Below are positions 1 to 64,000 of a stretch of 64,000 nucleotides of DNA, piece by piece. Source of the DNA: Thermoproteota archaeon. GTDB lineage: Archaea; Korarchaeota; Korarchaeia; Korarchaeales; JAOZGB01. Numbering within the stretch: position 1 is the first letter of the stretch; each line of letters opens with the position of its first letter. Under the pieces are notes generated by a model, which searched no databases, was not told where the DNA came from, and saw nothing but the letters and a program-made list of their open reading frames with translations. Location: positions 1,941-65,940 of the forward strand of contig JAVCBU010000003.1 of NCBI GenBank assembly GCA_037917685.1, written 5' to 3'. The translations under genes were made by a program, and so were the position numbers.

Positions 1-1336
1 TCTGGCTTCCAGCCTGTGTGATTGTGTAGTCGTCCCCGGTGTGATGTTGGACCTCCCATACGGATGGGCTGCCGTGGCCTCCGAAGTCTACGTATCCGTA
101 TCCGCTGTTTATCTCATTGTATACTATGGTTGAGGATACGTTTGAGCTTGAGGGCCTTTCATAGCGTTTTGTGACTGTGAAGTCGGCTGTTACATAGTTG
201 GATACAATGTAGTTTTTGAGTATTGCCCCCTCATCGTTGTAGAATGCGTCTACCCCTATCATTAGCATCCGCTGATACCACGCTGTCTCCTGGGGGTTGT
301 AGTTCTGTATTTTGTCTATTAGTATCTGCGCCTCCGCCTCGTTGCTTGCTGGCAGCCTGCCGAGGTAGACGTCCGGCACGCCGTCTACCTGGTCTTGGTC
401 CATTTCACCCCACCGCCCGTCGTCATCGTCGTCCCATGTGTAGTCTAGGTCTGCGTAGTAGAGGTCTGTTTCAAGGTAGGGGTCGTAGCTGTCTGTCCCG
501 TACACGTCTCTATGGGGGACCTGGTCTGAGTCTCCGAATATAATTAAGAACTGTGCGCCGTGGTTCTGAACCATGTCTTTTATATAGTTTCTTATCTTCT
601 CGGGATTATCCCTGCCGGTATACTCGCTATATATCTGTGTCACCGTTTTAACCTGGACTGTGAATCCTTGAGCCTCCTTTATGGATGCCAGCTGGTTAGC
701 ATATGACAGTAGGGTGTCGCTTGTCACTATTACCACGTCTATAGTCTGGAGGGGCTTCCGGATGGTCTGAGGCTGAACGTATGTGACGGTTACGGCTATG
801 TTGTCCGCAGCCATCAGGCTTCCATCCTCTGGGTTCCACTTAACAGGGTATATGGTTAACGCTAGGTAGGTGACTCTCCGCCCTGTTTCGGGGTCTATGC
901 CGTTTAAAACCCTGTACTCGTAGTCTCGGTATGGATACCATCCTCCACTATATATTTCAGGGTCTGGCTGTGAGACTCCTGGCTCCACCAGGCCTGGTAT
1001 CCCAGGCTTGAGAGCTGGCATCACATAGGCCGTCTCCTTGAGCGGCCTCCAGACGATGTCAACCCTGACCTCATCTATCCTCGAGCCATACGGGTACTTT
1101 CTAACAATAACTTTAACAGGAAGGGCTGGATGCCCAAGTCTTGCTATCTGTCCGCATCCCTGAATACTGATCGTATCGTAGATACCCCTGTAACCGCCTC
1201 TTCTCACAGCAGGCCTTGGAATGTTAATGTTGAAAGTGTCAACGTTTAATTGTACACCCGTAATATCAAGTAAGCCTGCAGTACCGACTAATAGAACTAA
1301 GAGTATACAAAACGCTAGGAGTCTATCGTTGCTCAT
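1..1336 (-). CDS. Secreted peptidase C25 (gingipain-like cysteine protease), N-terminal ~445 codons; the gene continues beyond the window start
   Basis: Absent from the ORF track because it runs off the edge. Manual minus-strand translation from ATG 1336-1334 stays open to position 1. Signal-like N-terminus MSNDRLLAFCILLVLLVGTAG. C25-type blocks IDVVIVTSD...QFLIIFGDSDQVP...DLYYADLD and the catalytic-His block VDFGGHGSPSVWE. Confidence 0.75.
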   Translation of the reverse strand, partial: MSNDRLLAFCILLVLLVGTAGLLDITGVQLNVDTFNINIPRPAVRRGGYRGIYDTISIQGCGQIARLGHPALPVKVIVRKYPYGSRIDEVRVDIVWRPLKETAYVMPALKPGIPGLVEPGVSQPDPEIYSGGWYPYRDYEYRVLNGIDPETGRRVTYLALTIYPVKWNPEDGSLMAADNIAVTVTYVQPQTIRKPLQTIDVVIVTSDTLLSYANQLASIKEAQGFTVQVKTVTQIYSEYTGRDNPEKIRNYIKDMVQNHGAQFLIIFGDSDQVPHRDVYGTDSYDPYLETDLYYADLDYTWDDDDDGRWGEMDQDQVDGVPDVYLGRLPASNEAEAQILIDKIQNYNPQETAWYQRMLMIGVDAFYNDEGAILKNYIVSNYVTADFTVTKRYERPSSSNVSSTIVYNEINSGYGYVDFGGHGSPSVWEVQHHTGDDYTITQAGSQ

Positions 1337-1367
1337 TTACCTCATCACCCTGATGAAACCACCAAAA

Positions 1368-1422
1368 AATAAAAACTTAAAATATGTAAAGTGTAAATAA
1401 AAACTTAAAATATCACAAGTGT
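1368..1422. repeat. 28-bp-period tandem duplication (2 copies) of an AT-rich promoter-like element upstream of the C25 gene
   Basis: aataaaaacttaaaatatgtaaagtgt (1368-1394) and aataaaaacttaaaatatcacaagtgt (1396-1422). A single related copy (aaaataaaaactaaacc) lies upstream of the C25 paralog fragment near 3066-3082. Confidence 0.6.
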
Positions 1423-1889
1423 GAAAGTCTAGCCGAACATTAATTGATCAACCATACCCCGCTAAACTAATATTAAAAACGTAGTTATAGTGATCCTAAG
1501 CTATTGCGGTGGTTTCATAAGAGTTTATTTTGCTGGTTTTATTGGCCTGATTGCTTTTTACACGATTTTTCGCTTGATTTTTGCTTTAAGGCTGTCTAAA
1601 TGCTTGTGTTTGATGTTACTGTTCATTTATCTATTTTTACCTTTCCATAGGTTTTATTGCTTCTCAAAATCCAGAGCGTGAAGGGTTAGATGACTTATTC
1701 TCAGCCTATCGTGAAATTGTGAACTTTCTCGTCACCTGCGCTTTTTGAGAACAACATCACAAGATTTTACCGACTGAAGATGTGGGGTTTCGTTCCCCTG
1801 AAAGCCCCTCGATGAAGAAGGGAGTGGGGAAGGTTGTCCGCTGCGACTATTTCGCTTGTTCCAATAGTAGCGGATAACTAGTACGGTTG

Positions 1890-2513
1890 TTATTCGATTA
1901 TGGATCCTGCTATTACTTCTATTCCTTGTTGTTTTGCGTATTGGTATGCTTCTTTGTCTATGTTTACTGCTACGAGTATTATTTTCTCTGCCTTTCTTCC
2001 GAGGATTTCCTCTACTATTGGTGCTTTGACTGTTAGCCATGTTACGTGGTCTGCTTCTGCTCTGGATTTAACTTCTATTAGGTATAGTTTGTCGTTGTGT
2101 ATATAGACGTCTAGCTCTATGTCTGAGCCTTTCTTTAGGTATCTTCCGTCTACGTCTCTGTACTTGAACTTCTCCACCATTCCAGGCTTTATTCCCCTCT
2201 CCTCAAGGGCGTGCTTGTATATTGCCAGTACAGTTTTTTCGAGGTCTTTTCCCCACCTTCTTCCAAGGGAGCCTAATGCAACTTTAACTTCAGCCATGCT
2301 TGTTGTGAGTTCTTCGAGTCTTTTGCCCTGTTCTTCTAGTCTCATGCTTAGTTCTTCGAGTCTTTTGCCCTGTTCTTCTAGTCTCATGCTTAGTTCTTCG
2401 AGTCTTTTGAGTATTTCCTGTAGGCCTATTAGCCCGCTAACTATGTATCTGAACTCTTCGTCTTCCTTTAGTAGGGTTATGATTTTTGTTCGTATTGCTT
2501 CTTTACTATGCAT
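1890..2513 (-). CDS. Coiled-coil plus PD-(D/E)XK nuclease-like protein (DUF3782-like family, recalled from memory)
   Basis: 207-aa ORF. The N-terminal half is heptad-rich with the duplicated 14-aa unit LEELSMRLEEQGKR. The C-terminal half carries ELDVYIHNDKLYLIEVK, a D...ExK restriction-endonuclease-like motif. Confidence 0.55.
   Translation of the reverse strand: MHSKEAIRTKIITLLKEDEEFRYIVSGLIGLQEILKRLEELSMRLEEQGKRLEELSMRLEEQGKRLEELTTSMAEVKVALGSLGRRWGKDLEKTVLAIYKHALEERGIKPGMVEKFKYRDVDGRYLKKGSDIELDVYIHNDKLYLIEVKSRAEADHVTWLTVKAPIVEEILGRKAEKIILVAVNIDKEAYQYAKQQGIEVIAGSIIE
2308..2409. repeat. Perfect 42-bp in-frame tandem repeat (2 full copies plus 18 nt) inside the coiled-coil region of the 1890-2513 gene
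   Basis: agttcttcgagtcttttgccctgttcttctagtctcatgctt occurs at 2308-2349 and 2350-2391, with a partial third copy at 2392-2409. It encodes LEELSMRLEEQGKR twice. Confidence 0.9.
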
Positions 2514-2685
2514 TTCAATGAATATGTGTGGTTCGTGGTTTAAAACTGTTTGGGATGGCCTATACTGTGTTGTTTATTTGTATGTTTCATTTACTTAGTC
2601 TTGGTTTGTTTAGTCTTGGTTTTGGCGTTGTGGCATGTTAGCTTTCCACGTGGCTTGGGTGATGAAGTGTTTTGTGGTTTATACG

Positions 2686-3053
2686 CCTGGCTCCACCAGG
2701 CCGGGGACTCCAGGCTTGAGGGCTGGCATCACGTAGGCTTTCTCCTTAAGCGGCTTCCAGGTGATGTCTACCTTAACCTCAGCTATCCCCGAACCAAACG
2801 GGTATTTTCTAACCACGCTTTTGACGGGAAGCGCTGGATGCCCTAGTCTGGTTATCTGGGTGCATCCCTGGATATTGATTGTATCATAGATGCCTCTGTA
2901 CCCCCTTTCTCATAGTCGGCTTTGGATTTTAATGTTGAAAGTGTCAACGTTAAACTGGACACCTGTTGTGGGAAAGTACCCTACAGCACTTGTAGATAGA
3001 ATTATAAGTATACAAAAAGATAGAAGCTTGTAACCGTTGCCCGTTTGCCTCAT
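2686..3053 (-). pseudogene. Truncated, frameshifted 5' fragment of a second C25-peptidase paralog
   Basis: DNA at 2686-3053 aligns with 978-1336, the 5' end of the intact C25 gene. Translation gives MRQTGNGYKLLSFCILIILS...NVDTFNIKIQSRL, then a stop. A shifted frame continues ERGYRGIYDTINIQGCTQITRLGHPALPVKSVVRKYPFGS...LVEPGV, then a stop. Homology ends abruptly at about 2686. Confidence 0.8.
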
Positions 3054-3209
3054 AGAATCGGGGCCCCTACAAAATAAAAACTAAACCAATCTTATGACAC
3101 GCCTGCTCAAAGTCTATTGAACACCAACAATAAAACTTCAGCACGCAGGCTAGGACCCGCCTGCCTAATAAAGTTTATATTTATATTCAGCTCTACAATG
3201 ACGATCGGT

Positions 3210-4895
3210 ATGTCGTCTTACAGGAAGGTCTTACTGCTTCTTGCCGTGTCGCTTCTCCTCTACAGCGGTGTAGTTGCGGCGCAGCCGAGGCCGAAGGATG
3301 ACCAGGCTGAGAGGACAGACCTCTCTAAGGTAGAGCCACCTATACCTTTCCAAGCTGGAACAGAGCTGTGGGTAAATACGGATGTGTCCGAAGAGCCTGC
3401 CTACAGGTGTATTGCCACGGGGGACATAAACGGGGATGGGATATTAGATGTGGTTGTAGGAGACTATGGTTCCCCATATAATATTTACGTGGTGGACGGG
3501 TCGAACGGTGCAACCCTCTGGTCGACATCGCATTATAGCGATGATGTTAGGGCTGTAGCTATCGGAGACGTTGATGGTGACGGCGGCCTTGATGTTGTCG
3601 CTGCATGGGACGGCGTCGGCATGTTCTGCGTGTATGACGGTGCTACTGGTACGCTTCTTGATGCTCAAAACACTTTAGGCGGTGATGTGTGTAGTAAGGC
3701 TATTGCGGTGGGCGACGTTAACGGCGATGGGGACGCGGAGGTGGCCGTTGGAACTGAGGGCTATACATTGGAACTCTGGGACTGGCAGGCTGGAGGAATG
3801 GTGCTCCAGTGGAATGTTAGCTTTGGCAACCGGGTGAGGCCTGTCGCCATGGGGGAGTTCGACGGTGATGCTGGGCTTGACGTTGTCGCTGCCTCCGACG
3901 ATCTAACGGTTATGGCGTACGACGGTGACACCAACACCCAGCTTTGGGCTGCTCCGTACTCGTTCAATGACTGGCCTTGTTATGAGTTTGCCATCGGAGA
4001 CCTTAACGGTGACGGCTATGATGACGTGGTCGGCGGCGAGTACACTGGCATGGTGTTCGCCCTGAACGGCAATACCGGAGCTGAGTTATGGTCCTACAAC
4101 GCTACGGATAATGCTTGCAGTGTTTACGTGGGCGACCTTGACGGCGACGGCGATCTTGATGTTGCCGCTGGCGACTACGATGACTACATCTATGGCCTTG
4201 ACGGCCAGGCAGGTACAGAGCTCTGGACGCCCTACCAGGGGACGGGTGGTGCATCCTATTGGATGCTTGATGTTGTGGTTGGCGACTTTGACAATGACGG
4301 TTTGAATGAGATTGCTGGGGTCAGCGACGACTACAACCTTTACATTGTTAATGGGGACGATGGAACCCTATTCGACTCCTACGCGGCTACTGACGATCTC
4401 GAGTGCGCTGACAAGGGGGACTTTAATAATGATGGTGTTGACGACGTGGTGTTTGGTGGTGGTTCTCTGATTGCATATGGATTTCCTGCAAACGGCCGGG
4501 TGTTGGCTGGTAGTATTACGTTTACCCCTGCTTCACCTCAGCCGCCGGGGACGACTGTGACGATTGAGGCTGACATCCGCAACACGGGTGCAGTAGACAT
4601 TTTATGCGACGTAGAGTTCTACTATGATGGGAACCTTATAGGTACCTTGTCCTCTGTAAATGTTCCAGCCTTCAGCGATGTACATGTGAGCATGGACTGG
4701 GATACTACCGGAGTTCCCCCTGGAGCATATACGGTTGAGGTCAGGCTCACCAATATTGCCCCAAGCGACTGGGATCCAGCAGATAACTCCGAGACTGCAC
4801 CCTACACTCTCCAGGCTATACCTGAGTTCCTATTCCTCATGCTGGCTGCTCTGGCGTCTGCCATGGTTGCGGTGCTGGCTGCTAGGCGCAGCTAG
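3210..4895 (+). CDS. Secreted FG-GAP/VCBS-repeat beta-propeller protein with a CARDB-like domain and a PEF-CTERM-like C-terminal anchor
   Basis: The track ORF is 3117-4895. The likely start is ATG 3210 (MSSYRKVLLLLAVSLLLYSGVVAAQP signal). Repeated GDxNGDGxxDVVxG units occur (GDINGDGILDVVVGD, GDVDGDGGLDVVAA, GDLDGDGDLDVAAGD and others). CARDB-like TVTIEADIRNTGAVD. The C-terminus is IPEFLFLMLAALASAMVAVLAARRS. Confidence 0.8.
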   Translation: MSSYRKVLLLLAVSLLLYSGVVAAQPRPKDDQAERTDLSKVEPPIPFQAGTELWVNTDVSEEPAYRCIATGDINGDGILDVVVGDYGSPYNIYVVDGSNGATLWSTSHYSDDVRAVAIGDVDGDGGLDVVAAWDGVGMFCVYDGATGTLLDAQNTLGGDVCSKAIAVGDVNGDGDAEVAVGTEGYTLELWDWQAGGMVLQWNVSFGNRVRPVAMGEFDGDAGLDVVAASDDLTVMAYDGDTNTQLWAAPYSFNDWPCYEFAIGDLNGDGYDDVVGGEYTGMVFALNGNTGAELWSYNATDNACSVYVGDLDGDGDLDVAAGDYDDYIYGLDGQAGTELWTPYQGTGGASYWMLDVVVGDFDNDGLNEIAGVSDDYNLYIVNGDDGTLFDSYAATDDLECADKGDFNNDGVDDVVFGGGSLIAYGFPANGRVLAGSITFTPASPQPPGTTVTIEADIRNTGAVDILCDVEFYYDGNLIGTLSSVNVPAFSDVHVSMDWDTTGVPPGAYTVEVRLTNIAPSDWDPADNSETAPYTLQAIPEFLFLMLAALASAMVAVLAARRS

Positions 4896-4900
4896 CCCTC

Positions 4901-4918
4901 CCATTTTTCCCATTTTTA
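4901..4918 (+). terminator. Twin oligo-T tracts (cccattttt x2) immediately after the FG-GAP gene stop; archaeal-type terminator candidate
   Basis: T5 runs at 4904-4908 and 4913-4917, 9-20 nt after the TAG at 4893-4895. Confidence 0.45.
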
Positions 4919-5650
4919 ACCTGTGGGTTGCTACTTTATCTTTCCCCACTGTTCTTCCTGAATCCCAAGCTGAGCCTCAGCTATGGAGACAGTGTTAGAC
5001 TTGGAGGCCCTATGATTCAGCCTGATGCCTGGCGTATATCTCCGGTTAGGTTTCTCGTGCGAAGCGTGAAACGGTGGCTATTATGTGGTTGAGTGTCCTG
5101 TTGGAGCTGGGACGATAATATTTGGCTTATCATTGCATGATTAATTAGACTTCTGCGTTGTTAAAGCTGGTAAGAACGGCTTCTCTATGAACATCCGTTT
5201 AGGCGGTGTTGCAAGGTGTGGGGCTGAAGCTGGGCTTCTCTGGCTTATAGAAGCTTCCCAGAAGCTAACCTGTAAGTATACTAAAATGGGGGTGGATGGT
5301 AGAGATGGAAGAGGTACCTATCATCGCAGAAGAGGACTGAATAGGCTCAAAGATAAAGATGTGTCATCATCCCCTTTATTTTGGGTTAGGCAAGTATGGC
5401 TTTCTCGGCGGTTGTCAGCTCACACTCTTTACTATTTTAAACTTGTCTAATGGACCGGGATCTTTGCGGAAACGCCTACTGGCTGTAGGTTGCTGGCTTG
5501 CCTGTGATGCTGATGTGTGTTGGCCTGTAGAGTATCATATGGCTTTTTAATGTGTCCAGTATGTTATCTTGCCTACTTCAGCTTTTACAGGGTTTATTGA
5601 AATAGAATCCGGGAATATGCTGTAGAATAGGCCTCTATTCTTTTAGGAGT

Positions 5651-6055
5651 CTAAGAGCTGTATATCTTTTCGATTTCACGTATTATCTTTTTGTCTCCGG
5701 CTAAGACTAGGCCGAACGTCAGTATTTCCCTTATTATCCTTCTCTTCTGGGCTGCAAGCCTGTATAGCTCCCTCCTGGTGTAGACCCTTGGCTCAACATC
5801 CAGCGGGAGATCGGACACCATGTAGTCTTTAAGCCTCTCAACAGGGTTTTCGGGTACATCGTCGGACACTATTAGGAGGTCCAGGTCTGATAATGGCGTG
5901 TAGTCTCCCCTTGCAAAGGAGCCGTAGAGGATCACAGCGTCGGCCTTCCCCTCCTCGACAAGCCTTCTAGCATGCTCCTTGGCAAGCCTGAGCACCTTTC
6001 TAGGCTCTATCCTGTGCACCCTTACTCCTGCAGAATTCGATGATTTCCCTTGCAT
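5651..6055 (-). CDS. Minimal nucleotidyltransferase (MNT), antitoxin-type partner of HEPN
   Basis: Motif AVILYGSFARGDYTPLSDLDLLIVSDD (GS...D.D). The start is uncertain (ATG 6112, ATG 6055 or GTG 6019). The gene overlaps or abuts the upstream HEPN ORF stop at 6000-6002. Confidence 0.75.
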   Translation of the reverse strand: MQGKSSNSAGVRVHRIEPRKVLRLAKEHARRLVEEGKADAVILYGSFARGDYTPLSDLDLLIVSDDVPENPVERLKDYMVSDLPLDVEPRVYTRRELYRLAAQKRRIIREILTFGLVLAGDKKIIREIEKIYSS

Positions 6056-6400
6056 ATTCGATCGCCCTATCAGCGTCAACCCTGCTGTAATAGTCCATAG
6101 GCGTCCCCTCACTGTGGAAATTTGGATACCTCGTCGGTATATAATGCCTATCCAACTCCTTAGCCTTAGATATTAGGCTTTCAGGGACAGATATCTCATT
6201 TTGTAGCTGTCTCAGCATTCTAGATATAGAATGGCCCCAGACCTCCATGTTTCTACTCTCATACAGCGCCTTAACAGCCTTTCCAGCGGCCTGCTGGGCT
6301 GAAAAGCACGCCCACTCGTAATGCCCATTCTCCATTGACAGCTGGGCATGGAGAGATCTCTTAATGCTTGCCTCATCCAGTCCTTAGCTCTGGAAACCAT
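6000..6400 (-). pseudogene. HEPN-domain protein, reading frame disrupted by an apparent 1-nt deletion near 6345-6352
   Basis: The N-terminus MVSRAKDWMRQALRDLS is in one frame (ATG 6400). The remainder, AQLSMENGHYEWACFSAQQAAGKAVKALYES...IPTRYPNF, is in the -1 frame. Adding one nt after 6348 would give RDLSMAQLSMENGHYEW. Confidence 0.65.
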
Positions 6401-6745
6401 TATACTACATGAGATAATCCTCCTACAGGTTATATATTTATCGTTGCAACATTACGGGCCGGGAGGTCTAGTTGGTCGGCTGATCGGCATCGTATCCATA
6501 TTAAGGCTGGTAGGATGTCGAGCTTGAAGCTATTGGTTACGGGGAGCATTGTGCTTATGGGTTCCAGGGTATGCATGTTTTAGTATTAGGGTCGCTGCTG
6601 GCCCCACTAACTTGGTAGGATAGTCAGCGTGCGCTGTTTGGATGGGCTAGCTGTTTATCAGTGTTTGTTTTATTTAGCCCCTTGGCGCTTTATTCTTTGA
6701 CGTTGCTGTAAAATTTTGGATGTGCTGGTTTGTGTTGGTGTCTTG

Positions 6746-6759
6746 TTAAAAATTTATTA
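6746..6759 (+). promoter_or_regulatory. TATA-box-like element for the tRNA gene
   Basis: ttaaaaatttatta lies 24-37 nt upstream of the tRNA 5' end at 6783. Confidence 0.5.
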
Positions 6760-6782
6760 GGTAGCTTTGGCTACTCATACTT

Positions 6783-6871
6783 GCCCCGGTGGCGTAGTCT
6801 GGTAGCGCGGCCGCCTCGTATCCCGGTGGCTGGTGAGCGGCAGGTCGAGGGTTCGAAGCCCTCCCGGGGCT
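6783..6871 (+). tRNA. tRNA-Thr (anticodon CGU) with a 15-nt intron at the canonical 37/38 position
   Basis: Hand-folded cloverleaf. Acceptor GCCCCGG/CCGGGGC. D arm GCGU-AGUCUGGUA-GCGC. Anticodon stem GCCGC/GCGGC with loop CU-CGU-A, then the intron UCCCGGUGGCUGGUG (6821-6835), then A. T arm GAGGG-UUCGAAG-CCCUC. Discriminator U. The anticodon is at 6817-6819. Confidence 0.85.
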
Positions 6872-6878
6872 TTCCAAG

Positions 6879-7721
6879 CTATTGCGTGGCCGAGGGGTGC
6901 CACCATTTTTTACCTTTCTGCTCTTTGGCCTTGTCCCACTCTGAGAGTATTTTAACTGCTTCGCATGCTGTTTTTGCGGCTTCTTCCTCCCCCTTTACTG
7001 CGAACTTGTTTCTTACTCTGTCTGCGTATACCGCGCATATTGCCCCGGCTCTTAGGCCGTATAGGGATGCTAGGGTTAGTATTGATGCTGCCTCCATTTC
7101 GAAGTTTAGTACTCTCGCCCTCTGAAGATCTGGTATGAGATTGTCCATCCAGGACTGCCAGTACCCATTGTAGCCTGGCCTTGCCTGCCCGCAGTAGAAG
7201 GAGTCTGTGGTTGCGGTTATCCCCACGTGATACCTATATCCTAGGGTTTCAGCTGCTTCTACGAGTGCTGCTACCACCTCGTAGGATGCTACCGCTGGGT
7301 ATTCTATTCTGACATACTGCTTGGTGGTTCCCTCCAGCCTTACGGCTCCTGTTGTTATTATCAGGTCTCCGAGCCTGATATCAGGCTGGATTGACCCGGT
7401 GCTTCCCACTCTTATCAGGGTGTCTGCTCCTATGTTTGCAAGTTCCTCTACAGCTATGGCTGCTGCTGGCGAGCCTATGCCGGTGCTGCAGGCCGATATC
7501 CTAACCCCTCTATAGTAGCCCGTGTGGGTTAGATACTCCCGGTGCCTCCCTACAACCTTGTAGCTGTCCCAGAGTGAGGATATTTTAGGAACCCTGTCCG
7601 GGTCTCCGGGGAGTAGTACATACCTGGATACATCGCCGGGTTTAAGAGCTATATGATACTGTATTCTCCCCCTAGCTTCAGGCCTTATGGCGGACTTGTA
7701 CTCCACGTGGGAACCATGCAT
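6879..7721 (-). CDS. Nucleoside phosphorylase, PNP/UDP family (uridine phosphorylase-like)
   Basis: Motifs LLPGDPDRV, STGIGSPAAAIAVEEL, IRVGSTGS and FEMEAASI. Confidence 0.75.
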   Translation of the reverse strand: MHGSHVEYKSAIRPEARGRIQYHIALKPGDVSRYVLLPGDPDRVPKISSLWDSYKVVGRHREYLTHTGYYRGVRISACSTGIGSPAAAIAVEELANIGADTLIRVGSTGSIQPDIRLGDLIITTGAVRLEGTTKQYVRIEYPAVASYEVVAALVEAAETLGYRYHVGITATTDSFYCGQARPGYNGYWQSWMDNLIPDLQRARVLNFEMEAASILTLASLYGLRAGAICAVYADRVRNKFAVKGEEEAAKTACEAVKILSEWDKAKEQKGKKWWHPSATQ

Positions 7722-7811
7722 ATGAAAGTATTAAGTTTAACTTTTAAGGTGCTTGGTAGAGCCTAACCTTCGCTGGGGCAGACTATGGTACCCTCTACAC
7801 TGTCACCTCGG

Positions 7812-8690
7812 CTATCTTCCACCGTAGATTGAGATTGCTTTTGCCGCTACCCTGCATCCCTCCCTTGCCGCCTGACATATGTCAAGCCCTTTTAATCTCG
7901 CCGCCAGGTATCCAGCTGCAAAGGCATCCCCAGCGCCTGTTGTATCCACTACTCTATCAGGCTTTACTGCTTTCACCCTGCACGTCCTACGGCCATCGTA
8001 GGCTAGGCAGCCTTCTTCTCCCATTGTTATTACGACCTCGCCGACAAGCCTCCCCAAAATCTTCGCCGATTTTTCCACGTCTCTATCTCCCGTCAGTGCT
8101 TCCGACTCATCTAGGTTTAGAATCAGGATGTTAAATCTCGTGAAGAGTTTAATATACCATTCTCTCTCCTGTGAGAGTAGTGATGCTGAAGAGCCGTTTA
8201 TGGCTACGACAGCCCCACTTCTAACCGCCTCCTCCAGGAGGAACCTGTATGCTTCACCAGGCTTCTCAGAGTGGTATGAGTATGCCTGGAGGTATAGTAG
8301 CCTATACCTCCCAGCCTTCGATAAAGCGTCTTTCATCTCCTCCATGGTGATCTCATCGTTTGCGCCTCTTAGAGCTATGAGTGTCCTGTCTCCATCAGGG
8401 TGGATAAGAGATATGCATATACCTGTCGGCTTTATCCCCCTATATGTGATGGGTTTTACGCCCTCTCTTCTTAGGTCTGAAATATACTCCTCACCGTGGC
8501 AGTCGCTTCCCACCTTGCCTATCAATCCGACTTTTAGCCCAAGCCTTGAAGCCCAGACAGCGGTGTTTCCAGCTGCACCTCCGAACACAACCTTAATATC
8601 GGAGAAGATACTTTCACCCTTTCTTACCTCCCCTACAGGGACTATGACATCCACTAGAAGGTCCCCCGCCACAAGTAGGTCAAGGCTCAT
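7812..8690 (-). CDS. PfkB-family carbohydrate/nucleoside kinase (ribokinase-like)
   Basis: Motifs GGAAGNTAVWASRLG and DTTGAGDAFAAGYL. There is a 4-nt overlap with the upstream gene. Confidence 0.8.
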   Translation of the reverse strand: MSLDLLVAGDLLVDVIVPVGEVRKGESIFSDIKVVFGGAAGNTAVWASRLGLKVGLIGKVGSDCHGEEYISDLRREGVKPITYRGIKPTGICISLIHPDGDRTLIALRGANDEITMEEMKDALSKAGRYRLLYLQAYSYHSEKPGEAYRFLLEEAVRSGAVVAINGSSASLLSQEREWYIKLFTRFNILILNLDESEALTGDRDVEKSAKILGRLVGEVVITMGEEGCLAYDGRRTCRVKAVKPDRVVDTTGAGDAFAAGYLAARLKGLDICQAAREGCRVAAKAISIYGGR

Positions 8691-9556
8691 TGCTTCTCCC
8701 TTACCTCCCTCGCCTTTCCAACCAGTTTTTTCACCCTTTCCGGGTCTACAGGATTCTGAGCTAAGCCTTCGTATTTTAGGCTTGTCCCCACGATAACTCC
8801 GTCAGCCACCCTTAGAAATTCGCCGATGTTTGAGTGGTCCACACCGCTCCCTACGATCACCGGCCTGTCTGGAGCTGCACGCTTAACCGTGTACACGTCT
8901 TCGATGCTTGGTGGTACGCCAGTCATGCTTCCGGTAACTATTAGGGCGTCTGCAAGGTAGAAATCACACCATTTTGCATGTACTTCAAGGTCTACTCCTG
9001 GGAACATTACAGAGTGCTTCTTTCGTACATCGGCGAATATTCTAATCCCGTGGCATCCAAGGTACTTTCTGGCTCTGAGGAGGTCGGCTGCGACCCCTGT
9101 GTCAAAGCCTCCCACATCCCACAAGGCTCCCCCTGTGAATAGGCATACCCTTATAAAGTCGGCACCAGCTGCCATTGCAGCTGTAAGCGTTGAGACACCA
9201 CCGTTATGGATTAAGTTAACTCCCACCGGAATGCCGACCGCCTTTACAACTTCCCTTGCGGCAACAGCCACGCATACTACATCCGCTAATGGCACACGGC
9301 TTCCAGCATAGTATGGAAGGCTCCACATGTTCTCTACTATAAGGCCGTCTACACCATTATCAGCTAGTACCCCTGCCTCTTCAACAGCCTTCTCCAAAAC
9401 CATTTCGAAGCTGTAGCCCTCAAACCCTGGGCTTCCAGGCAAAGGTGGCAGGTGAACCATGGCTATTACAGGCTTTTCAACCATAAAAACCTCGCTTAGG
9501 CTCTGTAGTCTCATGGAGTAAAGCTTACTCGCCCATTCAGACCTATACTTGGGCAT
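8687..9556 (-). CDS. BtpA/SgcQ-family TIM-barrel protein
   Basis: KPVIAMVHLPPLPGSPGFEG is characteristic of BtpA-family N-termini. The start may instead be the internal Met (MRLQSL...). Confidence 0.6.
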   Translation of the reverse strand: MPKYRSEWASKLYSMRLQSLSEVFMVEKPVIAMVHLPPLPGSPGFEGYSFEMVLEKAVEEAGVLADNGVDGLIVENMWSLPYYAGSRVPLADVVCVAVAAREVVKAVGIPVGVNLIHNGGVSTLTAAMAAGADFIRVCLFTGGALWDVGGFDTGVAADLLRARKYLGCHGIRIFADVRKKHSVMFPGVDLEVHAKWCDFYLADALIVTGSMTGVPPSIEDVYTVKRAAPDRPVIVGSGVDHSNIGEFLRVADGVIVGTSLKYEGLAQNPVDPERVKKLVGKAREVREKQ

Positions 9557-9618
9557 CCCAAATCATCCAAGCCATGCCATAGAGAACCTATAAATCTGAA
9601 CATTTATGCATTTATAGT

Positions 9619-10968
9619 GTGGGCATCTTTAAGGCATACGATATCAGAGGGGTATACCCTTCAGAACTCTCAGAGACCATTGCAAAACGTATAGGCATGG
9701 CCTATGGAACCTTCATCAACTCGGGTACAGTCGTAGTTGGGAGGGATGGTAGGGCTAGTAGCCCCAGCCTCCAAAAGGCGATTATAGAGGGTCTTATCGA
9801 AACTGGTTGCCAAGTATTAGATATTGGGCTTATCGCAACACCTGTGTTGTACTATGCGATTAAGAGGCTTAAGGCAGACGGAGGTGTGATGGTTACTGCA
9901 AGCCATAACCCTCCGGAGTGGAATGGGATAAAACTTTGTGATTCAAACTCGGATCTTATAGGGATGGGCTTCGGCCTGGAAAAGGTAGTAGAGATCTATA
10001 ACAAAGGCTCCTACACCAGAAGGCGTGGAAGTATTGAGGATTGTTCGTGGGTTCAAGAGGAATACGTAAGCAACCTTGTCAGAATGTTCAGTCTAGACCT
10101 GAAGGTGGTTATAGATGTCGGTGGAGGCTCAGCTTCATACGTGGCTTCAAGGGTTTACGAAGAGGCGGGGTGCGAGGTTAAACTTATAAACGAGGCTGTA
10201 GATCCATACTTTAGAACAAGATCTCCTGATCCGGACCCGTATGATCTCATGACGTTGAAACTGGCTGTTAAAAACTTCAACGCTGACCTCGGAGTTGCCT
10301 ATGATGGGGACGGAGACAGAGCTGTCTTTGTAGACGAAAATGGTCAGGGATATCTTGGAGACATACCTCTAGCCGTTTATGCATATAGCATCCTGAGGGA
10401 AACGGTTGGTGGAAAAGTGCTTTACGATGTTAGCTGCTCCAAAACAGTTGAAGACACAGTTAGGATGCTGGGAGGAATTCCAGTCATGGTGAGAGTGGGA
10501 CATTCATACATGATGAGGGAGATGGAGAAGCAAAAGGCAGTCCTAGGAGGTGAGATAGCATCCCACTTCTACTTTGGCGACAGCAAGGTTTTCAGCGATG
10601 CTACATACTCAGCTCTAAGGATGCTTACCATAATATCCAAGATAGACAGGCTCTCAAGGATAATAGCGAAGCTGCCAAAGTACTACTCAACACCGCTGAG
10701 ATCGATAATCGTAACCCAAGAGCTTAAGGAACCCATTATGAGGGAAGTAGAAAAGAAGATATCACGGCTGGAAGGAGAAGTAGTGAAGATTGATGGTGTG
10801 AAAGTCCTATTCGAAGATGGATGGATACTTGTAAGGCCTTCGAACACTAAGCCGGAGATAAAATACCGCGTTGAAGCTGTTTCGGAGAAGAAAACGCTAG
10901 AACTCGAAAAGTTAGTGCAAGGGGTCATCCAGGCTGCAGTCTCAAAATATGCCAAGAGAAGGGTCTAA
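9619..10968 (+). CDS. Phosphohexomutase superfamily enzyme (phosphomannomutase/phosphoglucomutase or phosphopentomutase)
   Basis: GTG start. N-terminus FKAYDIRG. Active-site loop TASHNPPEWNGIKL. Metal loop AYDGDGDR. Confidence 0.85.
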   Translation: MGIFKAYDIRGVYPSELSETIAKRIGMAYGTFINSGTVVVGRDGRASSPSLQKAIIEGLIETGCQVLDIGLIATPVLYYAIKRLKADGGVMVTASHNPPEWNGIKLCDSNSDLIGMGFGLEKVVEIYNKGSYTRRRGSIEDCSWVQEEYVSNLVRMFSLDLKVVIDVGGGSASYVASRVYEEAGCEVKLINEAVDPYFRTRSPDPDPYDLMTLKLAVKNFNADLGVAYDGDGDRAVFVDENGQGYLGDIPLAVYAYSILRETVGGKVLYDVSCSKTVEDTVRMLGGIPVMVRVGHSYMMREMEKQKAVLGGEIASHFYFGDSKVFSDATYSALRMLTIISKIDRLSRIIAKLPKYYSTPLRSIIVTQELKEPIMREVEKKISRLEGEVVKIDGVKVLFEDGWILVRPSNTKPEIKYRVEAVSEKKTLELEKLVQGVIQAAVSKYAKRRV

Positions 10969-11023
10969 TCTAAATTTTGAGAAGGCAGGTTCTTACATAT
11001 TATAGACATCAAGTTCGACATGT

Positions 11024-11200
11024 ATGTATGAGGATGGTAGATACTGGGTGGTGATAAACCCGGTGGTCAATATTCCTGGAGACGCGTACTATGGATATAG
11101 TCCTCCGCCAGGTGTTGCGTCGGTCACATTACATAGAATTGTAACTGTTACAGGGTTAGCGTACAACTTTGACTTCATACTTTGGAGTATGACAGACTGA
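11024..11200 (+). pseudogene. Remnant resembling the C-terminal end of the third gene (15236-16570) of the pilin-like operon
   Basis: Its translation ends ...GRYWVVINPVVNIPGDAYYGYSPPPGVASVTLHRIVTVTGLAYNFDFILWSMTD. The intact gene ends ...DWHVYVVPWGIPYLGREWSYGGRPTLFTVAVYYRAVRIGECTYRIKIEFWRTGG. Position and context match the intact locus. Confidence 0.45.
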
Positions 11201-11250
11201 ACTCGGAGGTTTTGCCGTTGGGAGGCCCTATATCTGCTTTGCATCGGGAT

Positions 11251-11442
11251 ATGGGTCAGGTTAGAGCTATAGAGGCTGTAGTTTCCCTCATTATAATCTT
11301 TTCAGCACTCGCTATTATCTCGCTCTACCTATTAACACCTGTCTCTATTGTGACGTTTGAAACAGCAGATCTTGAAAGGCTGGGCTTAACTACTTTACAC
11401 CCGAAGCTTGGGACTATTATAGTCCCTGTGGCAAGCATGTAG
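11251..11442 (+). pseudogene. Remnant of the 5' end of a paralog of the fourth pilin-like operon gene (16574-17857)
   Basis: The remnant reads MGQVRAIEAVVSLIIIFSALAIISLYLLTP...LERLGLTTLH. The intact gene reads MRRHGVVRVTEVLLTITLAISMILLMAYVSPLP...LKNLGMSALRIL. Similarity is lost after about 50 codons. Confidence 0.55.
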
Positions 11443-12000
11443 CGTGCTAAATGCCACAGCTATGACAGCCTGTTGCATAGCATCCCGCCTCTGCATCTGT
11501 GTCCCCAGGGGGAATATCCCCATCTCTTCCATGTATTTTCGTCGAGCATTCACTTTTCCACGTAGAGATTCAAGTGCAAGTCTGACTATACCCTCCTCTG
11601 ATCCTGAGGAGCTTTCGAATTCTACATTGGATGTTGAAGTATAGGCTAACGCTAAGCAGTATATAGCCATACTTCACTTTAATGTCTAGTCCAGTTTTTT
11701 AAACGCTTGAGATAATATGTTCCCAGTGCTGATAGTACTGAAGACCCCATAGAGGTTACTAGGGCTCCATATATTCGAAAGACCTTTGCTTAAGCCTTTA
11801 TGACTCAGATATCGTTGATCTATCGTCGGGCTTTACATCCATGGTCCTATCTAGATCCTGTCCCATATTCTATGGTGGTAGGCAGTTTAAATAAAACTAA
11901 GCTCGGGGAATCATTATTTTCAATGGGTAAGGATGGTTGAGCGCGCACATTGAGCTCCCTATAGACGATTGAGCGATACATTCGGATCATTTTTGACGTG
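11440..12000 (-). pseudogene. Degenerate 3' portion of a paralog of the PNP-like gene at 19937-20878
   Basis: DNA-level similarity: 11600-11700 aligns with 20075-20180 (ggatgttgaag...ggctaacg...agccatact.cacttt), and 11740-11790 aligns with 20235-20290 (ccatagaggtt...ccatatattcgaaagacct.tgcttaagcct). Translation contains TSNVEFESSSGSEEGIVRLALESL, compared with TSEVEFKVSPSSEENMVRLALESL in the intact gene. Frames are broken upstream. Confidence 0.75.
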
Positions 12001-12061
12001 GATCATAGAGAGGGGTTCAATAATTTTAAGTTGAAAGTTAGTGTTTCTATCTGGGAGATTA

Positions 12062-13156
12062 ATGGGGAAGATAACACTTTCTGTTATAAAAGCGGATATA
12101 GGTAGTCTAGCGGGGCATCACATCGTTCCTGAGGCGCTTATCAAGAAAGCAGGAGAAGAGCTTGAGTCAGCCAAGCAGCAAGGCCTCATAAAAGACTACT
12201 ATGTAACATCTGTCGGAGACGACCTTCAGCTGATCATCACCCACGGAAGGGGGGAACTGGACAGCGAGATCCATAGGCTTGCATGGGAAACCTTCAGAGA
12301 GGCTACCGAACTGGCGAGGAAACTCAAGCTTTACGGCGCCGGGCAGGACCTTCTTGTAGACTCGTTCTCCGGGAACCTGAAGGGGATGGGGCCTGGCTTC
12401 GCAGAGTTGGAGTTCGAGGAGAGGCCTTCAGAGCCTGTTGTAGTTTTCATGGCTGACAAGACAAGCCCCGGAGCTTTTAACCTGCCAATATACAGGATCT
12501 TCGCAGACCCATTTAACACGGCAGGGCTTGTCATCGACCCGAAGATGCATACAGGCTTCCAGTTCGAAGTAATGGATGTGAAAGAGGATAAGTCAGTGAT
12601 AATGTCAGCTCCCGAGGAACTATATGACCTGCTAGCCCTGATAGGTGATATTAGTAGATACGTTATAAGAAGGGTATGGAGGAAAGACGGACTTATAGCT
12701 GCAGCCGTAAGCACCACCAAGCTTAGCAAAATAGCGGGGAAGTATGTAGGTAAGGATGACCCCGTAGCCATAGTAAGAGCTCAACACGGCCTACCCGCCC
12801 TTGGAGAAATACTTGAAGCATTCTCGCACCCCCACCTAGTCCCGGGCTGGATGAGAGGCAGCCACTACGGCCCGCTAATGCCTGTTTCAATAAGGGATGC
12901 AAAGCCTACCAGGTTCGATGGGCTGCCAAGGATCTCTGCACTCGGCTTCAACATAGCAGACGGAAGACTTATAGGCCCAAGCGACCTTTTCGACGATGTG
13001 GCATTCGACTTGGCTAGGAATACAGCCAGCCTGATAGCAGACTACCTCAGAAGACACGGCCCATTCATGCCGCATAGGATCGAATCCCAGGAAATGGAGT
13101 ATACCACGTTGCCTCAGATACTTGAGAAGCTTAAGGAGAGGTTCAAAGGTGAATAA
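12062..13156 (+). CDS. fbp: Fructose-1,6-bisphosphate aldolase/phosphatase (class V FBPase)
   Basis: N-terminus MGKITLSVIKADIGSLAGHH is typical of the archaeal bifunctional FBP aldolase/phosphatase. About 365 aa. GGGAG SD before ATG 12062 (the track ORF starts at 12041). Confidence 0.9.
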   Translation: MGKITLSVIKADIGSLAGHHIVPEALIKKAGEELESAKQQGLIKDYYVTSVGDDLQLIITHGRGELDSEIHRLAWETFREATELARKLKLYGAGQDLLVDSFSGNLKGMGPGFAELEFEERPSEPVVVFMADKTSPGAFNLPIYRIFADPFNTAGLVIDPKMHTGFQFEVMDVKEDKSVIMSAPEELYDLLALIGDISRYVIRRVWRKDGLIAAAVSTTKLSKIAGKYVGKDDPVAIVRAQHGLPALGEILEAFSHPHLVPGWMRGSHYGPLMPVSIRDAKPTRFDGLPRISALGFNIADGRLIGPSDLFDDVAFDLARNTASLIADYLRRHGPFMPHRIESQEMEYTTLPQILEKLKERFKGE

Positions 13157-13825
13157 TTGTATCCCAAGATAATAGTAAATCTTAAAGCGTACAAGGAAGC
13201 CTCGGGAAGGAGGGCGTTAGAAATAGCCAAGGCTGCGGAGAAGGTCTATAGGGAGACGGGGGTCCTGGTTGCGGTGGCTCCCAACATGCTTGACGCAGCC
13301 CTTATAGCCGGAGAAGTTGAAATTCCTGTCTATGTGCAACATTTAGACCCTTATGGGTACGGGGCTCACACTGGTAGCATAGTGGTAGACATGCTCCCCG
13401 ACTACGGGATAAGTGGTAGCATTATAAACCACAGTGAGAGGAAGGTTCCACTTTACCATCTAAGCGCAGTCTTAGAGAGGCTCAGGGATCTAGGGCTTAC
13501 TTCTGTGGCGTGTGCGCAGACACCAGCGGAGGCCCTTGCCGTAGCTTCACTTAAACCCTCCATAGTTGCAGTAGAGCCACCGGAGCTTATAGGTACAGGT
13601 ATATCTGTTTCTAAAGCTAAACCTGAAATAATTGTATCATCGGTGCAGCCTATAGGAGATCACTTCCCCTCAGTTCTCGTCTACTGCGGCGCAGGTATAA
13701 CAACGGCTGAGGATGTCCAGAAAGCCATTGAACTTGGGGCGGATGGAGTTCTTCTAGCGTCGGCTGTTGCTAAGAGTTCAAACCCCTTTGCGAAGCTTAA
13801 GGAGCTTTCCTCATCCTTTATTTAA
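13157..13825 (+). CDS. tpiA: Triosephosphate isomerase (short archaeal type)
   Basis: TTG start directly after the fbp stop. Motifs IVNLKAY, IINHSERK and EPPELIGTG. 222 aa. Confidence 0.8.
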   Translation: MYPKIIVNLKAYKEASGRRALEIAKAAEKVYRETGVLVAVAPNMLDAALIAGEVEIPVYVQHLDPYGYGAHTGSIVVDMLPDYGISGSIINHSERKVPLYHLSAVLERLRDLGLTSVACAQTPAEALAVASLKPSIVAVEPPELIGTGISVSKAKPEIIVSSVQPIGDHFPSVLVYCGAGITTAEDVQKAIELGADGVLLASAVAKSSNPFAKLKELSSSFI

Positions 13826-13956
13826 ACCCCACTATTTCTTATGTTATATACTTGAAAATCTTAATTAAATTTTTCAATCTTTTTGCATTTATGTGATATC
13901 CATTTAGCAGGAATTTTTATAAACTTATAGAAGTTTAGAAGTAGTAGGGGGACCCG

Positions 13957-14745
13957 GTGGCCGGTAAAATTGGGCTTTCAGCGGTGTTATCTACGATAAT
14001 AGTATTTACTATAATCCTGGGGGCTGTAATAACTGTTTCTCTCTACTCAAATATGGTGTTGTTCAGCCAGCAGGGAGAAGGCGAGTTTAAAGCCGCTGAA
14101 TCAACAATGGTGGCCTTCGCCATGAACGTGGAAGATGCGGCATGGAATGTAGGTGCAACCCGGAGCATAGATTTCAACCCTAAATTCGGATATCTCCAAG
14201 TGGTAGAAGACGCATATGAGTACGTAATCACCATTAACGGCAACAACTTCCTACGGGTGGAAACAGACATACCTATGTTTAGGATGCCAATACGCAGGTA
14301 TACCAGGGGTAACCATTACCATTCAACATTATACCCCCTTATGAACAAGAGCTTCATAACGCTAGGAGCCGCAGACCCCACCGTTAGAGTAATAAGCGTT
14401 GAAGAACTCGACTACACCGACACCCTCGACGTTGCCCTGCTACCTAGAGTTAAAATATTAAGGTCTCAGTACGTGACCCCTGAGGGTGTAAAGGAGTCGA
14501 CAAGGGTCATGATAATATCCTTCTACTATGACAGGTCATTTTTACGTGCAAGCTCCAGGTACCTGATTGCGAACTGCACGATTACAAATACATCTATCAT
14601 TTCCGGGGACAATATGCAGATTGTCATAAGCGTTCACCCCCTCAACCTCCCTACAGAATATTTAGACTTTGACCCTATGAGTTACTCGTTCCGCACAGAT
14701 ATTCTTGTTGTGCACGTTGCATATGTTAAAATTGTGGTGTGGTAG
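13957..14745 (+). CDS. Pilin-like extracellular protein, operon gene 1 of 5 (class III signal-peptide-type N-terminus)
   Basis: GTG start preceded by GGGGG. MAGKIG/LSAVLSTIIVFTIILGAVITV has a K at -3 and G at -1, followed by a ~20-aa hydrophobic helix. Sequons NKS, NCT and NTS. I recognise no other domain. Confidence 0.55.
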   Translation: MAGKIGLSAVLSTIIVFTIILGAVITVSLYSNMVLFSQQGEGEFKAAESTMVAFAMNVEDAAWNVGATRSIDFNPKFGYLQVVEDAYEYVITINGNNFLRVETDIPMFRMPIRRYTRGNHYHSTLYPLMNKSFITLGAADPTVRVISVEELDYTDTLDVALLPRVKILRSQYVTPEGVKESTRVMIISFYYDRSFLRASSRYLIANCTITNTSIISGDNMQIVISVHPLNLPTEYLDFDPMSYSFRTDILVVHVAYVKIVVW

Positions 14746-14747
14746 CC

Positions 14748-15233
14748 ATGCCATATGTCGCCGTGTCCCAAGTCATATTGACTACAACCCTGATAGGTGT
14801 GTCCCTCTTCTTCGTGTATATGGCTTTCGCCACCTCAACTTTCCACCAGAATATAATAATCCGGGAGAGAATCAAAGATATAGCTTTTTTGATAGCGAAT
14901 GAGGTTTACCAGACAATTGTTATTGCCCAGAGCCCTGATCTTAAGAATGATACGGTGATGATCAAGGTTTTACTGTCCCCGCCGAAAACGGTTGGCAGAT
15001 ACACATATATGATAAACCTTGAACAGGTAAGCCAGCCTACGAGGGCTATAAGGGTGAGTGTAGAGTGTATAGGTGCTTCTCTAAGAGGAGAAAGCATGTT
15101 TCCCATAGGCAGGCACGTCGTCCTGTTGAGCGGGGGGCCTGTGCAAAGCACCCAGAACATAAGGCTCATCTGTCACCGGGTCACCCTGCCAAACAATACA
15201 AGGATAATCTATGTAAGTATAGAGGGTGAATAG
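14748..15233 (+). CDS. Small extracellular/membrane protein with an N-terminal hydrophobic helix, operon gene 2 of 5
   Basis: MPYVAVSQVILTTTLIGVSLFFVYMAF. An alternative GTG start at 14739 overlaps the gene 1 stop. The N-terminus is less canonical because it lacks a basic n-region. Confidence 0.45.
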   Translation: MPYVAVSQVILTTTLIGVSLFFVYMAFATSTFHQNIIIRERIKDIAFLIANEVYQTIVIAQSPDLKNDTVMIKVLLSPPKTVGRYTYMINLEQVSQPTRAIRVSVECIGASLRGESMFPIGRHVVLLSGGPVQSTQNIRLICHRVTLPNNTRIIYVSIEGE

Positions 15234-15235
15234 GG

Positions 15236-16570
15236 ATGCCTTCATCAGCGATAGACTACGTAATGTCAACCTTGGGCTTCATATCTATATTCGTGCTTCT
15301 CTCAGGCGCTGCCTTAACATTGATGCTTAGATCCATAAACTATGCTGAGAGCATGGTTTTCTTCGAGAGAACCAACCTTGTAGTAGACCAGTTTATTCTC
15401 TCCTACGGGGAGCCTTTAGACTGGTATAAACCATCCTCTACCCCGAATATCCCATGGCCTCCAGGCCACTGGGTGCTACCCACGTCGAACCCGTCTCCTC
15501 CCCCGCTTTTATACGTTGGGTATGAGTACCCCGAGGCATTTGGCCTCGGTAGATTTAACAAGACATCCTATATCCTAAACCCGTTTAAGGTTTGCAGGCT
15601 TCAAAAACCGAAAAACGTAACTCTGTATGGTCAAACTGTTCAAGCCTTTGAGGTTGACCCCTCTCATCCTTCCAATCCCCAGAACGAGTTTTATATTATT
15701 GTTGGTGAAAACTACCATGTTCCATACTCATATGTAATCTCCAACCTTGGGCTTGAAAGCGAGTATGGCTTCAGGTTAACCTTTACCCCAATATTAAATG
15801 CGTCCCTCTTACAGACAAGGATAAGTGGCAACTTCATAAACTTTACAATATATGTTTCGTCAATGGGTGAGCCTGTCTACCATGCTAAGATAAGAGGCCT
15901 GCTTCTATACGCAAACAAGCAGCCGGGGGATCAATACCCCACCCCCACTTCAGGGTATGCCAGGGCTTACACTTCTATCGAGGGGATTGGGCAGCTTTCA
16001 TTTAATGTAGACGTTGGACTCTACCCCTGGGTTTTATTCATATCCGTCTCAATGTTCGACACCACCAACTATTTTGTTTACACAGCAGATGACCCCCAAC
16101 TATCCCTGATCTACGTCTCTCCCCTTGGGGAATGTATAATCGTGTATCCATATCCACTAAGGGTTGAGTCGTACACGTTACTCAACGTTACAGCTTGGCA
16201 GCTTATTCTTTCAAAGGAGTCTCCAATGGGGTTCATCCCTGTAAACCTGACCGAAACACCGATAAAATTTATAGAAGTTGTACCACCAGGCGATAGAATA
16301 CTCAGCAAGTACGCAAGAATAAATCTTTCAGAGCCATGGGAGCAATCCTTTATTCTACTCGGCGTACTTACTGAGACTACCCTGCCAGATGACACTAAAA
16401 TCTACGACTGGCATGTTTACGTGGTTCCATGGGGAATCCCTTATCTTGGAAGGGAATGGTCCTACGGTGGGCGTCCCACACTTTTCACTGTCGCTGTCTA
16501 CTACAGAGCCGTAAGGATCGGTGAATGCACATATAGGATTAAAATAGAATTTTGGAGGACTGGTGGTTGA
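15236..16570 (+). CDS. Pilin-like/anchored extracellular glycoprotein, operon gene 3 of 5
   Basis: GAGGGTGA SD. The start is 2 nt after the gene 2 stop. N-terminus MPSSAIDYVMSTLGFISIFVLLSGAALTLML. Sequons NKT, NVT, NAS, NFT, NLT and NLS. Confidence 0.5.
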   Translation: MPSSAIDYVMSTLGFISIFVLLSGAALTLMLRSINYAESMVFFERTNLVVDQFILSYGEPLDWYKPSSTPNIPWPPGHWVLPTSNPSPPPLLYVGYEYPEAFGLGRFNKTSYILNPFKVCRLQKPKNVTLYGQTVQAFEVDPSHPSNPQNEFYIIVGENYHVPYSYVISNLGLESEYGFRLTFTPILNASLLQTRISGNFINFTIYVSSMGEPVYHAKIRGLLLYANKQPGDQYPTPTSGYARAYTSIEGIGQLSFNVDVGLYPWVLFISVSMFDTTNYFVYTADDPQLSLIYVSPLGECIIVYPYPLRVESYTLLNVTAWQLILSKESPMGFIPVNLTETPIKFIEVVPPGDRILSKYARINLSEPWEQSFILLGVLTETTLPDDTKIYDWHVYVVPWGIPYLGREWSYGGRPTLFTVAVYYRAVRIGECTYRIKIEFWRTGG

Positions 16571-16573
16571 AAA

Positions 16574-17857
16574 ATGCGGAGACACGGGGTTGTACGTGTA
16601 ACGGAAGTTCTCCTTACAATCACCCTTGCAATTTCCATGATCCTCTTAATGGCTTATGTCTCCCCCCTTCCAGAGTCGAGACTGTACTCATCACCCCCCT
16701 TAAAGAATCTTGGAATGAGCGCTCTCAGAATACTTGATGAAAGGGGATACCTCAGCTACTTCGTGTACGAGGAGAGATGGGACCTGCTTGAGAAAGAGCT
16801 AAACCTGTTAATACCGCCCAACATAGCATACAACCTTACAGTCTACATGTACAGTGAGAAAGCTTTCGAATCCACCCCGCAGGGCGTCACAAAGGCTGAA
16901 AACCTGATCTTAACAGTTAAGGGCTCAGCATCCAACTATGAGAAGCCACCCCGGAGATGGGCCGAAACAGTAACCTACTATCTTTCACCGAAGAATATAT
17001 CGTTCAAAGTTCTACCAGAACCTATAAACATGACCTGCTACATAATAGCATGCCAAGATGCTCCCGGATGGTGGATAACAGGATATACACCGGCTACGAT
17101 GGCCCAATCCCTCTACCAATATTTAGAACCATACTTCAAGGAAGTAGTAATTATAACGTCAACAGATATGCTCTACGAGGAACTATTCAACCCTAGACCT
17201 AAAAACGTCACCATTGTGAACTGCCACGGAGAAGTTATTCCAATTCCAAGACAATATGTTTCAGGCGCCCCACCTAATGGAAATCCACAGTGGATTAAAT
17301 ATTTAAGGCATATCCGTGAGGGGATAATCCAGGACGGCTGGATATGGGTAAGTATAGTTGGTTACCCATTCTACTATGTTTCTAACCGTGCGTATACCTC
17401 GTGGAAAGCTTGGGGTGTAACTGGACTTTACTGTATAGCTTGTAAAGGATTGTCCACAATAATCAGGGATAACCCTAACGATGGGACTTGGAGATGTAAA
17501 GACATAGGACTTGTCTATCTTACCGAAGAAGGATTCGAAGTCATGAACACCTATGGGATCCAGATTCCTCCGTACCAGAGTAGCTCAAGAGCACTAAGCA
17601 GGTCATGGGTTGAAGCTGGAGGGTGGAAAGTCGATATTCAAATATTCTACGAAGAACAGGGATACCTACCAGTTTCAGTGTTAATAAATGGTAAAGGAGC
17701 CTTCATACAAGTCGGACTCACTAGAACTCCCGACATAAGGGTTTCGGTTATCGCATTACTCTCATATCTCCGGCCTTCACTAAACGAATTGCTGGAGAAA
17801 GCAATCGTAGGATTGAGAGTGCTAGTGCTTAAGATGGCCTATATAGGAGGTGGGTAA
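16574..17857 (+). CDS. Pilin-like extracellular protein, operon gene 4 of 5
   Basis: MRRHG/VVRVTEVLLTITLAISMILLMAYV has a basic n-region, a Gly, then a hydrophobic helix with an early Glu. The start is 3 nt after the gene 3 stop. Sequons NLT, NIS, NMT and NVT. Confidence 0.55.
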   Translation: MRRHGVVRVTEVLLTITLAISMILLMAYVSPLPESRLYSSPPLKNLGMSALRILDERGYLSYFVYEERWDLLEKELNLLIPPNIAYNLTVYMYSEKAFESTPQGVTKAENLILTVKGSASNYEKPPRRWAETVTYYLSPKNISFKVLPEPINMTCYIIACQDAPGWWITGYTPATMAQSLYQYLEPYFKEVVIITSTDMLYEELFNPRPKNVTIVNCHGEVIPIPRQYVSGAPPNGNPQWIKYLRHIREGIIQDGWIWVSIVGYPFYYVSNRAYTSWKAWGVTGLYCIACKGLSTIIRDNPNDGTWRCKDIGLVYLTEEGFEVMNTYGIQIPPYQSSSRALSRSWVEAGGWKVDIQIFYEEQGYLPVSVLINGKGAFIQVGLTRTPDIRVSVIALLSYLRPSLNELLEKAIVGLRVLVLKMAYIGGG

Positions 17858-17858
17858 A

Positions 17859-19925
17859 ATGGCTAAGCGTAAAGGGCGGCGTGTTAAGGGGCAAACCTAC
17901 ATATTTACGGTTCTCCTCGTTTCACTAATATTCATATCATCACTCCTAATACTCAGAAGCCAAATCCTTGAGATAGTACCCAAAGCCACATACAGCCACA
18001 TCCCAATCGTAGACACCGTTAAAAACTCCCTGGAGAGGGCTGTCTCAGCATCCCTCGCCACCTATTCGGAGCTCCTCTGGTACTCGGGGAACGGAACATT
18101 CTCCAGGGAGAGAGCAATTCAGTACATGGAGGACTGCTTCGACACCATCTTTTCATCACTGACATCTTACGGGGTTGAATTTGCGTATTTCAGCGATGAA
18201 GTTATTATTGATCCCAGGCTGCCACGGAGACGTATATCTGAAGGAGAAGTTTTCAAGGCATACTGGTATCACCCTACAAGTGTAACCGCGGCGGCGATCA
18301 GGTTCAACTTTAACCTGACAACCATAGGCCTTTACAACTATGCTTTCAACGTTTTCGGACAAGCCTTCTACATGTTAAAGGTTGAGATCATAAGGTCCGG
18401 TATGGGTAAGCTTCGCCTTAAAGTTTTAAGGGAAGGAAACACACCTGTTCTCGGGCTGAACGAGAAGAACTTTAGAATATGGTACTTCGACGAAAGCAAG
18501 AGAATGTGGGTTGAAGGAACGGTAAGAATAGAGAACGTTTTCTCAGATGGAAGATACTACCTTAGGCATACCATTCTAGGTCCGAAGCTCGAAGACGGAA
18601 CAGTCCCCCTCCTGGTTATGGTTGAAGATATCAGGGGTATAAAGGTGGTTGCATTCTCCGTTAGAGGCTATGAATATTCAATACAACACTCTCAAACAGG
18701 ATCCCATGCCATCTACTCCGTAGAGGTCTTCAACGATGGAAAGTGGTACTTCATAGGGAGCGAAATAGCTTTTGAGGGTAGCGCAGAGCCGATGCCCCTG
18801 CCCCCCATACCAGGAAGACTTCTAAGAATAAACACCACAGATGGGAAGCCAATACCATTCCAGATAGAGGACTGGAGCTCCAACAACCTGTTCCCACTTG
18901 GGATAGCAAACCCTCACAACCACATAAACTACTACAATAGAATATGCTTCCCACTAAACTCAACAGTCTCAGGCGTTGATATTTGGTGGGTCGATGACAT
19001 GGACGCTGATCCACCCAGCTTTGTTACCGACCTCCACTGCATAGAGCAATCTCCAAACTCAAAATATTGGAACAGCAACTACTGGGCGCAAATAGTAGGA
19101 ACTGGGAGTTGGAGCGGGTGCACCCTTAACCCATTCCAGCTTAGACTTGCTAGAACCTCGTCAAGCAGCACCTACGAATATATAGAGTTCGCCAGAGCGA
19201 ATTACAAGGAAGCAGCAGCATGGGGATCCTATACTGATACAATAGTTGAAAACACCGCTAGGAATATGTTTCTAGTTGAATTAGAGTACCCGTATAGCAA
19301 CTGTCCCCCGCCCTACAATATACATGGAATACCAAACTCGCCAGATACCTACGTGCTCGTGATAGTTACGTTCCCAGCCTACACAAAATACATAACCTTC
19401 ACAGTTCACCTCATCCTTGACAGGGTAACCGAAAAGACGATTAGCGACTTTAGAGTAATATACCTCAAAACAGGATTCAAGAAGTTCGCGGCGGAGAATG
19501 GAACTCAAATAGTTACCAGGCTCCCGTCAGGCGAGAACTATGCTAAATTCTACAACGGATCTAGCAGCGGGGGAGGGGATCATAACTGGATAGTCCACTA
19601 CCATGAAAGGAAGAACCTTGGAATAGCACTAATGCTTACCGAGCAAAATCTGCAAGCGTTGTATAGCCAGAGCAATAAGGGTGGAATAGTGGTTGTTAGA
19701 TCTGGTAACAAATATATAATAGAGATGAAGCCTATAGATGGAAGCTACATACCTAAAACATCTCCAATATCATATCCGGCTGAGCCGCAGACGATAACGG
19801 TGATCACATGGTCAGGAATCCTCTGGGTGTACAATGGCAACGGGTATGGAGAGATAAACAACTATTCATTCATGGTTGAGAACCCTCCAGTAATAACTTC
19901 TGTAACAAGGTATATAGGTTCATAA
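17859..19925 (+). CDS. Large pilin-like extracellular protein, operon gene 5 of 5
   Basis: GGAGGTG SD followed by ATG 17859 (the track ORF starts at 17850). MAKRKGRRVKG/QTYIFTVLLVSLIFISSLLIL is a textbook KG/Q class III signal-peptide-like site. Sequons NGT, NLT, NTT, NST, NGS and NYS. Confidence 0.6.
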   Translation: MAKRKGRRVKGQTYIFTVLLVSLIFISSLLILRSQILEIVPKATYSHIPIVDTVKNSLERAVSASLATYSELLWYSGNGTFSRERAIQYMEDCFDTIFSSLTSYGVEFAYFSDEVIIDPRLPRRRISEGEVFKAYWYHPTSVTAAAIRFNFNLTTIGLYNYAFNVFGQAFYMLKVEIIRSGMGKLRLKVLREGNTPVLGLNEKNFRIWYFDESKRMWVEGTVRIENVFSDGRYYLRHTILGPKLEDGTVPLLVMVEDIRGIKVVAFSVRGYEYSIQHSQTGSHAIYSVEVFNDGKWYFIGSEIAFEGSAEPMPLPPIPGRLLRINTTDGKPIPFQIEDWSSNNLFPLGIANPHNHINYYNRICFPLNSTVSGVDIWWVDDMDADPPSFVTDLHCIEQSPNSKYWNSNYWAQIVGTGSWSGCTLNPFQLRLARTSSSSTYEYIEFARANYKEAAAWGSYTDTIVENTARNMFLVELEYPYSNCPPPYNIHGIPNSPDTYVLVIVTFPAYTKYITFTVHLILDRVTEKTISDFRVIYLKTGFKKFAAENGTQIVTRLPSGENYAKFYNGSSSGGGDHNWIVHYHERKNLGIALMLTEQNLQALYSQSNKGGIVVVRSGNKYIIEMKPIDGSYIPKTSPISYPAEPQTITVITWSGILWVYNGNGYGEINNYSFMVENPPVITSVTRYIGS

Positions 19926-19936
19926 GGCTTCATGGT

Positions 19937-20878
19937 TTAGCATAGCCTGTGGTATAGCATCCAGCCAACTGCCTCGCTATCCAAGGGTTCCACGTCCCTC
20001 CTGCCATCCAGATACTTCTCGTCAAGCATCCTCTTCCTATTGAGAGACTCAAGCGCAAGTCTTACCATGTTTTCCTCCGAGCTGGGTGAGACTTTAAATT
20101 CCACCTCGGATGTTGAAGCGTAGTATGGGCTAACGACAAGTAGTATGCAGCCATACTCCACTTTGACATCCAGCCCTATCCTCCTGAAAGCCTGGGTGTA
20201 ATATGTTGCAAGTGCCGACAACGCCGAAGACTCCATAGAGGTTGCAAGGGCACCCATATATTCGAAAGACCTCTGCTTAAGCCTCTGCAGCTCAGGTATT
20301 GTTGACCTGTTGTTAGGGCTTTCATCAGCATACAGCGCGTCCTTACATATCCCAGGCCCTATCCAAACCCTATCCCTAAATCCATGGTGGTATGCGGTTT
20401 CAATAAGAACGAGACTCATAAGATCGCTATTTACGATCGGGAAGGCCGGGTGGGCGATCTTATGACTCACACCGTCGTCTCTAACAACACCCCTCTCTAT
20501 GACAAGATCGTTGGGCTTAACATGAGGCTGCCAGCTCCCACAGGTTCCAGCCCTGACAACAGAGACTCTTCTAAACCTTTTAAAGTCGATGTTAAGAAGA
20601 ACCTCGGTGAAAACTATCTCGGCTGAGGAAGGCCCGATTCCCGTGGTAAAAACAGTTATAGGGGTATCCCTGTAGTAACCGTTCACCACTAGAAGGCCTC
20701 TCCTTCTACTTGCGATTCTAGCATCACTAAGCATCCCTCTAGCCATCTCTACACGTTCAGGGCTTCCACAAGTAAGTAGATAACCATTTAGCTCCCCTCT
20801 CCTGGCTCTTACATGATATGAGTATCCCTCAGGATCCCTGAAAACGTCGTATCGATTATAAAACTCTTCAAGGGGCAT
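19937..20878 (-). CDS. PNP/UDP-family nucleoside phosphorylase-like protein with a C-terminal extension
   Basis: Motifs TCGSPERVEMA, FTTGIGPSSAEIVFTEVL, VRAGTCGS and TSMESSAL. Confidence 0.65.
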   Translation of the reverse strand: MPLEEFYNRYDVFRDPEGYSYHVRARRGELNGYLLTCGSPERVEMARGMLSDARIASRRRGLLVVNGYYRDTPITVFTTGIGPSSAEIVFTEVLLNIDFKRFRRVSVVRAGTCGSWQPHVKPNDLVIERGVVRDDGVSHKIAHPAFPIVNSDLMSLVLIETAYHHGFRDRVWIGPGICKDALYADESPNNRSTIPELQRLKQRSFEYMGALATSMESSALSALATYYTQAFRRIGLDVKVEYGCILLVVSPYYASTSEVEFKVSPSSEENMVRLALESLNRKRMLDEKYLDGRRDVEPLDSEAVGWMLYHRLC

Positions 20879-20888
20879 GATGAGTCAC

Positions 20889-22139
20889 CTATACACCGTA
20901 AATTACGGGTTTAAGCCCGAGAATGTCACATACAGTCCTAAGAGCTTTCCTATGGTCGCCATATGCAAGGGCAAGATGGTTGCCGACACTGTTTTCAAGA
21001 AACCAGCCAACCCCGGAGTCAAGCCTAACCTCAGCTTGGACCCGGCACATATTCTTGAACTTCATGTTACTCCTAACTATCTCCCCTGTAACAGCAAACA
21101 TAGAGTCAAGCTTCCTCCCCCCTATCCTAGCCAGCGTAACCCTTCCCTGTTCCACACGGCCGCGTACAGCCACACCGAGGCCTGATTCATAGTGTGTCTG
21201 GAGCTCTATATCAGAGAGCATTGCAAGAGGCGCAGTGCAATGTGCAAGGGTTAGTACATCCTCTCCACTTATTCTTACGGGATTCGCCATCCACACCGGT
21301 CCTCCGGCTAACGTGGATAGAAGCTTCATTGTTAATAGCATGTTAACATCTCCCTCACAACTGGCAATGATATCTTCACTATTCATGATGGCAAGGGGGA
21401 GACAGGCCGTAATGCCAACCAGCCCTATAGGGTCGAAGCACTTAATAGTTACCCCGCTGAAATCTCCACCATCAATAATCCCCTTAAGTGCAAGATACAT
21501 CCTTAGTGAGTCAATAAGGGCTTTATCGTCGAAAGACAGCCCTCGAAACCTTTGATATAGTTTATGTTTCAACACAGACTCCTCATCTATCTTCTTATAC
21601 TCTTCTATCAGCCTTTCCATACTAACTGTTACAATCTCCGACCCTAGCCTTCCAAGACTTGTCGTGTCATCCGCCGAAGCGACGAGCCACGGCGATGGCC
21701 CTCCTACTGAGACAGCTCTAAACCCTTTGAGGCTCAGGCTCCCCCTGAAACCATTGTAAAAATCCGTCAGCAAGTCTGGCAGGTCGGAGGGCGACTCGTA
21801 GTAGACAAGCCTTGGCTTATAACCTTCCTCCATAAGCCTAGCCTTAGCTTCCAAAGCTGCGGCAAGACTGTTAGCATTTCCACATGTAGCAATAACAGAG
21901 TACCGTATCTTCCTGTAGGACCCCACTATGAGCTTCTCAGTACCTCCTGTGGCAACGTTGATAACAACAAAATCTTCACTGCCAACCTTAACATCCTCCG
22001 GTTTACAGGCTAAAACTCCGGAGCAGCTTTTGAACTGTTTACTGACACTTTCAAGCACTGCCTCATGGAGTGACTTCGCGTAAGCTTCTACTTCCCTTGA
22101 GAGAGCCGAATAAACAGTTAATATTGTTATGTGCTCCAT
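20889..22139 (-). CDS. Sugar isomerase of the L-fucose/L-arabinose isomerase-like family (tentative)
   Basis: About 416 aa. The C-terminal block LAHCTAPL...HYESGLGVAVRG...GNHLALAYGDHRKALRTVCDILGLKPV resembles the FucI/AraA C-terminal domain as I recall it. Confidence 0.5.
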   Translation of the reverse strand: MEHITILTVYSALSREVEAYAKSLHEAVLESVSKQFKSCSGVLACKPEDVKVGSEDFVVINVATGGTEKLIVGSYRKIRYSVIATCGNANSLAAALEAKARLMEEGYKPRLVYYESPSDLPDLLTDFYNGFRGSLSLKGFRAVSVGGPSPWLVASADDTTSLGRLGSEIVTVSMERLIEEYKKIDEESVLKHKLYQRFRGLSFDDKALIDSLRMYLALKGIIDGGDFSGVTIKCFDPIGLVGITACLPLAIMNSEDIIASCEGDVNMLLTMKLLSTLAGGPVWMANPVRISGEDVLTLAHCTAPLAMLSDIELQTHYESGLGVAVRGRVEQGRVTLARIGGRKLDSMFAVTGEIVRSNMKFKNMCRVQAEVRLDSGVGWFLENSVGNHLALAYGDHRKALRTVCDILGLKPVIYGV

Positions 22140-22141
22140 CG

Positions 22142-22699
22142 TTACACCATGTATCTCAAGCTAACCACAATATTATAAACTCCGATGAGAACATGTAGCG
22201 ACGACACACAAAGAGCCTTACCCCAGTTGAGGATGTAGTAATGCCTTGCAGCCGTGACAGTTAAAATCAGACTCCACACCGCTGAAAATACAACTACGAT
22301 CTTATACACTGGGAGGAGCCCCCATGGCACGGCAAGTATGAGCCTAGGGCCTGTTGACGCTGATGTAAACGTAAGCCAGCCTCTAAGCCCAGCCTCCCCA
22401 GCTATGACTCTAGCGATGAGCCATGAAAGCACCGACAGTACGATCCACGAGAGCAGCGAAATTAGCGGTCTCAACAGGAACCCCAGAATATAGGCTTTCA
22501 GATCCCATGTTTTAAGAACCCAGCCCACCCCGGGAATATAGGCCTCCGGCTGGAAAATAGATGTGATATAAGCTCCCATACTCCCAGCCACAGAGGTTAG
22601 GATGACGTAGAATGCCGGCGTTACCATGCCATGCTTCTCTTTAATCCTTTTGAATCCGCTATCCGGCCTAAACATAACCATAAGATAGTCCTTCAACAA
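22142..22699 (-). CDS. Polytopic membrane protein (Yip1-domain-like, tentative)
   Basis: 185 aa with about 5 hydrophobic helices. The N-terminal segment FRPDSGFKRIKEKHGMVTPAFYVILTSV resembles the start of a Yip1 domain. Confidence 0.4.
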   Translation of the reverse strand: MLKDYLMVMFRPDSGFKRIKEKHGMVTPAFYVILTSVAGSMGAYITSIFQPEAYIPGVGWVLKTWDLKAYILGFLLRPLISLLSWIVLSVLSWLIARVIAGEAGLRGWLTFTSASTGPRLILAVPWGLLPVYKIVVVFSAVWSLILTVTAARHYYILNWGKALCVSSLHVLIGVYNIVVSLRYMV

Positions 22700-22771
22700 G
22701 GCCGGAGACTACCAAACAAAATATAAGTATTACTTAAGGTATATTCAAGGAGACCGTACAGGTGAACAGTA

Positions 22772-23305
22772 ATGCTCGAATCTAAAGAGCTATCCCTAAC
22801 AGCTATCCTCACAGCCATCTATACGCTGGCATCCTACGTTCCCTTCATTCCTCTTCTCATAACACCCATGCTTATGAAAAGCGTAAATGTTAAAATACTC
22901 TTTGTGAGCGCTGTGATTGGTGACCTTATATCCTCAATCTACGCTTCGCCAAACATACCCCTTTCACTCATGCTCGCAGGCCTATCTGTGATTCAACAAT
23001 ACTCGACAATTATCAACCTTACAGAGAATCTCTCCGAGTCAAAGAAGCTTTTAAAACATCTGGTTATACTTTCACTGACCTTTGCAGCCGTAATCTACGC
23101 CTTCAAAGGAATATTCCTCTCAACCATAAGGCAAACCCTGGAGAATATGGGTGTAGAAATAATAGCAGAGGCAGTAGCCATAGTTGGAGGTGCTGTGGCA
23201 TCCCTTTTCCTTGGTGCAGTAACACTTATGATCCAGCTGGTAATACTGAAATATGTGGCTGGATCAATAGGCAAAATACTACCTCTATTCCAGAAAAGAG
23301 GTTAA
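22772..23305 (+). CDS. Small polytopic membrane protein; possible ECF S-component (weak)
   Basis: 177 aa with 5-6 predicted helices. It lies near the ECF A/T genes. No diagnostic motif was recognised. Confidence 0.3.
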   Translation: MLESKELSLTAILTAIYTLASYVPFIPLLITPMLMKSVNVKILFVSAVIGDLISSIYASPNIPLSLMLAGLSVIQQYSTIINLTENLSESKKLLKHLVILSLTFAAVIYAFKGIFLSTIRQTLENMGVEIIAEAVAIVGGAVASLFLGAVTLMIQLVILKYVAGSIGKILPLFQKRG

Positions 23306-23316
23306 GGAACGATACA

Positions 23317-24576
23317 TCAAGATTTTCTTACCCTAGATATTAAGGCCAGCGATATTAAGGCTACAAGGACCGCAGAGTAGCATCTCAAAACCTTGAATAA
23401 CACTCTATTTCTGATGAGAATAACTCCATACCTATATGTTTCACTCCACAAAGGCTCGATTTTATCTTCCCCAATCAATGCAGGGTCTAAGGCCGGGAAT
23501 AATATTAGGCCTTCCGAGTTCCTCGGCGGATCTAATCCTAGAAGGAAGCATGCGGTTGGGGCTAAGTCAATGATGGTTGCAGACTGAAGTCTAAATCCTT
23601 TCCTAAGGCCTGGCCCATACATAACTATTGGTACGCATAGAACATCACATAATGGGATAACATTGTGGTGCTTATTTCCCATCATACCATGATCGGAGGT
23701 GAGGAAAATAAGTGTCTCATTAAGGATTCCAGCCTGTTCGAGTTCGTTAACTATTCTGCCAAGCTGTCTATCCTGAAACTCTATGGCAGCCCTGTACTGT
23801 AGGCTGCTGTCACCGTATAGGTGGCCCATGCTGTCAGACTCAGCCATATGAACTGCAAGGAAAAATCTCTCATCATGGTATCTCTCTATGAATGCTATTG
23901 CATGATCCGCGGATTTGTCGGGGGATAACATGCCAACCTCAACCATGTCTCCTCCAACACCGATAACTGTGTTCCTGAGGAAATAGCCTCCGACAACCCC
24001 GATCCTGAACCCATGAGACTTCAATAGCTGCATTATGGTCTCAAACTTCATACAGGCAATCCTCATGATGTCGCCCTCATTTTCATGGACGCCGTGGACC
24101 TCCGGGCTTACACCAGTGAACAAGGACGTGTGTGCAGGGTACGTCACTGTTGGAAACACAGTGTAGAATGTTTCAGCAGATACTCCGTTTTCACCAAGCC
24201 ATCTTGCTGTAGTAACATTTGAACTCCAGAAGACATCCGCCCTTACACCGTCAAATGTAACTATAATTAGATTCTTCGCAGCCTGTACAGGCGTGACAGG
24301 TACCGGTGTGCTCCCTGCTCCGGCTTTGAAAGGCACTATTGGGATAATGGCTAAAACTACAACTACTATCAGTAGCGTTTTATCTATACGTCTTTTAATC
24401 AGGCTATACGTGGCGGATACCACTGCCAACACGAAACCTACAGCGGTTAGAGGTCCATCTACCCATGCTAGAAAGACATTTAGACGCCAGTACTTGCTAC
24501 GATCTCCAATCGTAAGGGTGCCCGCTGTTAGCAATACTGCGAGAATCACAAAGGCTATAAGCCGTCTCTTAGACAT
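23317..24576 (-). CDS. Membrane-anchored alkaline-phosphatase-superfamily enzyme (nucleotide pyrophosphatase/phosphodiesterase-like)
   Basis: Motifs IIVTFDGVRADVFW, TVFPTVTYPAHTSLFTGVSPEVHGV, ESDSMGHLYG and FLTSDHGM. TM helices are present at both termini. Confidence 0.7.
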   Translation of the reverse strand: MSKRRLIAFVILAVLLTAGTLTIGDRSKYWRLNVFLAWVDGPLTAVGFVLAVVSATYSLIKRRIDKTLLIVVVVLAIIPIVPFKAGAGSTPVPVTPVQAAKNLIIVTFDGVRADVFWSSNVTTARWLGENGVSAETFYTVFPTVTYPAHTSLFTGVSPEVHGVHENEGDIMRIACMKFETIMQLLKSHGFRIGVVGGYFLRNTVIGVGGDMVEVGMLSPDKSADHAIAFIERYHDERFFLAVHMAESDSMGHLYGDSSLQYRAAIEFQDRQLGRIVNELEQAGILNETLIFLTSDHGMMGNKHHNVIPLCDVLCVPIVMYGPGLRKGFRLQSATIIDLAPTACFLLGLDPPRNSEGLILFPALDPALIGEDKIEPLWSETYRYGVILIRNRVLFKVLRCYSAVLVALISLALISRVRKS

Positions 24577-24680
24577 TACATCCCACCTTACTGGGGTTAT
24601 CCATTAGCTTTATTATTATTTTAATAGTCCATTGCATGTATCAACCTTGAACAACGGTTCTCGGCTGAGAGTGATTGACA

Positions 24681-26405
24681 ATGGACTGGGCTGTACAGAT
24701 TCAAAATTTAACCTTTAAGTATCCTGGAGGGGAAAAACCCGTATTAGAAAACCTCAGCTTGAACATTGGAAGAAACGAGTTTGTGCTACTGGTTGGCCCG
24801 AGCGGCTGCGGTAAGACAACCCTTGTAAATTGTATTAACGGGATCATACCCCATGTAATAGAGGAAGAGATGGGTGGAAAGGTCATTGTTGAAGGGTTAG
24901 ACACCAGGGAAACTCCGCTGTCCGTTCTTTCGCAGCATGTGGGTACAGTGTTCCAGAACCCTGACGATCAAATATTCAACCTAACAGTGGAGGAGGAGGT
25001 TGCGTTCGGACCTGAGAACCTTGCACTCCCCACAGGCGAGATAAGAAAGCGTGTCGATGACGCACTTAGAAGTGTTGGGATAGAACATTTAAGAGACAGG
25101 GAGATAGCGACGCTCTCAGGTGGCCAGAAACAGAGGGTTGCGATAGCCTCGATTCTGGCGATGAAGCCTAAAATACTAATCCTTGATGAGCCTACCTCGG
25201 ACCTAGACCCCCTGGGTACTGACGAGGTGCTATCAGTCGTTAAAAGGATAAACAGAGAGTATAAGTCGACAATAATCCTAGTGGAACACAAGCTTGAGGA
25301 TGTGGCGAAATATGTTGACAGAGTATTACTGATGCACCAGGGGAGGATAATAGCAGACTCTGATCCAAGAAGCGTATTTGGAGACTTAGAACTCCTAAAT
25401 AAGCTTGGCGTGAGAGGGCCTGAGGTTGCTGAGGCCTCGGTGAAGCTTCAAGTTAAAGGTTTAAAGTACGATAGGGTTAAGACCCCGTTAACCGTAGACG
25501 AAGCTAGGGATCTCCTGGTTAAGAGTAGGGATTCATGGTCTGTAAGGCCGGATTTAAAACTTGAAGACGAAGAGGTAAAAGTTGGAGATCCAATTATAGA
25601 AGTGGAGGATTTATGGCATATATATCCAAATGGTGTAAAGGCGTTAAAAGGGATAAATCTAACCATCTATAAGGGGGAATATGTAGGAATAATTGGACAG
25701 AACGGTGCGGGGAAGTCAACCCTTGTCTCCCACTTCCTAGGCTTACTTAAACCCACCAAGGGAAGGGTGTTAGTGGCTGGAATAGATACCCGGGAAGCAT
25801 CTGTGGGGTTCCTCGCGAAAAAGGTGGGCTATATATTTCAGAATCCTGACTTCATGCTCTTCAACAATACGGTGTGGAGCGAGGTTGCGTTCGGCCTGAA
25901 AAATATAGGCTTACCTAAAGACGAAATAGAAGAAAGGGTTAGAGAAGCTATTGAAATAATGGAACTAGAGGGATTCGAGGATAGACATCCCCATGCGTTG
26001 AGCAGAGGGCAAAGACACCGTGTTGCTGTTGCCTCCGTTCTAGCAATGCACCCTGAAATACTAATAATGGATGAGCCGACGAACGGGCAGGACTACGGCC
26101 ATACTAGAATGTTTATGGAGCTGGCTGAAAGGCTAAACAGTCGAGGGACAACGATAATTGTGATCTCCCACGACATGAGGGTGATAGCAGAGTACACAAG
26201 GCGCACCATCGTCCTAAAGGATGGAGAGGTGTTCGCCGACGGCCCAACTAGAAGAGTGCTACCTATGGAGAAGCTTAGGGAAACAATGATTAAGCCGCCT
26301 GCTATAGTTGAGCTCTCACAATCCCTCACGAAATATGGGCTACCCCCAAACATCCTGACGGTAGACGAGTTTGTAAACTGTATTATGGTAGGTGGTAACC
26401 AATGA
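24681..26405 (+). CDS. ecfA: Fused tandem ABC ATPase of an ECF/CbiO-type transporter (EcfA1-EcfA2-like)
   Basis: Two Walker A motifs (GPSGCGKTT and GQNGAGKST). Two signature motifs (LSGGQKQRV and LSRGQRHRV). Two Walker B motifs (ILILDEPT and ILIMDEPT). Confidence 0.85.
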   Translation: MDWAVQIQNLTFKYPGGEKPVLENLSLNIGRNEFVLLVGPSGCGKTTLVNCINGIIPHVIEEEMGGKVIVEGLDTRETPLSVLSQHVGTVFQNPDDQIFNLTVEEEVAFGPENLALPTGEIRKRVDDALRSVGIEHLRDREIATLSGGQKQRVAIASILAMKPKILILDEPTSDLDPLGTDEVLSVVKRINREYKSTIILVEHKLEDVAKYVDRVLLMHQGRIIADSDPRSVFGDLELLNKLGVRGPEVAEASVKLQVKGLKYDRVKTPLTVDEARDLLVKSRDSWSVRPDLKLEDEEVKVGDPIIEVEDLWHIYPNGVKALKGINLTIYKGEYVGIIGQNGAGKSTLVSHFLGLLKPTKGRVLVAGIDTREASVGFLAKKVGYIFQNPDFMLFNNTVWSEVAFGLKNIGLPKDEIEERVREAIEIMELEGFEDRHPHALSRGQRHRVAVASVLAMHPEILIMDEPTNGQDYGHTRMFMELAERLNSRGTTIIVISHDMRVIAEYTRRTIVLKDGEVFADGPTRRVLPMEKLRETMIKPPAIVELSQSLTKYGLPPNILTVDEFVNCIMVGGNQ

Positions 26406-27481
26406 GATTATGGGAGAAAATTGCGACGGCTGCCATAGTTGCCGCGATAGCCCTGGTCACCCTCGCCCTGTGGGTTAAGGGAATACTCGTACAGTTCCTC
26501 TGGGTCATGGTAAACTTCACTGCATTCATGATTGGGCCGATAAGCATCATAGGACTCATAATGCTTAAATTGCTCGGGCTCAGAGGGATAAGAAGCGTAC
26601 TAACCTATGAGAAGAAGGACAGTCTGGTTCACAGAACAGACCCAAGGGTAAAGTTCCTATATGTCCTATGCGTCTCACTACTTTCAGCACTGCTAGGCTG
26701 GTATCCCCTACTTATAGGGCTGTCACTGGCAACCCTAATACCCTGGCTCTATGCTAGACCATCAAAGACACGTGCGAAGGCAGTACTATACCTCTGCATC
26801 CTCCCACTGTTTGGAATGGCATGGGGGCAAGGCCTATACTTCGGACTTGGCTTCGACTGGCCTGTCACCATAATATACAGAATCCCCCAGTTGAAATTTA
26901 ACCTGTCAGGGACGCACTCCTTCCCTGCAATGATAGGCCTCGAGAGAATAACTATTGAAGGCTTAAGATACGGTTTTCTCCAAGGCTTTAGAGTCGTAGC
27001 AGTAAACAGCGCGGCACTCCTCGTGCTGATAACCACCAGACCCTCAGATCTCGTATTCGGCCTAACAAAGATGTTCCTACCATACGAGATCGGGTTCATG
27101 GTTCTAACAGCTATAAGATTTATTCCCAAGTTCCTACATGACGCTGGAATAGTGCTAAACGCTGAAAAGGCAAGGGGGCTTGACATGTCGGTGAAGAAAA
27201 GCTACAATCCCGTAGTCCTAGCTGGGACGCTTGGCAGGGTAATAAGGGGCTTATCCTACGTAACGATCCCCGTTGTTATATCAGCCATGAGAAGTGGGAA
27301 AAACCTAGCTGTAGCCGCAGAAACAAGAGCATTTAGAGCAAAGTCTAAGAGGACATATCTCAGGGAAATCAAAATGAAAAGGACAGACAAGATCCTAAGC
27401 ATAATTCTCATAGCAATAATGATAGCTGGGGTAATACTATCATACCTAGGCTATGGAGCACCCCCGGGAGGTGTAACCTAA
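26402..27481 (+). CDS. ecfT: ECF transporter transmembrane (T) component, CbiQ/EcfT family
   Basis: ATGA overlap with ecfA. Polytopic. Contains NAEKARGLD, the conserved ARG-type coupling motif. Confidence 0.7.
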   Translation: MRLWEKIATAAIVAAIALVTLALWVKGILVQFLWVMVNFTAFMIGPISIIGLIMLKLLGLRGIRSVLTYEKKDSLVHRTDPRVKFLYVLCVSLLSALLGWYPLLIGLSLATLIPWLYARPSKTRAKAVLYLCILPLFGMAWGQGLYFGLGFDWPVTIIYRIPQLKFNLSGTHSFPAMIGLERITIEGLRYGFLQGFRVVAVNSAALLVLITTRPSDLVFGLTKMFLPYEIGFMVLTAIRFIPKFLHDAGIVLNAEKARGLDMSVKKSYNPVVLAGTLGRVIRGLSYVTIPVVISAMRSGKNLAVAAETRAFRAKSKRTYLREIKMKRTDKILSIILIAIMIAGVILSYLGYGAPPGGVT

Positions 27482-27664
27482 AAGACGAACGCTAAGCTTC
27501 CATCCTTTCTGTGCCTATCAACAATATATGATTGGGACGGCTTCTCTATGAGTCGTTCAAAGTCACAATGAGTAGTTTAAAGCCGGAACGGTAAGCTTTT
27601 AAGCATAAAACTGCTTGGCAACATTTAACAGAAATATCGGTAATCCATTTGGAGGTGTCAAATA

Positions 27665-28834
27665 ATGGATGTAAAGGCGCATGTTCTACTGATAATGGGC
27701 TTCATGTCAGCTGCTCTAATGCTTCCCGTAATCATCCCATCAGCTAGCCAAGAGGGAATCTCAATAACAATAATTGCACCAGCTGATAAAAACCTTAAAG
27801 ATGGAGTAATGATTTCAGGCAGGTACAGCCACATAGTTAGAATCATAGTTACTAATAACCTTGGGAGAAGCCTAAGCAACGTTGAGATAACCTGCACCAT
27901 ACCAAGCCCTATTACCGGCTATACTGATAGAACCCCTGTGATCCTGAAAGGGGATCCGACAGACATAGATAAGCTTCTGAAATATGGGGAGATGAGCACT
28001 GGAGAATGGAAAGCTGGGAAGCCATACATACTCCTAGAAAGCTTAGAGCCGGGAATACAAAATAGCATAGTAATGCAATTCTACATAAGACCCCCCGAGT
28101 CCGGAGAGATAAAAGAAAAGACAACAGTAACATTTACAGCTACCGTTACCGCTGAGGGTGAGACGTATACAGCTTCTAAACAGGTTGACATATTACCTCC
28201 ACCAATGTGGAGGGTTTACGCTACAGCGGGAATCTCACTAATAATGATACCACTGATCTACGCGGCAGGGACAAAATACCTGAAAAGGCTTGGAACCATA
28301 GACCTCATATACATGTCAATCTTCTCTGCATTAATGGTTGTCTGGGTCTGGCTGGGAAGAATGTTCATATTCCCACTGGTAAACAGAATCCCCTTCACCT
28401 ATGAGTTTGCAGTAGCCGATACTCCTTACATAATAATACTCGTCTCGGGAGCTATGGTCATCGCGAAACCGCTTTCAGTTAGCGGAATGCTGTTCATATA
28501 CAACATCGTCATGGAAGTAATCTACTACGGCATCAACCCTCTATGGTGGTCATATCCGTTTATTGAGGGGCTACCCTCAGATCTATGGCTTCTCATCAGG
28601 GGTAAAGGCGCGTTCAAGGGAAAACTAAAGTACCTTGACGGCTTTACCGTCGCAGGGCTACGTGGAGTATTCATGCAGCTAGGCCTGTTCCTGGTTTACA
28701 GGCCAGCCCTGCAACACCTCTACTTCCCATGGGGGAGGGTTCTTTTTGTCACCCTTTCATGGGCGCTAGGGAACGCGATAGCAGGTATAATAAGTGTACC
28801 AATAGGTGAAAAAATAAAGCAAGCCCTAATATAG
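27665..28834 (+). CDS. Membrane protein: N-terminal extracytoplasmic beta-sandwich (CARDB/NEW3-like) domain fused to a ~200-aa six-helix bundle (possible S-component)
   Basis: GGAGGTG SD. Signal peptide. The block VEITCTIPSP...LESLEPGIQNSIVMQFYIRPPESG...TFTATVTAEG is beta-rich. The C-terminal ~205 aa contain about 6 TM helices. Confidence 0.45.
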   Translation: MDVKAHVLLIMGFMSAALMLPVIIPSASQEGISITIIAPADKNLKDGVMISGRYSHIVRIIVTNNLGRSLSNVEITCTIPSPITGYTDRTPVILKGDPTDIDKLLKYGEMSTGEWKAGKPYILLESLEPGIQNSIVMQFYIRPPESGEIKEKTTVTFTATVTAEGETYTASKQVDILPPPMWRVYATAGISLIMIPLIYAAGTKYLKRLGTIDLIYMSIFSALMVVWVWLGRMFIFPLVNRIPFTYEFAVADTPYIIILVSGAMVIAKPLSVSGMLFIYNIVMEVIYYGINPLWWSYPFIEGLPSDLWLLIRGKGAFKGKLKYLDGFTVAGLRGVFMQLGLFLVYRPALQHLYFPWGRVLFVTLSWALGNAIAGIISVPIGEKIKQALI

Positions 28835-28844
28835 GTGAGATAAA

Positions 28845-30605
28845 ATGTCGAGGAAAGAAGCCTTGTTACTGGTGTTTATGCTAGCATTAACTCCAATGGC
28901 ATTGTCAAGGGGTCAAGGAGGCCTCGTACTTATAGATTCAACCCACGGACAGACCTACTACACATTTATGACCCTTCAACAATATCTTGAACACTACTAC
29001 GGTCTAACAGTCCAAATCCTGGAAGAAACCATATCAGAGGAAACACTGGCTGGAGCATCGGTTCTCTTCATCCCCTGCCCTGCTGAAAATACAAGCTTTA
29101 CCCCTGAAGAGCTAGATGCAATAGTAAACTTTGTGAATGGTGGAGGAGGCCTGCTACTCGGCTGTGACTCACAGTACACGTACGGAGGGAGAAACTATAC
29201 TTACGGACAGCCTTCGACACTTAACACAGTTCTCGATGCGCTTGGGATATCAGACAAAGTCAGATATACGGGAACCAACACACTTGGGGATCAGCTGCTT
29301 GACGAGTATGAAAATACTGGGAGAGAGTTTGAACCAGTAATTTCAGATTTCCCCGAACACCCAGTTACAGCCTTTATGAAGGACAAGAAGATGGTTTACT
29401 ATGGCTGTACGTTGCAGGTTGAAGATGAATCCGTAATTGTTCTGAGAGGCGGCCCGAATGCTTATAGCGTTGATATAGCAGGTAGAAAGACGTACGAGGA
29501 GGGATCAAAGCCACCGGTTGTTGCCGCAGTGGAGGTGGGAGAGGGGAGAGTCGTGATTTCAGGTAGTACAAGGCTTTTCTCGGACAGGAAGACTTACGGA
29601 GCTGCCACATCAACATACATACTTTACGAGCAAACCTATCAATTTGCATGCAACGTCTTCGCATGGCTCTCAGGGATCGAACCCATCGAGGTGGAGTTCC
29701 TTGCACCTAAAAAGCCTGTTAAGCAGCCTACCGAGAACATTATAGAGACCGCTGCCGTGCCTGAAACGGAAATCAAGGCTAAAATACTGGTAGACGCGGC
29801 GCATGGCGAATACTTCAAACCACTCCCGACAGCCCAGCTACCACAGAGTCCCCTGGCAAGGTGGGCTCAGATAATGGCTGAAAACGGCTTCCAGGTAGAC
29901 CAGCTATCAGACGGCTACATAACTACTGAACTGCTTCAGAACTATGATGTTCTGGTTATAGGTGAGCCTCAAGACATAATGTTTTCGGACGAGGAAATAC
30001 AGGCAATCCACAAATTCGTTGAGAACGGCGGTGGCCTCCTGCTGGGAACCTCCTGGTACAGGTACAACCAGCCGGACATTCTAAACCCGATCTCAGATGT
30101 TTTCGGCGTCAAGTTCAGGCTTGACGAGATAATGGATGACACGAACAACAATGGACGGGCATACTATCCAATAATCAGTGACTTCGCAGACCATCCTATA
30201 TGTCAGGGTATTTCTGCAATAGTTTACAATGGCGGATCCCTCGAAATATACGGTGAAGCCGAGCCAGTCGCGTGGGGAGACGATGACTCATATGCGCTCG
30301 ATGCGAGTGGCGTCTTCACAGTAAGAATAGGAGAGAAGCCTGTAGCCATCGCAGTAGCCACATACGGGGCTGGAAGAGTCGTTCTTACAGGAGGACTCTC
30401 ACCTTATACGGATAACAGCATCGACTTCGAAGATAATGCTAGAATGGCTGTGAACATGATAGTCTGGCTAGCAACAGGGGAGGCGCCTGAGCAGGTTGAA
30501 GTTCCTATAACAATACCCAAAGAGCTGATGATTGGCATTCCCATGCTAGTTATAGGATTCCTACTACTTTACATAGTGAAACGCAGACAGAAAGCATCCT
30601 CGTAA
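28845..30605 (+). CDS. Secreted, C-terminally anchored protein with two DUF4350/GldG-like domains
   Basis: Internal duplication: ...ELDAIVNFVNGGGGLLLGCDSQY... and ...EIQAIHKFVENGGGLLLGTSWYRY.... Both halves end in (G)AGRVV(I/L)(S/T)G. The C-terminal TM is MIGIPMLVIGFLLLYIVKRRQK. Confidence 0.55.
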   Translation: MSRKEALLLVFMLALTPMALSRGQGGLVLIDSTHGQTYYTFMTLQQYLEHYYGLTVQILEETISEETLAGASVLFIPCPAENTSFTPEELDAIVNFVNGGGGLLLGCDSQYTYGGRNYTYGQPSTLNTVLDALGISDKVRYTGTNTLGDQLLDEYENTGREFEPVISDFPEHPVTAFMKDKKMVYYGCTLQVEDESVIVLRGGPNAYSVDIAGRKTYEEGSKPPVVAAVEVGEGRVVISGSTRLFSDRKTYGAATSTYILYEQTYQFACNVFAWLSGIEPIEVEFLAPKKPVKQPTENIIETAAVPETEIKAKILVDAAHGEYFKPLPTAQLPQSPLARWAQIMAENGFQVDQLSDGYITTELLQNYDVLVIGEPQDIMFSDEEIQAIHKFVENGGGLLLGTSWYRYNQPDILNPISDVFGVKFRLDEIMDDTNNNGRAYYPIISDFADHPICQGISAIVYNGGSLEIYGEAEPVAWGDDDSYALDASGVFTVRIGEKPVAIAVATYGAGRVVLTGGLSPYTDNSIDFEDNARMAVNMIVWLATGEAPEQVEVPITIPKELMIGIPMLVIGFLLLYIVKRRQKASS

Positions 30606-30828
30606 CCCCTTCTTTGCCTTTCAAGCAGGAGAGTCGTTATTTCCACCTTCCGGTAGCATTAACGTCACCTTCTCGTAGAAATTTAACGATTGAAAAATCC
30701 ACCTAAAGATTACTCCTTATTCACCTATATAGATGTTTAAGGATTTATTTTTAATCCACATGTATATTTTAGTGATATTTGTGACCATCTCATTGTATGC
30801 TTAGAATGATAAAATTTATCTTTAAAAC

Positions 30829-30848
30829 CACTACTATATAGAGTAGTG
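30829..30848 (+). promoter_or_regulatory. Palindrome CACTAC-N8-GTAGTG between an AT-rich TATA-like stretch and the RHH gene start; candidate autoregulatory operator
   Basis: The sequence cactactatatagagtagtg ends 8 nt before ATG 30856. aaaatttatcttta lies upstream at 30811-30824. Confidence 0.4.
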
Positions 30849-30855
30849 ATGCGAG

Positions 30856-31050
30856 ATGCCTAGGAGTAAAGGTGTCCATAAGGAGGCTCTAATATCCACT
30901 AGGGTGGTTTCAAAGATCGCCGAAGCCGTCGAAGACGCCGCTAACGCGGAGGGACTAACGGTTTCAGAGTGGGTGAGAAACCTAATAATAAAAGAGCTTA
31001 AGGATAGGGGCCTCCTAGGCATGGAAAGAAGGATTTTCAGGGCTAGATAA
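30856..31050 (+). CDS. Small ribbon-helix-helix (CopG/Arc-like) DNA-binding protein
   Basis: 64 aa. ALISTRVVSKIAEAVEDAANAEGLTVSEWVRNLIIKEL fits a beta-strand, helix, helix pattern. Confidence 0.5.
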   Translation: MPRSKGVHKEALISTRVVSKIAEAVEDAANAEGLTVSEWVRNLIIKELKDRGLLGMERRIFRAR

Positions 31051-31086
31051 CATTAAAACCTTGAAATAAGGATTATACATAGAAAC

Positions 31087-33759
31087 TTGACTGAAAGCAT
31101 AAAGTACGCAAGGGAAGAACTCAGCTTCACTGAAGCATTAGACCTCCTGAACCCTTACGTTTCGGAATGGTTTAGGCAGAAATTCAAGAGTTTAACCCCA
31201 CCTCAAAAGCTAGCCCTCAAACCAATCTCAGAGGGCGAAAACACTCTTATTTCATCCCCTACAGGAACAGGGAAAACTCTTTCAGCGTTTCTAATGGTTA
31301 TTAGTAAGCTTTTCGACCTTGCAGCCTCCGGGGAGCTTGAAGACCAAGTTTACTGTCTGTACGTTTCTCCACTGAAAGCTCTTGGGAACGACATTCATAG
31401 AAACCTGTCCGAGCCACTAAGGGAGATATATAGTCTAGCTTCTACCAGGAACTCCCAGCTCCCGATGATCAGACATCTCGTTAGAACTGGCGATACACCA
31501 AGTAGTGTTAGGCAGGCGATGCTTAGAAAACCGCCGCATATCCTAATCACTACGCCAGAATCTCTAGCTATAATGTTAAATGCGCCAAAGTTCAGATTCA
31601 AACTATCCGGGATCAACTGGGTAATAGTAGATGAGATTCACTCCCTATACGAGTCTAAACGTGGAACTCATCTTAGTCTCTCTCTTGAAAGACTCTCCAA
31701 CCTTGTCGATAAGGAACCTGTAAGGATAGGGCTGTCTGCAACCATACACCCGTTAGAAGAGGTTGCAAAGTTCCTCGTAGGATACAATGAGGATGGAAGG
31801 CTTAGGAACTGTGTAATTGTTGATGCAAGCTATGTTAAAAAGAAGGATCTCCTAGTACTGAGCCCTGTTGAGGATCTGATATACACTCCCGCATCAGTAG
31901 TGTCGGAGGAAATGTATAAGATGCTTCTATACCTGATTAGAAGCCACAGAACCACTCTGATATTTACAAACACTAGGAGTGGAACTGAAAGGGTGTCATT
32001 CCATCTTAAACACCTAGGAGAGAAGGCTACTCTCCTCGGGGAGGACGTTGGGGCGCATCATAGCTCTCTTTCACGAGACGTGAGGCTTGACGTAGAACAG
32101 AAGCTTAAAGAGGGAAAACTAAAGGCTGTGGTAAGTTCAACGTCCCTGGAGCTTGGAATAGATATAGGTTATATAGACCTTGTCGTTCAGCTTGGCTCTC
32201 CAAAGTCTGTTACACGATGCCTTCAAAGAGTTGGCAGGTCAGGACATAAACTCCACGACACTGTTAAGGGCAGGTTTATATGTATGGATAGAGACGACCT
32301 GGTAGAAGTAGCCGTAATGGTTAGAGAAGCATACCGGAACAGGCTTGACAGGACAAGGATGCCTAGAAACTGTCTTGACGTACTTGCCCAGCATATCGTC
32401 GGGATGGCTATCGAGCGTAAGTGGGATGCCATAGAGGCTTACAAACTGGTTAGGAGAGCATATCCCTACCGCGAACTATCCTGGGAGGATTTCGAGGAAG
32501 TGCTGAAATATCTAAGCGGCGGCTACCAGACGCTTGAGAAATTTAAGGTGTACGGTAAGATATGGTACGACCCGGAGGAGAAAGTATTCGGAAGAAGGGG
32601 CAAGTACGCTAGGGTAATCTATAGCCTTAACATAGGTACGATACCAGACCACGTCGCCGTAAAGGTCTACGGGGAGGACGGCAGCTACATAGGGAAGATA
32701 GAGGAGGAGTTCCTTGAGAGACTTGTCCCAGGAGACAGGTTTGTCCTTGGTGGAAAAGTGTACGAGTTCGTTAGGGCAAGGGGGATGAAGGCATACGTCA
32801 AGCCTGCATTCGACATGAAGCCGACAGTTCCAAGCTGGTTCTCCGAGATGCTACCTTTAAGCTTCGACCTTGCAATCCAGATCTCCAAGTTTAGAGAGGA
32901 CTACTTCAAGAAGCTGGAAGCTGGCATGGATGAGGAAGAAATAGAAAGATACGTGGAGAACTTCAGGGTTGAGGAGAAAGCAGCAAAGGCGATTCACAGA
33001 TACCTCAAGCTCCAATATCAATTTCTGAGATCCATTGGTGTCAAAAACCCAAGACCATATGCTAAAATCTACATTGAAAATTATCTAGACGAGTATGGAA
33101 GGAGAAACATAATATTTCACACACTATTCGGCAGAAGAGTAAACGACGCACTTTCAAGGGCCTACGCATACGTCTTGGGCAGAAAAATAAACAGAAACGT
33201 TGGAGTAACAGTGACCGACAACGGGTTCTCCCTAATAGTCCCAGCTAATGTTAAAATAGACTGGGGATTCCTTAGGGAAGTCACAAGCAAGAACATAAGA
33301 GAACTATTAGAACAGGTTGTCGGGAAAACAGAACTCATGGCACGCAGGTTCAGACATTGCGCGGCAAGAGCGTTCATGATACTCAGAAACTACAAGGGCC
33401 ACGAAATCAAGGTTAGCAGGCAGCAGATCAGCGCTGCCAAACTACTCGAAATATGCAGAGAGATACCTAACTTTCCAATAGTTAAAGAAACATTCAGAGA
33501 GATTACTGAGGACCTAATGGATGTCGAAAACGCTGTTAAAGTACTCAAAATGCTGGAAAGCGGGCGGATAAGTTTCCACCTGCTTCCAGAGCTGAGTGTT
33601 CCAAGCCCATTTGCGCATAACATAGTGTTACAAGGTTTATCCGATGTTATACTTATGGAAGATAAGAGATCCATGCTGGAAAGATTTCACAGACAGGTTC
33701 TATCAATAATTTCAGAGAAGCACGTGGTTAAAGGCCAACAAGCTATATCTCTCTCATAG
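31087..33759 (+). CDS. lhr: Lhr-family (Lhr-core, COG1201-type) superfamily 2 DNA/RNA helicase
   Basis: TTG start. Motifs SSPTGTGKTLSAF, VIVDEIHSL, LSATI, HHSSLSRDVRLDVEQKLKEGKLKAVVSSTSLELGIDIG and RVGRSGH. The long C-terminal region is DEAD-associated-like. Confidence 0.85.
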   Translation: MTESIKYAREELSFTEALDLLNPYVSEWFRQKFKSLTPPQKLALKPISEGENTLISSPTGTGKTLSAFLMVISKLFDLAASGELEDQVYCLYVSPLKALGNDIHRNLSEPLREIYSLASTRNSQLPMIRHLVRTGDTPSSVRQAMLRKPPHILITTPESLAIMLNAPKFRFKLSGINWVIVDEIHSLYESKRGTHLSLSLERLSNLVDKEPVRIGLSATIHPLEEVAKFLVGYNEDGRLRNCVIVDASYVKKKDLLVLSPVEDLIYTPASVVSEEMYKMLLYLIRSHRTTLIFTNTRSGTERVSFHLKHLGEKATLLGEDVGAHHSSLSRDVRLDVEQKLKEGKLKAVVSSTSLELGIDIGYIDLVVQLGSPKSVTRCLQRVGRSGHKLHDTVKGRFICMDRDDLVEVAVMVREAYRNRLDRTRMPRNCLDVLAQHIVGMAIERKWDAIEAYKLVRRAYPYRELSWEDFEEVLKYLSGGYQTLEKFKVYGKIWYDPEEKVFGRRGKYARVIYSLNIGTIPDHVAVKVYGEDGSYIGKIEEEFLERLVPGDRFVLGGKVYEFVRARGMKAYVKPAFDMKPTVPSWFSEMLPLSFDLAIQISKFREDYFKKLEAGMDEEEIERYVENFRVEEKAAKAIHRYLKLQYQFLRSIGVKNPRPYAKIYIENYLDEYGRRNIIFHTLFGRRVNDALSRAYAYVLGRKINRNVGVTVTDNGFSLIVPANVKIDWGFLREVTSKNIRELLEQVVGKTELMARRFRHCAARAFMILRNYKGHEIKVSRQQISAAKLLEICREIPNFPIVKETFREITEDLMDVENAVKVLKMLESGRISFHLLPELSVPSPFAHNIVLQGLSDVILMEDKRSMLERFHRQVLSIISEKHVVKGQQAISLS

Positions 33760-34084
33760 TGTCGATCAGTTTCCTGTAAAGCTTGAATTCTTCCTCGTTA
33801 ACTATGTGAAATTCGAACGGCTCATCGAACCCCGAATCCCTAAGTAACGCAATTGCAAATTTAGGCTTCAGCCTCGTCTTAACAAGGATATCAATATCAC
33901 TTAAGAGGCAGCTATTGTTCTTCGCTACAGAGCCGAAAATGTAAATCCTGCAGTCTCTATCATGTTCTCTAAGGATTCTCTTCATCTTTTCCAGGTATGA
34001 TGGCAAGTTCCTAAAATATTCAGCACGTTTCTTAGCCTCTCTTACCAATAGCTTTTCTAACAAACTCCTCAACCTCCACGGCAA
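33743..34084 (-). CDS. Minimal nucleotidyltransferase (MNT), second copy
   Basis: IYIFGSVAKNNSCLLSDIDILV. The start is uncertain (ATG 34084 or TTG 34048). It overlaps the end of the upstream HEPN gene and the 3' end of lhr (convergent). Confidence 0.7.
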   Translation of the reverse strand: MPWRLRSLLEKLLVREAKKRAEYFRNLPSYLEKMKRILREHDRDCRIYIFGSVAKNNSCLLSDIDILVKTRLKPKFAIALLRDSGFDEPFEFHIVNEEEFKLYRKLIDTMREI

Positions 34085-34433
34085 AATCCTTCAGCCTTTC
34101 AGCTTCATCCCTTTCAAACTCCCTCGGGAAATATCTAGCTGTTATGTAGGCATCCTCCAAGCTTGAAAATTCTATTGACCTCTTTCTCGCGAATTGTTCA
34201 AACTCATCTTTAAGCTCAAGGTACTCTCCAAGAAGTAGAAAAAGTTTCCTTAACATATGGGTTTTAGGGAATTCTAACCCGCATTCGAGCAGTTTTGCCT
34301 TAAGAAATAGCTGCAGCGACTGTTCTATGTTGAAAATAGCTAGATCATAGTCGCCTTTAGAATAGTGGTACTCAGCCGCACCCATAAACTTCCTAGATCT
34401 CTCAAGGAGTATGGAGATCTCCTCTTTCCTCAC
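34032..34433 (-). CDS. HEPN-domain protein, second copy (intact)
   Basis: Motifs ERSRKFMGAAEYHYSKGDYDLAIFNIEQSLQLFLKAKLL and EDAYITARYFPREF. The track ORF (to 34637) is over-extended. GTG 34433 or TTG 34454 lies just downstream of TTAATATAT (34455-34464, minus sense), suggesting a leaderless transcript. Confidence 0.7.
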   Translation of the reverse strand: MRKEEISILLERSRKFMGAAEYHYSKGDYDLAIFNIEQSLQLFLKAKLLECGLEFPKTHMLRKLFLLLGEYLELKDEFEQFARKRSIEFSSLEDAYITARYFPREFERDEAERLKDFAVEVEEFVRKAIGKRG

Positions 34434-34462
34434 ATCTTTTAAATACCACGACAAATATATTA

Positions 34463-35242
34463 ATGGTACCAGACAGAGCAGGAACATACTCTGGTGGTTT
34501 CCATTTGAGCCCATACATAACACGAGGCGTTCGGATAGTAGATGGTGGAGGGCTGTACCTTGAAGACGTGGACACCCTATTATTCTCTGATCTCCATATA
34601 GGGTATGAGCAGGCATTAGAGAAGATGGGGGTGTCAATACCGAGAAGCCAATATGGAAAGATAAAGAAAACCATACTTAACGGTATCGAAAGTCTGAATC
34701 CCTCCAGCCTATTTATCCTTGGCGATGTAAAACACGAGTTTGGGGAGTCCACAGCCCAGGAGTGGGTTGAAACAAGAGACCTCCTTGAAACACTCTTGGG
34801 AACCGGGGTTAAAATATCCGTAATTAGGGGCAACCATGACAACTATCTTATCCCAATCCTCCAAAAGCTGGGCGTCTCAATGTACGATCCAGACCAGATC
34901 GTCGAGAAATACCAGTTTATACATGGCCATAAACCTGTAGAGCTGAGGGGAGAAGTGGTCATCATGGGCCATGAACACCCCGTTTTCGCTGTAAGGGATG
35001 AGATAGGAGTTAAAGTCAGGTTTAAAGCCTACATGTACGGCAAGGTTTCAGGCCGGCTTTTGATCGTCCTCCCAGCGGTCAACCCTATTTCAACCGGAAC
35101 CGAGATAAACACTGTCCCCAAAGAAGACTTCCTCTCCCCAATCCTTAAAAACCTAAGCCTTGAAGATTTTAAAGCATTAGTATGCTACGGCGGAAAAGTT
35201 TACAATTTCCCACTTTTAATCAAAGAGACAGTGATAGACTGA
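34463..35242 (+). CDS. Metallophosphoesterase related to SbcD/Mre11 (PdeM/MPE-like, archaeal TIGR00024-type as recalled)
   Basis: Motifs SDLHIGYE, LGDVKHEF, RGNHD, IHGH and MGHEHP. Confidence 0.7.
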   Translation: MVPDRAGTYSGGFHLSPYITRGVRIVDGGGLYLEDVDTLLFSDLHIGYEQALEKMGVSIPRSQYGKIKKTILNGIESLNPSSLFILGDVKHEFGESTAQEWVETRDLLETLLGTGVKISVIRGNHDNYLIPILQKLGVSMYDPDQIVEKYQFIHGHKPVELRGEVVIMGHEHPVFAVRDEIGVKVRFKAYMYGKVSGRLLIVLPAVNPISTGTEINTVPKEDFLSPILKNLSLEDFKALVCYGGKVYNFPLLIKETVID

Positions 35243-35246
35243 ATAA

Positions 35247-35553
35247 CTCAGGCAATGCTTACTGCCTTGCATCCTTCTAAATGCACAAATCTTAGCTGAG
35301 GAGACACTTACACTATATATCGGCGATTCAGCGGTGGTGGATGACTTCACTATAACCCTAAACGACATCTATGAGGCGAAAGGAGAGCTTAGGCCATCTA
35401 TATCAGTAGAGAAGGAGGGAGTAACCCTGTCCCTTTAATCTCGTCTGAACATAGTCCAACTTCGCATCTTCTGTACCAGAGTTCAGCATGTTCTACATCT
35501 TTCTGCTCTCAATTGTGGCTGTTGCTGTGCTTTTAGTACTTAAAGGGCAATAA
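35247..35553 (+). pseudogene. Decayed 3' end of a PEF-CTERM surface-protein gene
   Basis: One start-less open frame (35247-35438) reads ...LAEETLTLYIGDSAVVDDFTITLNDIYEAKGELRPSISVEKEGVTLSL. A second frame (35455-35553) reads SNFASSVPEFSMFYIFLLSIVAVAVLLVLKGQ, which is a PEF motif, a TM helix and a basic tail. Confidence 0.5.
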
Positions 35554-35684
35554 TCTCCTCCCTTTTTGTTAGACTGGTCTGATGGGCTGGAGCCACGCGA
35601 GCCTGTGGCGTGCGTGGTTTCCCACTTTTGGTTGGAGGAGTAGTTTTAAGAGATACTGTGTGGTATTGATAGTTTAGGATTTCA

Positions 35685-37064
35685 ATGTATGCAGGAGATT
35701 CTGAAGCCATATGCCCCAGCTGCGGCAGGTATATTGGTCCAAGGGATGTCTGCCCATACTGTGGTGCACGCGTTAAGAAGAGGCTGAGCGTTAGACTTCT
35801 TAAGATAGCTGCAGTCCTGCTAGCGGTTGTAGGCCTTCTAACTGTGAGGTTCGTAGCAGTGTATATTCAAACTCCTGTTGTAAAGGTTTCAGAGATAAAG
35901 CCTTCCATGAACTATGCACACATAAAAATGACAGGCATAGTTACCCGCTATCCCTCGCTGTACAGCGATGGTTCCCTGTCATTCTGGATAGATGACGGGA
36001 CAGGGGAGATCATGGTTAAAGCATATCGCTTTGAGGCCCAGGAGCTGCTTCAGTCCGGAAATGTTCCGGCCATGGGAGACAGGGTAGAAGTAGAAGGGAG
36101 TATTAGAATTAGAGAGGATTTCCAGTACTTGGTAATAGATCTCCCAAGCAAACTTGTTGTTGTAAAGCCCAATGTTTCAGGAAGCTATAGCCCAGCTGAA
36201 ATAGGGCTCGAACACCTAGGCCTAAAGGTTGAAGTGGTTGGGACAGCGTCTGGTGTAAGAGAAACAAGCAGCGGAGGTATAATCCTCTACCTTGAGGATG
36301 TTGGGGGGAACATTCAGGTTTACATACCTCCAATACTCCGTGTTCTAGGCTTCAACGAAACCATAATGGACGGTGTAAGGCTCAAAGTCGTAGGCTACGT
36401 CTCCCTATACCAGGGGGAGCTTGAAGTAGTCCCGGGAATGCCTCAAGAAATAATAGTGCTATCCCAGGTATTTGAATACGGCAGGGTAAGCATAGGCATG
36501 GTCAACGAGACCCTAGTCGGATCAATAATCGAGATAGAGGGTGAAATAGTGGAGGTTAGAACCTACAGCTCCGGCACACTTGTGAAAATAGACGACGGAA
36601 CCGGAACCCTCGACGTGTGGATACCAGTAGAGATCTACAGCGAGCACCCTAAAGTTGCCATGATAGCGCCCACAGCCAGGGCAAGGGCCAAAGGGCTATT
36701 GGCTGTCTACAAGGACAAGCTTGAAATTAAGGTTTCCAGGGTTGAAGACTTCCAGCTGCTGGAGGAGCCCGCCATAGAGATAACATCAATAGCCTCCATA
36801 ACGGAGTCAGACGAGGGGAGACTATTCATGATACAGGCTGAAATAACAGATGTGGTTCAGCTCTCAGCAGGACTTAAACTAGTAGTATCAGATGGCACAG
36901 GGACGATAGCTGTCTGGATATGGAACGACCTTCTAGAACAGATTATGATAGCAGACCAGTTTAAGCCGGGCGTGAAGATAAGGATCATAGGACAGCTTGT
37001 CATCTACAAGGGGACACTTGAACTGCAGCCTCTAAGCCCTGAATCAATAGAAATAATAGGGTAG
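35685..37064 (+). CDS. Membrane-tethered protein: N-terminal zinc ribbon, one TM helix, four tandem OB-fold-like domains
   Basis: CPSCGRYIGPRDVCPYCGARV, then KKRLSVRLLK, then the TM helix IAAVLLAVVGLLTVRFVAV. Four repeats follow of the pattern G.V....SG...(I/V)DDGTG.I.VW... (FWIDDGTGEIMVKAY, YLEDVGGNIQVYIP, KIDDGTGTLDVWIP, VVSDGTGTIAVWIW). Confidence 0.6.
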   Translation: MYAGDSEAICPSCGRYIGPRDVCPYCGARVKKRLSVRLLKIAAVLLAVVGLLTVRFVAVYIQTPVVKVSEIKPSMNYAHIKMTGIVTRYPSLYSDGSLSFWIDDGTGEIMVKAYRFEAQELLQSGNVPAMGDRVEVEGSIRIREDFQYLVIDLPSKLVVVKPNVSGSYSPAEIGLEHLGLKVEVVGTASGVRETSSGGIILYLEDVGGNIQVYIPPILRVLGFNETIMDGVRLKVVGYVSLYQGELEVVPGMPQEIIVLSQVFEYGRVSIGMVNETLVGSIIEIEGEIVEVRTYSSGTLVKIDDGTGTLDVWIPVEIYSEHPKVAMIAPTARARAKGLLAVYKDKLEIKVSRVEDFQLLEEPAIEITSIASITESDEGRLFMIQAEITDVVQLSAGLKLVVSDGTGTIAVWIWNDLLEQIMIADQFKPGVKIRIIGQLVIYKGTLELQPLSPESIEIIG

Positions 37065-38393
37065 GTGGCGAAAATGCCGGATTTCATGGCCTACGTGCTA
37101 TTCACACTTCTGGGGACGCTTATAGGCTCCATACTAAGCCTCATACCGTCACTCCACGTGTACAACGTCCTAGGAATACTTGTAATGTTTTCTGAAACCA
37201 TTGCTGTACATGTAAGCCTCGACAGGATAGCATTCATGCTTATAGGAATGGTTGTGGCATACGGCTTTCTCAATACCTTATCAACAGTTTACATCGGAGC
37301 CCCAGACGACAGCACGATATTCGTAGTATTCCCAAGCCAGAAGTACCTACTGGTGAGGAGGGGTCATGAAGCCACCCTCCTAGTAGGAATAGGAGGGCTT
37401 GCAGGCATAGCATTCCTCGTAGCCTTCTCCCCCCTAGCTGTGACGATATTCCCACCCCTACGCCAGCTCCTATCAGACCACCTACTCTGGATTCTCGTAG
37501 CCATCACAATATACATGTTTATGACAGAGTTTCCAAGGGAGACAGACAGGCCTAAGACGAGAAAGGGAAGGCTCTGGGAGGCGTGGAGAAGCCTGATAAT
37601 GGGGTGGATGGTTTTCGGGCTTTCAGGTTTGCTAGGCTTCATAACGTTCAACAAGCCTATAACACCGTTCCAGAACGCGTTCCAAAATCTTCTACCAGTA
37701 TTCATAGGGCTGTTTGCAATACCATGGATGCTTCTAAACATAATATCAAGGGTAAAGGTGCCAGAGCAGTATATAGCAGAGAGCGTAGACGTCGACCCAG
37801 TAGAGATATTCAGGGGAGCCTCAGCAGGATGCCTTGGAGGAATATTTGCAGCCTTCTTTCCGATGGTGACGGGCGGGATAGGGGCATTCCTGGCAGGCCA
37901 CGCTACAGCTCAGAAGGGAGATAGGCCATTCCTGATATCGCAGGGTGCAAACCGCGTAGTATACTATGTCGGAAGCTTCCTCCTACTATTCGTGCCAACA
38001 CTACACCTAACAAGGGGAGGGGCTGCATGGATACTCACAACCATGTACCAGCCTAAGACATGGCAGGAATACTACACAGCAGTAGCCATGATCGCCCTCT
38101 CAGGCGGAATATCCTTCATACTCCTAGTATACGCATCCAAGCTCTATGCAAGACTCGTCTCAAAGGTTAGCTACCGAAAGCTCTCAGCACTAGGCCTAAC
38201 GGCGGTAATAGCAATAGTCCTAATATTCACAGGGCCAGCAGGACTACTCGTAGCCATGACCGCTGCTGGAATAGGTCTAATGGCAAACCTGTTCCACACA
38301 AGAAGGATGAACCTCCTAGGATGCCTACTTCTACCAATGATCCTTGACCTATCAGGATACACAGGAACCTTAGCAAACCTCTTAGGACTATAA
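37065..38393 (+). CDS. TctA/DUF112-like polytopic permease
   Basis: The start abuts the upstream stop (GTG 37065 or ATG 37074). About 10-12 helices. The segments GSILSLIPSLHVYNVLG and YIGAPDDSTIFVVFPSQKYLLVRRGHEATLLVGIGGLAG resemble TctA signature regions as recalled. Confidence 0.45.
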   Translation: MAKMPDFMAYVLFTLLGTLIGSILSLIPSLHVYNVLGILVMFSETIAVHVSLDRIAFMLIGMVVAYGFLNTLSTVYIGAPDDSTIFVVFPSQKYLLVRRGHEATLLVGIGGLAGIAFLVAFSPLAVTIFPPLRQLLSDHLLWILVAITIYMFMTEFPRETDRPKTRKGRLWEAWRSLIMGWMVFGLSGLLGFITFNKPITPFQNAFQNLLPVFIGLFAIPWMLLNIISRVKVPEQYIAESVDVDPVEIFRGASAGCLGGIFAAFFPMVTGGIGAFLAGHATAQKGDRPFLISQGANRVVYYVGSFLLLFVPTLHLTRGGAAWILTTMYQPKTWQEYYTAVAMIALSGGISFILLVYASKLYARLVSKVSYRKLSALGLTAVIAIVLIFTGPAGLLVAMTAAGIGLMANLFHTRRMNLLGCLLLPMILDLSGYTGTLANLLGL

Positions 38394-38825
38394 CCGTAAT
38401 AGAAGTGGAAAGGATGCTCCATCACGTCTAAAACATAGACCTATGATCTAATAGAGTTCTAGCCACTATGGCGGAGAGTCTACGCTCACTTGCACGACAG
38501 ATGACAAGATGACTGATGAATATCTGTTGCTTAGAGAAAACCGACAGGTGATATCCCCTACTATTTGGTATACTCCCGATTAGAGCATACTGGATAATAA
38601 AGAGAAAGCGGAAAATACCAAGCGAAGAGGCAGCATCATCCATAGTAGACTTCATAGAAAGGTACGACGTTCCCAAGATTTCGCTGGAGAGGGGGACAAT
38701 TATACCTAACGGAGGTTAGGTATAATTTAGACATGCTGTAATTTGCCTGCAACCTTTAAGCTGTTCTTAGGGAAATTCTTTATTTAAGCCTTGCGTACTC
38801 ATAGTTAAGGGGTTGTAGGTTGAAG

Positions 38826-39842
38826 ATGATTACACACTTCAGCCTTGGGCTTGCGATTGCCAGCTTCTTTAAGGAGATAGTTTTAAAGTCCACCATGGAT
38901 GTTCCTTTGCTTGCTCTTGGTGGTGCATTCGCTCTCCTACCTGACTTTCTGGATTTTAAATTCTGGAAGTTTATGGAAAAGTACGACTATGTAGCCGATC
39001 CTGACCCCAACGATCCTGACCCTAAGATGGTGGCGGAAACTATCGCCAGGGCAATCGACGAGGCATACGAGACTGAAAGGATGGTGAGGGTTAAGCTACA
39101 TACCATGCAGCTTGGCTTCGACCACTGGCGTCAGTACCAGGTTGAATTCGACCAGGAGGAGAGGAAGATCCGTGTGAGAATAGGCCCGGTTGTTAGTACT
39201 GGTAAGGTTCCCTACCCAGAGACCGAGCCTCCCGAGGACAAGGCTTTGGGCGAGGCGGAGACTAAGCATCCTTTCCTAAAAATATATCCTAAGCCGACTG
39301 TGATAGACATCTTCACAGGGCCATCGATGGGGTTCAAGAGAGAGGGAGATTTGGTAAAGATACATTTCATACCGTTCCATAGGGAGTGGAGCCACAGCTT
39401 CACGGTTGGGGCTCTGATAGGTGCTATTGTAGCGCTCCTTGGAGGATTAAGCCTTGGATTGATGGCTATGATCGCGTTTTGGAGCCATGTGCTCTCAGAT
39501 CAGGTGGGCTTCTTAGGCTGTAACCTGCTCTGGCCATTTACCAAGGAGAGAACTCCTGGGTTCAAGCTTGCAGAGAGCGCCCATCCAGCTGCGAACTTTT
39601 CAACCGTATGGGCGTCTATAACAACAGTGATATGGAACCTTAACAGGTACGCCGAGCAGCAGGTATTATTCATCGATCCCTCTAAGTATTTCACAATGGT
39701 TGTCTTTCTACCGCCGGCATTGATCATAGGGGCAACATCCCTATACTACCGTAGAATAGGGCGGCCTGTAAGAACAGAGCTGGAACTGGAGGCTGAGGAG
39801 GCGCTGACAGAGGAGGAAGGACCATTTAAAGAGGGAGGATAG
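38826..39842 (+). CDS. Membrane-bound metal-dependent hydrolase-like protein (YdjM/DUF457-like) with a soluble insert
   Basis: Motifs MITHFSLGLAI, LLPDFLDF and HREWSHSF. The track ORF starts at TTG 38820. Confidence 0.5.
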   Translation: MITHFSLGLAIASFFKEIVLKSTMDVPLLALGGAFALLPDFLDFKFWKFMEKYDYVADPDPNDPDPKMVAETIARAIDEAYETERMVRVKLHTMQLGFDHWRQYQVEFDQEERKIRVRIGPVVSTGKVPYPETEPPEDKALGEAETKHPFLKIYPKPTVIDIFTGPSMGFKREGDLVKIHFIPFHREWSHSFTVGALIGAIVALLGGLSLGLMAMIAFWSHVLSDQVGFLGCNLLWPFTKERTPGFKLAESAHPAANFSTVWASITTVIWNLNRYAEQQVLFIDPSKYFTMVVFLPPALIIGATSLYYRRIGRPVRTELELEAEEALTEEEGPFKEGG

Positions 39843-39843
39843 A

Positions 39844-40442
39844 CTGGGAAAGCTTGGAAGAGAATTCTACCGTAGAGATGCTGTTACGGTTGCAAGGGAC
39901 CTACTTGGGAAACTTCTAGTGCATAGCTCGTCTGAGGGCTTGACATCGGGGATAATCGCCGAGACAGAGGCATACATGGGCGTTCATGACAGGGCATCCC
40001 ACACATATGGGGTAGAAGGACGAAGAGGACTGAAACGCTCTACGGACCCCCTGGGACCCTCTATGTCTACCTGGCATATGGAATCCACAGCCTTCTAAAC
40101 ATAGTGGTAGGCCCTGAAGAGGAGCCTATGGCTGTACTCCTGAGATCACTTATCCCATTTGAAGGCCTAGATATTATGGCTAAAAGAAGGGGGGTAGTGA
40201 TTAGGGGGGAGAAGGATGTTTCCAAGCTGTGCCGTGGACCTGGAAACCTGACCAGGGCGATGGGAATAACGGTTGATCATAATGGTGTAGATATCACTGG
40301 GGATAAAATCTACATTGTAGATATTGGCTACAGGGATTTCGACCTGGGGATAAGTAGCAGGATTGGTGTCGACTATGCAGGTGAGGATGCACTTAGACCT
40401 TGGAGATTCTATTTTAAGAACTCACCCTATGTATCAAAGTAG
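39844..40442 (+). pseudogene. mpg: 3-methyladenine DNA glycosylase (Mpg/AAG family), frameshifted at a G4 run and without a canonical start codon
   Basis: Frame A reads (L)GKLGREFYRRDAVTVARDLLGKLLVH...IIAETEAYMGVHDRASHTYG. After GGGG at 40009-40012 the family sequence continues in another frame: GRRTKRTETLYGPPGTLYVYLAYGIHSLLNIVVGPEEEPMAVLLRSL.... A fifth G would restore the frame. The only in-frame upstream candidate start is CTG 39844. Confidence 0.75.
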
Positions 40443-40483
40443 CCCCATTAGGAGAATAAAATATGGCTGGGTAGGGTGTACCT

Positions 40484-41125
40484 ATGGAGGTTGAAAGGAT
40501 TGTTGTAGGCATGTTAGGAGCGAACTGCTACATCATATATTGCCCCGGCACCAGGGAAGCTATGATCGTTGACCCAGGCGGCGACGGTGACAAGATCCTG
40601 GGAGTGGTTAAGTCGCTCGGGCTTTCAGTAAGGTATATTGTGAATACTCATGGGCACGCCGATCATACCGCGGCTAATAGCATTGTAAAGGCGGCTACTG
40701 GGGCACCAATAGCTATACATAGGGATGATGCATACCTGCTTAAGGATTTAACTCAGAAATACTGGTATCCGGAATTCAAAACCTCCAAGCCGGATATTCT
40801 ATTAGAGGATGGGATGGTTTTAGGGTTCGAATCTAAACATGGCCAGGTCAAATTCAAGATCATACATACGCCTGGCCACACTGCCGGGAGTATCTGCCTA
40901 TACCGGTCTAGAAGGCTGTTTTCAGGAGACACCGTCTTTAGGGGAGGCATAGGAAGAGTAGACCTAGCCTCTTCAAGGCCTAAACTCATGCCTGCATCCC
41001 TCAAAAAGATACTGTCCCTGCCCGCTGAAACCAGGATATACCCCGGCCACGGGCCTGAGACCACAGTAGAGATAGAAGAAAGAAATATCAGGGCAATAAT
41101 CCTAAGCCTCCAGCCGGACCTGTAA
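40484..41125 (+). CDS. MBL-fold metallo-hydrolase (glyoxalase II-like)
   Basis: Motifs NTHGHADH, IHTPGHTAGS, GDTVF and PGHG. Confidence 0.8.
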   Translation: MEVERIVVGMLGANCYIIYCPGTREAMIVDPGGDGDKILGVVKSLGLSVRYIVNTHGHADHTAANSIVKAATGAPIAIHRDDAYLLKDLTQKYWYPEFKTSKPDILLEDGMVLGFESKHGQVKFKIIHTPGHTAGSICLYRSRRLFSGDTVFRGGIGRVDLASSRPKLMPASLKKILSLPAETRIYPGHGPETTVEIEERNIRAIILSLQPDL

Positions 41126-41132
41126 AGTATGT

Positions 41133-41462
41133 CTATCCAACATCTGACTTGCTTTCTATCCTTTTTAGGAAGAGTTTCAAAGTTAGGTCTCTAAGCTCCT
41201 CTGACAGCCTTTCATACTCATTCCTCCTCCAGAGGTACACTAGGAACAGAAGCATAAATGGCATCATTGCTATCCCAAGTATCCAGATTACAAAGATAAG
41301 TATGCTTAAAGATTTAAACGTGAAAGCTCCAACTGTTAGACTCCAGACAAGCAATATTACCAGGCCGGATTTTATTATTGCCCATCGCTCCCTCCTTATT
41401 TCTAGACATCTCGCTTCAAGGGTTTCTATTCTACTTCTAAGTGTTTCCATGTCTTCCATCAT
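41133..41462 (-). CDS. Small membrane protein with flanking coiled-coil segments (function unknown)
   Basis: 109 aa. Two hydrophobic helices lie between charged helical ends. The opposite-strand ORF 41149-41481 is Ser/Leu-rich and looks antisense. Confidence 0.45.
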   Translation of the reverse strand: MMEDMETLRSRIETLEARCLEIRRERWAIIKSGLVILLVWSLTVGAFTFKSLSILIFVIWILGIAMMPFMLLFLVYLWRRNEYERLSEELRDLTLKLFLKRIESKSDVG

Positions 41463-41510
41463 ATCTATACACTTACAATAAATGTAATAAACCTACCGCA
41501 TCACCCCTGA

Positions 41511-42011
41511 TCATGGCTTAAGTCTACCGATTTTCTCATCCATTAAAACATCAAAATCGTCTCTCAATCCCCTTAGTCTGAAAGAAATGTAACCATCTTT
41601 GTCTATAAGTACGAACTCAGGCGTACCAGTTACGCCGTAAAGCTTGGAGATTGTTCCGTTGTCAACGATTATCTTCCAGCTTATATTCCTAATTTCAACA
41701 TAGTTTCTAGCCATCGTTACATTCTGATCTAAACATACCCCTACAATTATCATGCCTTTATACATGTCAGAAAGCCTCTTAATACTCTCCACGGCTTTCA
41801 TGCTAGGTATACATTTAATCCTCCAAAAGTAGAGCAGTACAACTTTCCCCCTATACTGTTTTAGCGAGAATGGTTTCCCATTTATGTCTATGGTCTGAAA
41901 GTTGGGTGCCTTCGTTTTGCCCAGTTCATATATTACTATCAGACTGAATGCGGCTACGAGCAGTATAGATAGCTTTAATGCTTTTTTACCGCTCTTCTTC
42001 AACTCAACCAT
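41511..42011 (-). CDS. Membrane-anchored thioredoxin-fold protein (TlpA/redoxin-like) with a CxxS active-site variant
   Basis: The likely start is Met45 of the track ORF (MVELKKSGKKALKLSILLVAAFSLIVIY). Motifs GKVVLLYFWRIKCIPSMKA and GVTGTPEFVLIDKDG. Confidence 0.6.
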   Translation of the reverse strand: MVELKKSGKKALKLSILLVAAFSLIVIYELGKTKAPNFQTIDINGKPFSLKQYRGKVVLLYFWRIKCIPSMKAVESIKRLSDMYKGMIIVGVCLDQNVTMARNYVEIRNISWKIIVDNGTISKLYGVTGTPEFVLIDKDGYISFRLRGLRDDFDVLMDEKIGRLKP

Positions 42012-42078
42012 ATATTGTGTGTGATAAAACTTTAATTCTAACCCTCCATGTAATGGTTTGAAGCTGGAGGGTACAGCG

Positions 42079-42696
42079 ATGGGTGCATGGCCAATATTAT
42101 TTGAAGCGTGCATGGAGGCTTTTAACGGCCTTGTAGCCATCACAGTGGGATATTATGCCTTCAAGGGGTACAGATTATTCTCCTCACGAAACCTATTCCT
42201 ACTTCATCTAAGCTTTATTCTGCAGGGTGCGGGGATGCTGACCCATAGTACTGCAAAAATACATTTCTTCCTTGCAAGCATGTCATCGCATGTGCCACCG
42301 AAACTTATCAGGGAAGCATTACTCAACAAAATATATACTGTGTACTTTGCAGCCCTTCTATCAGGATATCTAATACTGATATATGCTCACCTTTTACAGT
42401 CGAGGAAGCTACAGTATGGCATATTCCTGCCGCTACTTAGGGCATATGCGCCTGAGACGGAGGCGATACTGTTTCTAGCTTCGGTAGTACTTGCTGGCTT
42501 CTCATACTCTAACTATGGTGTCAGGGGGGACAGGAACAGCTTTCTTGTTTTCCTAGGTTTTCTCATGGTCTCCCTGAGTCATCTCATCCTCTTCTTGACC
42601 CCCACCGCCAGGTTAATCCCCTTATCAACCCTTCTAAGGGGTTCTGGATTCATATGCTTCCTGATAATGCTTAGCAGGGTGAAGAGGGCTGGCTGA
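42079..42696 (+). CDS. Polytopic membrane protein, function unknown
   Basis: About 205 aa with 6-7 hydrophobic helices. The track ORF starts at TTG 42058. Confidence 0.4.
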   Translation: MGAWPILFEACMEAFNGLVAITVGYYAFKGYRLFSSRNLFLLHLSFILQGAGMLTHSTAKIHFFLASMSSHVPPKLIREALLNKIYTVYFAALLSGYLILIYAHLLQSRKLQYGIFLPLLRAYAPETEAILFLASVVLAGFSYSNYGVRGDRNSFLVFLGFLMVSLSHLILFLTPTARLIPLSTLLRGSGFICFLIMLSRVKRAG

Positions 42697-42742
42697 GCCA
42701 AAATATAGGTCTAAGGTTAGAATTTGTGTAGATATACTCAAA

Positions 42743-42970
42743 GTGATAGAGGAGCACGGCAAGGCCAGACCTACAAGAATACTTTACTTGGCTAACCTCA
42801 GCCATGACAGGCTTAAAAGGTATATTGATGACCTGCTGTCGAAAAACCTAATAGAGGAAGATAAAGAGAACATCCATGTCACATATGTCTTGACAAATAA
42901 GGGTAGAAGGTTCCTTGTCGAGTTTAGGAAGGTTGAAGAACTTCTAAACGCCTTTGGCTTCGCCATATAG
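42743..42970 (+). CDS. Winged-helix DNA-binding protein (HTH_45-like); the conserved N-terminal helix extends upstream of the first canonical start
   Basis: ARPTRILYLANLSHDRLKRYIDDLLSKNLIEE...YVLTNKGRRFL. The in-frame upstream sequence (open from 42683) encodes RSKVRICVDILKV, which looks like the family's first helix. No ATG/GTG/TTG occurs there. Confidence 0.6.
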   Translation: MIEEHGKARPTRILYLANLSHDRLKRYIDDLLSKNLIEEDKENIHVTYVLTNKGRRFLVEFRKVEELLNAFGFAI

Positions 42971-42977
42971 AGGTGAC

Positions 42978-43427
42978 ATGTTGGGTTTCAAAGGTGCTTA
43001 TAACCTTGAGGAAATCTTCAGCTCAGCCCATAAGATCCTAGTTATAAGCTATAGTAAGGATAACCTTCAAGCAATCCTTAATAGAATAATTGAGCGCCAA
43101 GCCAGGGGGAAAATTACAGTGATACTAAGGAGCGATAATGGGAAGGTTCAAATACGTAATAACAGCTGTGGAGAAACAAGTGATGTAGCTGTCTCCGAAA
43201 TTCTGGATAGACTTGAGGGTGGGTGGCTTCTCGTAGTAGACGACATAACACTTTTTATCACTGAGGAAATGACAGACAAGTTCTTAAATACGATTAACAA
43301 TTACAGCAGATTCCTAGGTGGATGTAAATATCCTGTGGAGAATAACCTACAGGAAGGGTTGCGCCGGGTAGCAATGTACATGGATGTGGTTCTCTTTATT
43401 CCCTACGAAGTTCACTTGGAGGTTTAA
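42978..43427 (+). CDS. Uncharacterized protein (DUF835-like, tentative)
   Basis: About 149 aa. GGWLLVVDDITLFITEEMTDKFLNTINNY resembles the DUF835 core as recalled. The gene is adjacent to the wHTH gene. Confidence 0.3.
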   Translation: MLGFKGAYNLEEIFSSAHKILVISYSKDNLQAILNRIIERQARGKITVILRSDNGKVQIRNNSCGETSDVAVSEILDRLEGGWLLVVDDITLFITEEMTDKFLNTINNYSRFLGGCKYPVENNLQEGLRRVAMYMDVVLFIPYEVHLEV

Positions 43428-44526
43428 TGCCCAGCTGCTCCGCCAATAAGTTCATCATCCTCATCGTTTTAACATGGATGGGAATCCCTGTTTTAAGCCT
43501 TGTTTTAGCTGTCAACCAGGATTTTTCCCCATGTATCCAAATCCTACCAAAGTCTGGATGTAACTTAGATGATTTCAATATCTCCTTGTATCTCTCCATT
43601 TCTCTCTTGAACTTTGAAACATCTATAAAAGATTCCACCTTAATGGCGGCGAAGAAGTGCCCAACCCTACTTGGTTCAGGCCCCTGGGTAGGCCCAACCC
43701 TCACACCCCAGTTCGACCCTGAGAGCAAGCCTGAAAGGATGTCAACCATCAGGCTAAGCCCATAACCCTTGTGCCCTCCAAAAAGCTCTCCTAGCCCTCC
43801 AAGAGGGAGAAGAGCACCGGAAACTATGACCCTATCAGGGTTTGTCTCGTAGTCTCCACGCCTGTTTATAGCCCAGCCCTCAGGGATCTCCTTGCCAAGC
43901 CTTCTGTAAACTTCGAGCTTTCCAATTGGAACAATACTGGTAGCCATGTCTAGGACAAACGGGGGCTCTCTTTCGGTAGGTGCGGCGAAAGCTATCGGGT
44001 TTGTTCCTATGAGCCTTTCTACCGAGCCAGTTGGCGCGACGAGAGGCCTAGAATTAGTGAGAGATAGTCCTATCATATCTCTTTCCAACGCCATCATCGC
44101 ATAGTATCCCGCTATACCATAGTGGTTACTGTTTCTCACCGTAACAACGCCTACACCGTTTTCGTCGGCTTTTTTGATAGCCAGCTTCATAGCCCTGTAC
44201 GACACAGGCTGCCCGAGCCCGTAGTCCGCGTCTAAAACAGCGTAGACAGACCCCTCTCTTACAGTCTCAACCTTAGGATTAACCTTTACAACCCCGTTTA
44301 CTATACCGTCCACGTATCTTTTAAGCCTAGCAATACCATGGGAGCTTATCCCTCTAAGGTCAGCTGTAACTAGAACCTCCGCTGTTATCTCAGCATCCTC
44401 CCTTGGAACATTAAGGCTTACGAAAGTGTCGACTGCGAATCTTTCAAGCTCTTTGTGACTGTAATATCTGAACTCCGATCTTGGCCGCGGTGGAGACTTA
44501 TCGAAATCCTCCTCCAAGAACGCCAC
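43396..44526 (-). CDS. Ldh_2-family NAD(P)H-dependent 2-hydroxyacid dehydrogenase (malate/L-sulfolactate dehydrogenase-like)
   Basis: Motifs GISSHGIARLKRYV, VRNSNHYGIAGYYAMMA and GGHKGYGLS. GTG start. Confidence 0.8.
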   Translation of the reverse strand: MAFLEEDFDKSPPRPRSEFRYYSHKELERFAVDTFVSLNVPREDAEITAEVLVTADLRGISSHGIARLKRYVDGIVNGVVKVNPKVETVREGSVYAVLDADYGLGQPVSYRAMKLAIKKADENGVGVVTVRNSNHYGIAGYYAMMALERDMIGLSLTNSRPLVAPTGSVERLIGTNPIAFAAPTEREPPFVLDMATSIVPIGKLEVYRRLGKEIPEGWAINRRGDYETNPDRVIVSGALLPLGGLGELFGGHKGYGLSLMVDILSGLLSGSNWGVRVGPTQGPEPSRVGHFFAAIKVESFIDVSKFKREMERYKEILKSSKLHPDFGRIWIHGEKSWLTAKTRLKTGIPIHVKTMRMMNLLAEQLGIKPPSELRRE

Positions 44527-44550
44527 CTAAAAATAGGAGGGTAGGGAAAG

Positions 44551-45858
44551 CTACTCTTGATAGACAATCTGGAAGCTGTCTCCGGCTGAGACATCCCCGT
44601 TACCGTCGGCGTCAGCCCACCTTATGACTATAGTGTGAAGGCCAGAAAGCTCAGTGTAATGGTCTTTCAGGTAGTATGCTGCGGCATAAGTGCCGTATCT
44701 TGTGCATCCCTCGATTGCAAGTACGTATCTCCCACCTTGCATTGCTAGGAATATGACTGCGTAGTCAACAGCCTTCCAGTCTGCTTTCATCCATTTGAAG
44801 CTCTGCCCTTTAACCTTCAGTGTGATGTAGTCTGATCCTATCAGAAATGAGACGTCCGCCAGACCATTTACCTCAAGACTTGCACTGTTAGCTATGGGGC
44901 CACCACATACTAGTACATTGTCCTGCTGTGCCGCTTCGAACTGGTTGTCCTTTATTGAATTCTTAATGTTAAAGACCGCTGAGAGCAGGCTTCCAGCCCT
45001 TGCATCAAGCTGATTGGCTGCCTGACCTGTGACGAGAACAACATTATTCAACGCGTTGATATTGCCCAGCGTGTATACCGGAGCCGGGCCTCCAGCGGCT
45101 GCAAGCCATGCGATCACATTCTCCACAAACTGCTGGTTGTGTTCGAAATATCCGTACTTTGTTCTCCACATGCACGAGCTGCCAGTAGCTACCACTCTGC
45201 CCTTGCCTGGCTGAGCAACCGCCACGAGAACTATCTTTTCACCGGTCTTCTCACCAGGCCCGGCTTTGTGGTCTCCATCCTCATCAGCGAAGGAGTCAAC
45301 GTCTCCCAGGACAACCCCGACAGCCGACCCTGAAAGGGTAAGCGTACCCCCGTTATATTGCAGGCTCTCCACACCTTCAGTGATCGCGTGGGGCTTTATG
45401 TTAACAGCATAGGCATAGTATGGCTGTCCAGTATTATCGGTGGGGTCGTGATAGCTGTCAACGTTGAATGTTATTCCAAAATCTTCTGTTACCCTGTTAA
45501 GGGACTCAGAGTTCACATATTTCGCCCAGTCCCCGGTTATCAAGAGGCCTCCTCCACTGGTTACATAGGACTTTATTGCTTCAGCCTCATCCCTTGTTAT
45601 GTCGGTTGCGGGATTCGTTATTATCACAACCTTATACTGCGAGAGCAAATCAAGGGTTAAAGGTCTGTCGTTTATCTCAACAATGTAGCCGAGAGACTGG
45701 ATAAACGCGAGAAACTCGTCGCACTTACTGCTGTCATAGTACTGGTTGTGAGACTCATCAAACAACACCTTGTCCTGAGCCTGCACCCTTGTAGCCGATG
45801 CGAACACGGATAGGACAGCTACTAGAACTAGGCAAGCAGCAATACTCCTCATATACAA
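44551..45858 (-). CDS. Secreted protein: DUF4350-like N-terminal domain plus a C-terminal module shared with the 50556-51836 gene
   Basis: Signal peptide MYMRSIAACLVLVAVLSVFASATRVQA. Motifs VVIITNPATDITRDEAEAIKSYVTSGGGLLITGDW and GKGRVVATGSS. C-terminal block VLVCGGPIANS...LAIEGCTRYGTYAAAYYL...WADADGNGDVSAGD. Confidence 0.55.
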   Translation of the reverse strand: MYMRSIAACLVLVAVLSVFASATRVQAQDKVLFDESHNQYYDSSKCDEFLAFIQSLGYIVEINDRPLTLDLLSQYKVVIITNPATDITRDEAEAIKSYVTSGGGLLITGDWAKYVNSESLNRVTEDFGITFNVDSYHDPTDNTGQPYYAYAVNIKPHAITEGVESLQYNGGTLTLSGSAVGVVLGDVDSFADEDGDHKAGPGEKTGEKIVLVAVAQPGKGRVVATGSSCMWRTKYGYFEHNQQFVENVIAWLAAAGGPAPVYTLGNINALNNVVLVTGQAANQLDARAGSLLSAVFNIKNSIKDNQFEAAQQDNVLVCGGPIANSASLEVNGLADVSFLIGSDYITLKVKGQSFKWMKADWKAVDYAVIFLAMQGGRYVLAIEGCTRYGTYAAAYYLKDHYTELSGLHTIVIRWADADGNGDVSAGDSFQIVYQE

Positions 45859-45959
45859 CCCTACATAAGCCTTAGCACATATAAGTTATTAACTTAACCG
45901 TTCTCAGAGAATCCGAAACCTAACAATTAATAACTTTAAACCCCTAATAATTGTAGAGA

Positions 45960-46853
45960 TTGCAGATTCACACTATATACCTAAAGATAATTCTCCTTCA
46001 GCTAATACTTTCAAGCTCCTACGCTCAGGAGGGGGTGTTCGCTAGTGATGTCAATATACAGATCAAGCTTGATGGTTTTACCTGTAATGTCTGGATCAAC
46101 ATAACCATCGTAAACATAGGAGACAAACCTTTCACAGGTACCATGATCCCTCTGTTTAGAAGCCCAACAAACGTCGAGGCATACTTTAACAATGTGAAAG
46201 TTCCAATGATGCTATCAGTCATAAATAACACGCCATACCTTGTTTTTGCGCTCTTAGAACCATTGAACCCAGGGGAATCGGGGAACCTCTCCGTGAAATT
46301 CAAAACAGGCGAGTTAATAATAGTCGAGGAAGATCTTAATGTGCTAACCCTAGACTATTTCCTCCCTGTTGGAGCTGAAAACTTCACCCTCCAAGTGATT
46401 ATACCTAAAGGCACGGGAGTAGTGTTTAGCTACCCAGAGGCAGCCGTCATAGTTCAGCAAGATGAAGCATTAAAACTTGAATATTATAAGAAGAACCTCT
46501 ATGAAAATTCAACTATACACCTTACAATAGGGTTCAGAAGGTTCACCAACGTTCACAGAAAGATATTAAGAGACATAGTGGCAATCATCGCAGTCACCAC
46601 CCCACTCATAGCATATAAGCTTGCCATACCTTATTTAAAGCTTCGTAAAGCCGTTTCAACCCTTACAAAAGACGAAGCTAAAGTTATACGGTTCCTTTAC
46701 AAGAGTGGGGGTAAGGCTTTGCAATCAGACCTCGTGGATAAGCTTGGATTTTCAAAGGCTAAGGCGAGCAGCATCGTTTCAAAACTCGCGGATAAGGGTT
46801 TTTTGGAGAAAAAACCTTCGGGGAGAACGAATCTTTTAATCCTAAAAATATAA
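45960..46853 (+). CDS. Single-pass membrane protein with an extracytoplasmic N-terminal domain and a cytoplasmic winged-helix (MarR/TrmB-like) DNA-binding domain
   Basis: Signal-like N-terminus. The ~190-aa beta-rich domain carries sequons. TM helix ILRDIVAIIAVTTPLIAYKLAI. This is followed by LTKDEAKVIRFLYKSGGKALQSDLVDKLGFSKAKASSIVSKLADKGFLEKK. Confidence 0.6.
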   Translation: MQIHTIYLKIILLQLILSSSYAQEGVFASDVNIQIKLDGFTCNVWINITIVNIGDKPFTGTMIPLFRSPTNVEAYFNNVKVPMMLSVINNTPYLVFALLEPLNPGESGNLSVKFKTGELIIVEEDLNVLTLDYFLPVGAENFTLQVIIPKGTGVVFSYPEAAVIVQQDEALKLEYYKKNLYENSTIHLTIGFRRFTNVHRKILRDIVAIIAVTTPLIAYKLAIPYLKLRKAVSTLTKDEAKVIRFLYKSGGKALQSDLVDKLGFSKAKASSIVSKLADKGFLEKKPSGRTNLLILKI

Positions 46854-46985
46854 TGAACATTATGGAACCATCTTAAACCACGGAGGTATGGTCTTATACA
46901 ATTTAGAAACCATGTGATACCTATTTAAACGAATGCGGTAAGGAAACAGTTTTAAACATCCCCTGGGGCATAGGTTGAGGTTGAA

Positions 46986-49742
46986 ATGAAAAATAAGAAC
47001 GGGATAACAGTCCTATTAGTCATCCTCGCTTTAGCGTCCGGCGCGGCTAACATGGTGAAGGCAAATCCTGACCCTTCAATAAGCCTCCTAGAGACAGACA
47101 GCTCAGAATACAACCCCCTGGATAGCGTCATAATATCTGCAGTGGTGTCGAATCCCGATCCCACCGGGTACGATCTCCAGATACAGTTCACAGTCATCAA
47201 TCCCTCCCTTGACATTGTTCACAGCGACGTTCAAGACTTCTACTTAGACGGAGCCAGTGATACAATAAGAAGTACAATGTTCCAGTTACAGCCATACGCT
47301 GAGCCAGGGACTTACACGGTTGAGGCGGTACTATTATTACTTGGGACGCCAGTAGATACCAGGACTACAAGTTTCACAGTTAAAACTGTGGAGGAAGGGA
47401 TAATAACCCATCTTTCAACAGATAAGGGTAGCTATAACCAGGGTGAGACAGCTTCTGTTATGTGCCAGGTTAAAAATATAGGAAACGTGCAGATGGACTA
47501 TAAGCTCATTTTCGAGGTTATAAGCTCGTCAGACGTAATTGTGTACACTGAGACTAAGTATGTGTCAAACATCGACCCTGGAGATACGGCGAACACAGGC
47601 ATCGTATTTTCGATAACATCCAGCTATGCACCTGGCACCTATACCCTTAACGTGTCGCTCTACACAGTAAGCGATACATTCCTAGACTACTCATACGTAA
47701 CCTTCGGCGTTGAAACAGCCCCATCATACCAGCTCTCATTAGACGTTGAGACCCCCGTGAAGACATGTAATGTAGGGGACAGCGTTCCAATAACAGTTAC
47801 TCTCAGAAACTTTAATGGAGATGTAACTGGAGTCTTAACAGTTAAGGCTGGGTTAAAGATCGTATCATCTCAGATCGTATCCCTTTCTGCAGGGGATAGT
47901 GAAACATACATGTTTACATGGACAGCTGAAGGGCAGGGTACAGTAATAATCATGGCCATATTCCAGGCGGGAGACTATACTGTCACCGACAAAACCTTCG
48001 TCTATGTTAGTTCTAAGCCCAATGTTCAGATATTGAGCGTTATTGTTGAACCTTCAATTGTCGGGCAGAACCAGTACGTAGAGCTAAGTATTATAGTCAA
48101 AAACTATGATACTGCAACTGTCAACGCCATTGCACACGTTACCATAACAAAGTGCGGTGTTCATAAGGTTTATGAGCAGGATTACTGCTTAACGATACCT
48201 CCATGTCGGCATGAGTTCTTCCTTGGTAGAGTCAACACTAACTGCTGGGAGCCGGGAGAATACAAGGTTAAGGTAGAACTCTACCAGTACGAGTGCCACA
48301 ACCTGCTCTCTACATGCACTGGCAGTTTCATACTGGAGGCTTGTGAGGGCAAGATTACTGTTCATACAGATAAAGATCAGTACAGGCAGGGACAGGAGGT
48401 ACACATAACTGTGGTCACAGAGGTTAGCGGCTTCAAGCCGGAAGTTCTTGTTGAGATTCTGTCACCCAGCGGCTCAAAGCTTACCAGCCTCACCTATACA
48501 GGTGAGGAGGGGACATACACGAAAGACTTAACCTATAAGCTTCCTTCAAACGCGGAACTCGGCATCTACACGGTTAGGGGTGTCATAACCCAGTGTAATA
48601 TAGAGTCAAAAACGACTTTTCGGGTTAGAGTATACGATCCATTAATAGTTAACGTGATGATCCCCGAGAGGGTTAAAGCTGGGCAGCAGGGTAAAATATC
48701 GGTGAATCTAAGAAACATAGGAGAGGAAAACCTTGATAGTCTAACCATAGAGCTTAACCTTCAATTTCCAGAATGGTTGCAGGATGAAGGGTCGAAAAGG
48801 ATGTCAATGAGGCCCTACGATGAGAAAGATGTTACATTCTACTTTAAAATACCATTTGAAACAAACATCTCTCAGCTTTCAGCATCAATAACACTCTACA
48901 TCGATGGTCGTGTGATATCAAGATACACAGCTAACATAATGATTGAAAGGCCAACCATAATACTTAATGTAGAAAAACATATTTCCGAGATAGATGGGAC
49001 AACAGTTGAGATAACACTGGAAAACATGGGAGACATAACAGTAGAGAACGTAATAGTCGAAGATCAGCTTCCAGAAGGATTCAAACCGTTAAACGTGGTG
49101 GAGGGAACCGTTAAAGGCGATACTATAGAATGGGTTGTAAGCCTGAACCCTTTGGAAACTCTAACCCTCAGATATAGCATAGTACAGGAAGAACCTTTAA
49201 GCGAGGGGCTGCTTGAACTTCCAGCAGCCACGGCATATATCCCGTTAACCGGGGAGACTGTTGAGTCTAATACTGTTACCCTCCACATGAAGTCCCAGAT
49301 AAAGATTGAAGAAACAAGAAGGTCCTCACTTATGACAATTGAGGGCGTTATGATTATAGAGAACACCGGAAATGCTACCGGGACGATCCACCAGGAAGTT
49401 AAGGTACCCGTACTGTCCCTAACACTTGGAAATCCCAGCCCATCGCTTAGCATAGGCACTATTAAATGGGACGTAACCGTTGACCCGGGTGGGAAAAAGG
49501 TTTTAAGCTATAAAACGTACAGACTAGAAATCCCGGTAGCTACGGTGATTCTACTAGCAATCTCCGGAAGGCTTATTTCCCATAGAAAGTCCAGGAAGGC
49601 AGTAGCTCATGAGGCGTTAGATGTTAAGAGAGAAAAGCTCAGGAGGTTAGAGAAGCTCTACGTAAAGGGAGAGATATCAAGGGAAACGTACCTAAGGCTT
49701 AAGGAGGAGCTTGAAACCAGGGATAAGAATTTAAGCAACTAA
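46986..49742 (+). CDS. Large surface protein with many tandem CARDB/Ig-like beta-sandwich domains, a C-terminal TM helix and a SHOCT-like cytoplasmic tail
   Basis: 918 aa with a signal peptide. Repeated modules of ~100 aa occur (for example GETASVMCQVKNIGNVQMD, GDSVPITVTLRNFNGDV, GQQGKISVNLRNIGEENLD, TTVEITLENMGDITVENV). TM helix IPVATVILLAISGRLI. Tail LRRLEKLYVKGEISRETYLRLKEEL. Confidence 0.65.
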   Translation: MKNKNGITVLLVILALASGAANMVKANPDPSISLLETDSSEYNPLDSVIISAVVSNPDPTGYDLQIQFTVINPSLDIVHSDVQDFYLDGASDTIRSTMFQLQPYAEPGTYTVEAVLLLLGTPVDTRTTSFTVKTVEEGIITHLSTDKGSYNQGETASVMCQVKNIGNVQMDYKLIFEVISSSDVIVYTETKYVSNIDPGDTANTGIVFSITSSYAPGTYTLNVSLYTVSDTFLDYSYVTFGVETAPSYQLSLDVETPVKTCNVGDSVPITVTLRNFNGDVTGVLTVKAGLKIVSSQIVSLSAGDSETYMFTWTAEGQGTVIIMAIFQAGDYTVTDKTFVYVSSKPNVQILSVIVEPSIVGQNQYVELSIIVKNYDTATVNAIAHVTITKCGVHKVYEQDYCLTIPPCRHEFFLGRVNTNCWEPGEYKVKVELYQYECHNLLSTCTGSFILEACEGKITVHTDKDQYRQGQEVHITVVTEVSGFKPEVLVEILSPSGSKLTSLTYTGEEGTYTKDLTYKLPSNAELGIYTVRGVITQCNIESKTTFRVRVYDPLIVNVMIPERVKAGQQGKISVNLRNIGEENLDSLTIELNLQFPEWLQDEGSKRMSMRPYDEKDVTFYFKIPFETNISQLSASITLYIDGRVISRYTANIMIERPTIILNVEKHISEIDGTTVEITLENMGDITVENVIVEDQLPEGFKPLNVVEGTVKGDTIEWVVSLNPLETLTLRYSIVQEEPLSEGLLELPAATAYIPLTGETVESNTVTLHMKSQIKIEETRRSSLMTIEGVMIIENTGNATGTIHQEVKVPVLSLTLGNPSPSLSIGTIKWDVTVDPGGKKVLSYKTYRLEIPVATVILLAISGRLISHRKSRKAVAHEALDVKREKLRRLEKLYVKGEISRETYLRLKEELETRDKNLSN

Positions 49743-49759
49743 TTCCCCCCTATTTTGGG

Positions 49760-50587
49760 TTGAATACTGTAGTACTCAAGCTTGGGGGAAGCCTGATAAC
49801 GTGGAAGGAGAAGCCTCTAAAACCAAGGGTAGAAGTCATATCGAGGATTTCCAGGGAGGTAGGCCGAGCCCTTAAAGAAAGGGAATATCTTAAACTTGTT
49901 ATAGTCCACGGAGGAGGATCATACGGTCATCCATACGCGTACAGGTATGAGATCCACGAAGGATTAAAGCCGGGCAAGTTTAAATATCAGGTTTACGGGC
50001 TCGGGCAGACCACGGATGCCATGAGAAAGCTAAGCCTCATAATCTCCGAGTCTCTAAGGAGAGAAGGCATTCCAGTATTCCCAATACAAGCATCCTCAAT
50101 ATCCATCCTAAAAGACGGCAGAATATATAAGTTCTTCAACGAACCATTAGAGATGCTCCTAAAGCTTGGGGCAGTCCCCTTGCTATGGGGGGATGTAGCC
50201 TTAGATGTGGATAAAGGGTTTGGCATAGTCTCTGGCGATGAGCTGTCTGTGAAGCTTGCGGTGACACTAAAAGCGTCGAAGATAATTTTCGCCCTAGACG
50301 TCGACGGTGTATACACTAAGCCCCCGGGAACAAGAGGTGCCCGGCTTATAAGACGCCTAAGGCCTGGGATGGAGAAAATAGATTACTCAGTTAAAGAGGG
50401 AGATGTAACGGGAGGGGTGATGAGGAAAATAGCAGAGGTGGAACCCCTGGTGTCCGCTGGTAGGCTGGAGGTTCTCTTTATAAACGGGCTTGTTAAGGGC
50501 CGTATTGAGAAGGCATTAATAGGAAAAAGGGTGGTTGGAACGATCTATTCAAGTTCTAGCCCCTCTCTAAAACCCCGATCTCACTGA
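49760..50587 (+). CDS. ipk: Isopentenyl phosphate kinase (amino-acid-kinase fold; archaeal mevalonate pathway)
   Basis: TTG start. Motifs VVLKLGGSLIT, VIVHGGGSYGH and IVSGDEL. Confidence 0.7.
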   Translation: MNTVVLKLGGSLITWKEKPLKPRVEVISRISREVGRALKEREYLKLVIVHGGGSYGHPYAYRYEIHEGLKPGKFKYQVYGLGQTTDAMRKLSLIISESLRREGIPVFPIQASSISILKDGRIYKFFNEPLEMLLKLGAVPLLWGDVALDVDKGFGIVSGDELSVKLAVTLKASKIIFALDVDGVYTKPPGTRGARLIRRLRPGMEKIDYSVKEGDVTGGVMRKIAEVEPLVSAGRLEVLFINGLVKGRIEKALIGKRVVGTIYSSSSPSLKPRSH

Positions 50588-51836
50588 TATCTACCTTTCC
50601 ATCACCATTTATGTCCTCCCAGAGGACTAGCGCCCACTTATAGCCTTCAAGAGTATATGGATAGTTTAAAGCGTACAGTACGGAGGCTAACGTCCCATAT
50701 CTTGTGCACCCCTCAAATATCAAAACGTTGATATCATTCTCCTCATCGTATGCGAGAAGTACAACACCATAATCCCTAACACTATAGTCTTCGCCTGATA
50801 CTTCAAACATGGTGCCATCAACAGATATTCTCAGTCTGAAAGGCTTCATAGACAAGATGTCAAAGGAAACATTGAACATTGAGTTGTAACGGTCAACATA
50901 CTTGTTTGCGATGGGGCCGCCCACAAGTATTATGTCCCCATCTGTGTTGAACTTTCCACCTATACCCCTAAGTGGGCATATCGTCCTTTCTATCTCCTTA
51001 ACAGCATCTGCATCCTTGATTACGGAACCAGTGCAAACATAGCTGAATCTGGAATTGTACCTTAAGAACTCCATAGCATCAGGCTTCTCTGGAAGAGTAC
51101 ACTCGTCACTCCCAGAATTCACCATGTCGCCTTTCTCGTCGTATACTACAATTACGAGGTGAACCTCGTCAGGATTATAATAGTGTACCCTTACCGGTTT
51201 CACGTTGAAACTTACGCTTCCTCCAGCACCAATAGTTACCTGCTCTTCCAGTGATACCGCCCTAAAAACATGGTCGTAGATTCTGTCCCTCCCGGTAACC
51301 CTACTCTTAGCCTTGATGTTATTCTCTACTAAAAGGCCCACTACCCTAACGGAGGCTTGTTCTTTCTCATAACTTCTAACCGTGACATCAAACTCCGCCT
51401 CTCCATTGTTTACGCTTTTTGTAACCTCGATAGCTATCTTTATTACATCCCTTCCAGCAGCTTCCCTTATAGCACTCGTTAGGTCAGACTTTATCTCCGC
51501 TCCTGCACCCTCAATTCTCTTGTACCCGGCATCTATGACGTATGTTGGGATTGCATCCACGTTATACCTATTAACAATGTCTCCTACCCCATATCCTTCT
51601 GGGGCTGTACTTCCCCAGATGTGATATTCTACAACCACCCACATGTGGTATTCCTCTTCATTCCACATGTCTTTTACAGCTGAGTGACCGTAAAGCTCGC
51701 ATGGAGGACACCATGTAGCTGTAAATACCTCTAGAAGAGGTCTATGGGTCCATCTTCCTATAGGATTCCTCTGAATTGCAAAACTTGGCAGGGGAGATAT
51801 GACAAGTAGTGCTATGATAACACCTACATTTCTCAT
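50556..51836 (-). CDS. Secreted thioredoxin-like (WCPPC) protein fused to the shared C-terminal surface module
   Basis: The likely start is Met28 of the track ORF (MRNVGVIIALLVISPLPSFA signal). LLEVFTATWCPPCELYGH. C-terminal block IILVGGPIANK...LIFEGCTRYGTLASVLYAL...WEDINGDGKVDISE. There is a 32-nt convergent overlap with ipk. Confidence 0.6.
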   Translation of the reverse strand: MRNVGVIIALLVISPLPSFAIQRNPIGRWTHRPLLEVFTATWCPPCELYGHSAVKDMWNEEEYHMWVVVEYHIWGSTAPEGYGVGDIVNRYNVDAIPTYVIDAGYKRIEGAGAEIKSDLTSAIREAAGRDVIKIAIEVTKSVNNGEAEFDVTVRSYEKEQASVRVVGLLVENNIKAKSRVTGRDRIYDHVFRAVSLEEQVTIGAGGSVSFNVKPVRVHYYNPDEVHLVIVVYDEKGDMVNSGSDECTLPEKPDAMEFLRYNSRFSYVCTGSVIKDADAVKEIERTICPLRGIGGKFNTDGDIILVGGPIANKYVDRYNSMFNVSFDILSMKPFRLRISVDGTMFEVSGEDYSVRDYGVVLLAYDEENDINVLIFEGCTRYGTLASVLYALNYPYTLEGYKWALVLWEDINGDGKVDISEIGVLERG

Positions 51837-52035
51837 AGGGGTATTAACATATGAAATAAATATTAAGGTTAAGAAGGGTGTTAACCATTTATAGCCTGAT
51901 GTTACATTATAACGCAAAAGAAGAATGATGATATCAATACTCAGGTAGTAGATGCCATTATCTAATATTATTCATTATTTCCGATGCGATACTTTGAATT
52001 TTCTCAGACTTGTAGTAAGTCGTGGGTTAATACTC

Positions 52036-52575
52036 ATGGAATGGAGTCATCTTAACGGTAGGGTTAAAGTTCTAGTTCTCGGGAGGCACGGGGTTGGAAA
52101 GACAACTCTTATGAGGAGACTTATTGGTTCAAAAGTCTTGACAATAGATGATAAGGACGGCTCAACCATAGCACTCGACTACGGCAAGCTTACTTATGGT
52201 GGAGTAAACTTTCACTTCTTCGGATCACCGGGGCATGAAAGGTTCCGCTTTATGGTGGACATATTAGCGAGAGGTGCAAATATATCTCTTCTTGTAATCG
52301 ACTCCGCAGCAGGCATCTCGAGGAAGGACCTGGAGTATGCTGTGATAGCAAAGCAGATAGGAGCGCCGATAATAGTTGCCGCCAATAAACAAGATATACC
52401 CGGGGCAGCGTCAGCTGAAAAAATAGCTGAAGCTTTAAGCCCATGGATTGGTAGGCCTGGTGTAGTTCCGGTCTCGGCTAGAACCGGCTATGGATGTTTA
52501 AATCTTCTCTGTAATCTTGTTGATCTTGCCTCTATAATGCTTAAGGAGAAGATTACGTGTAAGGTTGAAATTTAA
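52036..52575 (+). CDS. Small Ras/Arf-superfamily-like GTPase
   Basis: G1 GRHGVGKTT, G3 FFGSPGHERF and G4 ANKQDI. The start is taken at the internal Met (MEWSHLNGRVKVLVLG); the track ORF starts at 51952. Confidence 0.7.
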   Translation: MEWSHLNGRVKVLVLGRHGVGKTTLMRRLIGSKVLTIDDKDGSTIALDYGKLTYGGVNFHFFGSPGHERFRFMVDILARGANISLLVIDSAAGISRKDLEYAVIAKQIGAPIIVAANKQDIPGAASAEKIAEALSPWIGRPGVVPVSARTGYGCLNLLCNLVDLASIMLKEKITCKVEI

Positions 52576-52594
52576 TCCATGGACATAGTTTAAC

Positions 52595-53734
52595 GTGACT
52601 TTAAGGTTTTCTGCAAGCACGACTAAGGGCCTTGAAGACGTATCCGCACGTGAAATAAGTAGTATTATAGGAGAATCAAATATAGAACTTGGAGATGGGA
52701 GGATATTCTTTGAAGGAGAGATAGCAGATATATATAGGGTTAATCTTAGAGCGAGAACAATCTCAAGACTGTACATTGTCCTTTACATGGGTGATGCTTC
52801 CAGCCTCTCCGACATCTACAGGGGGGCTTTGACGCCAGAATACCAAAAAATTCTGGGGGTTGACTTCACCTTCGCCGTGAGAGGGGTCAGAATCGGATCC
52901 CACAGTTTCACAAGCATGGACATTGCATCTGCCGTGGGTAAAGCCGTTCAGGACTATTATATGAGGCACTTCGGCTTTAAACCTAGGGTGAACTTGGACT
53001 GGCCTGATCTTGAGATATACGCGTTTCTAATAGGTGACAACTTTTGGCTTGGAGTTAACACTACAGGAGAGTCTTTACATAGGAGAAACTACCGTATATA
53101 TCAGCATCCAGCCAGCCTTAAGACGATAATAGCGGCAGGGTTGCTGATGCATTCAGGATGGGGATTCCAGGAGATACTCGTGGATCCTATGTGTGGTGGA
53201 GGTACAATACCGATAGAAGCGGCGAGAATGGCCAGGGGCATGCCCCCCTGCCTATCAAGAATATACTATCCCTTCATGAGGCTCCAAATACATGACGAAA
53301 AATTGTACAAGGAAGAACTGGAAGCCACGCAGCAGGGAATTACCAAAGAGGAGTTTAAAATATTTGGGGTTGACATATCAAAGAAGCATGTACAGGGGGC
53401 AATGTTCAATTCTTACGAGGCTGGAGTCTCAGATACCGTAAAGTTTGTAGTGGGGGATTCCACAAAGCTCTACAAATATTTAGATCTGGCACCTGAGCTT
53501 GTTGTTGTAAATCCACCGTATGGGATAAAATCCTCAAGACAGAAGGTTATAGGGAAGCTGTACCTCGACCTACTGAAGACTCTAAGCGAAATGGGATGTG
53601 AAACATTTGTTTCAATAACAGCAGCGGGAAGAGCAATGGAGGAAGCAATTTTAAACGCCGGATTCAAAATAGTAGATAAAAGAGTGGTATATCATGGCTC
53701 TCTCAAAGGATGGGTGTTCAGGGCTGAAAGATGA
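52595..53734 (+). CDS. THUMP-domain RNA methyltransferase (Trm14/TrmN-like tRNA guanine-N2 methyltransferase)
   Basis: The N-terminal region is THUMP-like. SAM motif VDPMCGGGTIPIEAA. Catalytic motif VVNPPYG. Confidence 0.7.
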   Translation: MTLRFSASTTKGLEDVSAREISSIIGESNIELGDGRIFFEGEIADIYRVNLRARTISRLYIVLYMGDASSLSDIYRGALTPEYQKILGVDFTFAVRGVRIGSHSFTSMDIASAVGKAVQDYYMRHFGFKPRVNLDWPDLEIYAFLIGDNFWLGVNTTGESLHRRNYRIYQHPASLKTIIAAGLLMHSGWGFQEILVDPMCGGGTIPIEAARMARGMPPCLSRIYYPFMRLQIHDEKLYKEELEATQQGITKEEFKIFGVDISKKHVQGAMFNSYEAGVSDTVKFVVGDSTKLYKYLDLAPELVVVNPPYGIKSSRQKVIGKLYLDLLKTLSEMGCETFVSITAAGRAMEEAILNAGFKIVDKRVVYHGSLKGWVFRAER

Positions 53735-53750
53735 GATATTTAAGAAGGAG

Positions 53751-54656
53751 ATGCTTGAGAAATACTCCACCTTCATTGATGATATGGACTTGTTTATCAA
53801 GTACATGATGGAATATCCACCCCAAACTGTGAGGGTCAACACTTTAAAGGCCGGCCTAGATGTTGTAGTGAAAAGTTTAGAGTCTCAAGGTTTAAAACTC
53901 GAAAGACTACCCTGGTGCAGCTATGGATTCAAAGTTGAGGGGGATACCCTTATTTCTAAAACCTTGGAACACACGCTCGGCTACATATACATTCAGGATG
54001 GGGCCTCGATGATACCACCGATAGTCCTGGACCTAGAGCCGGGTTTGAAAGTCTTAGACCTGTGCGCTGCACCAGGGTCGAAGACTACCCAGATAGCCCA
54101 GATAATGGGTAACTCCGGGTGTATTGTGGCGAACGACGTTAAAATTTCAAGGATTAAAGCTCTGACATCCAATATTCAAAGACTTGGAGTTGTTAATACT
54201 ATCGTAACAATGGTTGATGGTAGGAGCATGCCGAGGAGGACGTCAACGAGGTTCGACAGGGTTCTTGTCGATGTTCCATGCTCTGGTATAGGGGAAGCTA
54301 GGAGGAACTGGGCTCCTCTTAGACAGTGGGGTCAAAGAAGGGTTGAGTCGTATATGAGGCTTCAGAAAATGCTTGTAATCGCGGGGTTCGACCTTCTCAA
54401 ACCCGGCGGTATAATGGTTTATTCTACGTGCACGCTAGACCCTGAGGAAAACGAGTTTGTAATACAGCATTTAATTGAGAATCGGAGGGATGCGGTAATA
54501 CTCGAGTTCAACTTAAATCTGAAATGTGAGAGGGGTTTAACCGAATGGCGTGGTAGACGCCTGCATGGGGACCTGTCAAAGACTATAAGGGTCTATCCAC
54601 ATCACAATGATACTCAAGGGTTTTACATAGCAAAGATTGGGAGGGAGGAAGCGTGA
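53751..54656 (+). CDS. NOL1/NOP2/Sun-family RNA cytosine-C5 methyltransferase (archaeal Trm4/NSUN-like)
   Basis: Motifs VLDLCAAPGSKTT, VDVPCSGIG and MVYSTCTLDPEENE. The track ORF start at 53694 overlaps the upstream gene, so ATG 53751 is preferred. Confidence 0.85.
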   Translation: MLEKYSTFIDDMDLFIKYMMEYPPQTVRVNTLKAGLDVVVKSLESQGLKLERLPWCSYGFKVEGDTLISKTLEHTLGYIYIQDGASMIPPIVLDLEPGLKVLDLCAAPGSKTTQIAQIMGNSGCIVANDVKISRIKALTSNIQRLGVVNTIVTMVDGRSMPRRTSTRFDRVLVDVPCSGIGEARRNWAPLRQWGQRRVESYMRLQKMLVIAGFDLLKPGGIMVYSTCTLDPEENEFVIQHLIENRRDAVILEFNLNLKCERGLTEWRGRRLHGDLSKTIRVYPHHNDTQGFYIAKIGREEA

Positions 54657-55084
54657 TAAAGGTTTTAAAGGGGCGTGAGAGGAGAACGTTGGAGCAAAGG
54701 CTAAGAATCCGTTATGGTGTCAGGATACCGGAGAGCCTAGAGGTAGTGCTACAGTCTAAAAAAGAGTTCCGTTTAACAACCTGTGAAGCTTTACAGGTTG
54801 ACATTGAAAGGCTTAATCCTCAAGGGATTGGTCTTAAGATAGCTAAAGAAACTAAACATGGGATTATGCTTTCGATAGAGGGGGCTCAGCTGCTTAAACC
54901 AGATGCGAATGTTGCCCGTTTGAACCTGAACCAAGCATACTGTTGGGTTAAAGGAGGAAACCTTGAGATTAAAGCTTCAAGAGGATATGTCGTGTTGAAA
55001 TATGGCGAGTACTACCTTGGATGTGGGCTTTCCACCGGGGAGCATATTAAAAATCTCTACCCCAAGCATAGGAGAATACTATAA
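54653..55084 (+). CDS. Small protein translationally coupled to the m5C methyltransferase; possibly a PUA-like RNA-binding partner (tentative)
   Basis: There is a 4-nt overlap with the upstream gene. 143 aa. The C-terminal segment GYVVLKYGEYYLGCGLSTGEHIKNLYPKHRR is reminiscent of PUA/NIP7-type ends. It lacks the archease EHTADI motif. Confidence 0.3.
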   Translation: MIKVLKGRERRTLEQRLRIRYGVRIPESLEVVLQSKKEFRLTTCEALQVDIERLNPQGIGLKIAKETKHGIMLSIEGAQLLKPDANVARLNLNQAYCWVKGGNLEIKASRGYVVLKYGEYYLGCGLSTGEHIKNLYPKHRRIL

Positions 55085-55085
55085 T

Positions 55086-55748
55086 TTAGAATATGTAGGC
55101 TAAAGATACTGCTATACAATTGTTAATACAGTGGGCGGCTATAGAGAATGCTAGCCCTTTCTTATGATACCCGAGCCCTAACAGCAGGCCAACGATAAAG
55201 GCTGGGATAGCTCTCCATAACAGGTCTGGCCCCGCGTGGACAGCGCCGAAGATCGCTGACGCTACAAACACGCCGGGCAGCCCAATCCATTCAGTTAGTG
55301 TTTTTTGTAGGAAATGTCTAAAGAGAAATTCCTCACATATCGCGGTTATCAACCCGACGGTTAAGAGGTATAGCAAAAAGTCAACTGTACTCTTTGGTGT
55401 GAGAGCCTTTACATACCATTCAGGAATCTCGAATTTAAGCATGTAATGTAAGAAAACAGAGGTTGCTGATCCTATTGTGTAGGTGGCGAACCCGTAGAGG
55501 GAGCCAATTGTAATGTTCGCCAGTCTAAAGTTAAGTGGATAAAGAGGGCTTCTCTTAAGGATGAGGAATCTGCCTGACACCGCAAATAGCAACAGTATGA
55601 TCCCGCCTACAACGGCTATGCCTGGTAGATATGCTTGTTCAAGGCTTTCCCAGCCCATCTGCTTTGATAGGTAGTACTCTCCACCCCCTGATAAGGCTAA
55701 GGCTATAAGAACCCACAATACTGAGGCCAAAGCCCTTCTAGCATTCAT
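55086..55748 (-). CDS. CPBP-family intramembrane glutamic endopeptidase (CAAX protease/Abi-like)
   Basis: Motifs CEEFLFRHF, FGAVH and HCINN in a polytopic protein. Confidence 0.75.
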   Translation of the reverse strand: MNARRALASVLWVLIALALSGGGEYYLSKQMGWESLEQAYLPGIAVVGGIILLLFAVSGRFLILKRSPLYPLNFRLANITIGSLYGFATYTIGSATSVFLHYMLKFEIPEWYVKALTPKSTVDFLLYLLTVGLITAICEEFLFRHFLQKTLTEWIGLPGVFVASAIFGAVHAGPDLLWRAIPAFIVGLLLGLGYHKKGLAFSIAAHCINNCIAVSLAYIF

Positions 55749-55790
55749 ATATTCTCAAACTTCCCGACACTTAAAAATCAACCTCTGGCC

Positions 55791-57830
55791 CTACACGTTT
55801 CTCACAGAAACTACTCTCCCAGACTCCAGCTGTATATGAGTGTAACCTCCCGGAAGGAAGCCTGAGATGTGGGTGATTATAATTATCTGGTCATAGTACT
55901 TTGTAAGGTACCTTGATATAAGCCTCGCAATGTTTCTCCTCCTGTACCTGTCAGAAGACGCAAAAGGCTCATCTAGAAACAGAAACCTAGGTCTTATACC
56001 TTTCCTGGAGGGTAGAAGGGAAAGGGAAAATGCAAGCCTCATAGATAGTAGTAGCTGGTCCACCGTTCCACCGCTGAAAATGTTCCTCCTAAGATATCTT
56101 CCAGCCCTGCTATCCCAGACTTTGAGGTCGTAGTCCTCAGTTAGCTTAACATTTTTGTACCTTCCAGATGTTATCCTTGAAACTATTCTCGCCATGTAGC
56201 TCTCAAGAGGCCGAATAAACATAGTCCTAATGCTCCTTGAAACTCCGCCTATAACTTCTATCGTCTTATCAAAGGCCTTGCTGGTTTTCTCCAGCTCTTC
56301 AACGATAGATCTCTGGCTATTCAGCCTTTCATTCACGTCTGCGAGTTCCTTAAGCCTTCTCCTACCTTCCTCTATCTTTCTCCTGTACCCCTCTATTTCG
56401 GTGTTCAGCTTCTCCTTGTATCTCCCAAGCTCGAACTTCCTATCCCTATAATGTGTATAGGCTTTTTCAGAGTATTCTATTCCCTCCGGCAGCCGGGGAA
56501 GCTCTATGCCTCCAAGTTCGGAGTCAATCTTAGAAATTTCTTCGTCCATCCTTCTAATTTCCTCCCGGATTTCGTCCACCTCTATAGACAGGGATTCCAA
56601 TTCTCTTATAGCTCCCTCAGCCCTATGCTTCTCTTTCTCGATGCTCTCTATTTCGTCTTGAAGTTTCCTGTTCTTTTCTATCTCTGTGGAAAGCTTACTT
56701 TCAGTGGAAAGCTTTGACATTCTTTTCCTAAAAGTTTGGTGAAAGGATATTAGGGCAAATGGTAGAAAGAATAGTGCTTTAAGTCCGTAGGTGAGGAATG
56801 TTCGGAGAGCCACCAGTAGAATTATAACTGAGAAGCACAGATACGCTATATACGCTCCGTTTACTCTTGAAAGGTTCTTTTTCAGGTTTTCGATGTTCGC
56901 CGTTGTTGTTTCAAGAGTCTTCCTTTTGGTGTCGATAACCTTCGAAAGACCCTCTACTTTGGTTTGCAGCGTGTTAAGCCTTTCCCGGTCTTTCAACGCC
57001 TTTTTTAGTCTTTTTTCAGCCTGTTCTCTCCTTTTTTCCAAGAACTCCCTGCGGGTTCTTAGTTTATCTATGATATTCCAAACCTTCCTGTATTCATCTA
57101 AGGCTTCAAATATCCTTGTTACACTGTTAAACTCTGGTATAACCTCCTTAAGCTTTGATTCAGCCTCTTTTAGCCTTTCAGTCGCCTCTTCGACGTCTTT
57201 TTCTATTCTCTCCTTTTCCTCCTTGTCTCTCTCTATTCTTCTAAGCTTTTCTATCTCAACCTCAAGCTGTCTAATGACGTCCTTTCTCTTGTCTTTCAAC
57301 ATGTCTGTTGCCTTGTTGAAGCTTTCGAGGTTAAGAAATGCATTTATAACCTTTTCCCTGCTCGACCGGCCCATTTCGATTATTCTGTCCAGGTCTTTTT
57401 GGGCTACAACGTTGCTTGTAAGGATTTCGTCGAGGGTTACCCCGCCTATAAGCCTAAGTATCTCCTTGTTAACCTGGCTAACTGTGCTGGCTATAAGCCT
57501 ATTCTTGGGATCAATCTGCCAGAGAGTAGCTCTACTCCATCCTCTCTTTGATAGTTGTCTATTGACCCTGTACTTTTTCCCGTTTACCTCGAATTCAAGG
57601 GTTAGGGAGGATAATGTGGCAAAATGGTTTATTGCATCCTCTATTTTCGCTCCCTGACCATACCTCTTTTTAAGGATGCTACTACCATAAAGGGAGTAGA
57701 GAACAGCTTCTAGAATAGTAGATTTCCCAGCCTCGTTCTCCCCCGTTATTACAGTTACTCCCATTGGGAACTTTATGTCAACCTCGCTGAGAAGCCTGTA
57801 GTTTATAGCTTTCAAACTTATTAGCTTCAC
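55791..57830 (-). CDS. rad50: Rad50/SbcC-family SMC-like ATPase, short form without a zinc hook and with a central hydrophobic hairpin
   Basis: Walker A GENEAGKST. Signature FSGGTVDQL. Walker B FLFLDEPF. H-loop IIITH. Charged coiled-coil arms. Residues 326-366 (nt 56733-56855) read AYIAYLCFSVIILLVALRTFLTYGLKALFFLPFALISFHQT. There is only one Cys in the whole protein and no CxxC. Confidence 0.7.
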   Translation of the reverse strand: MKLISLKAINYRLLSEVDIKFPMGVTVITGENEAGKSTILEAVLYSLYGSSILKKRYGQGAKIEDAINHFATLSSLTLEFEVNGKKYRVNRQLSKRGWSRATLWQIDPKNRLIASTVSQVNKEILRLIGGVTLDEILTSNVVAQKDLDRIIEMGRSSREKVINAFLNLESFNKATDMLKDKRKDVIRQLEVEIEKLRRIERDKEEKERIEKDVEEATERLKEAESKLKEVIPEFNSVTRIFEALDEYRKVWNIIDKLRTRREFLEKRREQAEKRLKKALKDRERLNTLQTKVEGLSKVIDTKRKTLETTTANIENLKKNLSRVNGAYIAYLCFSVIILLVALRTFLTYGLKALFFLPFALISFHQTFRKRMSKLSTESKLSTEIEKNRKLQDEIESIEKEKHRAEGAIRELESLSIEVDEIREEIRRMDEEISKIDSELGGIELPRLPEGIEYSEKAYTHYRDRKFELGRYKEKLNTEIEGYRRKIEEGRRRLKELADVNERLNSQRSIVEELEKTSKAFDKTIEVIGGVSRSIRTMFIRPLESYMARIVSRITSGRYKNVKLTEDYDLKVWDSRAGRYLRRNIFSGGTVDQLLLSMRLAFSLSLLPSRKGIRPRFLFLDEPFASSDRYRRRNIARLISRYLTKYYDQIIIITHISGFLPGGYTHIQLESGRVVSVRNV

Positions 57831-58972
57831 CAGGCACCCCCCTCCCTAAGGGCTTCAAGGCCTATCTTTTTCGCCATAATGAGGATTTCCCTCTCCTTTT
57901 CGTCTTTCTCTTCAAGTATAAGTTTGTCAATATATTCCTGGAATGCTTTGAGGGGGGATGTGAACTTTACAGTTGGAATCTTCTCTTCCTGTGGTAGAAG
58001 GTCCGCATCATCCAGAATGAACAGGAAATATTTATCTTCATACTCTTTTAAGATGTCTTCCCTCCTGTAAGCGTCTATTACCTTTCTCGGCACGAACCCT
58101 GAGATCTTAACCTTAACCATTGCTTCGCTGCCGGTTAAACTTGTGAGTTTACTTCTTATGGCAGATTGGATGCTCTCGCTACCCTCAACTTTTATCTTAA
58201 CACTGATCATTGGCCTAGTTTTAACCTTGATGAATCTGACTTCTTTCACCCCGTTCTCGTCGAGGGTTAAGTGGACAAATCCCTTTTCATCATCGCATTC
58301 CCTAAAGCTTGTCCTTTCAGTACTCCCAGGGTAACATACGGTTGCACCTGAAACCTTGTCAACCTGGTGCTTGTGGAGGTGTCCTGCCGCGACATAGTGG
58401 AGCCCCCTGGGGAAGCTGTCTGCTCCTATTACAGGCTCAGACTCGTAATAGCTTGGAAAACCCTGGATATTACCATGCACCATGAAGATGTTAATGTCAC
58501 CGTCGGTGGGTATGCCTGGAATGCTATAGACCCCCGGCTTCCACCCGTGGGGGTAGGACATGCCTGAAACGCAGACGTAAAAGCCCCTAATATTCAACCT
58601 TTCATCTTCCACTTCATCCACTTTTTTGAACAGTCTGCCGTATCCTGCCTCCTCTATAACCGCTAAAGGGGATAAACCTTCGACTTCGCTCTTTGGGGTG
58701 TCATGGTGCCCTCCAACCATGAAGATCCTAGTGTTCTTGGTGATCATCCTGAAATATCTGAGAACCTGTGCTCTAGGCGGGTTTCTCGGGTTAATTCTAT
58801 GGTAGAGATCTCCAGAGATTAGGAAAAGATCCGGTTTAACCCTTAAAACATAGTCTAAAACCTCTTTAAAGCTCCTCCAGAAATCCCGCTTCCTGTCCAT
58901 AAGCCTATGCCTATACTTAAACGAATAGTCAAGGTGGTTATCCGCAGTGTGCACAACTGAGATCTCAGCCAT
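57827..58972 (-). CDS. mre11: Mre11/SbcD-family nuclease
   Basis: Motifs HTADNHLD, SGDLYH, GGHHD (a GNHD variant), VHGN and AAGHLH. There is a 4-nt overlap with the rad50-like gene. Confidence 0.8.
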   Translation of the reverse strand: MAEISVVHTADNHLDYSFKYRHRLMDRKRDFWRSFKEVLDYVLRVKPDLFLISGDLYHRINPRNPPRAQVLRYFRMITKNTRIFMVGGHHDTPKSEVEGLSPLAVIEEAGYGRLFKKVDEVEDERLNIRGFYVCVSGMSYPHGWKPGVYSIPGIPTDGDINIFMVHGNIQGFPSYYESEPVIGADSFPRGLHYVAAGHLHKHQVDKVSGATVCYPGSTERTSFRECDDEKGFVHLTLDENGVKEVRFIKVKTRPMISVKIKVEGSESIQSAIRSKLTSLTGSEAMVKVKISGFVPRKVIDAYRREDILKEYEDKYFLFILDDADLLPQEEKIPTVKFTSPLKAFQEYIDKLILEEKDEKEREILIMAKKIGLEALREGGAW

Positions 58973-58976
58973 GGCA

Positions 58977-60599
58977 CTACACCTCTGATGAGATTGTTCC
59001 AGGTTGCGTTTCTATCTCCGCCTTCATATCTCTTCTAGCCATCTTCAAGGCTTCAACAACATCTATGTCAGCACCCCCCTCTCTGGTGTTTCTCCTTCTG
59101 AACTTGACCATTACCGGAATCTTTGTAACCTCCCCGACTATTATCCCCTCCCCCGGGTTTAGGCCTGGGAGGTCCCTTAGGAGGTCGTCGCTCATCCGCT
59201 CGCTAGCCTGCCTTATAGCATTCTGATCATGTGGGTTAGTCGTTTTCATTACAATCTGGCTGTTACACTGGCTAAGACTGTCACTGTCAAGCTTGCAAGG
59301 CCTCTGAGTTATAAGTACAAGGAAAATGCCGAATTTTCTCCCCTCACTGGCTATCGTGTTTATAATTCTTCTAGTAAATGTTCTAACCCCTGACCTTCTG
59401 GGCGGAACGAAGGTGTGAGCCTCCTCCACGAATACGAAAACCGGATAGGGGAACCTCCCGGTTCTAACCGAGTCGTAAACCTCGCTTAGGATCCGGAAGG
59501 CTATATAATCCATACTCCTGTCCTCTAAGCCTGAAAGATCTATGACTGAGACATGCATTGGCTTTAAGATTTCCTCTATCGGAACTGACCTGTCACCGAA
59601 CACTTTAAGCTCGGTAAGCCTATACAGGTACTTTAAGGCCCTTGAAGCCGACGCCGACATTTCTTTCTTAATGTTTTCTCCGCCACTACTGATTCTCTCA
59701 ACCTCTTTATACAGGTCTCTGGGGGTATAGCTTACACCAGCGGCTCTAAGCCTTTCAAGAGCTTTCTTCAAAACCTCTCTTATCCTAGAATACCTTTCTG
59801 GTATGTTTGCTATCTCAAATATTTCAAATGGCCTAAGTTCCGAGAATTTAACAACATACTCTCTAAGATTATCTATGTCATTTTCGCTATACCTACCAGT
59901 ACTGTTAGGGTTTCTAAACACTGTTATTCGGTCATAATGTCTATACCTAGAATTGTCCGGCGTTCGGCTAAGGAAAACGTAGTCTGCGTGTGGGTCTATA
60001 ACTATTATGGTTGCACCCTTATCCAGAAGCTCCTCTATAAGTATTCCCGCGGTGTAAGACTTGCCGGCACCCGTCTGGGCAAGTATTGCAAGGTGCCTTC
60101 TTAAGCCGTTGATAGATATTTCAACTGGAACATCCTCCCTGAGGATTAGGCTCCCAACACGGAGGCCTTCTCCCTCAGGGTATGTGAAGAACTTTTTAAG
60201 AAGGCTGGATGGGGCAATATACACGCTACTTCCAGGGGTTACAGACCTCCTAGGCATCCTAACCTTTATTCTCCCGTCCTTTTCAACTATGAAGCCTAGG
60301 ATTTTTGCGTAGCCGACTACGTTTACATCGTCTATGTTGTAGTATCTAATTCTATCCACGGTTTCAACACTTGTATCCTCCGAGAGTACAAGGCTCTTTG
60401 AGACGATTCTTTTCACCTGTGAAAGCACGTAGACCTCTCTAAGCTGTCCGTCAACATACTCCTGTGACTTGACGATAAGATACTCGTGTTTAGCAGGATA
60501 ATTGTTTCTATAGGCTACAAACATGAACTCGTCACTGCTAGCCTCTCCTATAATTCTTCCAACCTCAGGGGTATCTAACACGCCTGTATCGCCTCTCAT
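58977..60599 (-). CDS. herA: HerA-type hexameric DNA translocase/helicase (DUF87 ATPase)
   Basis: Walker A AILAQTGAGKSYTAG. Walker B VFVFVEEAH. The N-terminal region is HAS-barrel-like. Confidence 0.85.
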   Translation of the reverse strand: MRGDTGVLDTPEVGRIIGEASSDEFMFVAYRNNYPAKHEYLIVKSQEYVDGQLREVYVLSQVKRIVSKSLVLSEDTSVETVDRIRYYNIDDVNVVGYAKILGFIVEKDGRIKVRMPRRSVTPGSSVYIAPSSLLKKFFTYPEGEGLRVGSLILREDVPVEISINGLRRHLAILAQTGAGKSYTAGILIEELLDKGATIIVIDPHADYVFLSRTPDNSRYRHYDRITVFRNPNSTGRYSENDIDNLREYVVKFSELRPFEIFEIANIPERYSRIREVLKKALERLRAAGVSYTPRDLYKEVERISSGGENIKKEMSASASRALKYLYRLTELKVFGDRSVPIEEILKPMHVSVIDLSGLEDRSMDYIAFRILSEVYDSVRTGRFPYPVFVFVEEAHTFVPPRRSGVRTFTRRIINTIASEGRKFGIFLVLITQRPCKLDSDSLSQCNSQIVMKTTNPHDQNAIRQASERMSDDLLRDLPGLNPGEGIIVGEVTKIPVMVKFRRRNTREGGADIDVVEALKMARRDMKAEIETQPGTISSEV

Positions 60600-61881
60600 G
60601 GGCTATAATTATGTCGAGTTCCCTTTCAAGGATTCTTTCGTAAATCCTGTCAAATACTCTTCGTGTGATCCTAACCCTACCATCAACCCTTGAGAGTAAA
60701 ACATTATAGTTTTTCGGTCCAGCATACATTGACAAAACAACTCCTAAAACCTTCCTGAAACCGTCAAGACCTGGATCCAGGGGGGTTAACCCGCGGATAT
60801 TGCTTAATTTCTCCTTTAAGCCCACAACCCACGCTGGAAGATCTATCCTTAAAGGTATGTCCCCTACGTCGGGGATTAAATACATGGTTATAATTGCTGG
60901 CATGTTTAGAAGCCGCCTAATCTGCTTTACAGCCCACCTAATATATGACTCGTCCCTTCCATGGATGCTCCGAGGAAAACCTGTTTTAATATAGCTTTCG
61001 GCCTTCCTAAGCCTATCCCACCTCTTAGCCATGTGCATCGTTAAGCCAAGTAGCAATGGAGTAGTGTAGCCAGGCTTTCTACTAACCATTTGTATAAGCC
61101 TAAAGTCTGGGAGGTGGCTCATATAGATGAGGAAAAGCTCCCTGAACCATTGCGGTGCCTCCCCAAGGGATTGAAGCTCCCTTAAAGCCCTACTTTTATG
61201 CATCTTAGCCTGAAACCATATACCTTTCAGTCTATCTTGAAGCTCGCCCGTGACTTCGCCTATTCTATGGTTAAATATCTGGTCTAAGACGTGATTTTTT
61301 ATGATCTGAGACCTGGAGTCCTTGCTGACCCCAACGGGCCATACGCCAAGCTTCATGCATCCCCTCATAAACCTCCAGTATGACTCTATAAACCTTAGAT
61401 GAAGGTCGAAACTGCCCTCAACAGGCATGTCCTTAGGCACATGTAAAAGCCTACCATAAAGACTTCCGTCTACAAAAACCAGCCGTAGACCCTCACCGCC
61501 GATTTCCCTGGCAGCCTTATATGCAGCCTTAAACTCCAAGTACTCCCTCCAAATCCCATAGTAAGACGAAAGCTGGGTAGACCCGCCGCAGTAGTAGAAC
61601 CTCTCAACATAGAGCAGGCGAACTGGCTCACCCCTGGTTGGAAGAGCCATAGCCCTTGAAAGATGAATAATAGAACCATCGGAAAGTCTCCTAGAAGCAG
61701 TACTACTATCAACAGCTACAGCCTCAAAAGATGAAGGCTTTAGGCTTGGGACCTCATTCCAACAGTCAGAAATAGCATGGCGGATATCATCTATAATAGA
61801 AAGTTCAAGAGATCTATCAGGCAGAAGTTTATCCCTATACTTCCTAATAAAATTCACAAATAGATCAATGAACTCAGGCAT
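60565..61881 (-). CDS. nurA: NurA-domain nuclease
   Basis: Motifs AVAVDSSTA and VFVDGSLYGRL (DxS/DGS-type NurA motifs as recalled). GGAGGGGAG SD before ATG 61881 (the track ORF starts at GTG 61902). Its 3' end overlaps the herA start. Confidence 0.7.
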   Translation of the reverse strand: MPEFIDLFVNFIRKYRDKLLPDRSLELSIIDDIRHAISDCWNEVPSLKPSSFEAVAVDSSTASRRLSDGSIIHLSRAMALPTRGEPVRLLYVERFYYCGGSTQLSSYYGIWREYLEFKAAYKAAREIGGEGLRLVFVDGSLYGRLLHVPKDMPVEGSFDLHLRFIESYWRFMRGCMKLGVWPVGVSKDSRSQIIKNHVLDQIFNHRIGEVTGELQDRLKGIWFQAKMHKSRALRELQSLGEAPQWFRELFLIYMSHLPDFRLIQMVSRKPGYTTPLLLGLTMHMAKRWDRLRKAESYIKTGFPRSIHGRDESYIRWAVKQIRRLLNMPAIITMYLIPDVGDIPLRIDLPAWVVGLKEKLSNIRGLTPLDPGLDGFRKVLGVVLSMYAGPKNYNVLLSRVDGRVRITRRVFDRIYERILERELDIIIAHERRYRRVRYP

Positions 61882-62273
61882 CTCCCCTCCAACAATACCC
61901 ACAAGAAAATATAACTTTTCATCAGCACTACAACCTACCCTATACTATAAGCTCAGGAAAGGGCCTTAATCTAACTCTACATACCAACTATAACATTTCA
62001 TCCTCAGACTGTAGATTGGTAGTAAAATACAGCCTCTCAGCCGGTTTGAGACCCTACCAAGAAGAGCAAAAAACGACTTGCCTATGAAGAGCTGAGAATA
62101 ATAACCCTCTAAATTATATCCAGAACAAAAGCGGAATCCCCAAGATAGTAAGGTGATGGTAATACTGTTATCCGTCACTACTACACTACTATTCAATTAT
62201 TCTTCATATAGTAGGTGTAGTCTGATGCTGTGCGGTATGTTTATAATTATGATCGGCTCATCCAAAGGTTGAT

Positions 62274-63149
62274 ATGAGCTGGGAATACGTTGTTGAAACC
62301 CTGAAATACTATGTTAGGGCTATGAGATCAACGATCATCATAATTGGCGGTATAATTGTTCTCCTCGTGATGAGCTGGGTTCTCGGGAAGGTTGAGATTT
62401 CAGATGTTTTCTCCCTGCTCTCGATGTTGAAGACTCCTGGAAACAGGTATGAATGGGGGATTTATATTTCAGCTGTGCTCCTGAGGATTGCGCCTATCCT
62501 CGGGTTTGTTGAGATAAAGAGTCTCACCATAGATGAGAAGAACAGGATTAGAGCGTCAACGATGTCTGACCATACAATAGTTATAGGCTTAGGCCACCTT
62601 GGCCTGAAGATTCTTAGAGCATTGCTTGGTAGAGGAGAGAAAATAGTCCTAATAGTGGATAAGAGCCACGCAGAAAGGGAAGAGGTTATAGAGTTGAAGG
62701 AAAAACTGCCTGTTATCGTTGGAGATCCTTCCCTGTCTTCAACCCTTGTGAAAGCAGGCATTAAAAATGCCAAAGCCTTGATAATCACCTTGGACAACGA
62801 CCTCTTAAACGCAGTTATAGCGGGTAAAGCTAAGGATCTAAATCCGGACATCAGGGTTACCGCAAGGATATTCCGGGAGGAAGTGTCTAAACTCCTAATT
62901 GAGAGCGGTAAGATAGATGTTGCAGTCAGCACAAGCCAGGCATCGGTACCACTATTCATAACAGGTGAAAAGTTCGACATAGAAACCGAAGCCCCACCCA
63001 CGATACCTGTCAAGATCAGAAAAGATATAAGCGTAGAGGAAATAGAAAATATGGGGTTCAGGATAGTCGCTGTACTTGAGAACGGCCTGTGGAAGCCCTT
63101 TAAAGGAAGCTTTAAGGACGGAAAAGCCCTGCTGTTACAACCAGTATGA
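62274..63149 (+). CDS. Membrane protein with a TrkA-N/RCK NAD-binding domain (no obvious K+ selectivity filter)
   Basis: Two N-terminal helices precede TIVIGLGHLGLKILRALLGRGEKIVLIVD (GxGxxG Rossmann fold). No TVGYG-like motif was seen. Confidence 0.6.
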   Translation: MSWEYVVETLKYYVRAMRSTIIIIGGIIVLLVMSWVLGKVEISDVFSLLSMLKTPGNRYEWGIYISAVLLRIAPILGFVEIKSLTIDEKNRIRASTMSDHTIVIGLGHLGLKILRALLGRGEKIVLIVDKSHAEREEVIELKEKLPVIVGDPSLSSTLVKAGIKNAKALIITLDNDLLNAVIAGKAKDLNPDIRVTARIFREEVSKLLIESGKIDVAVSTSQASVPLFITGEKFDIETEAPPTIPVKIRKDISVEEIENMGFRIVAVLENGLWKPFKGSFKDGKALLLQPV

Positions 63150-63185
63150 GTATGATTTATATAAATAGTATGAGACTTCCTCAAC

Positions 63186-64000
63186 GTGGACATAGTAGAA
63201 CTTTTATGCAAGCTGGTAGAGGTTGATACAACATCAAGGGACAGGAAAAACTACGACGTAATGGTAGATCTCATTTCAAACATCGCTGGAAACCTTGGCC
63301 TTAAAGCTGAGACCATACAGGGAAGCAATGGAATTCAACATTTAATGGTTACACTTCCAAATCAGCCCTCTAAAGGTAGGAAAATAGTGTTCTTAACACA
63401 TTACGACGTTGTATCACCCGGTGATGGATGGACTACAGACCCCTTTAAGCCTGTTGTCAAGGACGGCAAGGTTTATGGTAGGGGATCGTCAGACGACAAG
63501 TCATCGATAGCAGCTGCCCTTATGGCATTCCACGAAGCCCTGAAGGAAGGAATAACCCCTAAATTCAAGTCTGAACTTATAATTGCAGGTGGGGAGGAGA
63601 CCGGCGAGTCAGAGGAATTTTTCAGAAATATAGAAGCTGATATCGGTGTAGTATTGGATGTAGGCCCTGAGGGGCTCTCAATAGGGGCATCTGGCGCGGC
63701 AAGGATAGAAGTGCAGATACAGGGAAGCGGATGCCATTCGGCCTATCCTTACAAATGTGAAAACCCAATATACTTTGCAGCAGGCCTTATAAGAATGCTT
63801 GAGGGCTACGGCAGGTGGCTCGTCGAAAATATCAAGTCTAAATACGACGCTCCATGCTACTATGGAAAGCTACCGGCGAGGCTAAGTGTTACGGTCGTCA
63901 ACGCTGGGTACGAGTTCAATAGGATACCATCAAAAGCCACAATAATAATTGATAGAAGAACAATCCCGGAGGAAGACGCTCTAAAAGCCGGGGAGGAAAT
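63186..64000 (+). CDS. M20-family metallopeptidase/deacylase (ArgE/DapE/LysK-like), N-terminal part; continues beyond the window end
   Basis: Absent from the ORF track because the frame is open to the edge. GTG start at 63186. Motifs LVEVDTTS, VFLTHYDVV, GRGSSDDKSSIAAAL and GGEETG. Confidence 0.7.
   Translation, partial: MDIVELLCKLVEVDTTSRDRKNYDVMVDLISNIAGNLGLKAETIQGSNGIQHLMVTLPNQPSKGRKIVFLTHYDVVSPGDGWTTDPFKPVVKDGKVYGRGSSDDKSSIAAALMAFHEALKEGITPKFKSELIIAGGEETGESEEFFRNIEADIGVVLDVGPEGLSIGASGAARIEVQIQGSGCHSAYPYKCENPIYFAAGLIRMLEGYGRWLVENIKSKYDAPCYYGKLPARLSVTVVNAGYEFNRIPSKATIIIDRRTIPEEDALKAGEE

Follow-up and report, generated by a model that had tools for sequence, protein, structure and literature searches.

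Gene debris in the phosphomutase–fbp spacer of an uncultured archaeon and its probable source in a second pilin-like set with a PNP-like gene

The spacer between the phosphomutase gene and fbp of an uncultured Thermoproteota/Bathyarchaeia-like lineage is a product of ordinary genome erosion and not a recent copy of the neighbouring operon. The window analysed here is the whole 64-kb stretch of DNA in which this spacer lies. We consider it probable that the spacer is the non-functional, mosaic debris of a second arrangement of a divergent pilin-like gene set with a PNP-like gene, cut by at least three deletions, which the closest relative (L083) either never had or has purged.

The phosphomutase–fbp spacer and its neighbourhood

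In the order of the neighbourhood, minus-strand PfkB and BtpA genes come before a phosphoglucosamine/phosphomannomutase gene (9619-10968), whose end is separated from fbp by a gap of 1072 nt. The fbp gene, which encodes a class V FBPase and has its true start at the ATG at 12062, is followed by tpiA and then by a set of five genes, g1-g5 (13957-19925). Resident genes 3 and 4 of this set lie on the plus strand at 15236..17857, and their junction (16570/16574) served as the reference for the comparison of remnants. Convergent to g5, on the minus strand, stands the resident PNP_UDP_1 gene (19937..20878), the intact reference copy for the pseudogene described below. Linkage of fbp and tpiA is common in fbp-bearing contigs; a five-gene set adjoining fbp was not seen elsewhere. 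A search of genome contigs with fbp gave a best match of 71% identity and no close relative.

The window and L083 are collinear, with a DNA identity of about 79-85%. Synteny breaks at L083 5345/5452, which corresponds to window 10950/12016, so that the window has a lineage-specific stretch of 1065 nt (10951..12015) against 106 nt in L083. The phosphomutase gene contains the left break within its final 5-6 codons, the C-termini diverging after ...SKY and ...SEY, and conservation picks up again at about 12016, where the upstream region of fbp starts. The whole phosphomutase–fbp spacer of L083 measures only 132 bp and is without the insert: the intact second operon for which a first-pass annotation of this DNA had suggested looking at this position in related genomes is not there. 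No similarity was found between the L083 spacer and the window insert. Contigs from two independent samples are identical to the window at 99.995-100% across the spacer region, and this match in two independent runs means that the spacer is not an assembly artefact. In run SRR24907187 the assembly is interrupted at window 11823-11852.

The insert shows no match to a structural RNA and no clear sign of a mobile element. Between 10500 and 12500 there are no Rfam matches at E<=1, ARAGORN places no tRNA in the spacer (its sole prediction is at 6783-6871), the spacer has no transposase or integrase reading frame, and no clear mobile-element signature was found in it. The sole flanking direct repeat is imperfect (10954-10980 and 12006-12029, 20/24 matches, p ~0.04), and the insert has an unremarkable GC content of 41-47%.

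The products of the five-gene set begin with a short charged segment followed by a hydrophobic helix, and are putatively pilin-like by this pattern and by the linkage of their relatives to ATPase and platform genes. Database relatives of the g4 protein number 1745, most of them labelled Bathyarchaeia, and those of L083 (92% identical), L084 (50%) and L085 (41%) are the nearest. In all 39 related loci with enough upstream sequence, g1-g5 directly follow a T2SSE-type ATPase gene and a T2SSF-type platform gene, and the seven genes together make up a type-IV-filament-like cluster that is widely conserved and unannotated. In the window and in L083, the five genes are detached from the ATPase and platform genes, neither of which lies within the 64 kb of the window; the set has clearly been relocated in the window lineage, away from these partners. 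For archaeal type IV pilus loci, lineage-specific duplication, horizontal transfer and pilin sets standing apart from the ATPase have been described (Makarova et al., 2016; PMC4858521), and duplicated, diverged and detached pilin sets in archaea also appear in a 2026 preprint (10.64898/2026.04.22.720090). The linkage to ATPase and platform genes in the 39 related loci, together with the N-terminal charged segment and helix, resembles what is known of archaeal T4P/TFF loci. Unlike in these loci, genes 2-5 of the set match no Pfam or NCBIfam family, and in the AlphaFold model of g4 (pLDDT 81) the N-terminal helix leads into a globular part that weakly resembles ThuA or glutamine-amidotransferase-like domains (TM 0.27-0.43) and not a pilin. 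Because of this globular part, 'pilin-like' applies to the N-terminus only.

Two further features of the relatives bear on the spacer. In L084, g5 is directly followed by another five-gene set, a tandem and miniaturised one with its genes in the same order (269, 189, 333, 170 and 292 aa); every member of it matches the corresponding profile, and the proposal that the pilin-like set belongs to a paralogous family is supported by it. Furthermore, a PNP-like gene stands next to gene 5 in none of 83 other five-gene-set loci, so that the pairing of the set with such a gene is confined to the window and L083.

The PNP-like fragment and the two reading frames beside it

Positions 11467-11943, on the minus strand, are an unambiguous pseudogene fragment of a PNP-like gene. 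Their 477 nt correspond to nt 423-935 of a 942-nt CDS, the last 55% of the gene; the 5' 422 nt, which make up the N-terminal 141 codons, are missing. When 10969-12040 was searched with blastn against the whole window, the one significant non-self match was to the PNP-like gene, with 70.6% identity over 385 nt between 11467-11839 and 19944-20326 (E=7e-39), continued at 69.6% between 11843-11943 and 20355-20456. A single alignment of the fragment with the resident CDS has 343 identical columns out of 514, and its Smith-Waterman score stands at z ~97 against shuffles. The minus-strand remnant of the 3' part of the PNP-like gene that the first-pass annotation had noticed is thus strongly borne out, at a length of 477 nt and not the ~560 nt that it had given.

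The fragment contains in-frame stops, and all three frames are required for its translation. Nine of its ten indels shift the frame (deletions of 1 nt in six cases and of 2 nt and 5 nt in one case each, and a 1-nt insertion); the tenth is an in-frame deletion of 24 nt. Conceptually translated, the fragment has 60% identity to the resident protein (E=8e-61); the other PNP paralog of the window (near 6785-7738) is unrelated to it. The resident gene itself belongs to the PNP_UDP_1 nucleoside phosphorylases (Pfam PF01048, E=3e-21), although it lies far under the NCBIfam cut-offs for any named enzyme, with weak matches to uridine phosphorylase and DeoD (93 bits against a required 280 for uridine phosphorylase). 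The fragment is a member of PF01048 by homology but, frameshifted and truncated at its N-terminus, has no complete and uninterrupted reading frame. The PNP-like orthologue in L083 is under purifying selection, its distance at codon positions 1+2 being 0.116 and that at position 3 being 0.71. A protein search with the reconstructed pseudo-PNP sequence returned only the window's own 91-aa reading frame and missed even the resident PNP-like protein, so that it says nothing about a closer donor.

The sequence on either side of the fragment is unattributed. To its right, between the truncated gene and the upstream region of fbp, lie 72 nt of filler (11944..12015) that resemble neither nt 1-430 of the PNP-like CDS (386 of 1000 shuffles reach the score) nor the L083 spacer. 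To its left, 11401..11466, which joins it to the gene-4-like remnant described below, is the presumed deletion or recombination breakpoint; it has no similarity to the 3' end of gene 5 or the adjoining spacer, either resident or of L083 (score 8, shuffle mean 7.6). A continuation of the PNP similarity beyond the 3' end of the gene into g5-like sequence, or a gene-5 remnant, was looked for and none was found.

The left half of the insert contains two short plus-strand reading frames. ORF-A (58 aa, 11024..11200) represents the C-terminal ~40-60 codons of a gene-3-family gene, stop codon included, and ORF-B (63 aa, ATG at 11251, 11251..11442) the beginning of a gene-4-family gene, from its start codon through the first ~50 codons. 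These assignments come from profiles of g1-g5 that were built from 80 metagenomic loci with g4 relatives and from L083-L085, the window's own proteins being left out, and that were run against 49 six-frame pieces of the spacer. ORF-B (aligned part 11260-11400) matched positions 2-47 of 434 in the gene-4 profile with 12.7 bits (E=9e-5 for 49 pieces), and ORF-A (aligned part 11084-11194) matched positions 364-400 of 406 in the gene-3 profile with 10.9 bits (E=4e-4). They are the two best matches of any profile among the 49 pieces, and in the whole 64-kb window (1344 six-frame pieces) they rank best after the five resident genes. None of 2000 shuffles reached either score, the maxima being 5.2 and 5.8 bits, and the reversed sequences scored below 0.5 bits. 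The matches on which these assignments rest are short, covering 37 and 46 residues at 11-13 bits.

The alignments retain what is characteristic of the families. ORF-B keeps the invariant R..E (in the gene-4 family E11 is invariant and R8 nearly so, at >=90%), the hydrophobic helix and an L.RL.LTTL motif, for which the family consensus is L-x-x-L-[AG]-L-T-T-L. ORF-A keeps the conserved G, R.V, Y and W columns and has its stop a few residues past the W; it aligns end-to-end with the C-terminus of gene 3 of the second L084 set (SW 53, z=5.6, 0/500 shuffles). The two frames are co-oriented and 50 nt apart, in the correct order of gene-3 end and gene-4 start. The rest of either gene is not detectable: ORF-B stops at 63 aa and no further gene-4 profile match, such as to the globular domain with its invariant motifs GWWITGYT and NWxWxSIVGYP, occurs in any frame of 10969-12040, and the remaining ~360 residues of gene 3 have no profile match in any frame upstream of 11084.

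Neither frame resembles the resident genes in the way that it resembles the families. The DNA of 10969-11466 scores at chance level against the resident g3/g4 junction (16200-16900, z=-0.9) and against the whole operon (z=1.3); ORF-A is indistinguishable from shuffles when compared with the resident gene 3 protein (z=-0.4), and ORF-B reaches z=2.35 against resident gene 4, a score attained by 30 of 1000 shuffles. ORF-B has 35-41% identity over 46 aa (30-32 bits) to the N-termini of mainstream, distant Bathyarchaeia gene-4 proteins, and only 27% (17 bits) to resident gene 4. Consequently, the gene-3 and gene-4 remnants that the first-pass annotation had proposed survive as members of the families and fail as copies of the resident genes, and the comparison with shuffled controls on the resident locus comes out well above chance for the PNP part and at chance for the g3/g4 part. 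To judge by these profile matches, ORF-A and ORF-B are real homologues of the gene-3 and gene-4 families and not copies of the resident genes. Their subtype is mixed: scores favour mainstream Bathyarchaeia, and a short C-terminal tail and a 'G-Q-[VI]-R' start resemble the window clade and the L084 miniature set. In protein searches, a chimeric query of ORF-A and ORF-B against 5.8 billion proteins, and ORF-B alone against 1.84 billion cluster representatives, returned only the window's own gene call. What does stand in full from the first-pass annotation is the order and orientation of the pieces, for profiles and blastn alike give a gene-3 end, a gene-4 start and a convergent PNP-like 3' end, as at the intact locus.

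Two halves of unequal divergence

The history of the PNP fragment was followed in a three-way, unrooted alignment of 476 columns containing the fragment, the window gene and the L083 gene, without an outgroup PNP-like sequence. The fragment is equidistant from the two functional genes (70.2% identical to the window gene and 69.3% to that of L083), which are themselves 77.5% identical, and informative sites group it with the window gene and with the L083 gene about equally often (44 to 40, binomial p=0.74). Jukes-Cantor branches at third positions are of similar length (fragment 0.41, window 0.37, L083 0.34), the excess of the fragment branch over the functional ones being 0.06 (CI -0.17 to +0.28). 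Because the fragment is equidistant and the third-position branches are similar, its split from the resident PNP-like gene would be roughly as old as that between the window and L083 lineages. Changes specific to the fragment are spread over the three codon positions (27, 21 and 31), as against 8, 3 and 29 and 10, 7 and 27 in the functional copies, and the ratio of the branch at positions 1+2 to that at position 3 is 0.47 (95% CI 0.29-0.83) in the fragment versus 0.16 in the functional copies. This ratio suggests that the PNP copy was functional, or selected, for some of the time after its separation and decayed afterwards.

The left half does not fit the same age. Between the window and L083, the resident g3/g4 junction has 77-80% identity and the PNP-like gene 77.5%, so that the junction evolves no faster than that gene; a resident-type junction copy of the fragment's age is therefore expected to be about 70% identical to the resident junction. 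Simulated junction copies that were decayed to the divergence of the fragment (d=0.38, with indels) had a median Smith-Waterman score of 126 and a minimum of 83, and the observed score is 10. For the junction to become invisible, d would have to be at least ~0.8-1.0 substitutions per site, whereas the PNP fragment has 0.38. It follows that the left half stems from a paralog or xenolog whose divergence is deep, at least double that of the PNP fragment, and that the right half is a fairly close relative of the resident PNP-like gene. The halves also differ in breakage: where ORF-A and ORF-B are homologous to the families their frames are intact, and the PNP fragment has nine frameshifts in 477 nt, which hints that the two halves have decayed for different lengths of time, a hint weakened by the bias of detection toward in-frame stretches. 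These unequal ages are incompatible with the claim of the first-pass annotation that the locus was duplicated as one unit of which one copy is eroding, and L083, being without the insert, speaks against that claim as well.

Origin of the spacer

In the reading that we favour, a second arrangement of a pilin set with a PNP-like gene would once have stood at the phosphomutase–fbp site, having come from an old paralogous locus or from DNA acquired from a related lineage. ORF-A and ORF-B would be the gene-3/4 stop/start junction left over from a second, deeply divergent five-gene pilin-like set, and the PNP part a truncated, frameshifted 3' piece of a second PNP-like copy, convergent as at the intact locus. 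At least three deletions would then have taken all that preceded the gene-3 end, the gene-4 body together with anything that lay behind it, and the 5' portion of the PNP-like gene. The joint arrival of the halves, the order of the deletions and the choice between a paralogous and a foreign source are matters that we infer. The first-pass annotation had put the internal loss at 3.4 kb, a figure that presupposes genes of resident size and is uncertain given the existence of a g4-type protein of only 170 aa; had the lost set been like the miniature set of L084, the loss would come to about 1.2 kb.

The main pieces of evidence can also be arranged as two unrelated scraps, a junction fragment and a PNP fragment captured independently, for instance as filler when a rearrangement brought fbp-tpiA and the five-gene set to this site, with the match in order a coincidence. 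We hold this to be unlikely. It would account for halves that are unlike in divergence and degree of breakage, for a PNP similarity that ends at the 3' end of the gene with unattributed filler on both sides, for the demonstrable relocation of the five-gene set in the window lineage and for the rarity of a PNP-like gene beside g5 (0/83 other loci). A match in order and orientation by chance, with a probability of only about 1 in 4, counts on its side too. It must, however, assume that two rare, locus-related fragments met in one spacer in a matching arrangement, which is less parsimonious than one decayed locus; moreover, neither a flanking repeat nor a mobile-element signature accounts for the capture, the sole direct-repeat candidate being at p ~0.04. 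A cassette replacement is more doubtful still: one type of five-gene set beside a PNP-like gene would have been displaced, through recombination anchored in the PNP-like gene, by the resident type, which arrived with fbp-tpiA. If this were true, filament sets in this lineage would be swapped as units at a fixed chromosomal site, comparable to bacterial surface-antigen cassettes. Tandem-duplication and Campbell-type models with resident-type genes were rejected, as they predict resident-type g3/g4 remnants and these are contradicted by the score of 10. A tandem or Campbell variant with an older set of a different type is possible, and predicts that the PNP fragment was neutral from birth, a poor fit to its ratio of 0.47.

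The remaining explanations fare worse. The model of the first-pass annotation, in which the present locus was duplicated once and one copy lost 3.4 kb internally and decayed uniformly, has on its side the order and orientation of the pieces and the relatedness of the PNP fragment to the resident gene, yet we regard it as highly improbable: an equally old copy of resident type should score 83-126, the evolutionary rate of the resident junction does not exceed that of the PNP-like gene, ORF-B is nearer to distant Bathyarchaeia gene-4 proteins than to resident gene 4, L083 has no trace of an insert, and the fragment is without shared derived states that favour the window's gene. It is very unlikely, too, that the PNP fragment alone is real and that ORF-A and ORF-B are chance frames owing their profile matches to a hydrophobic helix and composition. 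Their bit scores are indeed low, pairwise tests against the resident genes are not significant and ORF-B also weakly matches the N-terminal helix of gene 1 (5.8 bits); but composition-preserving shuffles and reversed sequences do not reproduce the matches, ORF-A is not hydrophobic and matches the extreme C-terminus up to the position of the stop, the frames are the best non-self matches in the whole window, adjacent, co-oriented and correctly ordered, and ORF-A resembles gene 3 of the second L084 set at z=5.6. We think it highly improbable, too, that ORF-B, and perhaps ORF-A, is a small working gene, such as one for a truncated 63-aa pilin-like protein with little beyond the N-terminal helix. 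The intact ATG-to-stop frame of ORF-B, its R..E motif and helix, and its annotation as a gene in public assemblies would agree with such a role. Against it stand the failure to find any homologue but itself in the 1.84 billion cluster representatives or the 5.8 billion proteins, its absence from L083, the last ~14 residues, which match nothing, and its position amid obvious debris, overlapping a spurious 91-aa frame of the PNP fragment.

The debris of a second arrangement, as we favour it, is in several respects like other prokaryotic intergenic pseudogenes and remnants: it includes a truncated, frameshifted copy of a nearby intact gene, with changes over all codon positions, that is not in the sister genome. 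It is unlike them in that the spacer is a mosaic of two differently diverged pieces and that the PNP fragment was seemingly selected for part of its history. As such, the spacer would be a modest record of the loss of a second, divergent filament set and a second PNP-like gene in this uncultured lineage, and it also shows the move of the resident set away from its ATPase and platform genes. It raises no new question of mechanism, and the nearby conserved seven-gene filament-like cluster is the more interesting object. In practice its main use is to flag three small gene calls that public assemblies place in the spacer (58, 74 and 91 aa), which are most likely spurious and lie on pseudogene debris.

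The filament-like gene cluster and its variants

In 39 related loci, drawn from the more distant relatives L084 and L085 and from the 80 metagenomic loci with g4 relatives (L088-L167), a T2SSE ATPase gene and a T2SSF platform gene are followed directly by g1-g5. The g4 family (16574-17857 in the window) has 1745 matches, mostly in Bathyarchaeia, and g2-g5 of the window's pilin-like set (13957-19925) matched no Pfam or NCBIfam family. The ATPase gene, the platform gene and g1-g5 form a widespread and essentially unannotated seven-gene filament-like cluster. In its AlphaFold model (pLDDT 81), g4 consists of an N-terminal helix and a globular part, for which Foldseek gives weak similarity to ThuA, glutamine-amidotransferase-like and GH42 trimerisation domains (E ~5e-4, TM 0.27-0.43); the modelled globular part does not have the classical pilin fold.

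L084 carries a second, complete five-gene set in tandem, which begins directly after g5 (13408-17197). It is miniaturised, encoding in order proteins of 269, 189, 333, 170 and 292 aa, and every member matches its corresponding family profile. In both the window (12062-20878) and its sister genome L083 (5498-14336), the five-gene set is separated from the ATPase and platform genes and lies between fbp-tpiA on one side and the PNP-like gene on the other. No ATPase or platform gene is present within the 64-kb window.

Gene neighbours in other lineages

Mainstream Bathyarchaeia loci (L128, L130, L132, L137, L139, L141, L153, L157, L158 and L160) repeatedly carry, ~5 kb downstream of g4, a gene of the phosphomutase family that shares 32-38% identity with the phosphomutase of the window. 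Because of this recurrence, a loose linkage between the phosphomutase gene and the filament cluster may be older than the lineage of the window.

In six Thorarchaeota loci from the fbp scan (L049, L051, L058, L067, L070 and L075), a PNP-like gene (25-28% identical) lies upstream of fbp in divergent orientation, at a distance of 250 bp to 1.2 kb. Its position and orientation relative to fbp equal those of the window's PNP fragment (11467-11943, minus strand), a match that may be coincidental.

Annotation of the spacer and an upstream tRNA call

Public assemblies annotate three small ORFs of the spacer as genes, encoding 58 aa (11024-11200, plus strand), 74 aa (11218-11442, plus strand) and 91 aa (11395-11670, minus strand). 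All are located on pseudogene debris, and these calls are probably spurious. The last 5-6 codons of the adjoining phosphomutase gene (10951-10968) are wholly unlike those of L083 (...SKYAKRRV* versus ...SEYKGGMSA*), which indicates that this C-terminus was rewritten by the left edge of the insert. The assembly of run SRR24907187 breaks within the PNP fragment, where two contigs share just 30 nt (11823-11852); a strain variant in the spacer is a possible cause.

Further upstream, ARAGORN calls a tRNA with a four-base anticodon (cgta) and no assigned amino-acid identity at 6783-6871. This stretch, with 88% conservation in L083, may encode an intron-containing archaeal tRNA.

Follow-up and report, generated by a model that had tools for sequence, protein, structure and literature searches.

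What kind of surface structure is encoded by five adjoining genes with pilin-like N-termini when the stretch of archaeal DNA that carries them holds no recognizable motor? The window analysed here, meaning the whole 64,000-nucleotide stretch, contains such a set, g1 to g5, which a sequence-only reading had taken for an operon of pilin-like glycoproteins that might form a tip complex, a pseudopilus or a novel appendage. Comparison with related loci makes it likely that g1 to g5 are a conserved accessory (minor-pilin-like) module of an archaeal type IV pilus that has been split from its core operon, and the best reading would be a minor-pilin or priming-tip module served in trans. The proposal of a novel stand-alone appendage does not hold up, as orthologues of the ATPase, platform and major pilin are found elsewhere, in a locus that is very probably part of the same genome.

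Gene layout, expression signals and selection

The five genes are consecutive open reading frames on the positive strand (13957–19925), directly downstream of fbp-tpiA. The first, g1 (13957–14745), has a GTG start and encodes a pilin-like protein of 262 aa with a class III signal peptide, a candidate minor pilin. It is followed by two genes for leaderless proteins with an N-terminal hydrophobic helix, g2 (14748–15233; 161 aa; MPYVAVSQVILTTTLIGVSLFF...) and g3 (15236–16570; 444 aa; MPSSAIDYVMSTLGFISIFVLL...), the latter with a conserved Asp ahead of the helix. The product of g4 (16574–17857; 427 aa) combines an N-terminal helix and a small alpha/beta N-domain with a predicted glutamine-amidotransferase-like domain, and g5 (17859–19925; 688 aa) encodes the largest subunit, a class III signal-peptide protein and candidate tip subunit or adhesin. 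The real starts of g2 (ATG 14748) and g5 (ATG 17859) were set by comparison of about 80 orthologues and the gene calls of other assemblies, that of g2 because the family N-terminus reads MP[HY]V. With these two starts revised, the intergenic gaps are 2, 2, 3 and 1 nt; the short gaps of the earlier description are thus confirmed and its overlaps disappear.

The tight packing with SD-like motifs that had been described is borne out, as such a motif precedes every start: GGGGG (13947–51) before g1, GGTGTGG (14736–42) before g2, GAGGGTGA (15222–29) before g3, GGAGG/GGTGG (16554–66) before g4 and GGAGGTG (17846–52) before g5. Between tpiA and g1 lie 131 bp of AT-rich DNA that contain a TATA-like box, TTTATAAA, on the positive strand (13916–13923), read from the sequence about 35 nt 5′ of g1, which is likely the unit's own promoter. 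The order fbp-tpiA-g1 to g5 is the same in a 92%-identical relative, and at locus L085 the upstream orthologues match the Pfam models FBPase_3 and TIM.

A Kyte-Doolittle scan identifies exactly one hydrophobic segment in each protein, always N-terminal, in agreement with the sequence-only reading. Its remark on the richness in N-x-S/T sequons likewise stands, with 9.4–15.8 per 1000 residues in g1 to g5 against 3.9 in all long stop-free stretches of the window, a density that suggests glycosylation. No Pfam or NCBIfam model is matched by the five families at curated thresholds, and those homologues that bear names are all called "hypothetical protein" and all come from MAGs. Measured against the 92%-identical relative, dN/dS is 0.015 for g1, 0.042 for g2, 0.049 for g3, 0.011 for g4 and 0.038 for g5, values (0.011–0.049) as low as or below those of the housekeeping neighbours. 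By this measure the genes are under strong purifying selection and still functional in the window lineage.

The module in related archaea and its probably separated core genes

Relatives of g4 were located in 84 loci (the window and L085 included), 77 of which carry all five genes, always collinear, so the synteny that had been proposed as a check is present in relatives. A T2SSE (PilB/FlaI-type) ATPase and a T2SSF (PilC/TadC) platform gene lie directly upstream on the same strand in 67 of the 69 loci with at least 3.6 kb of upstream DNA, and are absent only from the window and its 92%-identical relative. Downstream, an A24 prepilin peptidase then follows in 63 of 73 loci, and a small pilin, g6, in at least 42; g6 has a textbook class III signal (KSKKA/ISPILATLLLIVIAVAAIV, the slash marking the site) and is assigned to the PilA type on its N-terminus only. 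Loci that combine the ATPase, the platform and g1 to g5 are nearly all from Bathyarchaeia, which are among the most abundant archaea of anoxic sediments, with a few from Thermoproteota MAGs. The ATPase of the bathyarchaeial loci carries the Pfam domain PilB3_C. Because most loci have their own prepilin peptidase, the operon probably encodes the main surface filament of Bathyarchaeia.

Locus L003 holds a second, shorter five-gene set, h1 to h5, the product of an en bloc duplication that left out the ATPase and platform. The best profile match of each gene is its positional counterpart (E values of 6e-5 for h1-g1, 1e-4 for h2-g2, 7e-6 for h3-g3, 9e-11 for h4-g4 and 3e-3 for h5-g5). Judged by these gene arrangements, g1 to g5 behave as one unit, and the description of five pilin-like proteins is upheld by synteny in so far as they form a type IV filament set.

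The sequence-only reading had found no ATPase, platform or peptidase within 6 kb, and this absence extends to the whole window: tblastn with the cognate ATPases, platforms and an A24 peptidase of related loci finds none in the 64 kb, nor does any type IV pilus machinery appear among ten further large proteins of the window compared with Pfam. A search for orphan PilB and PilC genes, which had been recommended, leads to a separate contig, L088, that carries the closest ATPase together with a g6-type pilin, a MinD/ParA-like ATPase and a PilC orthologue. When the cognate ATPase of L003 was searched against 5.8 billion proteins, the best match after itself and the L004-type ATPase was cluster P0130/P0255, whose members have nearly the same source pattern as those clustering with the window's g4. 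Logan runs SRR24907187 and SRR14241346, the two in which exact window proteins are found, both contain the exact P0255 sequence; the L088 ATPase is identical in these two runs and falls in a cluster of five members at 90% identity or more. The L088 PilC shares 45% identity with the cognate PilC of L003, and the 145-aa pilin matches the g6 profile with 97.6% probability (E 3.5e-12). The tetranucleotide correlation between L088 and the window is 0.887, compared with 0.87–0.96 among the window's own chunks and 0.33–0.68 for unrelated loci. L088 is very probably from the same organism as the window, on the basis of co-occurrence and composition rather than a shared contig or named assembly. A prepilin peptidase was not seen for the window's organism. 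Pilin sets encoded in trans are reportedly served by archaeal ATPase/TadC modules (PMC4858521).

The ancestral operon would have had the order ATPase, PilC/TadC platform, g1-g2-g3-g4-g5, g6 major pilin and A24 prepilin peptidase. In the window lineage this operon appears to have been broken, leaving g1 to g5 behind fbp-tpiA with their own TATA box and placing the ATPase, the g6-type pilin, the MinD/ParA-like ATPase and PilC at L088. The window may thus be regarded as a natural experiment, in which an accessory set has remained under strong selection after detachment from its motor, platform and major pilin, and therefore supports the view that archaeal pilus modules can work in trans and recombine.

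The five subunits and their probable roles

Class III sites were read off the family alignments. Three prepilin-peptidase sites had been proposed; those of g1 (GKIG/LSAV) and g5 (RVKG/QTYIF) are retained, aligning with KRA/VSPAIST and KKG/QFSIIAAL respectively, while that of g4 (RRHG/VVRVTE) is not. The window g1, which is orthologous to g1 in 76 loci, begins MAGKIG/LSAVLSTIIVFTIILGAV..., and the alignment gives a canonical family site (RKDKRA/VSPAISTVILT). The site of the window lineage has I at −2, departing from the usual [KR][GA] rule, and is slightly atypical because its K lies at −3, not −2. The g1 profile aligns to the g6 pilin profile over 120 columns (hhalign probability 85%, E 6e-6). 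Its match to Pfam DUF7289 reaches 22.3 bits, below the cut-off of 27 (E 1e-4, N-terminal 64 residues only), and just 3 of 50 g1 family members match this model at E ≤ 0.01. The g5 protein begins MAKRKGRRVKG/QTYIFTVLLVSLIF..., with a canonical site kept family-wide (NKKG/QFSIIAALLVAV); its N-terminal part matches the g6 profile (probability 46%, E 2e-4), and the g5 of L001 matches Pfam DUF7261 at E 0.045, below the gathering threshold. Orthologues of g5 range from 640 to 1465 aa, with a variable central insertion flanked by conserved N- and C-terminal parts. Sites and profiles mark g1 and g5 as true relatives of class III pilins, the only two of the five that are demonstrably pilins.

The remaining three, g2 to g4, have no detectable pilin homology, their comparisons with the g6 profile not being significant; profile searches thus support the pilin assignment for g1 and the N-terminal part of g5, and not for g2 to g4. 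No class III leader is present in the family alignments of g2 and g3 (about 80 orthologues), and g3 has no match in Pfam, NCBIfam or the pilin profiles. The bathyarchaeial g2 orthologues read MPHVTIEY, with an acidic residue at +7, and the codon just 5′ of the family start Met is a stop in several loci. Orthologues of g3 start MAGSTIDH, in some loci with stop codons directly upstream of the Met. A short basic K/R-G leader is present on g4 only in three Thermoproteota genomes, the Bathyarchaeia proteins being leaderless, and RRHG/VVRVTE is therefore not a conserved peptidase site; in the window lineage it also departs from the [KR][GA] rule, with H at −2. In Bathyarchaeia the N-termini of g2 to g4 (MPHVTIEY, MAGSTIDH and MMRTIEV) share [ST]-I-[ED] before the hydrophobic helix, an arrangement that resembles the N-terminus of processed type IV pilins of bacteria.

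The most conserved of the five is g4, with 1745 homologues in a word-indexed search, relatives in 245 GTDB species in a genome scan, and the conserved motifs CxDAxGWWITGYT, NxxGExxPIP, SIVGYPFYYVSN and GLTRTPDIR. Structure prediction, which had been suggested as a check, succeeded for g4 (AF2 mean pLDDT 85.5) and not for g5 (pLDDT 38). In the g4 model the N-domain (~1–150) consists of a helix, a break at LPSPR, further helices and four strands, and is compatible with a pilin-like head. No domain had been recognized beyond the N-termini, but residues ~150–427 are confidently modelled and probably adopt a class I glutamine-amidotransferase-like alpha/beta fold, for which Foldseek gives weak matches in the PDB (E 3e-4 to 1e-2, TM ~0.3), mostly GATase1-like folds or enzymes containing one (CTP synthase, GH42/GH164 glycosidases, MetA). 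In a representative library the N-domain alone matches proteins of ~150 aa, and the first half of the C-domain alone (profile positions ~131–303) matches proteins of 700–1400 aa. The Cys-His-Glu triad of the amidotransferases is missing, with no invariant His, Glu or Cys in 101 sequences, the invariant residues being mostly W, Y, N, R, G and P. C160 is near-invariant, in the CxDAxGWW motif just after the first strand of the C-terminal domain, the nucleophile-elbow position being judged from the secondary-structure map only.

In the accessory-module reading, each protein would insert N-in/C-out by its single N-terminal helix, and prepilin peptidase would trim g1 and g5, with g2 to g4 needing little or no processing. 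The five would then join through their helices at the PilC platform, and the resulting complex would prime polymerization of the major pilin and end up at the pilus tip. Exposed there would be g5, which is large and variable, and the GATase-like domain of g4, with adhesion or glycan binding as the probable function. The arguments for a tip position and an adhesive role are analogy and the varying size of g5. A more specific and tentative proposal is that g2 to g4 are a class of leaderless, peptidase-independent pilin-like subunits, forming with g1 and g5 a fixed five-membered initiation or tip complex with the g4 domain and g5 as its glycan- or surface-binding head; the [ST]-I-[ED] at positions 4–7 in Bathyarchaeia, followed by the hydrophobic helix, may mimic a processed N-terminus. 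If this is true, the complex would be to archaea what the minor-pilin priming complex is to bacteria; it would belong to the principal bathyarchaeial pilus, as a module open to exchange or to being served in trans.

With no detectable pilin homology and no conserved peptidase sites, g2, g3 and g4 could be machinery rather than filament subunits. They would then be bitopic parts of the assembly machine, such as a pseudo-periplasmic alignment or stator complex comparable to bacterial PilN/PilO/GspL/GspM or archaellar ArlF/ArlG, with only g1 and g5 entering the filament. This fits their leaderless starts, with stop codons directly before the conserved Met in several loci, the absence of profile similarity to g1, g5 and g6, the large non-pilin alpha/beta domain of g4, and lengths that are the most constant of the set where g5 varies. 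We consider it rather unlikely, however, as [ST]-I-[ED] before the helix is unlike a generic anchor, g4 has acquired a K/R-G leader in three Thermoproteota genomes, its N-domain model allows a pilin-like head, and the en bloc duplication in L003 without ATPase and platform would be expected of exchangeable filament or tip modules.

It is highly improbable that g1 to g5 are uncoupled from any pilus in this lineage and form a stand-alone, ATPase-independent complex of membrane-anchored surface glycoproteins (for example for glycan binding or adhesion): the promoter-like element, the 64 kb devoid of type IV pilus machinery and an arrangement stable in two relatives would suit it, but the ATPase, PilC and major-pilin orthologues are kept in the same samples, g1 and g5 retain class III-type sites, and the module lies inside a type IV pilus operon in 67 of 69 loci. 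Equally hard to credit is a short pseudopilus in the style of bacterial type II secretion or the Sulfolobus bindosome with g1 to g5 as its pseudopilin tip set (GspH-K logic), for although five graded pilin-like proteins after an ATPase and platform recall gspG-K, and the core is related to archaeal systems of unknown output (PMC4858521), the ancestral operon has a typical small PilA-type major pilin, and the loci read show no consistent linkage of that operon to substrate-binding proteins or secreted enzymes.

The accessory module is widespread in uncultured archaea, its five families so far being uncharacterized "hypothetical" proteins, and its recognition provides an annotation handle for thousands of proteins. 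It also gives structural studies of archaeal pilus priming and binding a defined target of five subunits.

Comparison with known pilus systems

Like the bacterial GspH-I-J-K and FimU-PilV-W-X plus PilY1 sets, the module places four to five graded pilin-like proteins in a row, the largest being the likely tip subunit, and in several members the residue near position 5 of the mature N-terminus is acidic. The cell envelope is different, with neither outer membrane nor secretin, and the analogy to these minor-pilin complexes is functional only. No homology to the solved GspH-K and PilVWX structures was detected: PDB sequence searches with g1 (single sequence and family profile), g4 and g5 gave nothing significant (best match, a Natrinema pilin at E 0.7). 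The archaellum proteins ArlF and ArlG are similarly bitopic, built of an N-terminal helix and a domain outside the cell, and are encoded with a FlaI/FlaJ-type core, but no sequence similarity was found between them and g1 to g5, whose system includes no other archaellum genes.

In the Epd pilus of Methanococcus maripaludis, minor pilins are essential for piliation and the gene for the major pilin lies outside the main locus (PMC4858521; bioRxiv 10.64898/2026.04.22.720090). A dedicated minor-pilin set and an own prepilin peptidase are common to both systems; no sequence relationship between them was detected, and g2 to g4 are leaderless, in contrast to the Epd minor pilins with their class III signals. 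We know of no Epd component with a GATase-like domain.

The accessory sets of the crenarchaeal subclade or subsystem 4A and of "system 2" are so far predictions only (Makarova, Koonin & Albers 2016, PMC4858521; Sivabalasarma & Albers 2026, bioRxiv 10.64898/2026.04.22.720090). As the surveys describe them, these loci resemble the present operon in the order of ATPase, platform and accessory genes, in their occurrence in Thermoproteota and Bathyarchaeota, in the combination of a large adhesin-like protein with SPIII pilins and with pilin-like proteins that lack SPIII, and in the PilB3_C domain, found here on the Bathyarchaeia ATPase; unlike them, the window module is detached from the core genes. 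The same domain is shared with Haloferax volcanii, where PilB3-PilC3 assembles PilA1-6 encoded in trans (PMC4858521). In Haloferax it is the major pilins that are supplied in this way, whereas here the whole accessory set would be served in trans, with the major pilin beside the ATPase at L088.

Gene structure and database searches

The genes g1 to g5 are oriented on the positive strand behind fbp-tpiA (13957 to 19925), and all five reading frames were found as described in the sequence-only reading, which is confirmed as a whole on this point. Alignment with approximately 80 orthologues, together with the gene calls of other assemblies, refined the start of g2 to an ATG at 14748 (161 aa) and that of g5 to an ATG at 17859 (688 aa); because of these refined starts the intergenic gaps are 2, 2, 3, and 1 nt, so the tight packing with 1-3 nt gaps stands, while the overlaps that had been described do not. 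A purine-rich GGAGG/GGTG-type motif lies 5′ of every start, in agreement with the SD-like motifs seen earlier, and a TTTATAAA box was read from the sequence approximately 35 nt before g1, within the AT-rich region that separates this gene from tpiA. As had been claimed, each product has a hydrophobic N-terminal segment; it is the only strongly hydrophobic one, which makes every protein bitopic with a single helix at its N-terminus. The noted richness in N-x-S/T sequons was likewise borne out, at 9.4-15.8 per 1000 residues in g1 to g5 versus 3.9 in the rest of the window.

Assembly machinery had been reported missing from the vicinity, and the searches agree: the cognate ATPases, platforms, and one peptidase of related loci gave no convincing tblastn match across the 64-kb window, and ten further large proteins of the window, scanned against Pfam, yielded no pilus machinery. 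An Rfam scan of the window identified one tRNA and nothing else; this 89-nt gene (6783-6871, 50 bits) was assigned no anticodon by ARAGORN and probably contains an archaeal intron. Elsewhere, a negative-strand cluster (55791-61902) encodes a Rad50-like SMC ATPase (679 aa), a 381-aa protein that is probably Mre11, HerA (540 aa), and NurA (445 aa), and is an archaeal DNA end-resection operon. A toxin-antitoxin type pair of HEPN and minimal nucleotidyltransferase genes directly follows the Lhr helicase gene on the negative strand (approximately 33743-34487, a position derived from 12657-13401 of L090).

The five window proteins and ten orthologues or paralogues matched no Pfam or NCBIfam family above threshold, which is the outcome of the HMM check that the sequence-only reading had proposed. 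The sole match among g1 to g5 was a weak one of the g1 N-terminus to DUF7289; membership of g1 in that family was considered and dropped, as the weak match occurs in just 3 of 50 members. Searching the PDB sequences with g1, g4, g5, or the profile of g1 gave no match. A homologue search with g4 retrieved 1745 proteins, all of them lacking Pfam domains; those few that are named are hypothetical proteins, mostly from Bathyarchaeia, and the remote relatives with names are without exception hypothetical proteins of uncultured archaea, none from a cultured organism. The word-indexed search with g5 retrieved 7 proteins only. Across the Pfam, NCBIfam, and PDB searches, no solved or characterised relative emerged for any of the five families.

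Genomic context of the module and a probable core pilus locus

Five size-matched genes are located directly 3′ of a T2SSE ATPase (PilB/FlaI type) and a T2SSF platform (PilC/TadC type) in Bathyarchaeia MAGs and in two Thermoproteota MAGs, the latter with g4 proteins 50% and 41% identical to that of the window, and tblastn identified these genes as one-to-one orthologues of g1 to g5. Scanning one genome per GTDB species turned up a g4 relative in 245 species. Among 84 loci with a g4 relative, window and L085 included, all five genes are present and always collinear in 77, the five-gene order being conserved in relatives. An A24 prepilin peptidase is encoded downstream in 63 of the 73 loci with room for it, and the small PilA-type pilin g6 in at least 42. 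Where at least 3.6 kb of DNA is available upstream of g1 (69 loci), the ATPase and platform lie directly upstream on the same strand in 67, the exceptions being the window and L085. The filament interpretation was largely right as to a pilus relation; the set is neither an orphan nor an appendage of a new kind.

L085 is a JGI metagenome contig with a g4 92% identical to that of the window and the same gene order (PGM, FBPase, TIM, g1 to g5, PNP). The PGM-fbp spacer is 1.07 kb in the window (10968-12041) versus approximately 130 bp in L085 and contains decayed gene remnants: frameshifted pieces of a PNP_UDP_1 paralogue on the negative strand (approximately 11497-11942; E 3e-10 to the PNP gene at 19937-20878), and a positive-strand fragment (approximately 11260-11400, "GQVRAIEAVVSLIIIFSALAIISLYLL...LERLGLTTL") resembling residues 1-47 of g4 (E 6e-4, in a search space that was very small). 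ATPase or PilC remnants upstream of fbp were considered and dropped, given the empty tblastn search and the other remnants occupying this spacer.

Between the window and L085, g1 to g5 share 84-92% amino-acid identity, with dN/dS ratios of 0.011-0.049 that are approximate because dS is saturated; the housekeeping genes on either side (0.03-0.15) are constrained to the same degree or less. Judged from sequence, the five genes act as one unit that is functional in the window lineage. Locus L003 encodes a second, shorter set, h1 to h5 (13408-17197; 269, 189, 333, 170, and 292 aa), directly after g5. The best profile match of each member is its positional counterpart in g1 to g5, with h4 corresponding to the g4 N-domain without the amidotransferase-like domain, and these positional matches indicate an en-bloc duplication of the module that did not include the ATPase and platform.

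A search with the cognate ATPase of L003 retrieved, in order, the query itself, the ATPase type of locus L004 (60%), and a 532-aa cluster (P0130/P0255) whose members show nearly the source pattern of the window g4 cluster. The exact P0255 sequence was found in Logan runs SRR24907187 and SRR14241346; the exact Lhr helicase of the window occurs in precisely these two runs, and SRR24907187 at least also contains the window's exact g4. Loss of the cognate ATPase in this lineage was first inferred from the lack of full-length matches between 60% and 50% identity, and was dropped as P0130/P0255 shares runs with the window and adjoins a g6-type pilin and a PilC orthologue.

The contig in question, L088 (1-14414, 14.4 kb, Logan SRR24907187_923), encodes on the positive strand the ATPase, a 145-aa pilin, a MinD/ParA-like ATPase, and a 199-aa protein, followed by the T2SSF platform on the opposite strand. 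The pilin has a class III signal (MRRNAG/ISPVIATIII...) and matches the g6 profile (97.6%, E 3.5e-12), and the PilC is 45% identical to the cognate PilC of L003. The tetranucleotide correlation of L088 with the window is 0.887, compared with 0.87-0.96 for window chunks against the rest and 0.33-0.68 for unrelated loci. By co-occurrence and composition, L088 is the probable core pilus locus of the window's organism, for which no prepilin peptidase was seen. The gene layout of L088 is unusual. The locus is bordered by genes for a TackOD1-domain protein and for the cell-division protein CdvA, and genes for an IF-2B-family protein and a form III-type RuBisCO large subunit are nearby. Read most simply, the ancestral operon broke up in this lineage, leaving the ATPase, major pilin, MinD, and platform at a core locus and g1 to g5 at an accessory one; on this view the window is a split-operon instance of the pilus module.

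N-termini and domains of the subunits

N-termini were compared across families and between Bathyarchaeia and the window. The major pilin g6, absent in the window, has a textbook archaeal class III signal in Bathyarchaeia (KSKKA/ISPILATLLLIVIAVAAIV), and class III sites are conserved in g1 (13957-14745; RKDKRA/VSPAISTVILT in Bathyarchaeia, AGKIG/LSAVLSTII in the window) and g5 (NKKG/QFSIIAALLVAV and RRVKG/QTYIFTVLL). The g6 profile matches g1 (85%, E 6e-6) and the N-terminal part of g5 (46%, E 2e-4). At the level of sequence, g1 and g5 prove to be class III pilin relatives. The products of g2 (MPHVTIEY.. in Bathyarchaeia, MPYVAVSQ.. in the window) and g3 (MAGSTIDH.. and MPSSAIDY..) are leaderless, as is g4 in Bathyarchaeia (M(M)RTIEV..); in several loci a stop codon directly precedes the first Met of g2, g3, and g4, making a leader impossible. 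The window g4 starts MRRHG/VVRVTEV, and a short K/R-G leader on g4 is found only in three Thermoproteota genomes, so of the three class III sites claimed earlier those of g1 and g5 are conserved and RRHG/VVRVTE is lineage-specific at best. In Bathyarchaeia, g2, g3, and g4 share an [ST]-I-[ED] motif just before the helix; profile comparison found no link from these three to any pilin, nor among themselves. The main rival explanation accepts the same pilus system and takes g2 to g4 as membrane-anchored machinery, not filament subunits.

The g4 protein (16574-17857) is the most conserved of the five, with invariant aromatic-rich motifs, and its AlphaFold model (pLDDT 85.5) shows an N-terminal helix and, after a break at a conserved LPSPR, a small alpha/beta N-domain followed by a large alpha/beta one. 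The large domain weakly matches PDB structures, predominantly those of enzymes in which a class I glutamine-amidotransferase-like domain is the scaffold or one component; the sequence-only reading had recognised no other domain in the five proteins. No catalytic triad is conserved in it, and we therefore read a putative structural or ligand-binding role. In an exhaustive profile search, proteins of approximately 150 aa matched the N-domain alone and proteins of 700-1400 aa the first half of the C-terminal domain alone; the halves of g4 therefore also occur separately. Another amidotransferase-like fold in the window belongs to a large DUF4350/ThuA/GldG-like protein (28845-30605), which is probably extracellular, as are two other large proteins, an alpha-2-macroglobulin-like MG2/A2M protein (918 aa, 46986-49742) and a 592-aa FG-GAP beta-propeller protein (3117-4895) that has an Ig domain.

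Orthologues of g5 range from 640 to 1465 aa owing to a hypervariable insertion in the middle of the protein, with conserved parts on its N- and C-terminal sides, seen in L009 (11296-15510), L019, L043, L047, and other loci; the window g5 is the minimal form. A hypervariable centre is a pattern typical of exposed adhesin-like subunits. The g5 AlphaFold model, from an 8-row alignment, provided no usable structure (pLDDT 38).

Proposed role and relation to known pilus systems

Over its whole phylogenetic range the module is linked to the core of a type IV pilus. What the module does we infer throughout. All five subunits would insert N-in/C-out, with the A24 peptidase trimming g1 and g5, and their helices may assemble on the platform into one complex. 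This complex would prime polymerisation of the g6-type pilin and remain at the tip, where the displayed g5 and g4 C-domain may serve adhesion or glycan binding. Less likely are stand-alone use of g1 to g5 and a pseudopilus of secretion or bindosome-like type. Three features are of interest: how widely the module occurs in Bathyarchaeia, the pilin-like subunits that lack a leader and have a conserved acidic residue close to the N-terminus, and the unusual domain of g4.

Minor-pilin sets in archaeal type IV pili, and ATPase/platform modules serving pilins in trans, are established concepts (PMC4858521). Since the five families are missing from Pfam and NCBIfam and have no characterised relative, we rate the module as a new, or at least undescribed, form of archaeal type IV pilus set. 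Subclade 4A loci of Desulfurococcales contain unexplained "3 to 4 additional components" 3′ of the platform, proposed to be minor pilins (PMC4858521), and subsystem 4A has been reported in Bathyarchaeota in a 2026 preprint (10.64898/2026.04.22.720090). Loci mixing SPIII pilins, SPIII-less pilin-like proteins, and large adhesins have also been described (10.64898/2026.04.22.720090); g1 to g5 were compared with subsystem 4A and with these mixed-pilin loci by their published descriptions only.

Follow-up and report, generated by a model that had tools for sequence, protein, structure and literature searches.

The window, the whole stretch of 64,000 nucleotides of DNA that was analysed, appears with somewhat better than even confidence to carry a conserved envelope module for the capture and import of extracellular DNA. 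The proposed module would consist of a type II membrane protein with a zinc ribbon inside the cell, one transmembrane (TM) helix and an OB array displayed outside, of a divergent TctA-family polytopic protein translated from the same transcript, and of a usually present YdjM-like membrane protein, in which a His/Asp centre is conserved. The external OB array, chiefly the conserved membrane-proximal OB1, would capture extracellular DNA and hand it to a membrane complex around the TctA-like protein, by which it would pass the cytoplasmic membrane. Processing of the DNA may fall to the YdjM-like protein, in a role comparable to that of the nuclease domain of ComEC. The features of the locus are listed with their basis in parentheses.

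35643..35650, + strand: putative module promoter, TATA-like box TTTTAAGA, about 35 nt 5' of the OB-gene ATG (read off the sequence)
35685..37064, + strand: gene of the zinc-ribbon/TM/four-OB-fold protein, 459 aa (ORF; PF01336 in four stretches, E=1.2e-21)
35703..35777, + strand: Cys4 zinc ribbon, cytoplasmic, aa 7-31, with C10, C13, C23 and C26 (cysteine conservation, weak Pfam matches)
35790..35864, + strand: single TM helix, aa 36-60, with the basic stretch RVKKRLSVRLLK on its N side (AlphaFold2 helix, hydropathy)
35910..36164, + strand: OB1, aa 76-160, membrane-proximal, the best-conserved OB domain (conservation, PDB sequence match)
36180..36458, + strand: OB2, aa 166-258 (PF01336 stretch, AlphaFold2 barrel)
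36474..36758, + strand: OB3, aa 264-358 (PF01336 stretch, AlphaFold2 barrel)
36774..37061, + strand: OB4, aa 364-459 (top PF01336 stretch, residues 383-449; AlphaFold2 barrel)
37063..37068, + strand: Shine-Dalgarno-like AGGTGG, overlapping the OB-gene TAG stop, 5 nt 5' of ATG 37074 (sequence)
37065..38393, + strand: gene of the TctA-like polytopic membrane protein, 442 aa from GTG 37065, likelier 439 aa from ATG 37074 (PF01970)
38820..39842, + strand: gene of the YdjM-like integral membrane protein (PF04307, E=1.3e-14, 54.6 bits, cut-off 29)

The architecture of the OB protein, described previously as a zinc ribbon, a TM helix and four OB folds, was confirmed by the open reading frame, the Pfam matches and structure prediction. 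AlphaFold2 with a 50-sequence alignment yielded four beta-barrels at a pLDDT of 90.6; this model was used instead of a prediction from the single sequence, which reached a pLDDT of 40. Foldseek likewise matched the repeats to OB folds, and all four DDGTG-type turns of the preliminary description occur at the positions claimed. The zinc ribbon (CxxC...CxxC) gave weak Pfam matches to zinc-ribbon families at residues 7-31. Of all segments of the protein it is conserved best and shares 54% identity with the bacterial members; among 14 homologs, C23 and C26 do not vary, C10 and C13 hardly. The TM helix spans residues 41-59 by its hydropathy peak and 36-60 in the AlphaFold2 model. OB1 shares 42% identity with bacterial members, versus 22-28% for OB2-4, and 17 of its 85 columns are invariant, including F100, W101, Y114, R115, R141 and R143. 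All four OB domains are acidic, with family mean net charges of -3.8, -7.5, -10.3 and -5.9 for OB1 to OB4. DNA binding by the OB fold of ComEC is electrostatically driven, and the acidic OB domains count against DNA capture.

DNA as the ligand is suggested by the nearest structures. The top Foldseek matches in the PDB were all tandem-OB DNA binders: p204 HINab-dsDNA (4e-17), Teb1, CST, RPA, RADX and SSB. For OB1, the top PDB match by sequence was RPA32 from P. abyssi (6e-6), covering profile positions 83-180. RPA32 is the template class also for the DUF4131 OB fold of ComEC (PMC5031224), and experiments have shown the ComEC OB fold to bind DNA (PMC12455585). PF13567 (DUF4131) was matched by 22 of 50 family members, with a best E of 1e-8; the window OB protein gave no match at E<=0.01. 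A detail scan of three members placed two above the gathering score, and the match covered the TM helix plus OB1 in two.

The OB protein is supported as a type II membrane protein, predicted N-in/C-out with the OB array outside the cell, by the charge bias at the helix and by sequon-rich paralogs. Six K/R residues precede the TM helix and two follow it, and K+R of the pre-helix flank exceeds that of the post-helix flank in 41 of 49 family members. Membrane-anchored paralogs with PKD domains and OB arrays, found in related archaeal operons, contain 49 sequons (N-x-S/T) versus 12.8 expected and 33 versus 11.8. The topology check thereby agrees with the outside location assigned to the array earlier. 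The sequons cited for it in the OB protein itself are present, but their excess is marginal, with three versus 0.8 expected from shuffles (P ~0.04); they were rejected as proof of an outside location.

The TctA-like protein has about 10-12 hydrophobic segments, and its match to PF01970 extends from position 2 to position 422 of the 423 in the profile (E=1.9e-38, 132.6 bits, cut-off 28.9). This is its sole match; the competence domain PF03772 was not matched. Its counterparts located 3' of OB-array genes elsewhere, in archaea and in bacteria, are 40-59% identical to it. No TctA-family structure was found in a sequence search of the PDB. A tblastn search against 72,556 plasmids retrieved two cyanobacterial matches alone, at 21-22% identity, and the one cyanobacterial plasmid locus inspected had no OB neighbor. 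The OB-gene TAG stop (37062-64) abuts GTG 37065, as the preliminary description had it for the junction. ATG 37074 is the likelier start, with a gap of 9 nt; the Shine-Dalgarno-like AGGTGG lies ahead of it, and its 439-aa product is 100% identical to the record P0095 (protein collection; sources NCBI, Logan). Either way, the gap between the two genes amounts to 0-9 nt. The tight coupling thus stood, as did the absence of TctB/TctC partners: neither Pfam family was matched among the scanned ORFs, from about 18 to 52 kb of the window, and both are absent from the gene tables of related loci as well.

In the window, the YdjM-like gene follows the TctA-like gene; at 12 further loci, from archaea and several phyla of bacteria, a homolog comes directly after it on the same strand. 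Its product is the probable third component of the module. The protein carries hydrophobic segments. Across 12 sequences, four His and three Asp (H6, D42, D45, H187, H192, H223 and D227) are unchanged, and the protein is the candidate hydrolase of the module. We know of no YdjM family member with a known biochemical activity. A literature match to 'DUF457' proved to concern DUF4579 of Cap1, which has no bearing on YdjM. Both the conserved third gene and the mainly bacterial distribution of the OB family had been missed earlier.

A word-index search found 94 homologs of the OB protein, and an exhaustive HMMER search enlarged the family to 507 cluster representatives at E<=1e-30. Its members come mostly from bacteria (Chloroflexota). 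The number of OB repeats ranges from 2 to >8, and members without a zinc ribbon exist (L088_343, L090). A TctA-like gene follows the OB gene on the same strand at 64 of 85 homologous loci, the majority of them from one class, Anaerolineae. Thirteen of the 21 exceptions were dropped as the sequence ends <2 kb past the OB gene; among the 72 informative loci, the count is again 64. The linked loci span Archaeoglobales, Thermoplasmatota, Chloroflexota, Kiritimatiellales and a Spirochaetes MAG, so that the operon linkage extends across two domains of life. The junction measures -4 to +9 nt in all archaeal loci. In the reverse test, starting from TctA, OB-fold genes were immediately 5' in four of four cases (A. 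boonei, two Thermoplasmatota contigs and one Spirochaetes MAG). The co-occurrence of both families is evident from these counts, and their pairing is not by chance.

The further neighborhood is variable. The DNA-repair genes next to the pair (Lhr, MPE nuclease, mpg), noted before as its surroundings, are not conserved: tblastn with the MPE nuclease, the sole query among the three, matched none of 85 other loci, and gene tables for related loci show unrelated neighbors as well. DNA repair as functional context was rejected, the MPE nuclease being found at no other locus. The supposed mpg remnant is a frameshifted full-length gene. A separate MBL gene (213 aa, 40484-41125) occurs near the pair at only three other loci (L001, L019, L073); neither the OB protein nor the TctA-like protein contains a metallo-beta-lactamase nuclease domain. 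Membership in a defence system was discarded, as PADLOC matched neither the OB, TctA-like and YdjM-like proteins nor the MPE nuclease. Pilus genes, DprA and other competence genes are not linked in the window and not consistently at other loci. A GNAT gene is conserved upstream in 36 loci (Anaerolineae), and Tad-like pilin and vWA genes lie 4-7 kb off in a subset of the Anaerolineae loci.

The pairing was thought to be undescribed, but an OB-fold/TctA-like pair has been published for Methanococcus maripaludis (Fonseca et al., 2023, PMC10133366). The adjacent genes MMJJ_13020 (single-TM OB-fold protein) and MMJJ_13030 (TctA-like protein, 11 TM) are both essential for natural transformation. In-frame deletion of either gene abolished natural transformation, both deletions were complemented, and the mutants were still transformable by PEG. 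The TctA-like homolog SAMN04488571_104187 is essential in Methanoculleus thermophilus, too. Primers in the supplement reveal that the TAA stop of MMJJ_13020 directly abuts the ATG of MMJJ_13030 (PMC10133366). These transformation genetics agree with nucleic acid as ligand, one of the polymers considered in the preliminary description. The window pair shares with the methanogen pair an OB-fold membrane protein directly 5' of the TctA-like gene with stop abutting start, the published Pfam names (PF01336-type OB, PF01970 TctA), a single TM helix in the OB protein and the lack of TctB/TctC. In contrast, the N-terminus of MMJJ_13020, MSSLILNDKKIT, appears to have no zinc ribbon, which the window OB protein has, and the YdjM-like third gene of the window is unmentioned for MMJJ_13020/13030 (PMC10133366). 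On the annotation given in the literature, the topology and the arrangement of the two genes, the window pair fits the MMJJ_13020/MMJJ_13030 class, and we infer homology.

Sequence searches did not reach the methanogen genes. A protein search that started from a Thermoplasmata TctA-like protein extended to Aciduliprofundum but to no methanogen. Cluster look-ups for ten distant representatives returned named entries from bacteria alone, and Methanococcus entries were absent from the protein-search listings for the OB and TctA-like families. Metagenome scans matched neither a degenerate pattern of the MMJJ_13030 N-terminus nor a 21-mer of a deletion primer from M. thermophilus.

Among characterized systems, ComEC/Rec2 is similar in having a membrane-anchored extracytoplasmic OB fold beside a polytopic membrane domain. 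TM plus OB1 of many family members resembles DUF4131, RPA32 is the nearest solved relative of both, and both systems are tied to natural transformation, the OB/TctA side by way of the methanogen pair. They may share a logic of binder, conduit and metal-dependent hydrolase. However, the polytopic part of ComEC/Rec2 is the competence domain PF03772, that of the module has the TctA fold and would form the conduit. The module is made of separate polypeptides with four or more OB folds instead of the one in ComEC, and its candidate hydrolase is the YdjM-like protein instead of a metallo-beta-lactamase. TctA proteins are secondary carriers of small carboxylates, a point that counts against passage of DNA through such a fold. 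With the TctABC carriers (TTT family) the module has the full-length PF01970 member in common. Unlike these, it has an OB-array protein as partner, no TctB/TctC and no tricarboxylate context. OB folds outside the cytoplasm are also known from YhcR-type (COG4085) and BOF/YgiW proteins. Many family members carry the JGI label 'DNA/RNA endonuclease YhcR', which stems from the OB domains, and the OB family weakly matched the NirD/YgiW stress OB-fold model and BOF. In contrast to these proteins, the OB-array protein has no nuclease or esterase domain but an N-terminal TM tether, a cytoplasmic zinc ribbon and a TctA-like partner gene.

Alternatively, secondary transport may be the task of the pair, with a small solute (such as nucleotides, oligonucleotides, carboxylates or some other anion) as substrate and the OB protein as tethered extracellular binding or scaffold subunit in place of TctB/TctC. 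A tethered receptor serving a secondary transporter was also the model of the preliminary description. The transformation defect in methanogens could then be indirect. This explanation has some weight, yet it is unlikely. The TctABC carboxylate carriers are the only characterized members of PF01970 (PMC10133366, discussion), the family matched in full length here; without TctB/TctC, some other partner is to be expected, and net-acidic OB domains fit ligands other than DNA. The MMJJ_13030 transcript was mildly up under selenium limitation, alongside other transporters (PMC11097638). Against a solute carrier, natural transformation was lost completely and specifically when either methanogen gene was deleted, with the PEG route intact, the OB folds are nearest to DNA-binding tandem arrays and the N-terminal domain of ComEC, and the TctA-like protein is very divergent, as its two plasmid matches illustrate. 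Furthermore, the variable repeat number and the additional multi-OB/PKD surface proteins in the same operons suggest a polymer as ligand, not a single small-solute pocket.

It is improbable that the genes form a surface-structure module, in which the OB array would be a stalk, an adhesin or an assembly factor (pili, S-layer, glycan handling), the TctA-like and YdjM-like proteins would participate in envelope biogenesis, and competence would be lost through a disturbed surface machinery. The strong conservation of zinc ribbon, TM helix and OB1 across domains of life argues for a specific molecular function and not for a spacer, although OB2-4 are spacer-like in their poor conservation and variable number. 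Sequon-rich PKD/OB surface proteins in related operons, the acidity of the OB domains and the Tad-like pilin and vWA genes near some Anaerolineae loci would suit an envelope structure; pilus or S-layer genes, however, are not consistently linked across the loci, and the hosts (archaea, Chloroflexota, Kiritimatiellales, a Spirochaetes MAG) possess very different envelopes. That the adjacency is a coincidence or mere inherited synteny of unrelated genes is hardly credible. Lineage synteny does exist, as the conserved GNAT gene demonstrates for Anaerolineae, the class that dominates the loci. Overlapping or abutting frames recur, however, in Archaeoglobales, Thermoplasmatota, Kiritimatiellales, a Spirochaetes MAG and Chloroflexota where all other neighbors differ, and both genes gave the same phenotype in M. 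maripaludis; the cross-domain conservation of the pair effectively refutes this explanation.

DNA capture and import thus stays the preferred reading of the module. To our knowledge, archaea have no ComEC, and for DNA transport across the membrane in their natural transformation the OB-fold/TctA-like pair found genetically in M. maripaludis is the only candidate so far. The present analysis adds a large family (507 cluster representatives) that spans archaea and several bacterial phyla, a TM plus OB1 core similar to the N-terminal part of ComEC and a third conserved membrane protein, usually carried, all of them targets for biochemistry and structure work. The third component and the bacterial distribution of the pair are not reported in Fonseca et al. 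(2023, PMC10133366) or its preprint. Uncultured Archaeoglobales, Thermoplasmatota and Anaerolineae may, it is suggested, be naturally competent. More tentatively, and with rather low confidence, the OB-array, TctA-like and YdjM-like proteins could together represent a ComEC-independent DNA importer with receptor, conduit and strand-processing hydrolase, which Euryarchaeota would share with several phyla of bacteria (Chloroflexota, Kiritimatiellales, a Spirochaetes MAG). If true, DNA uptake would have been solved a second time, independently in evolution.

The OB gene and the TctA-like gene directly downstream most probably belong to the same kind of system as MMJJ_13020/MMJJ_13030, an OB-fold/TctA-like pair of Methanococcus maripaludis, as judged from architecture, annotation and gene layout. 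The pairing had been considered undescribed, which a full-text literature search showed to be wrong. In a transposon-mutant study on M. maripaludis, in-frame deletion of either MMJJ_13020 or the adjacent MMJJ_13030 abolished natural transformation. Each deletion was complemented in trans, and PEG still brought the complementing plasmids into the deletion mutants. MMJJ_13030 is described there as a member of the TctA family with 11 transmembrane helices. Loss of the TctA-like homolog also abolishes transformation in Methanoculleus thermophilus. Since archaea lack ComEC, the TctA-like protein was proposed as archaeal DNA transporter. According to the primer table, the TAA stop of MMJJ_13020 is followed without a gap by the ATG of MMJJ_13030, and the N-termini are MSSLILNDKKIT and MINNLFFLIFG. 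The homologs named in the discussion are from Euryarchaeota only, and YdjM is not mentioned in the paper (Fonseca et al., 2023; PMC10133366). No later paper on the pair was found in the full-text search.

The layout in the window is the same, with the stop of the OB-fold gene directly or closely before the TctA-like start:

31087-33759, Lhr, flanking the module
33743-34637, minus strand, pair of HEPN (PF05168) and minimal nucleotidyltransferase (PF18765/PF01909) genes
34463-35242, SbcD-like phosphoesterase, flanking the module
35685-37064, plus strand, OB gene
directly downstream of the OB gene, TctA-like gene
38820-39842, plus strand, YdjM-like gene
39832-40442, frameshifted methylpurine-DNA glycosylase gene (mpg)
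40484-41125, MBL-fold gene, flanking the module

ORF reading confirmed both ORFs of the pair at the positions assigned to them in the preliminary description. The OB protein (459 aa) carries the cysteines C10, C13, C23 and C26 in a CxxC...CxxC arrangement, with a basic segment and a single hydrophobic helix after them. In an AlphaFold model from 50 homologs (mean pLDDT 90.6), which replaced a poor one from the sequence alone, a helix at 36-60 precedes four beta-barrels, bearing out the OB fold of the repeats. Identity between the archaeal protein and bacterial members is 54% in the zinc ribbon, 48% in the transmembrane helix and 42% in OB1, the membrane-proximal fold, far above the 22-28% of OB2-4. 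By this comparison, zinc ribbon, helix and OB1 form the family's conserved core; F100, W101, Y114, R115, R141 and R143 of OB1 are invariant. The window was assigned to an Archaeoglobales MAG of Guaymas origin (L006, 96% identity).

A single transmembrane segment was predicted in 47 of 49 family members. The 15 residues flanking the helix hold on average 3.0 K/R on the N-terminal side versus 1.4 after it, and the N-flank is the more basic one in 41/49. This charge bias and the cytoplasmic-type zinc ribbon indicate an N-in/C-out orientation, which supports the proposed location of the OB array outside the cell. The N-x-S/T sequons cited from the window protein are present, but their excess is marginal (3 versus 0.8 expected, P about 0.04). 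Large OB-array paralogs contain 49 and 33 sequons against 12.8 and 11.8 expected (shuffles, P<0.0005) as well as PKD domains, and are therefore surface glycoproteins.

The TctA-like ORF matches PF01970 (TctA) across the whole profile (E=1.9e-38). Its reported abutment on the OB gene needs a small correction. Coupling is real, and a GTG at 37065 directly adjoins the TAG stop (37062-64). However, the start is probably ATG 37074, 9 nt past the stop, with AGGTGG just upstream overlapping the stop codon; the resulting 439-aa product is 100% identical to P0095, an entry of the protein collection (NCBI and Logan sources). As stated earlier, TctB and TctC are absent, with no match among the neighbouring window ORFs scanned; the module is thus not a TctABC system. 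A tblastn search of 72,556 plasmids gave two matches only, both cyanobacterial (21-22% identity), and by sequence the protein is very divergent from other TctA genes.

A word-index search yielded 94 homologs of the OB protein (272-804 aa, variable OB repeat number), and an exhaustive HMMER search with the family profile 507 (E<=1e-30) and 3885 (E<=1e-3) cluster representatives. Among 85 loci compared (80 from one-genome-per-species contigs, 5 from contig look-ups), 64 carry a same-strand downstream TctA-like gene. In 13 of the other 21 the contig ends <2 kb past the OB gene; counting these as uninformative, the two genes co-occur in 64/72 (89%). Reverse look-up from the TctA-like protein found OB-fold genes immediately upstream in 4/4 cases (Aciduliprofundum boonei, two Thermoplasmatota contigs, one Spirochaetes MAG), and a Kiritimatiellales contig has the identical arrangement. 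The junction ranges from a 4-nt overlap to a 9-nt gap in all archaeal loci. Chance adjacency is excluded. The other neighbours, except the YdjM-like gene, vary by lineage while the pair stays; the linkage is therefore a functional one and goes beyond inherited synteny.

Some bacterial loci show additional genes. A gene of ~1.6 kb separates the pair in eight Anaerolineae loci (L002, L010, L015, L022 at 9402-11012, L027, L041, L046, L062). Five clustered cases, e.g. L022 (536 aa), are repeat-rich, beta-propeller-like and predicted secreted; the L002 product (458 aa) has no Pfam match. Tad/Flp-type pilus genes (TadE/G-like pilins, large vWA protein) occur on the opposite strand 4-7 kb downstream of the pair in some Anaerolineae loci (L002 11493-13392; L033 4907-7162; L065 14723-15993). 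Since DNA uptake in some bacteria is mediated by Flp pili, this linkage is possibly relevant, though it may equally be lineage synteny. P0003, an OB-array homolog of 803 aa, is encoded on the bacterial-looking contig of L001 (789-3228 and 11276-11848) together with a bactofilin and with sigma (ECF-type) and anti-sigma factors. The order OB, TctA, YdjM, MBL on this contig parallels the window, with further genes interleaved that encode a SpoU methylase, a double zinc-ribbon protein and a protein of 312 aa and unknown function.

The third gene matches PF04307 (YdjM, E=1.3e-14). Twelve other loci have a same-strand homolog as the next gene after the TctA-like one; among them are L004, a Thermoplasmata MAG, A. 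boonei, a further Thermoplasmata archaeon, six Chloroflexota/unclassified bacterial contigs, the Kiritimatiellales contig and the Spirochaetes MAG. H6, D42, D45, H187, H192, H223 and D227 are invariant across 12 of these proteins, a set that fits a membrane-embedded metal centre. YdjM proteins are described as putative membrane-bound metal-dependent hydrolases, and an E. coli family member is SOS-regulated; we know of no activity. The spacer behind the TctA-like gene is 426 bp in the window (38394-38819) versus 1-11 nt in most other archaeal loci, and about 300 nt by gene call in A. boonei, where the YdjM-like gene is broken up into the ORFs 8330-8650 and 8635-9462. Besides being rich in AT, the window spacer contains TATA-like elements and one short inverted repeat (cctaac...gttagg). 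Its length and TATA-like elements suggest that the YdjM-like gene may have its own promoter.

Thermoplasmatota operons are larger, with three OB-fold membrane proteins ahead of the TctA-like gene:

Gene 1, large protein, membrane-anchored, with numerous OB repeats and PKD domains
Gene 2, 268-282-aa zinc-ribbon/TM/2xOB protein
Gene 3, 343-577-aa TM/OB protein, with zinc ribbon in most
Genes 4-5, TctA-like gene, then usually YdjM-like gene

Alignments of the window OB protein with each of the two smaller paralogs give E=1e-17 to 1e-40; one of the aligned paralogs lacks the zinc ribbon. The giant PKD and OB-array protein occurs in the operons of L086 (A. boonei, 1931-9462), L087 and L088, with a roughly 3-4-fold excess of N-glycosylation sequons.

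Regarding the ligand, the top Foldseek matches of the OB model in the PDB were tandem-OB nucleic-acid binders only: p204 HINab with dsDNA (4e-17), Teb1, CST, RPA, RADX, SSB and Pot1. The best solved relative by family profile was RPA32 of P. abyssi (6e-6), aligned to OB1. PF13567/DUF4131 was matched by 22 of 50 family members (best E 1e-8); among three scanned in detail, two scored above the Pfam gathering score, and in two the match spans the helix and OB1. DUF4131 is the N-terminal TM and OB module of ComEC, modelled on RPA32 and essential for competence (PMC5031224), and high-affinity DNA binding has been found for the OB fold of ComEC (PMC12455585). All OB domains are net acidic across the family (means -3.8 to -10.3), a caveat on the reading of DNA as ligand.

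Three-part DNA uptake is the best-supported reading of the module; its anatomy and linkage come from the present loci and its phenotype from the literature, and the remainder we infer. DNA would be captured outside the cell by the OB array, which is anchored through a single helix and carries a conserved cytoplasmic zinc ribbon. The TctA-like protein, made from the same message, would form or organise the membrane passage, and the YdjM-like protein may process DNA like the nuclease domain of ComEC. By analogy, the module would work most like ComEC, from which it differs by the absence of the PF03772 domain and the fused beta-lactamase domain. The chief alternative is a carrier of small solutes whose tethered partner is unusual. 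In its favour are the TctA fold, the acidity of the OB domains and the mild induction of MMJJ_13030 under selenium limitation; the specific competence phenotype and the polymer-type, repeat-variable OB arrays speak against it. A role in envelope assembly is a weaker one.

DNA-repair neighbours had been offered as context, but in other loci none of the genes listed above as flanking the module keeps a consistent link to it, and the module has no PADLOC defence match. The presumed mpg remnant is a full-length gene with a frameshift near 40000-40100 (N-terminal half in frame from 39832, C-terminal half the 40104-40442 ORF), either a pseudogene or an assembly error. Wedged in between Lhr and the SbcD-like gene, the HEPN/nucleotidyltransferase pair is a typical toxin-antitoxin module; it overlaps the Lhr 3' end by 17 nt. 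A strongly hydrophobic micro-ORF of 21 codons (35488-35553, MFYIFLLSIVAVAVLLVLKGQ) in the spacer of 440 bp ahead of the OB gene may be a chance occurrence. The region lies between the genes for two paralogous DUF4350/GIFT-domain (ABC_transp_aux-like) proteins (28845-30605, plus; 44551-45858, minus). Upstream of the former lie an ECF-type ABC ATPase (24675-26405), CbiQ (26402-27481) and a 389-aa ORF (27665-28834, no Pfam match). A DUF7343/MarR-type regulator gene (45960-46853) precedes a gene for a 918-aa alpha-2-macroglobulin-like protein (46986-49742; MG2, A2M bait-region and CARDB domains), here in an archaeon.

The one paper found on the pair mentions neither its occurrence in bacteria nor the DUF4131-like core, the third gene (YdjM-like) or the multi-OB operons of Thermoplasmatota, which the present comparison adds.
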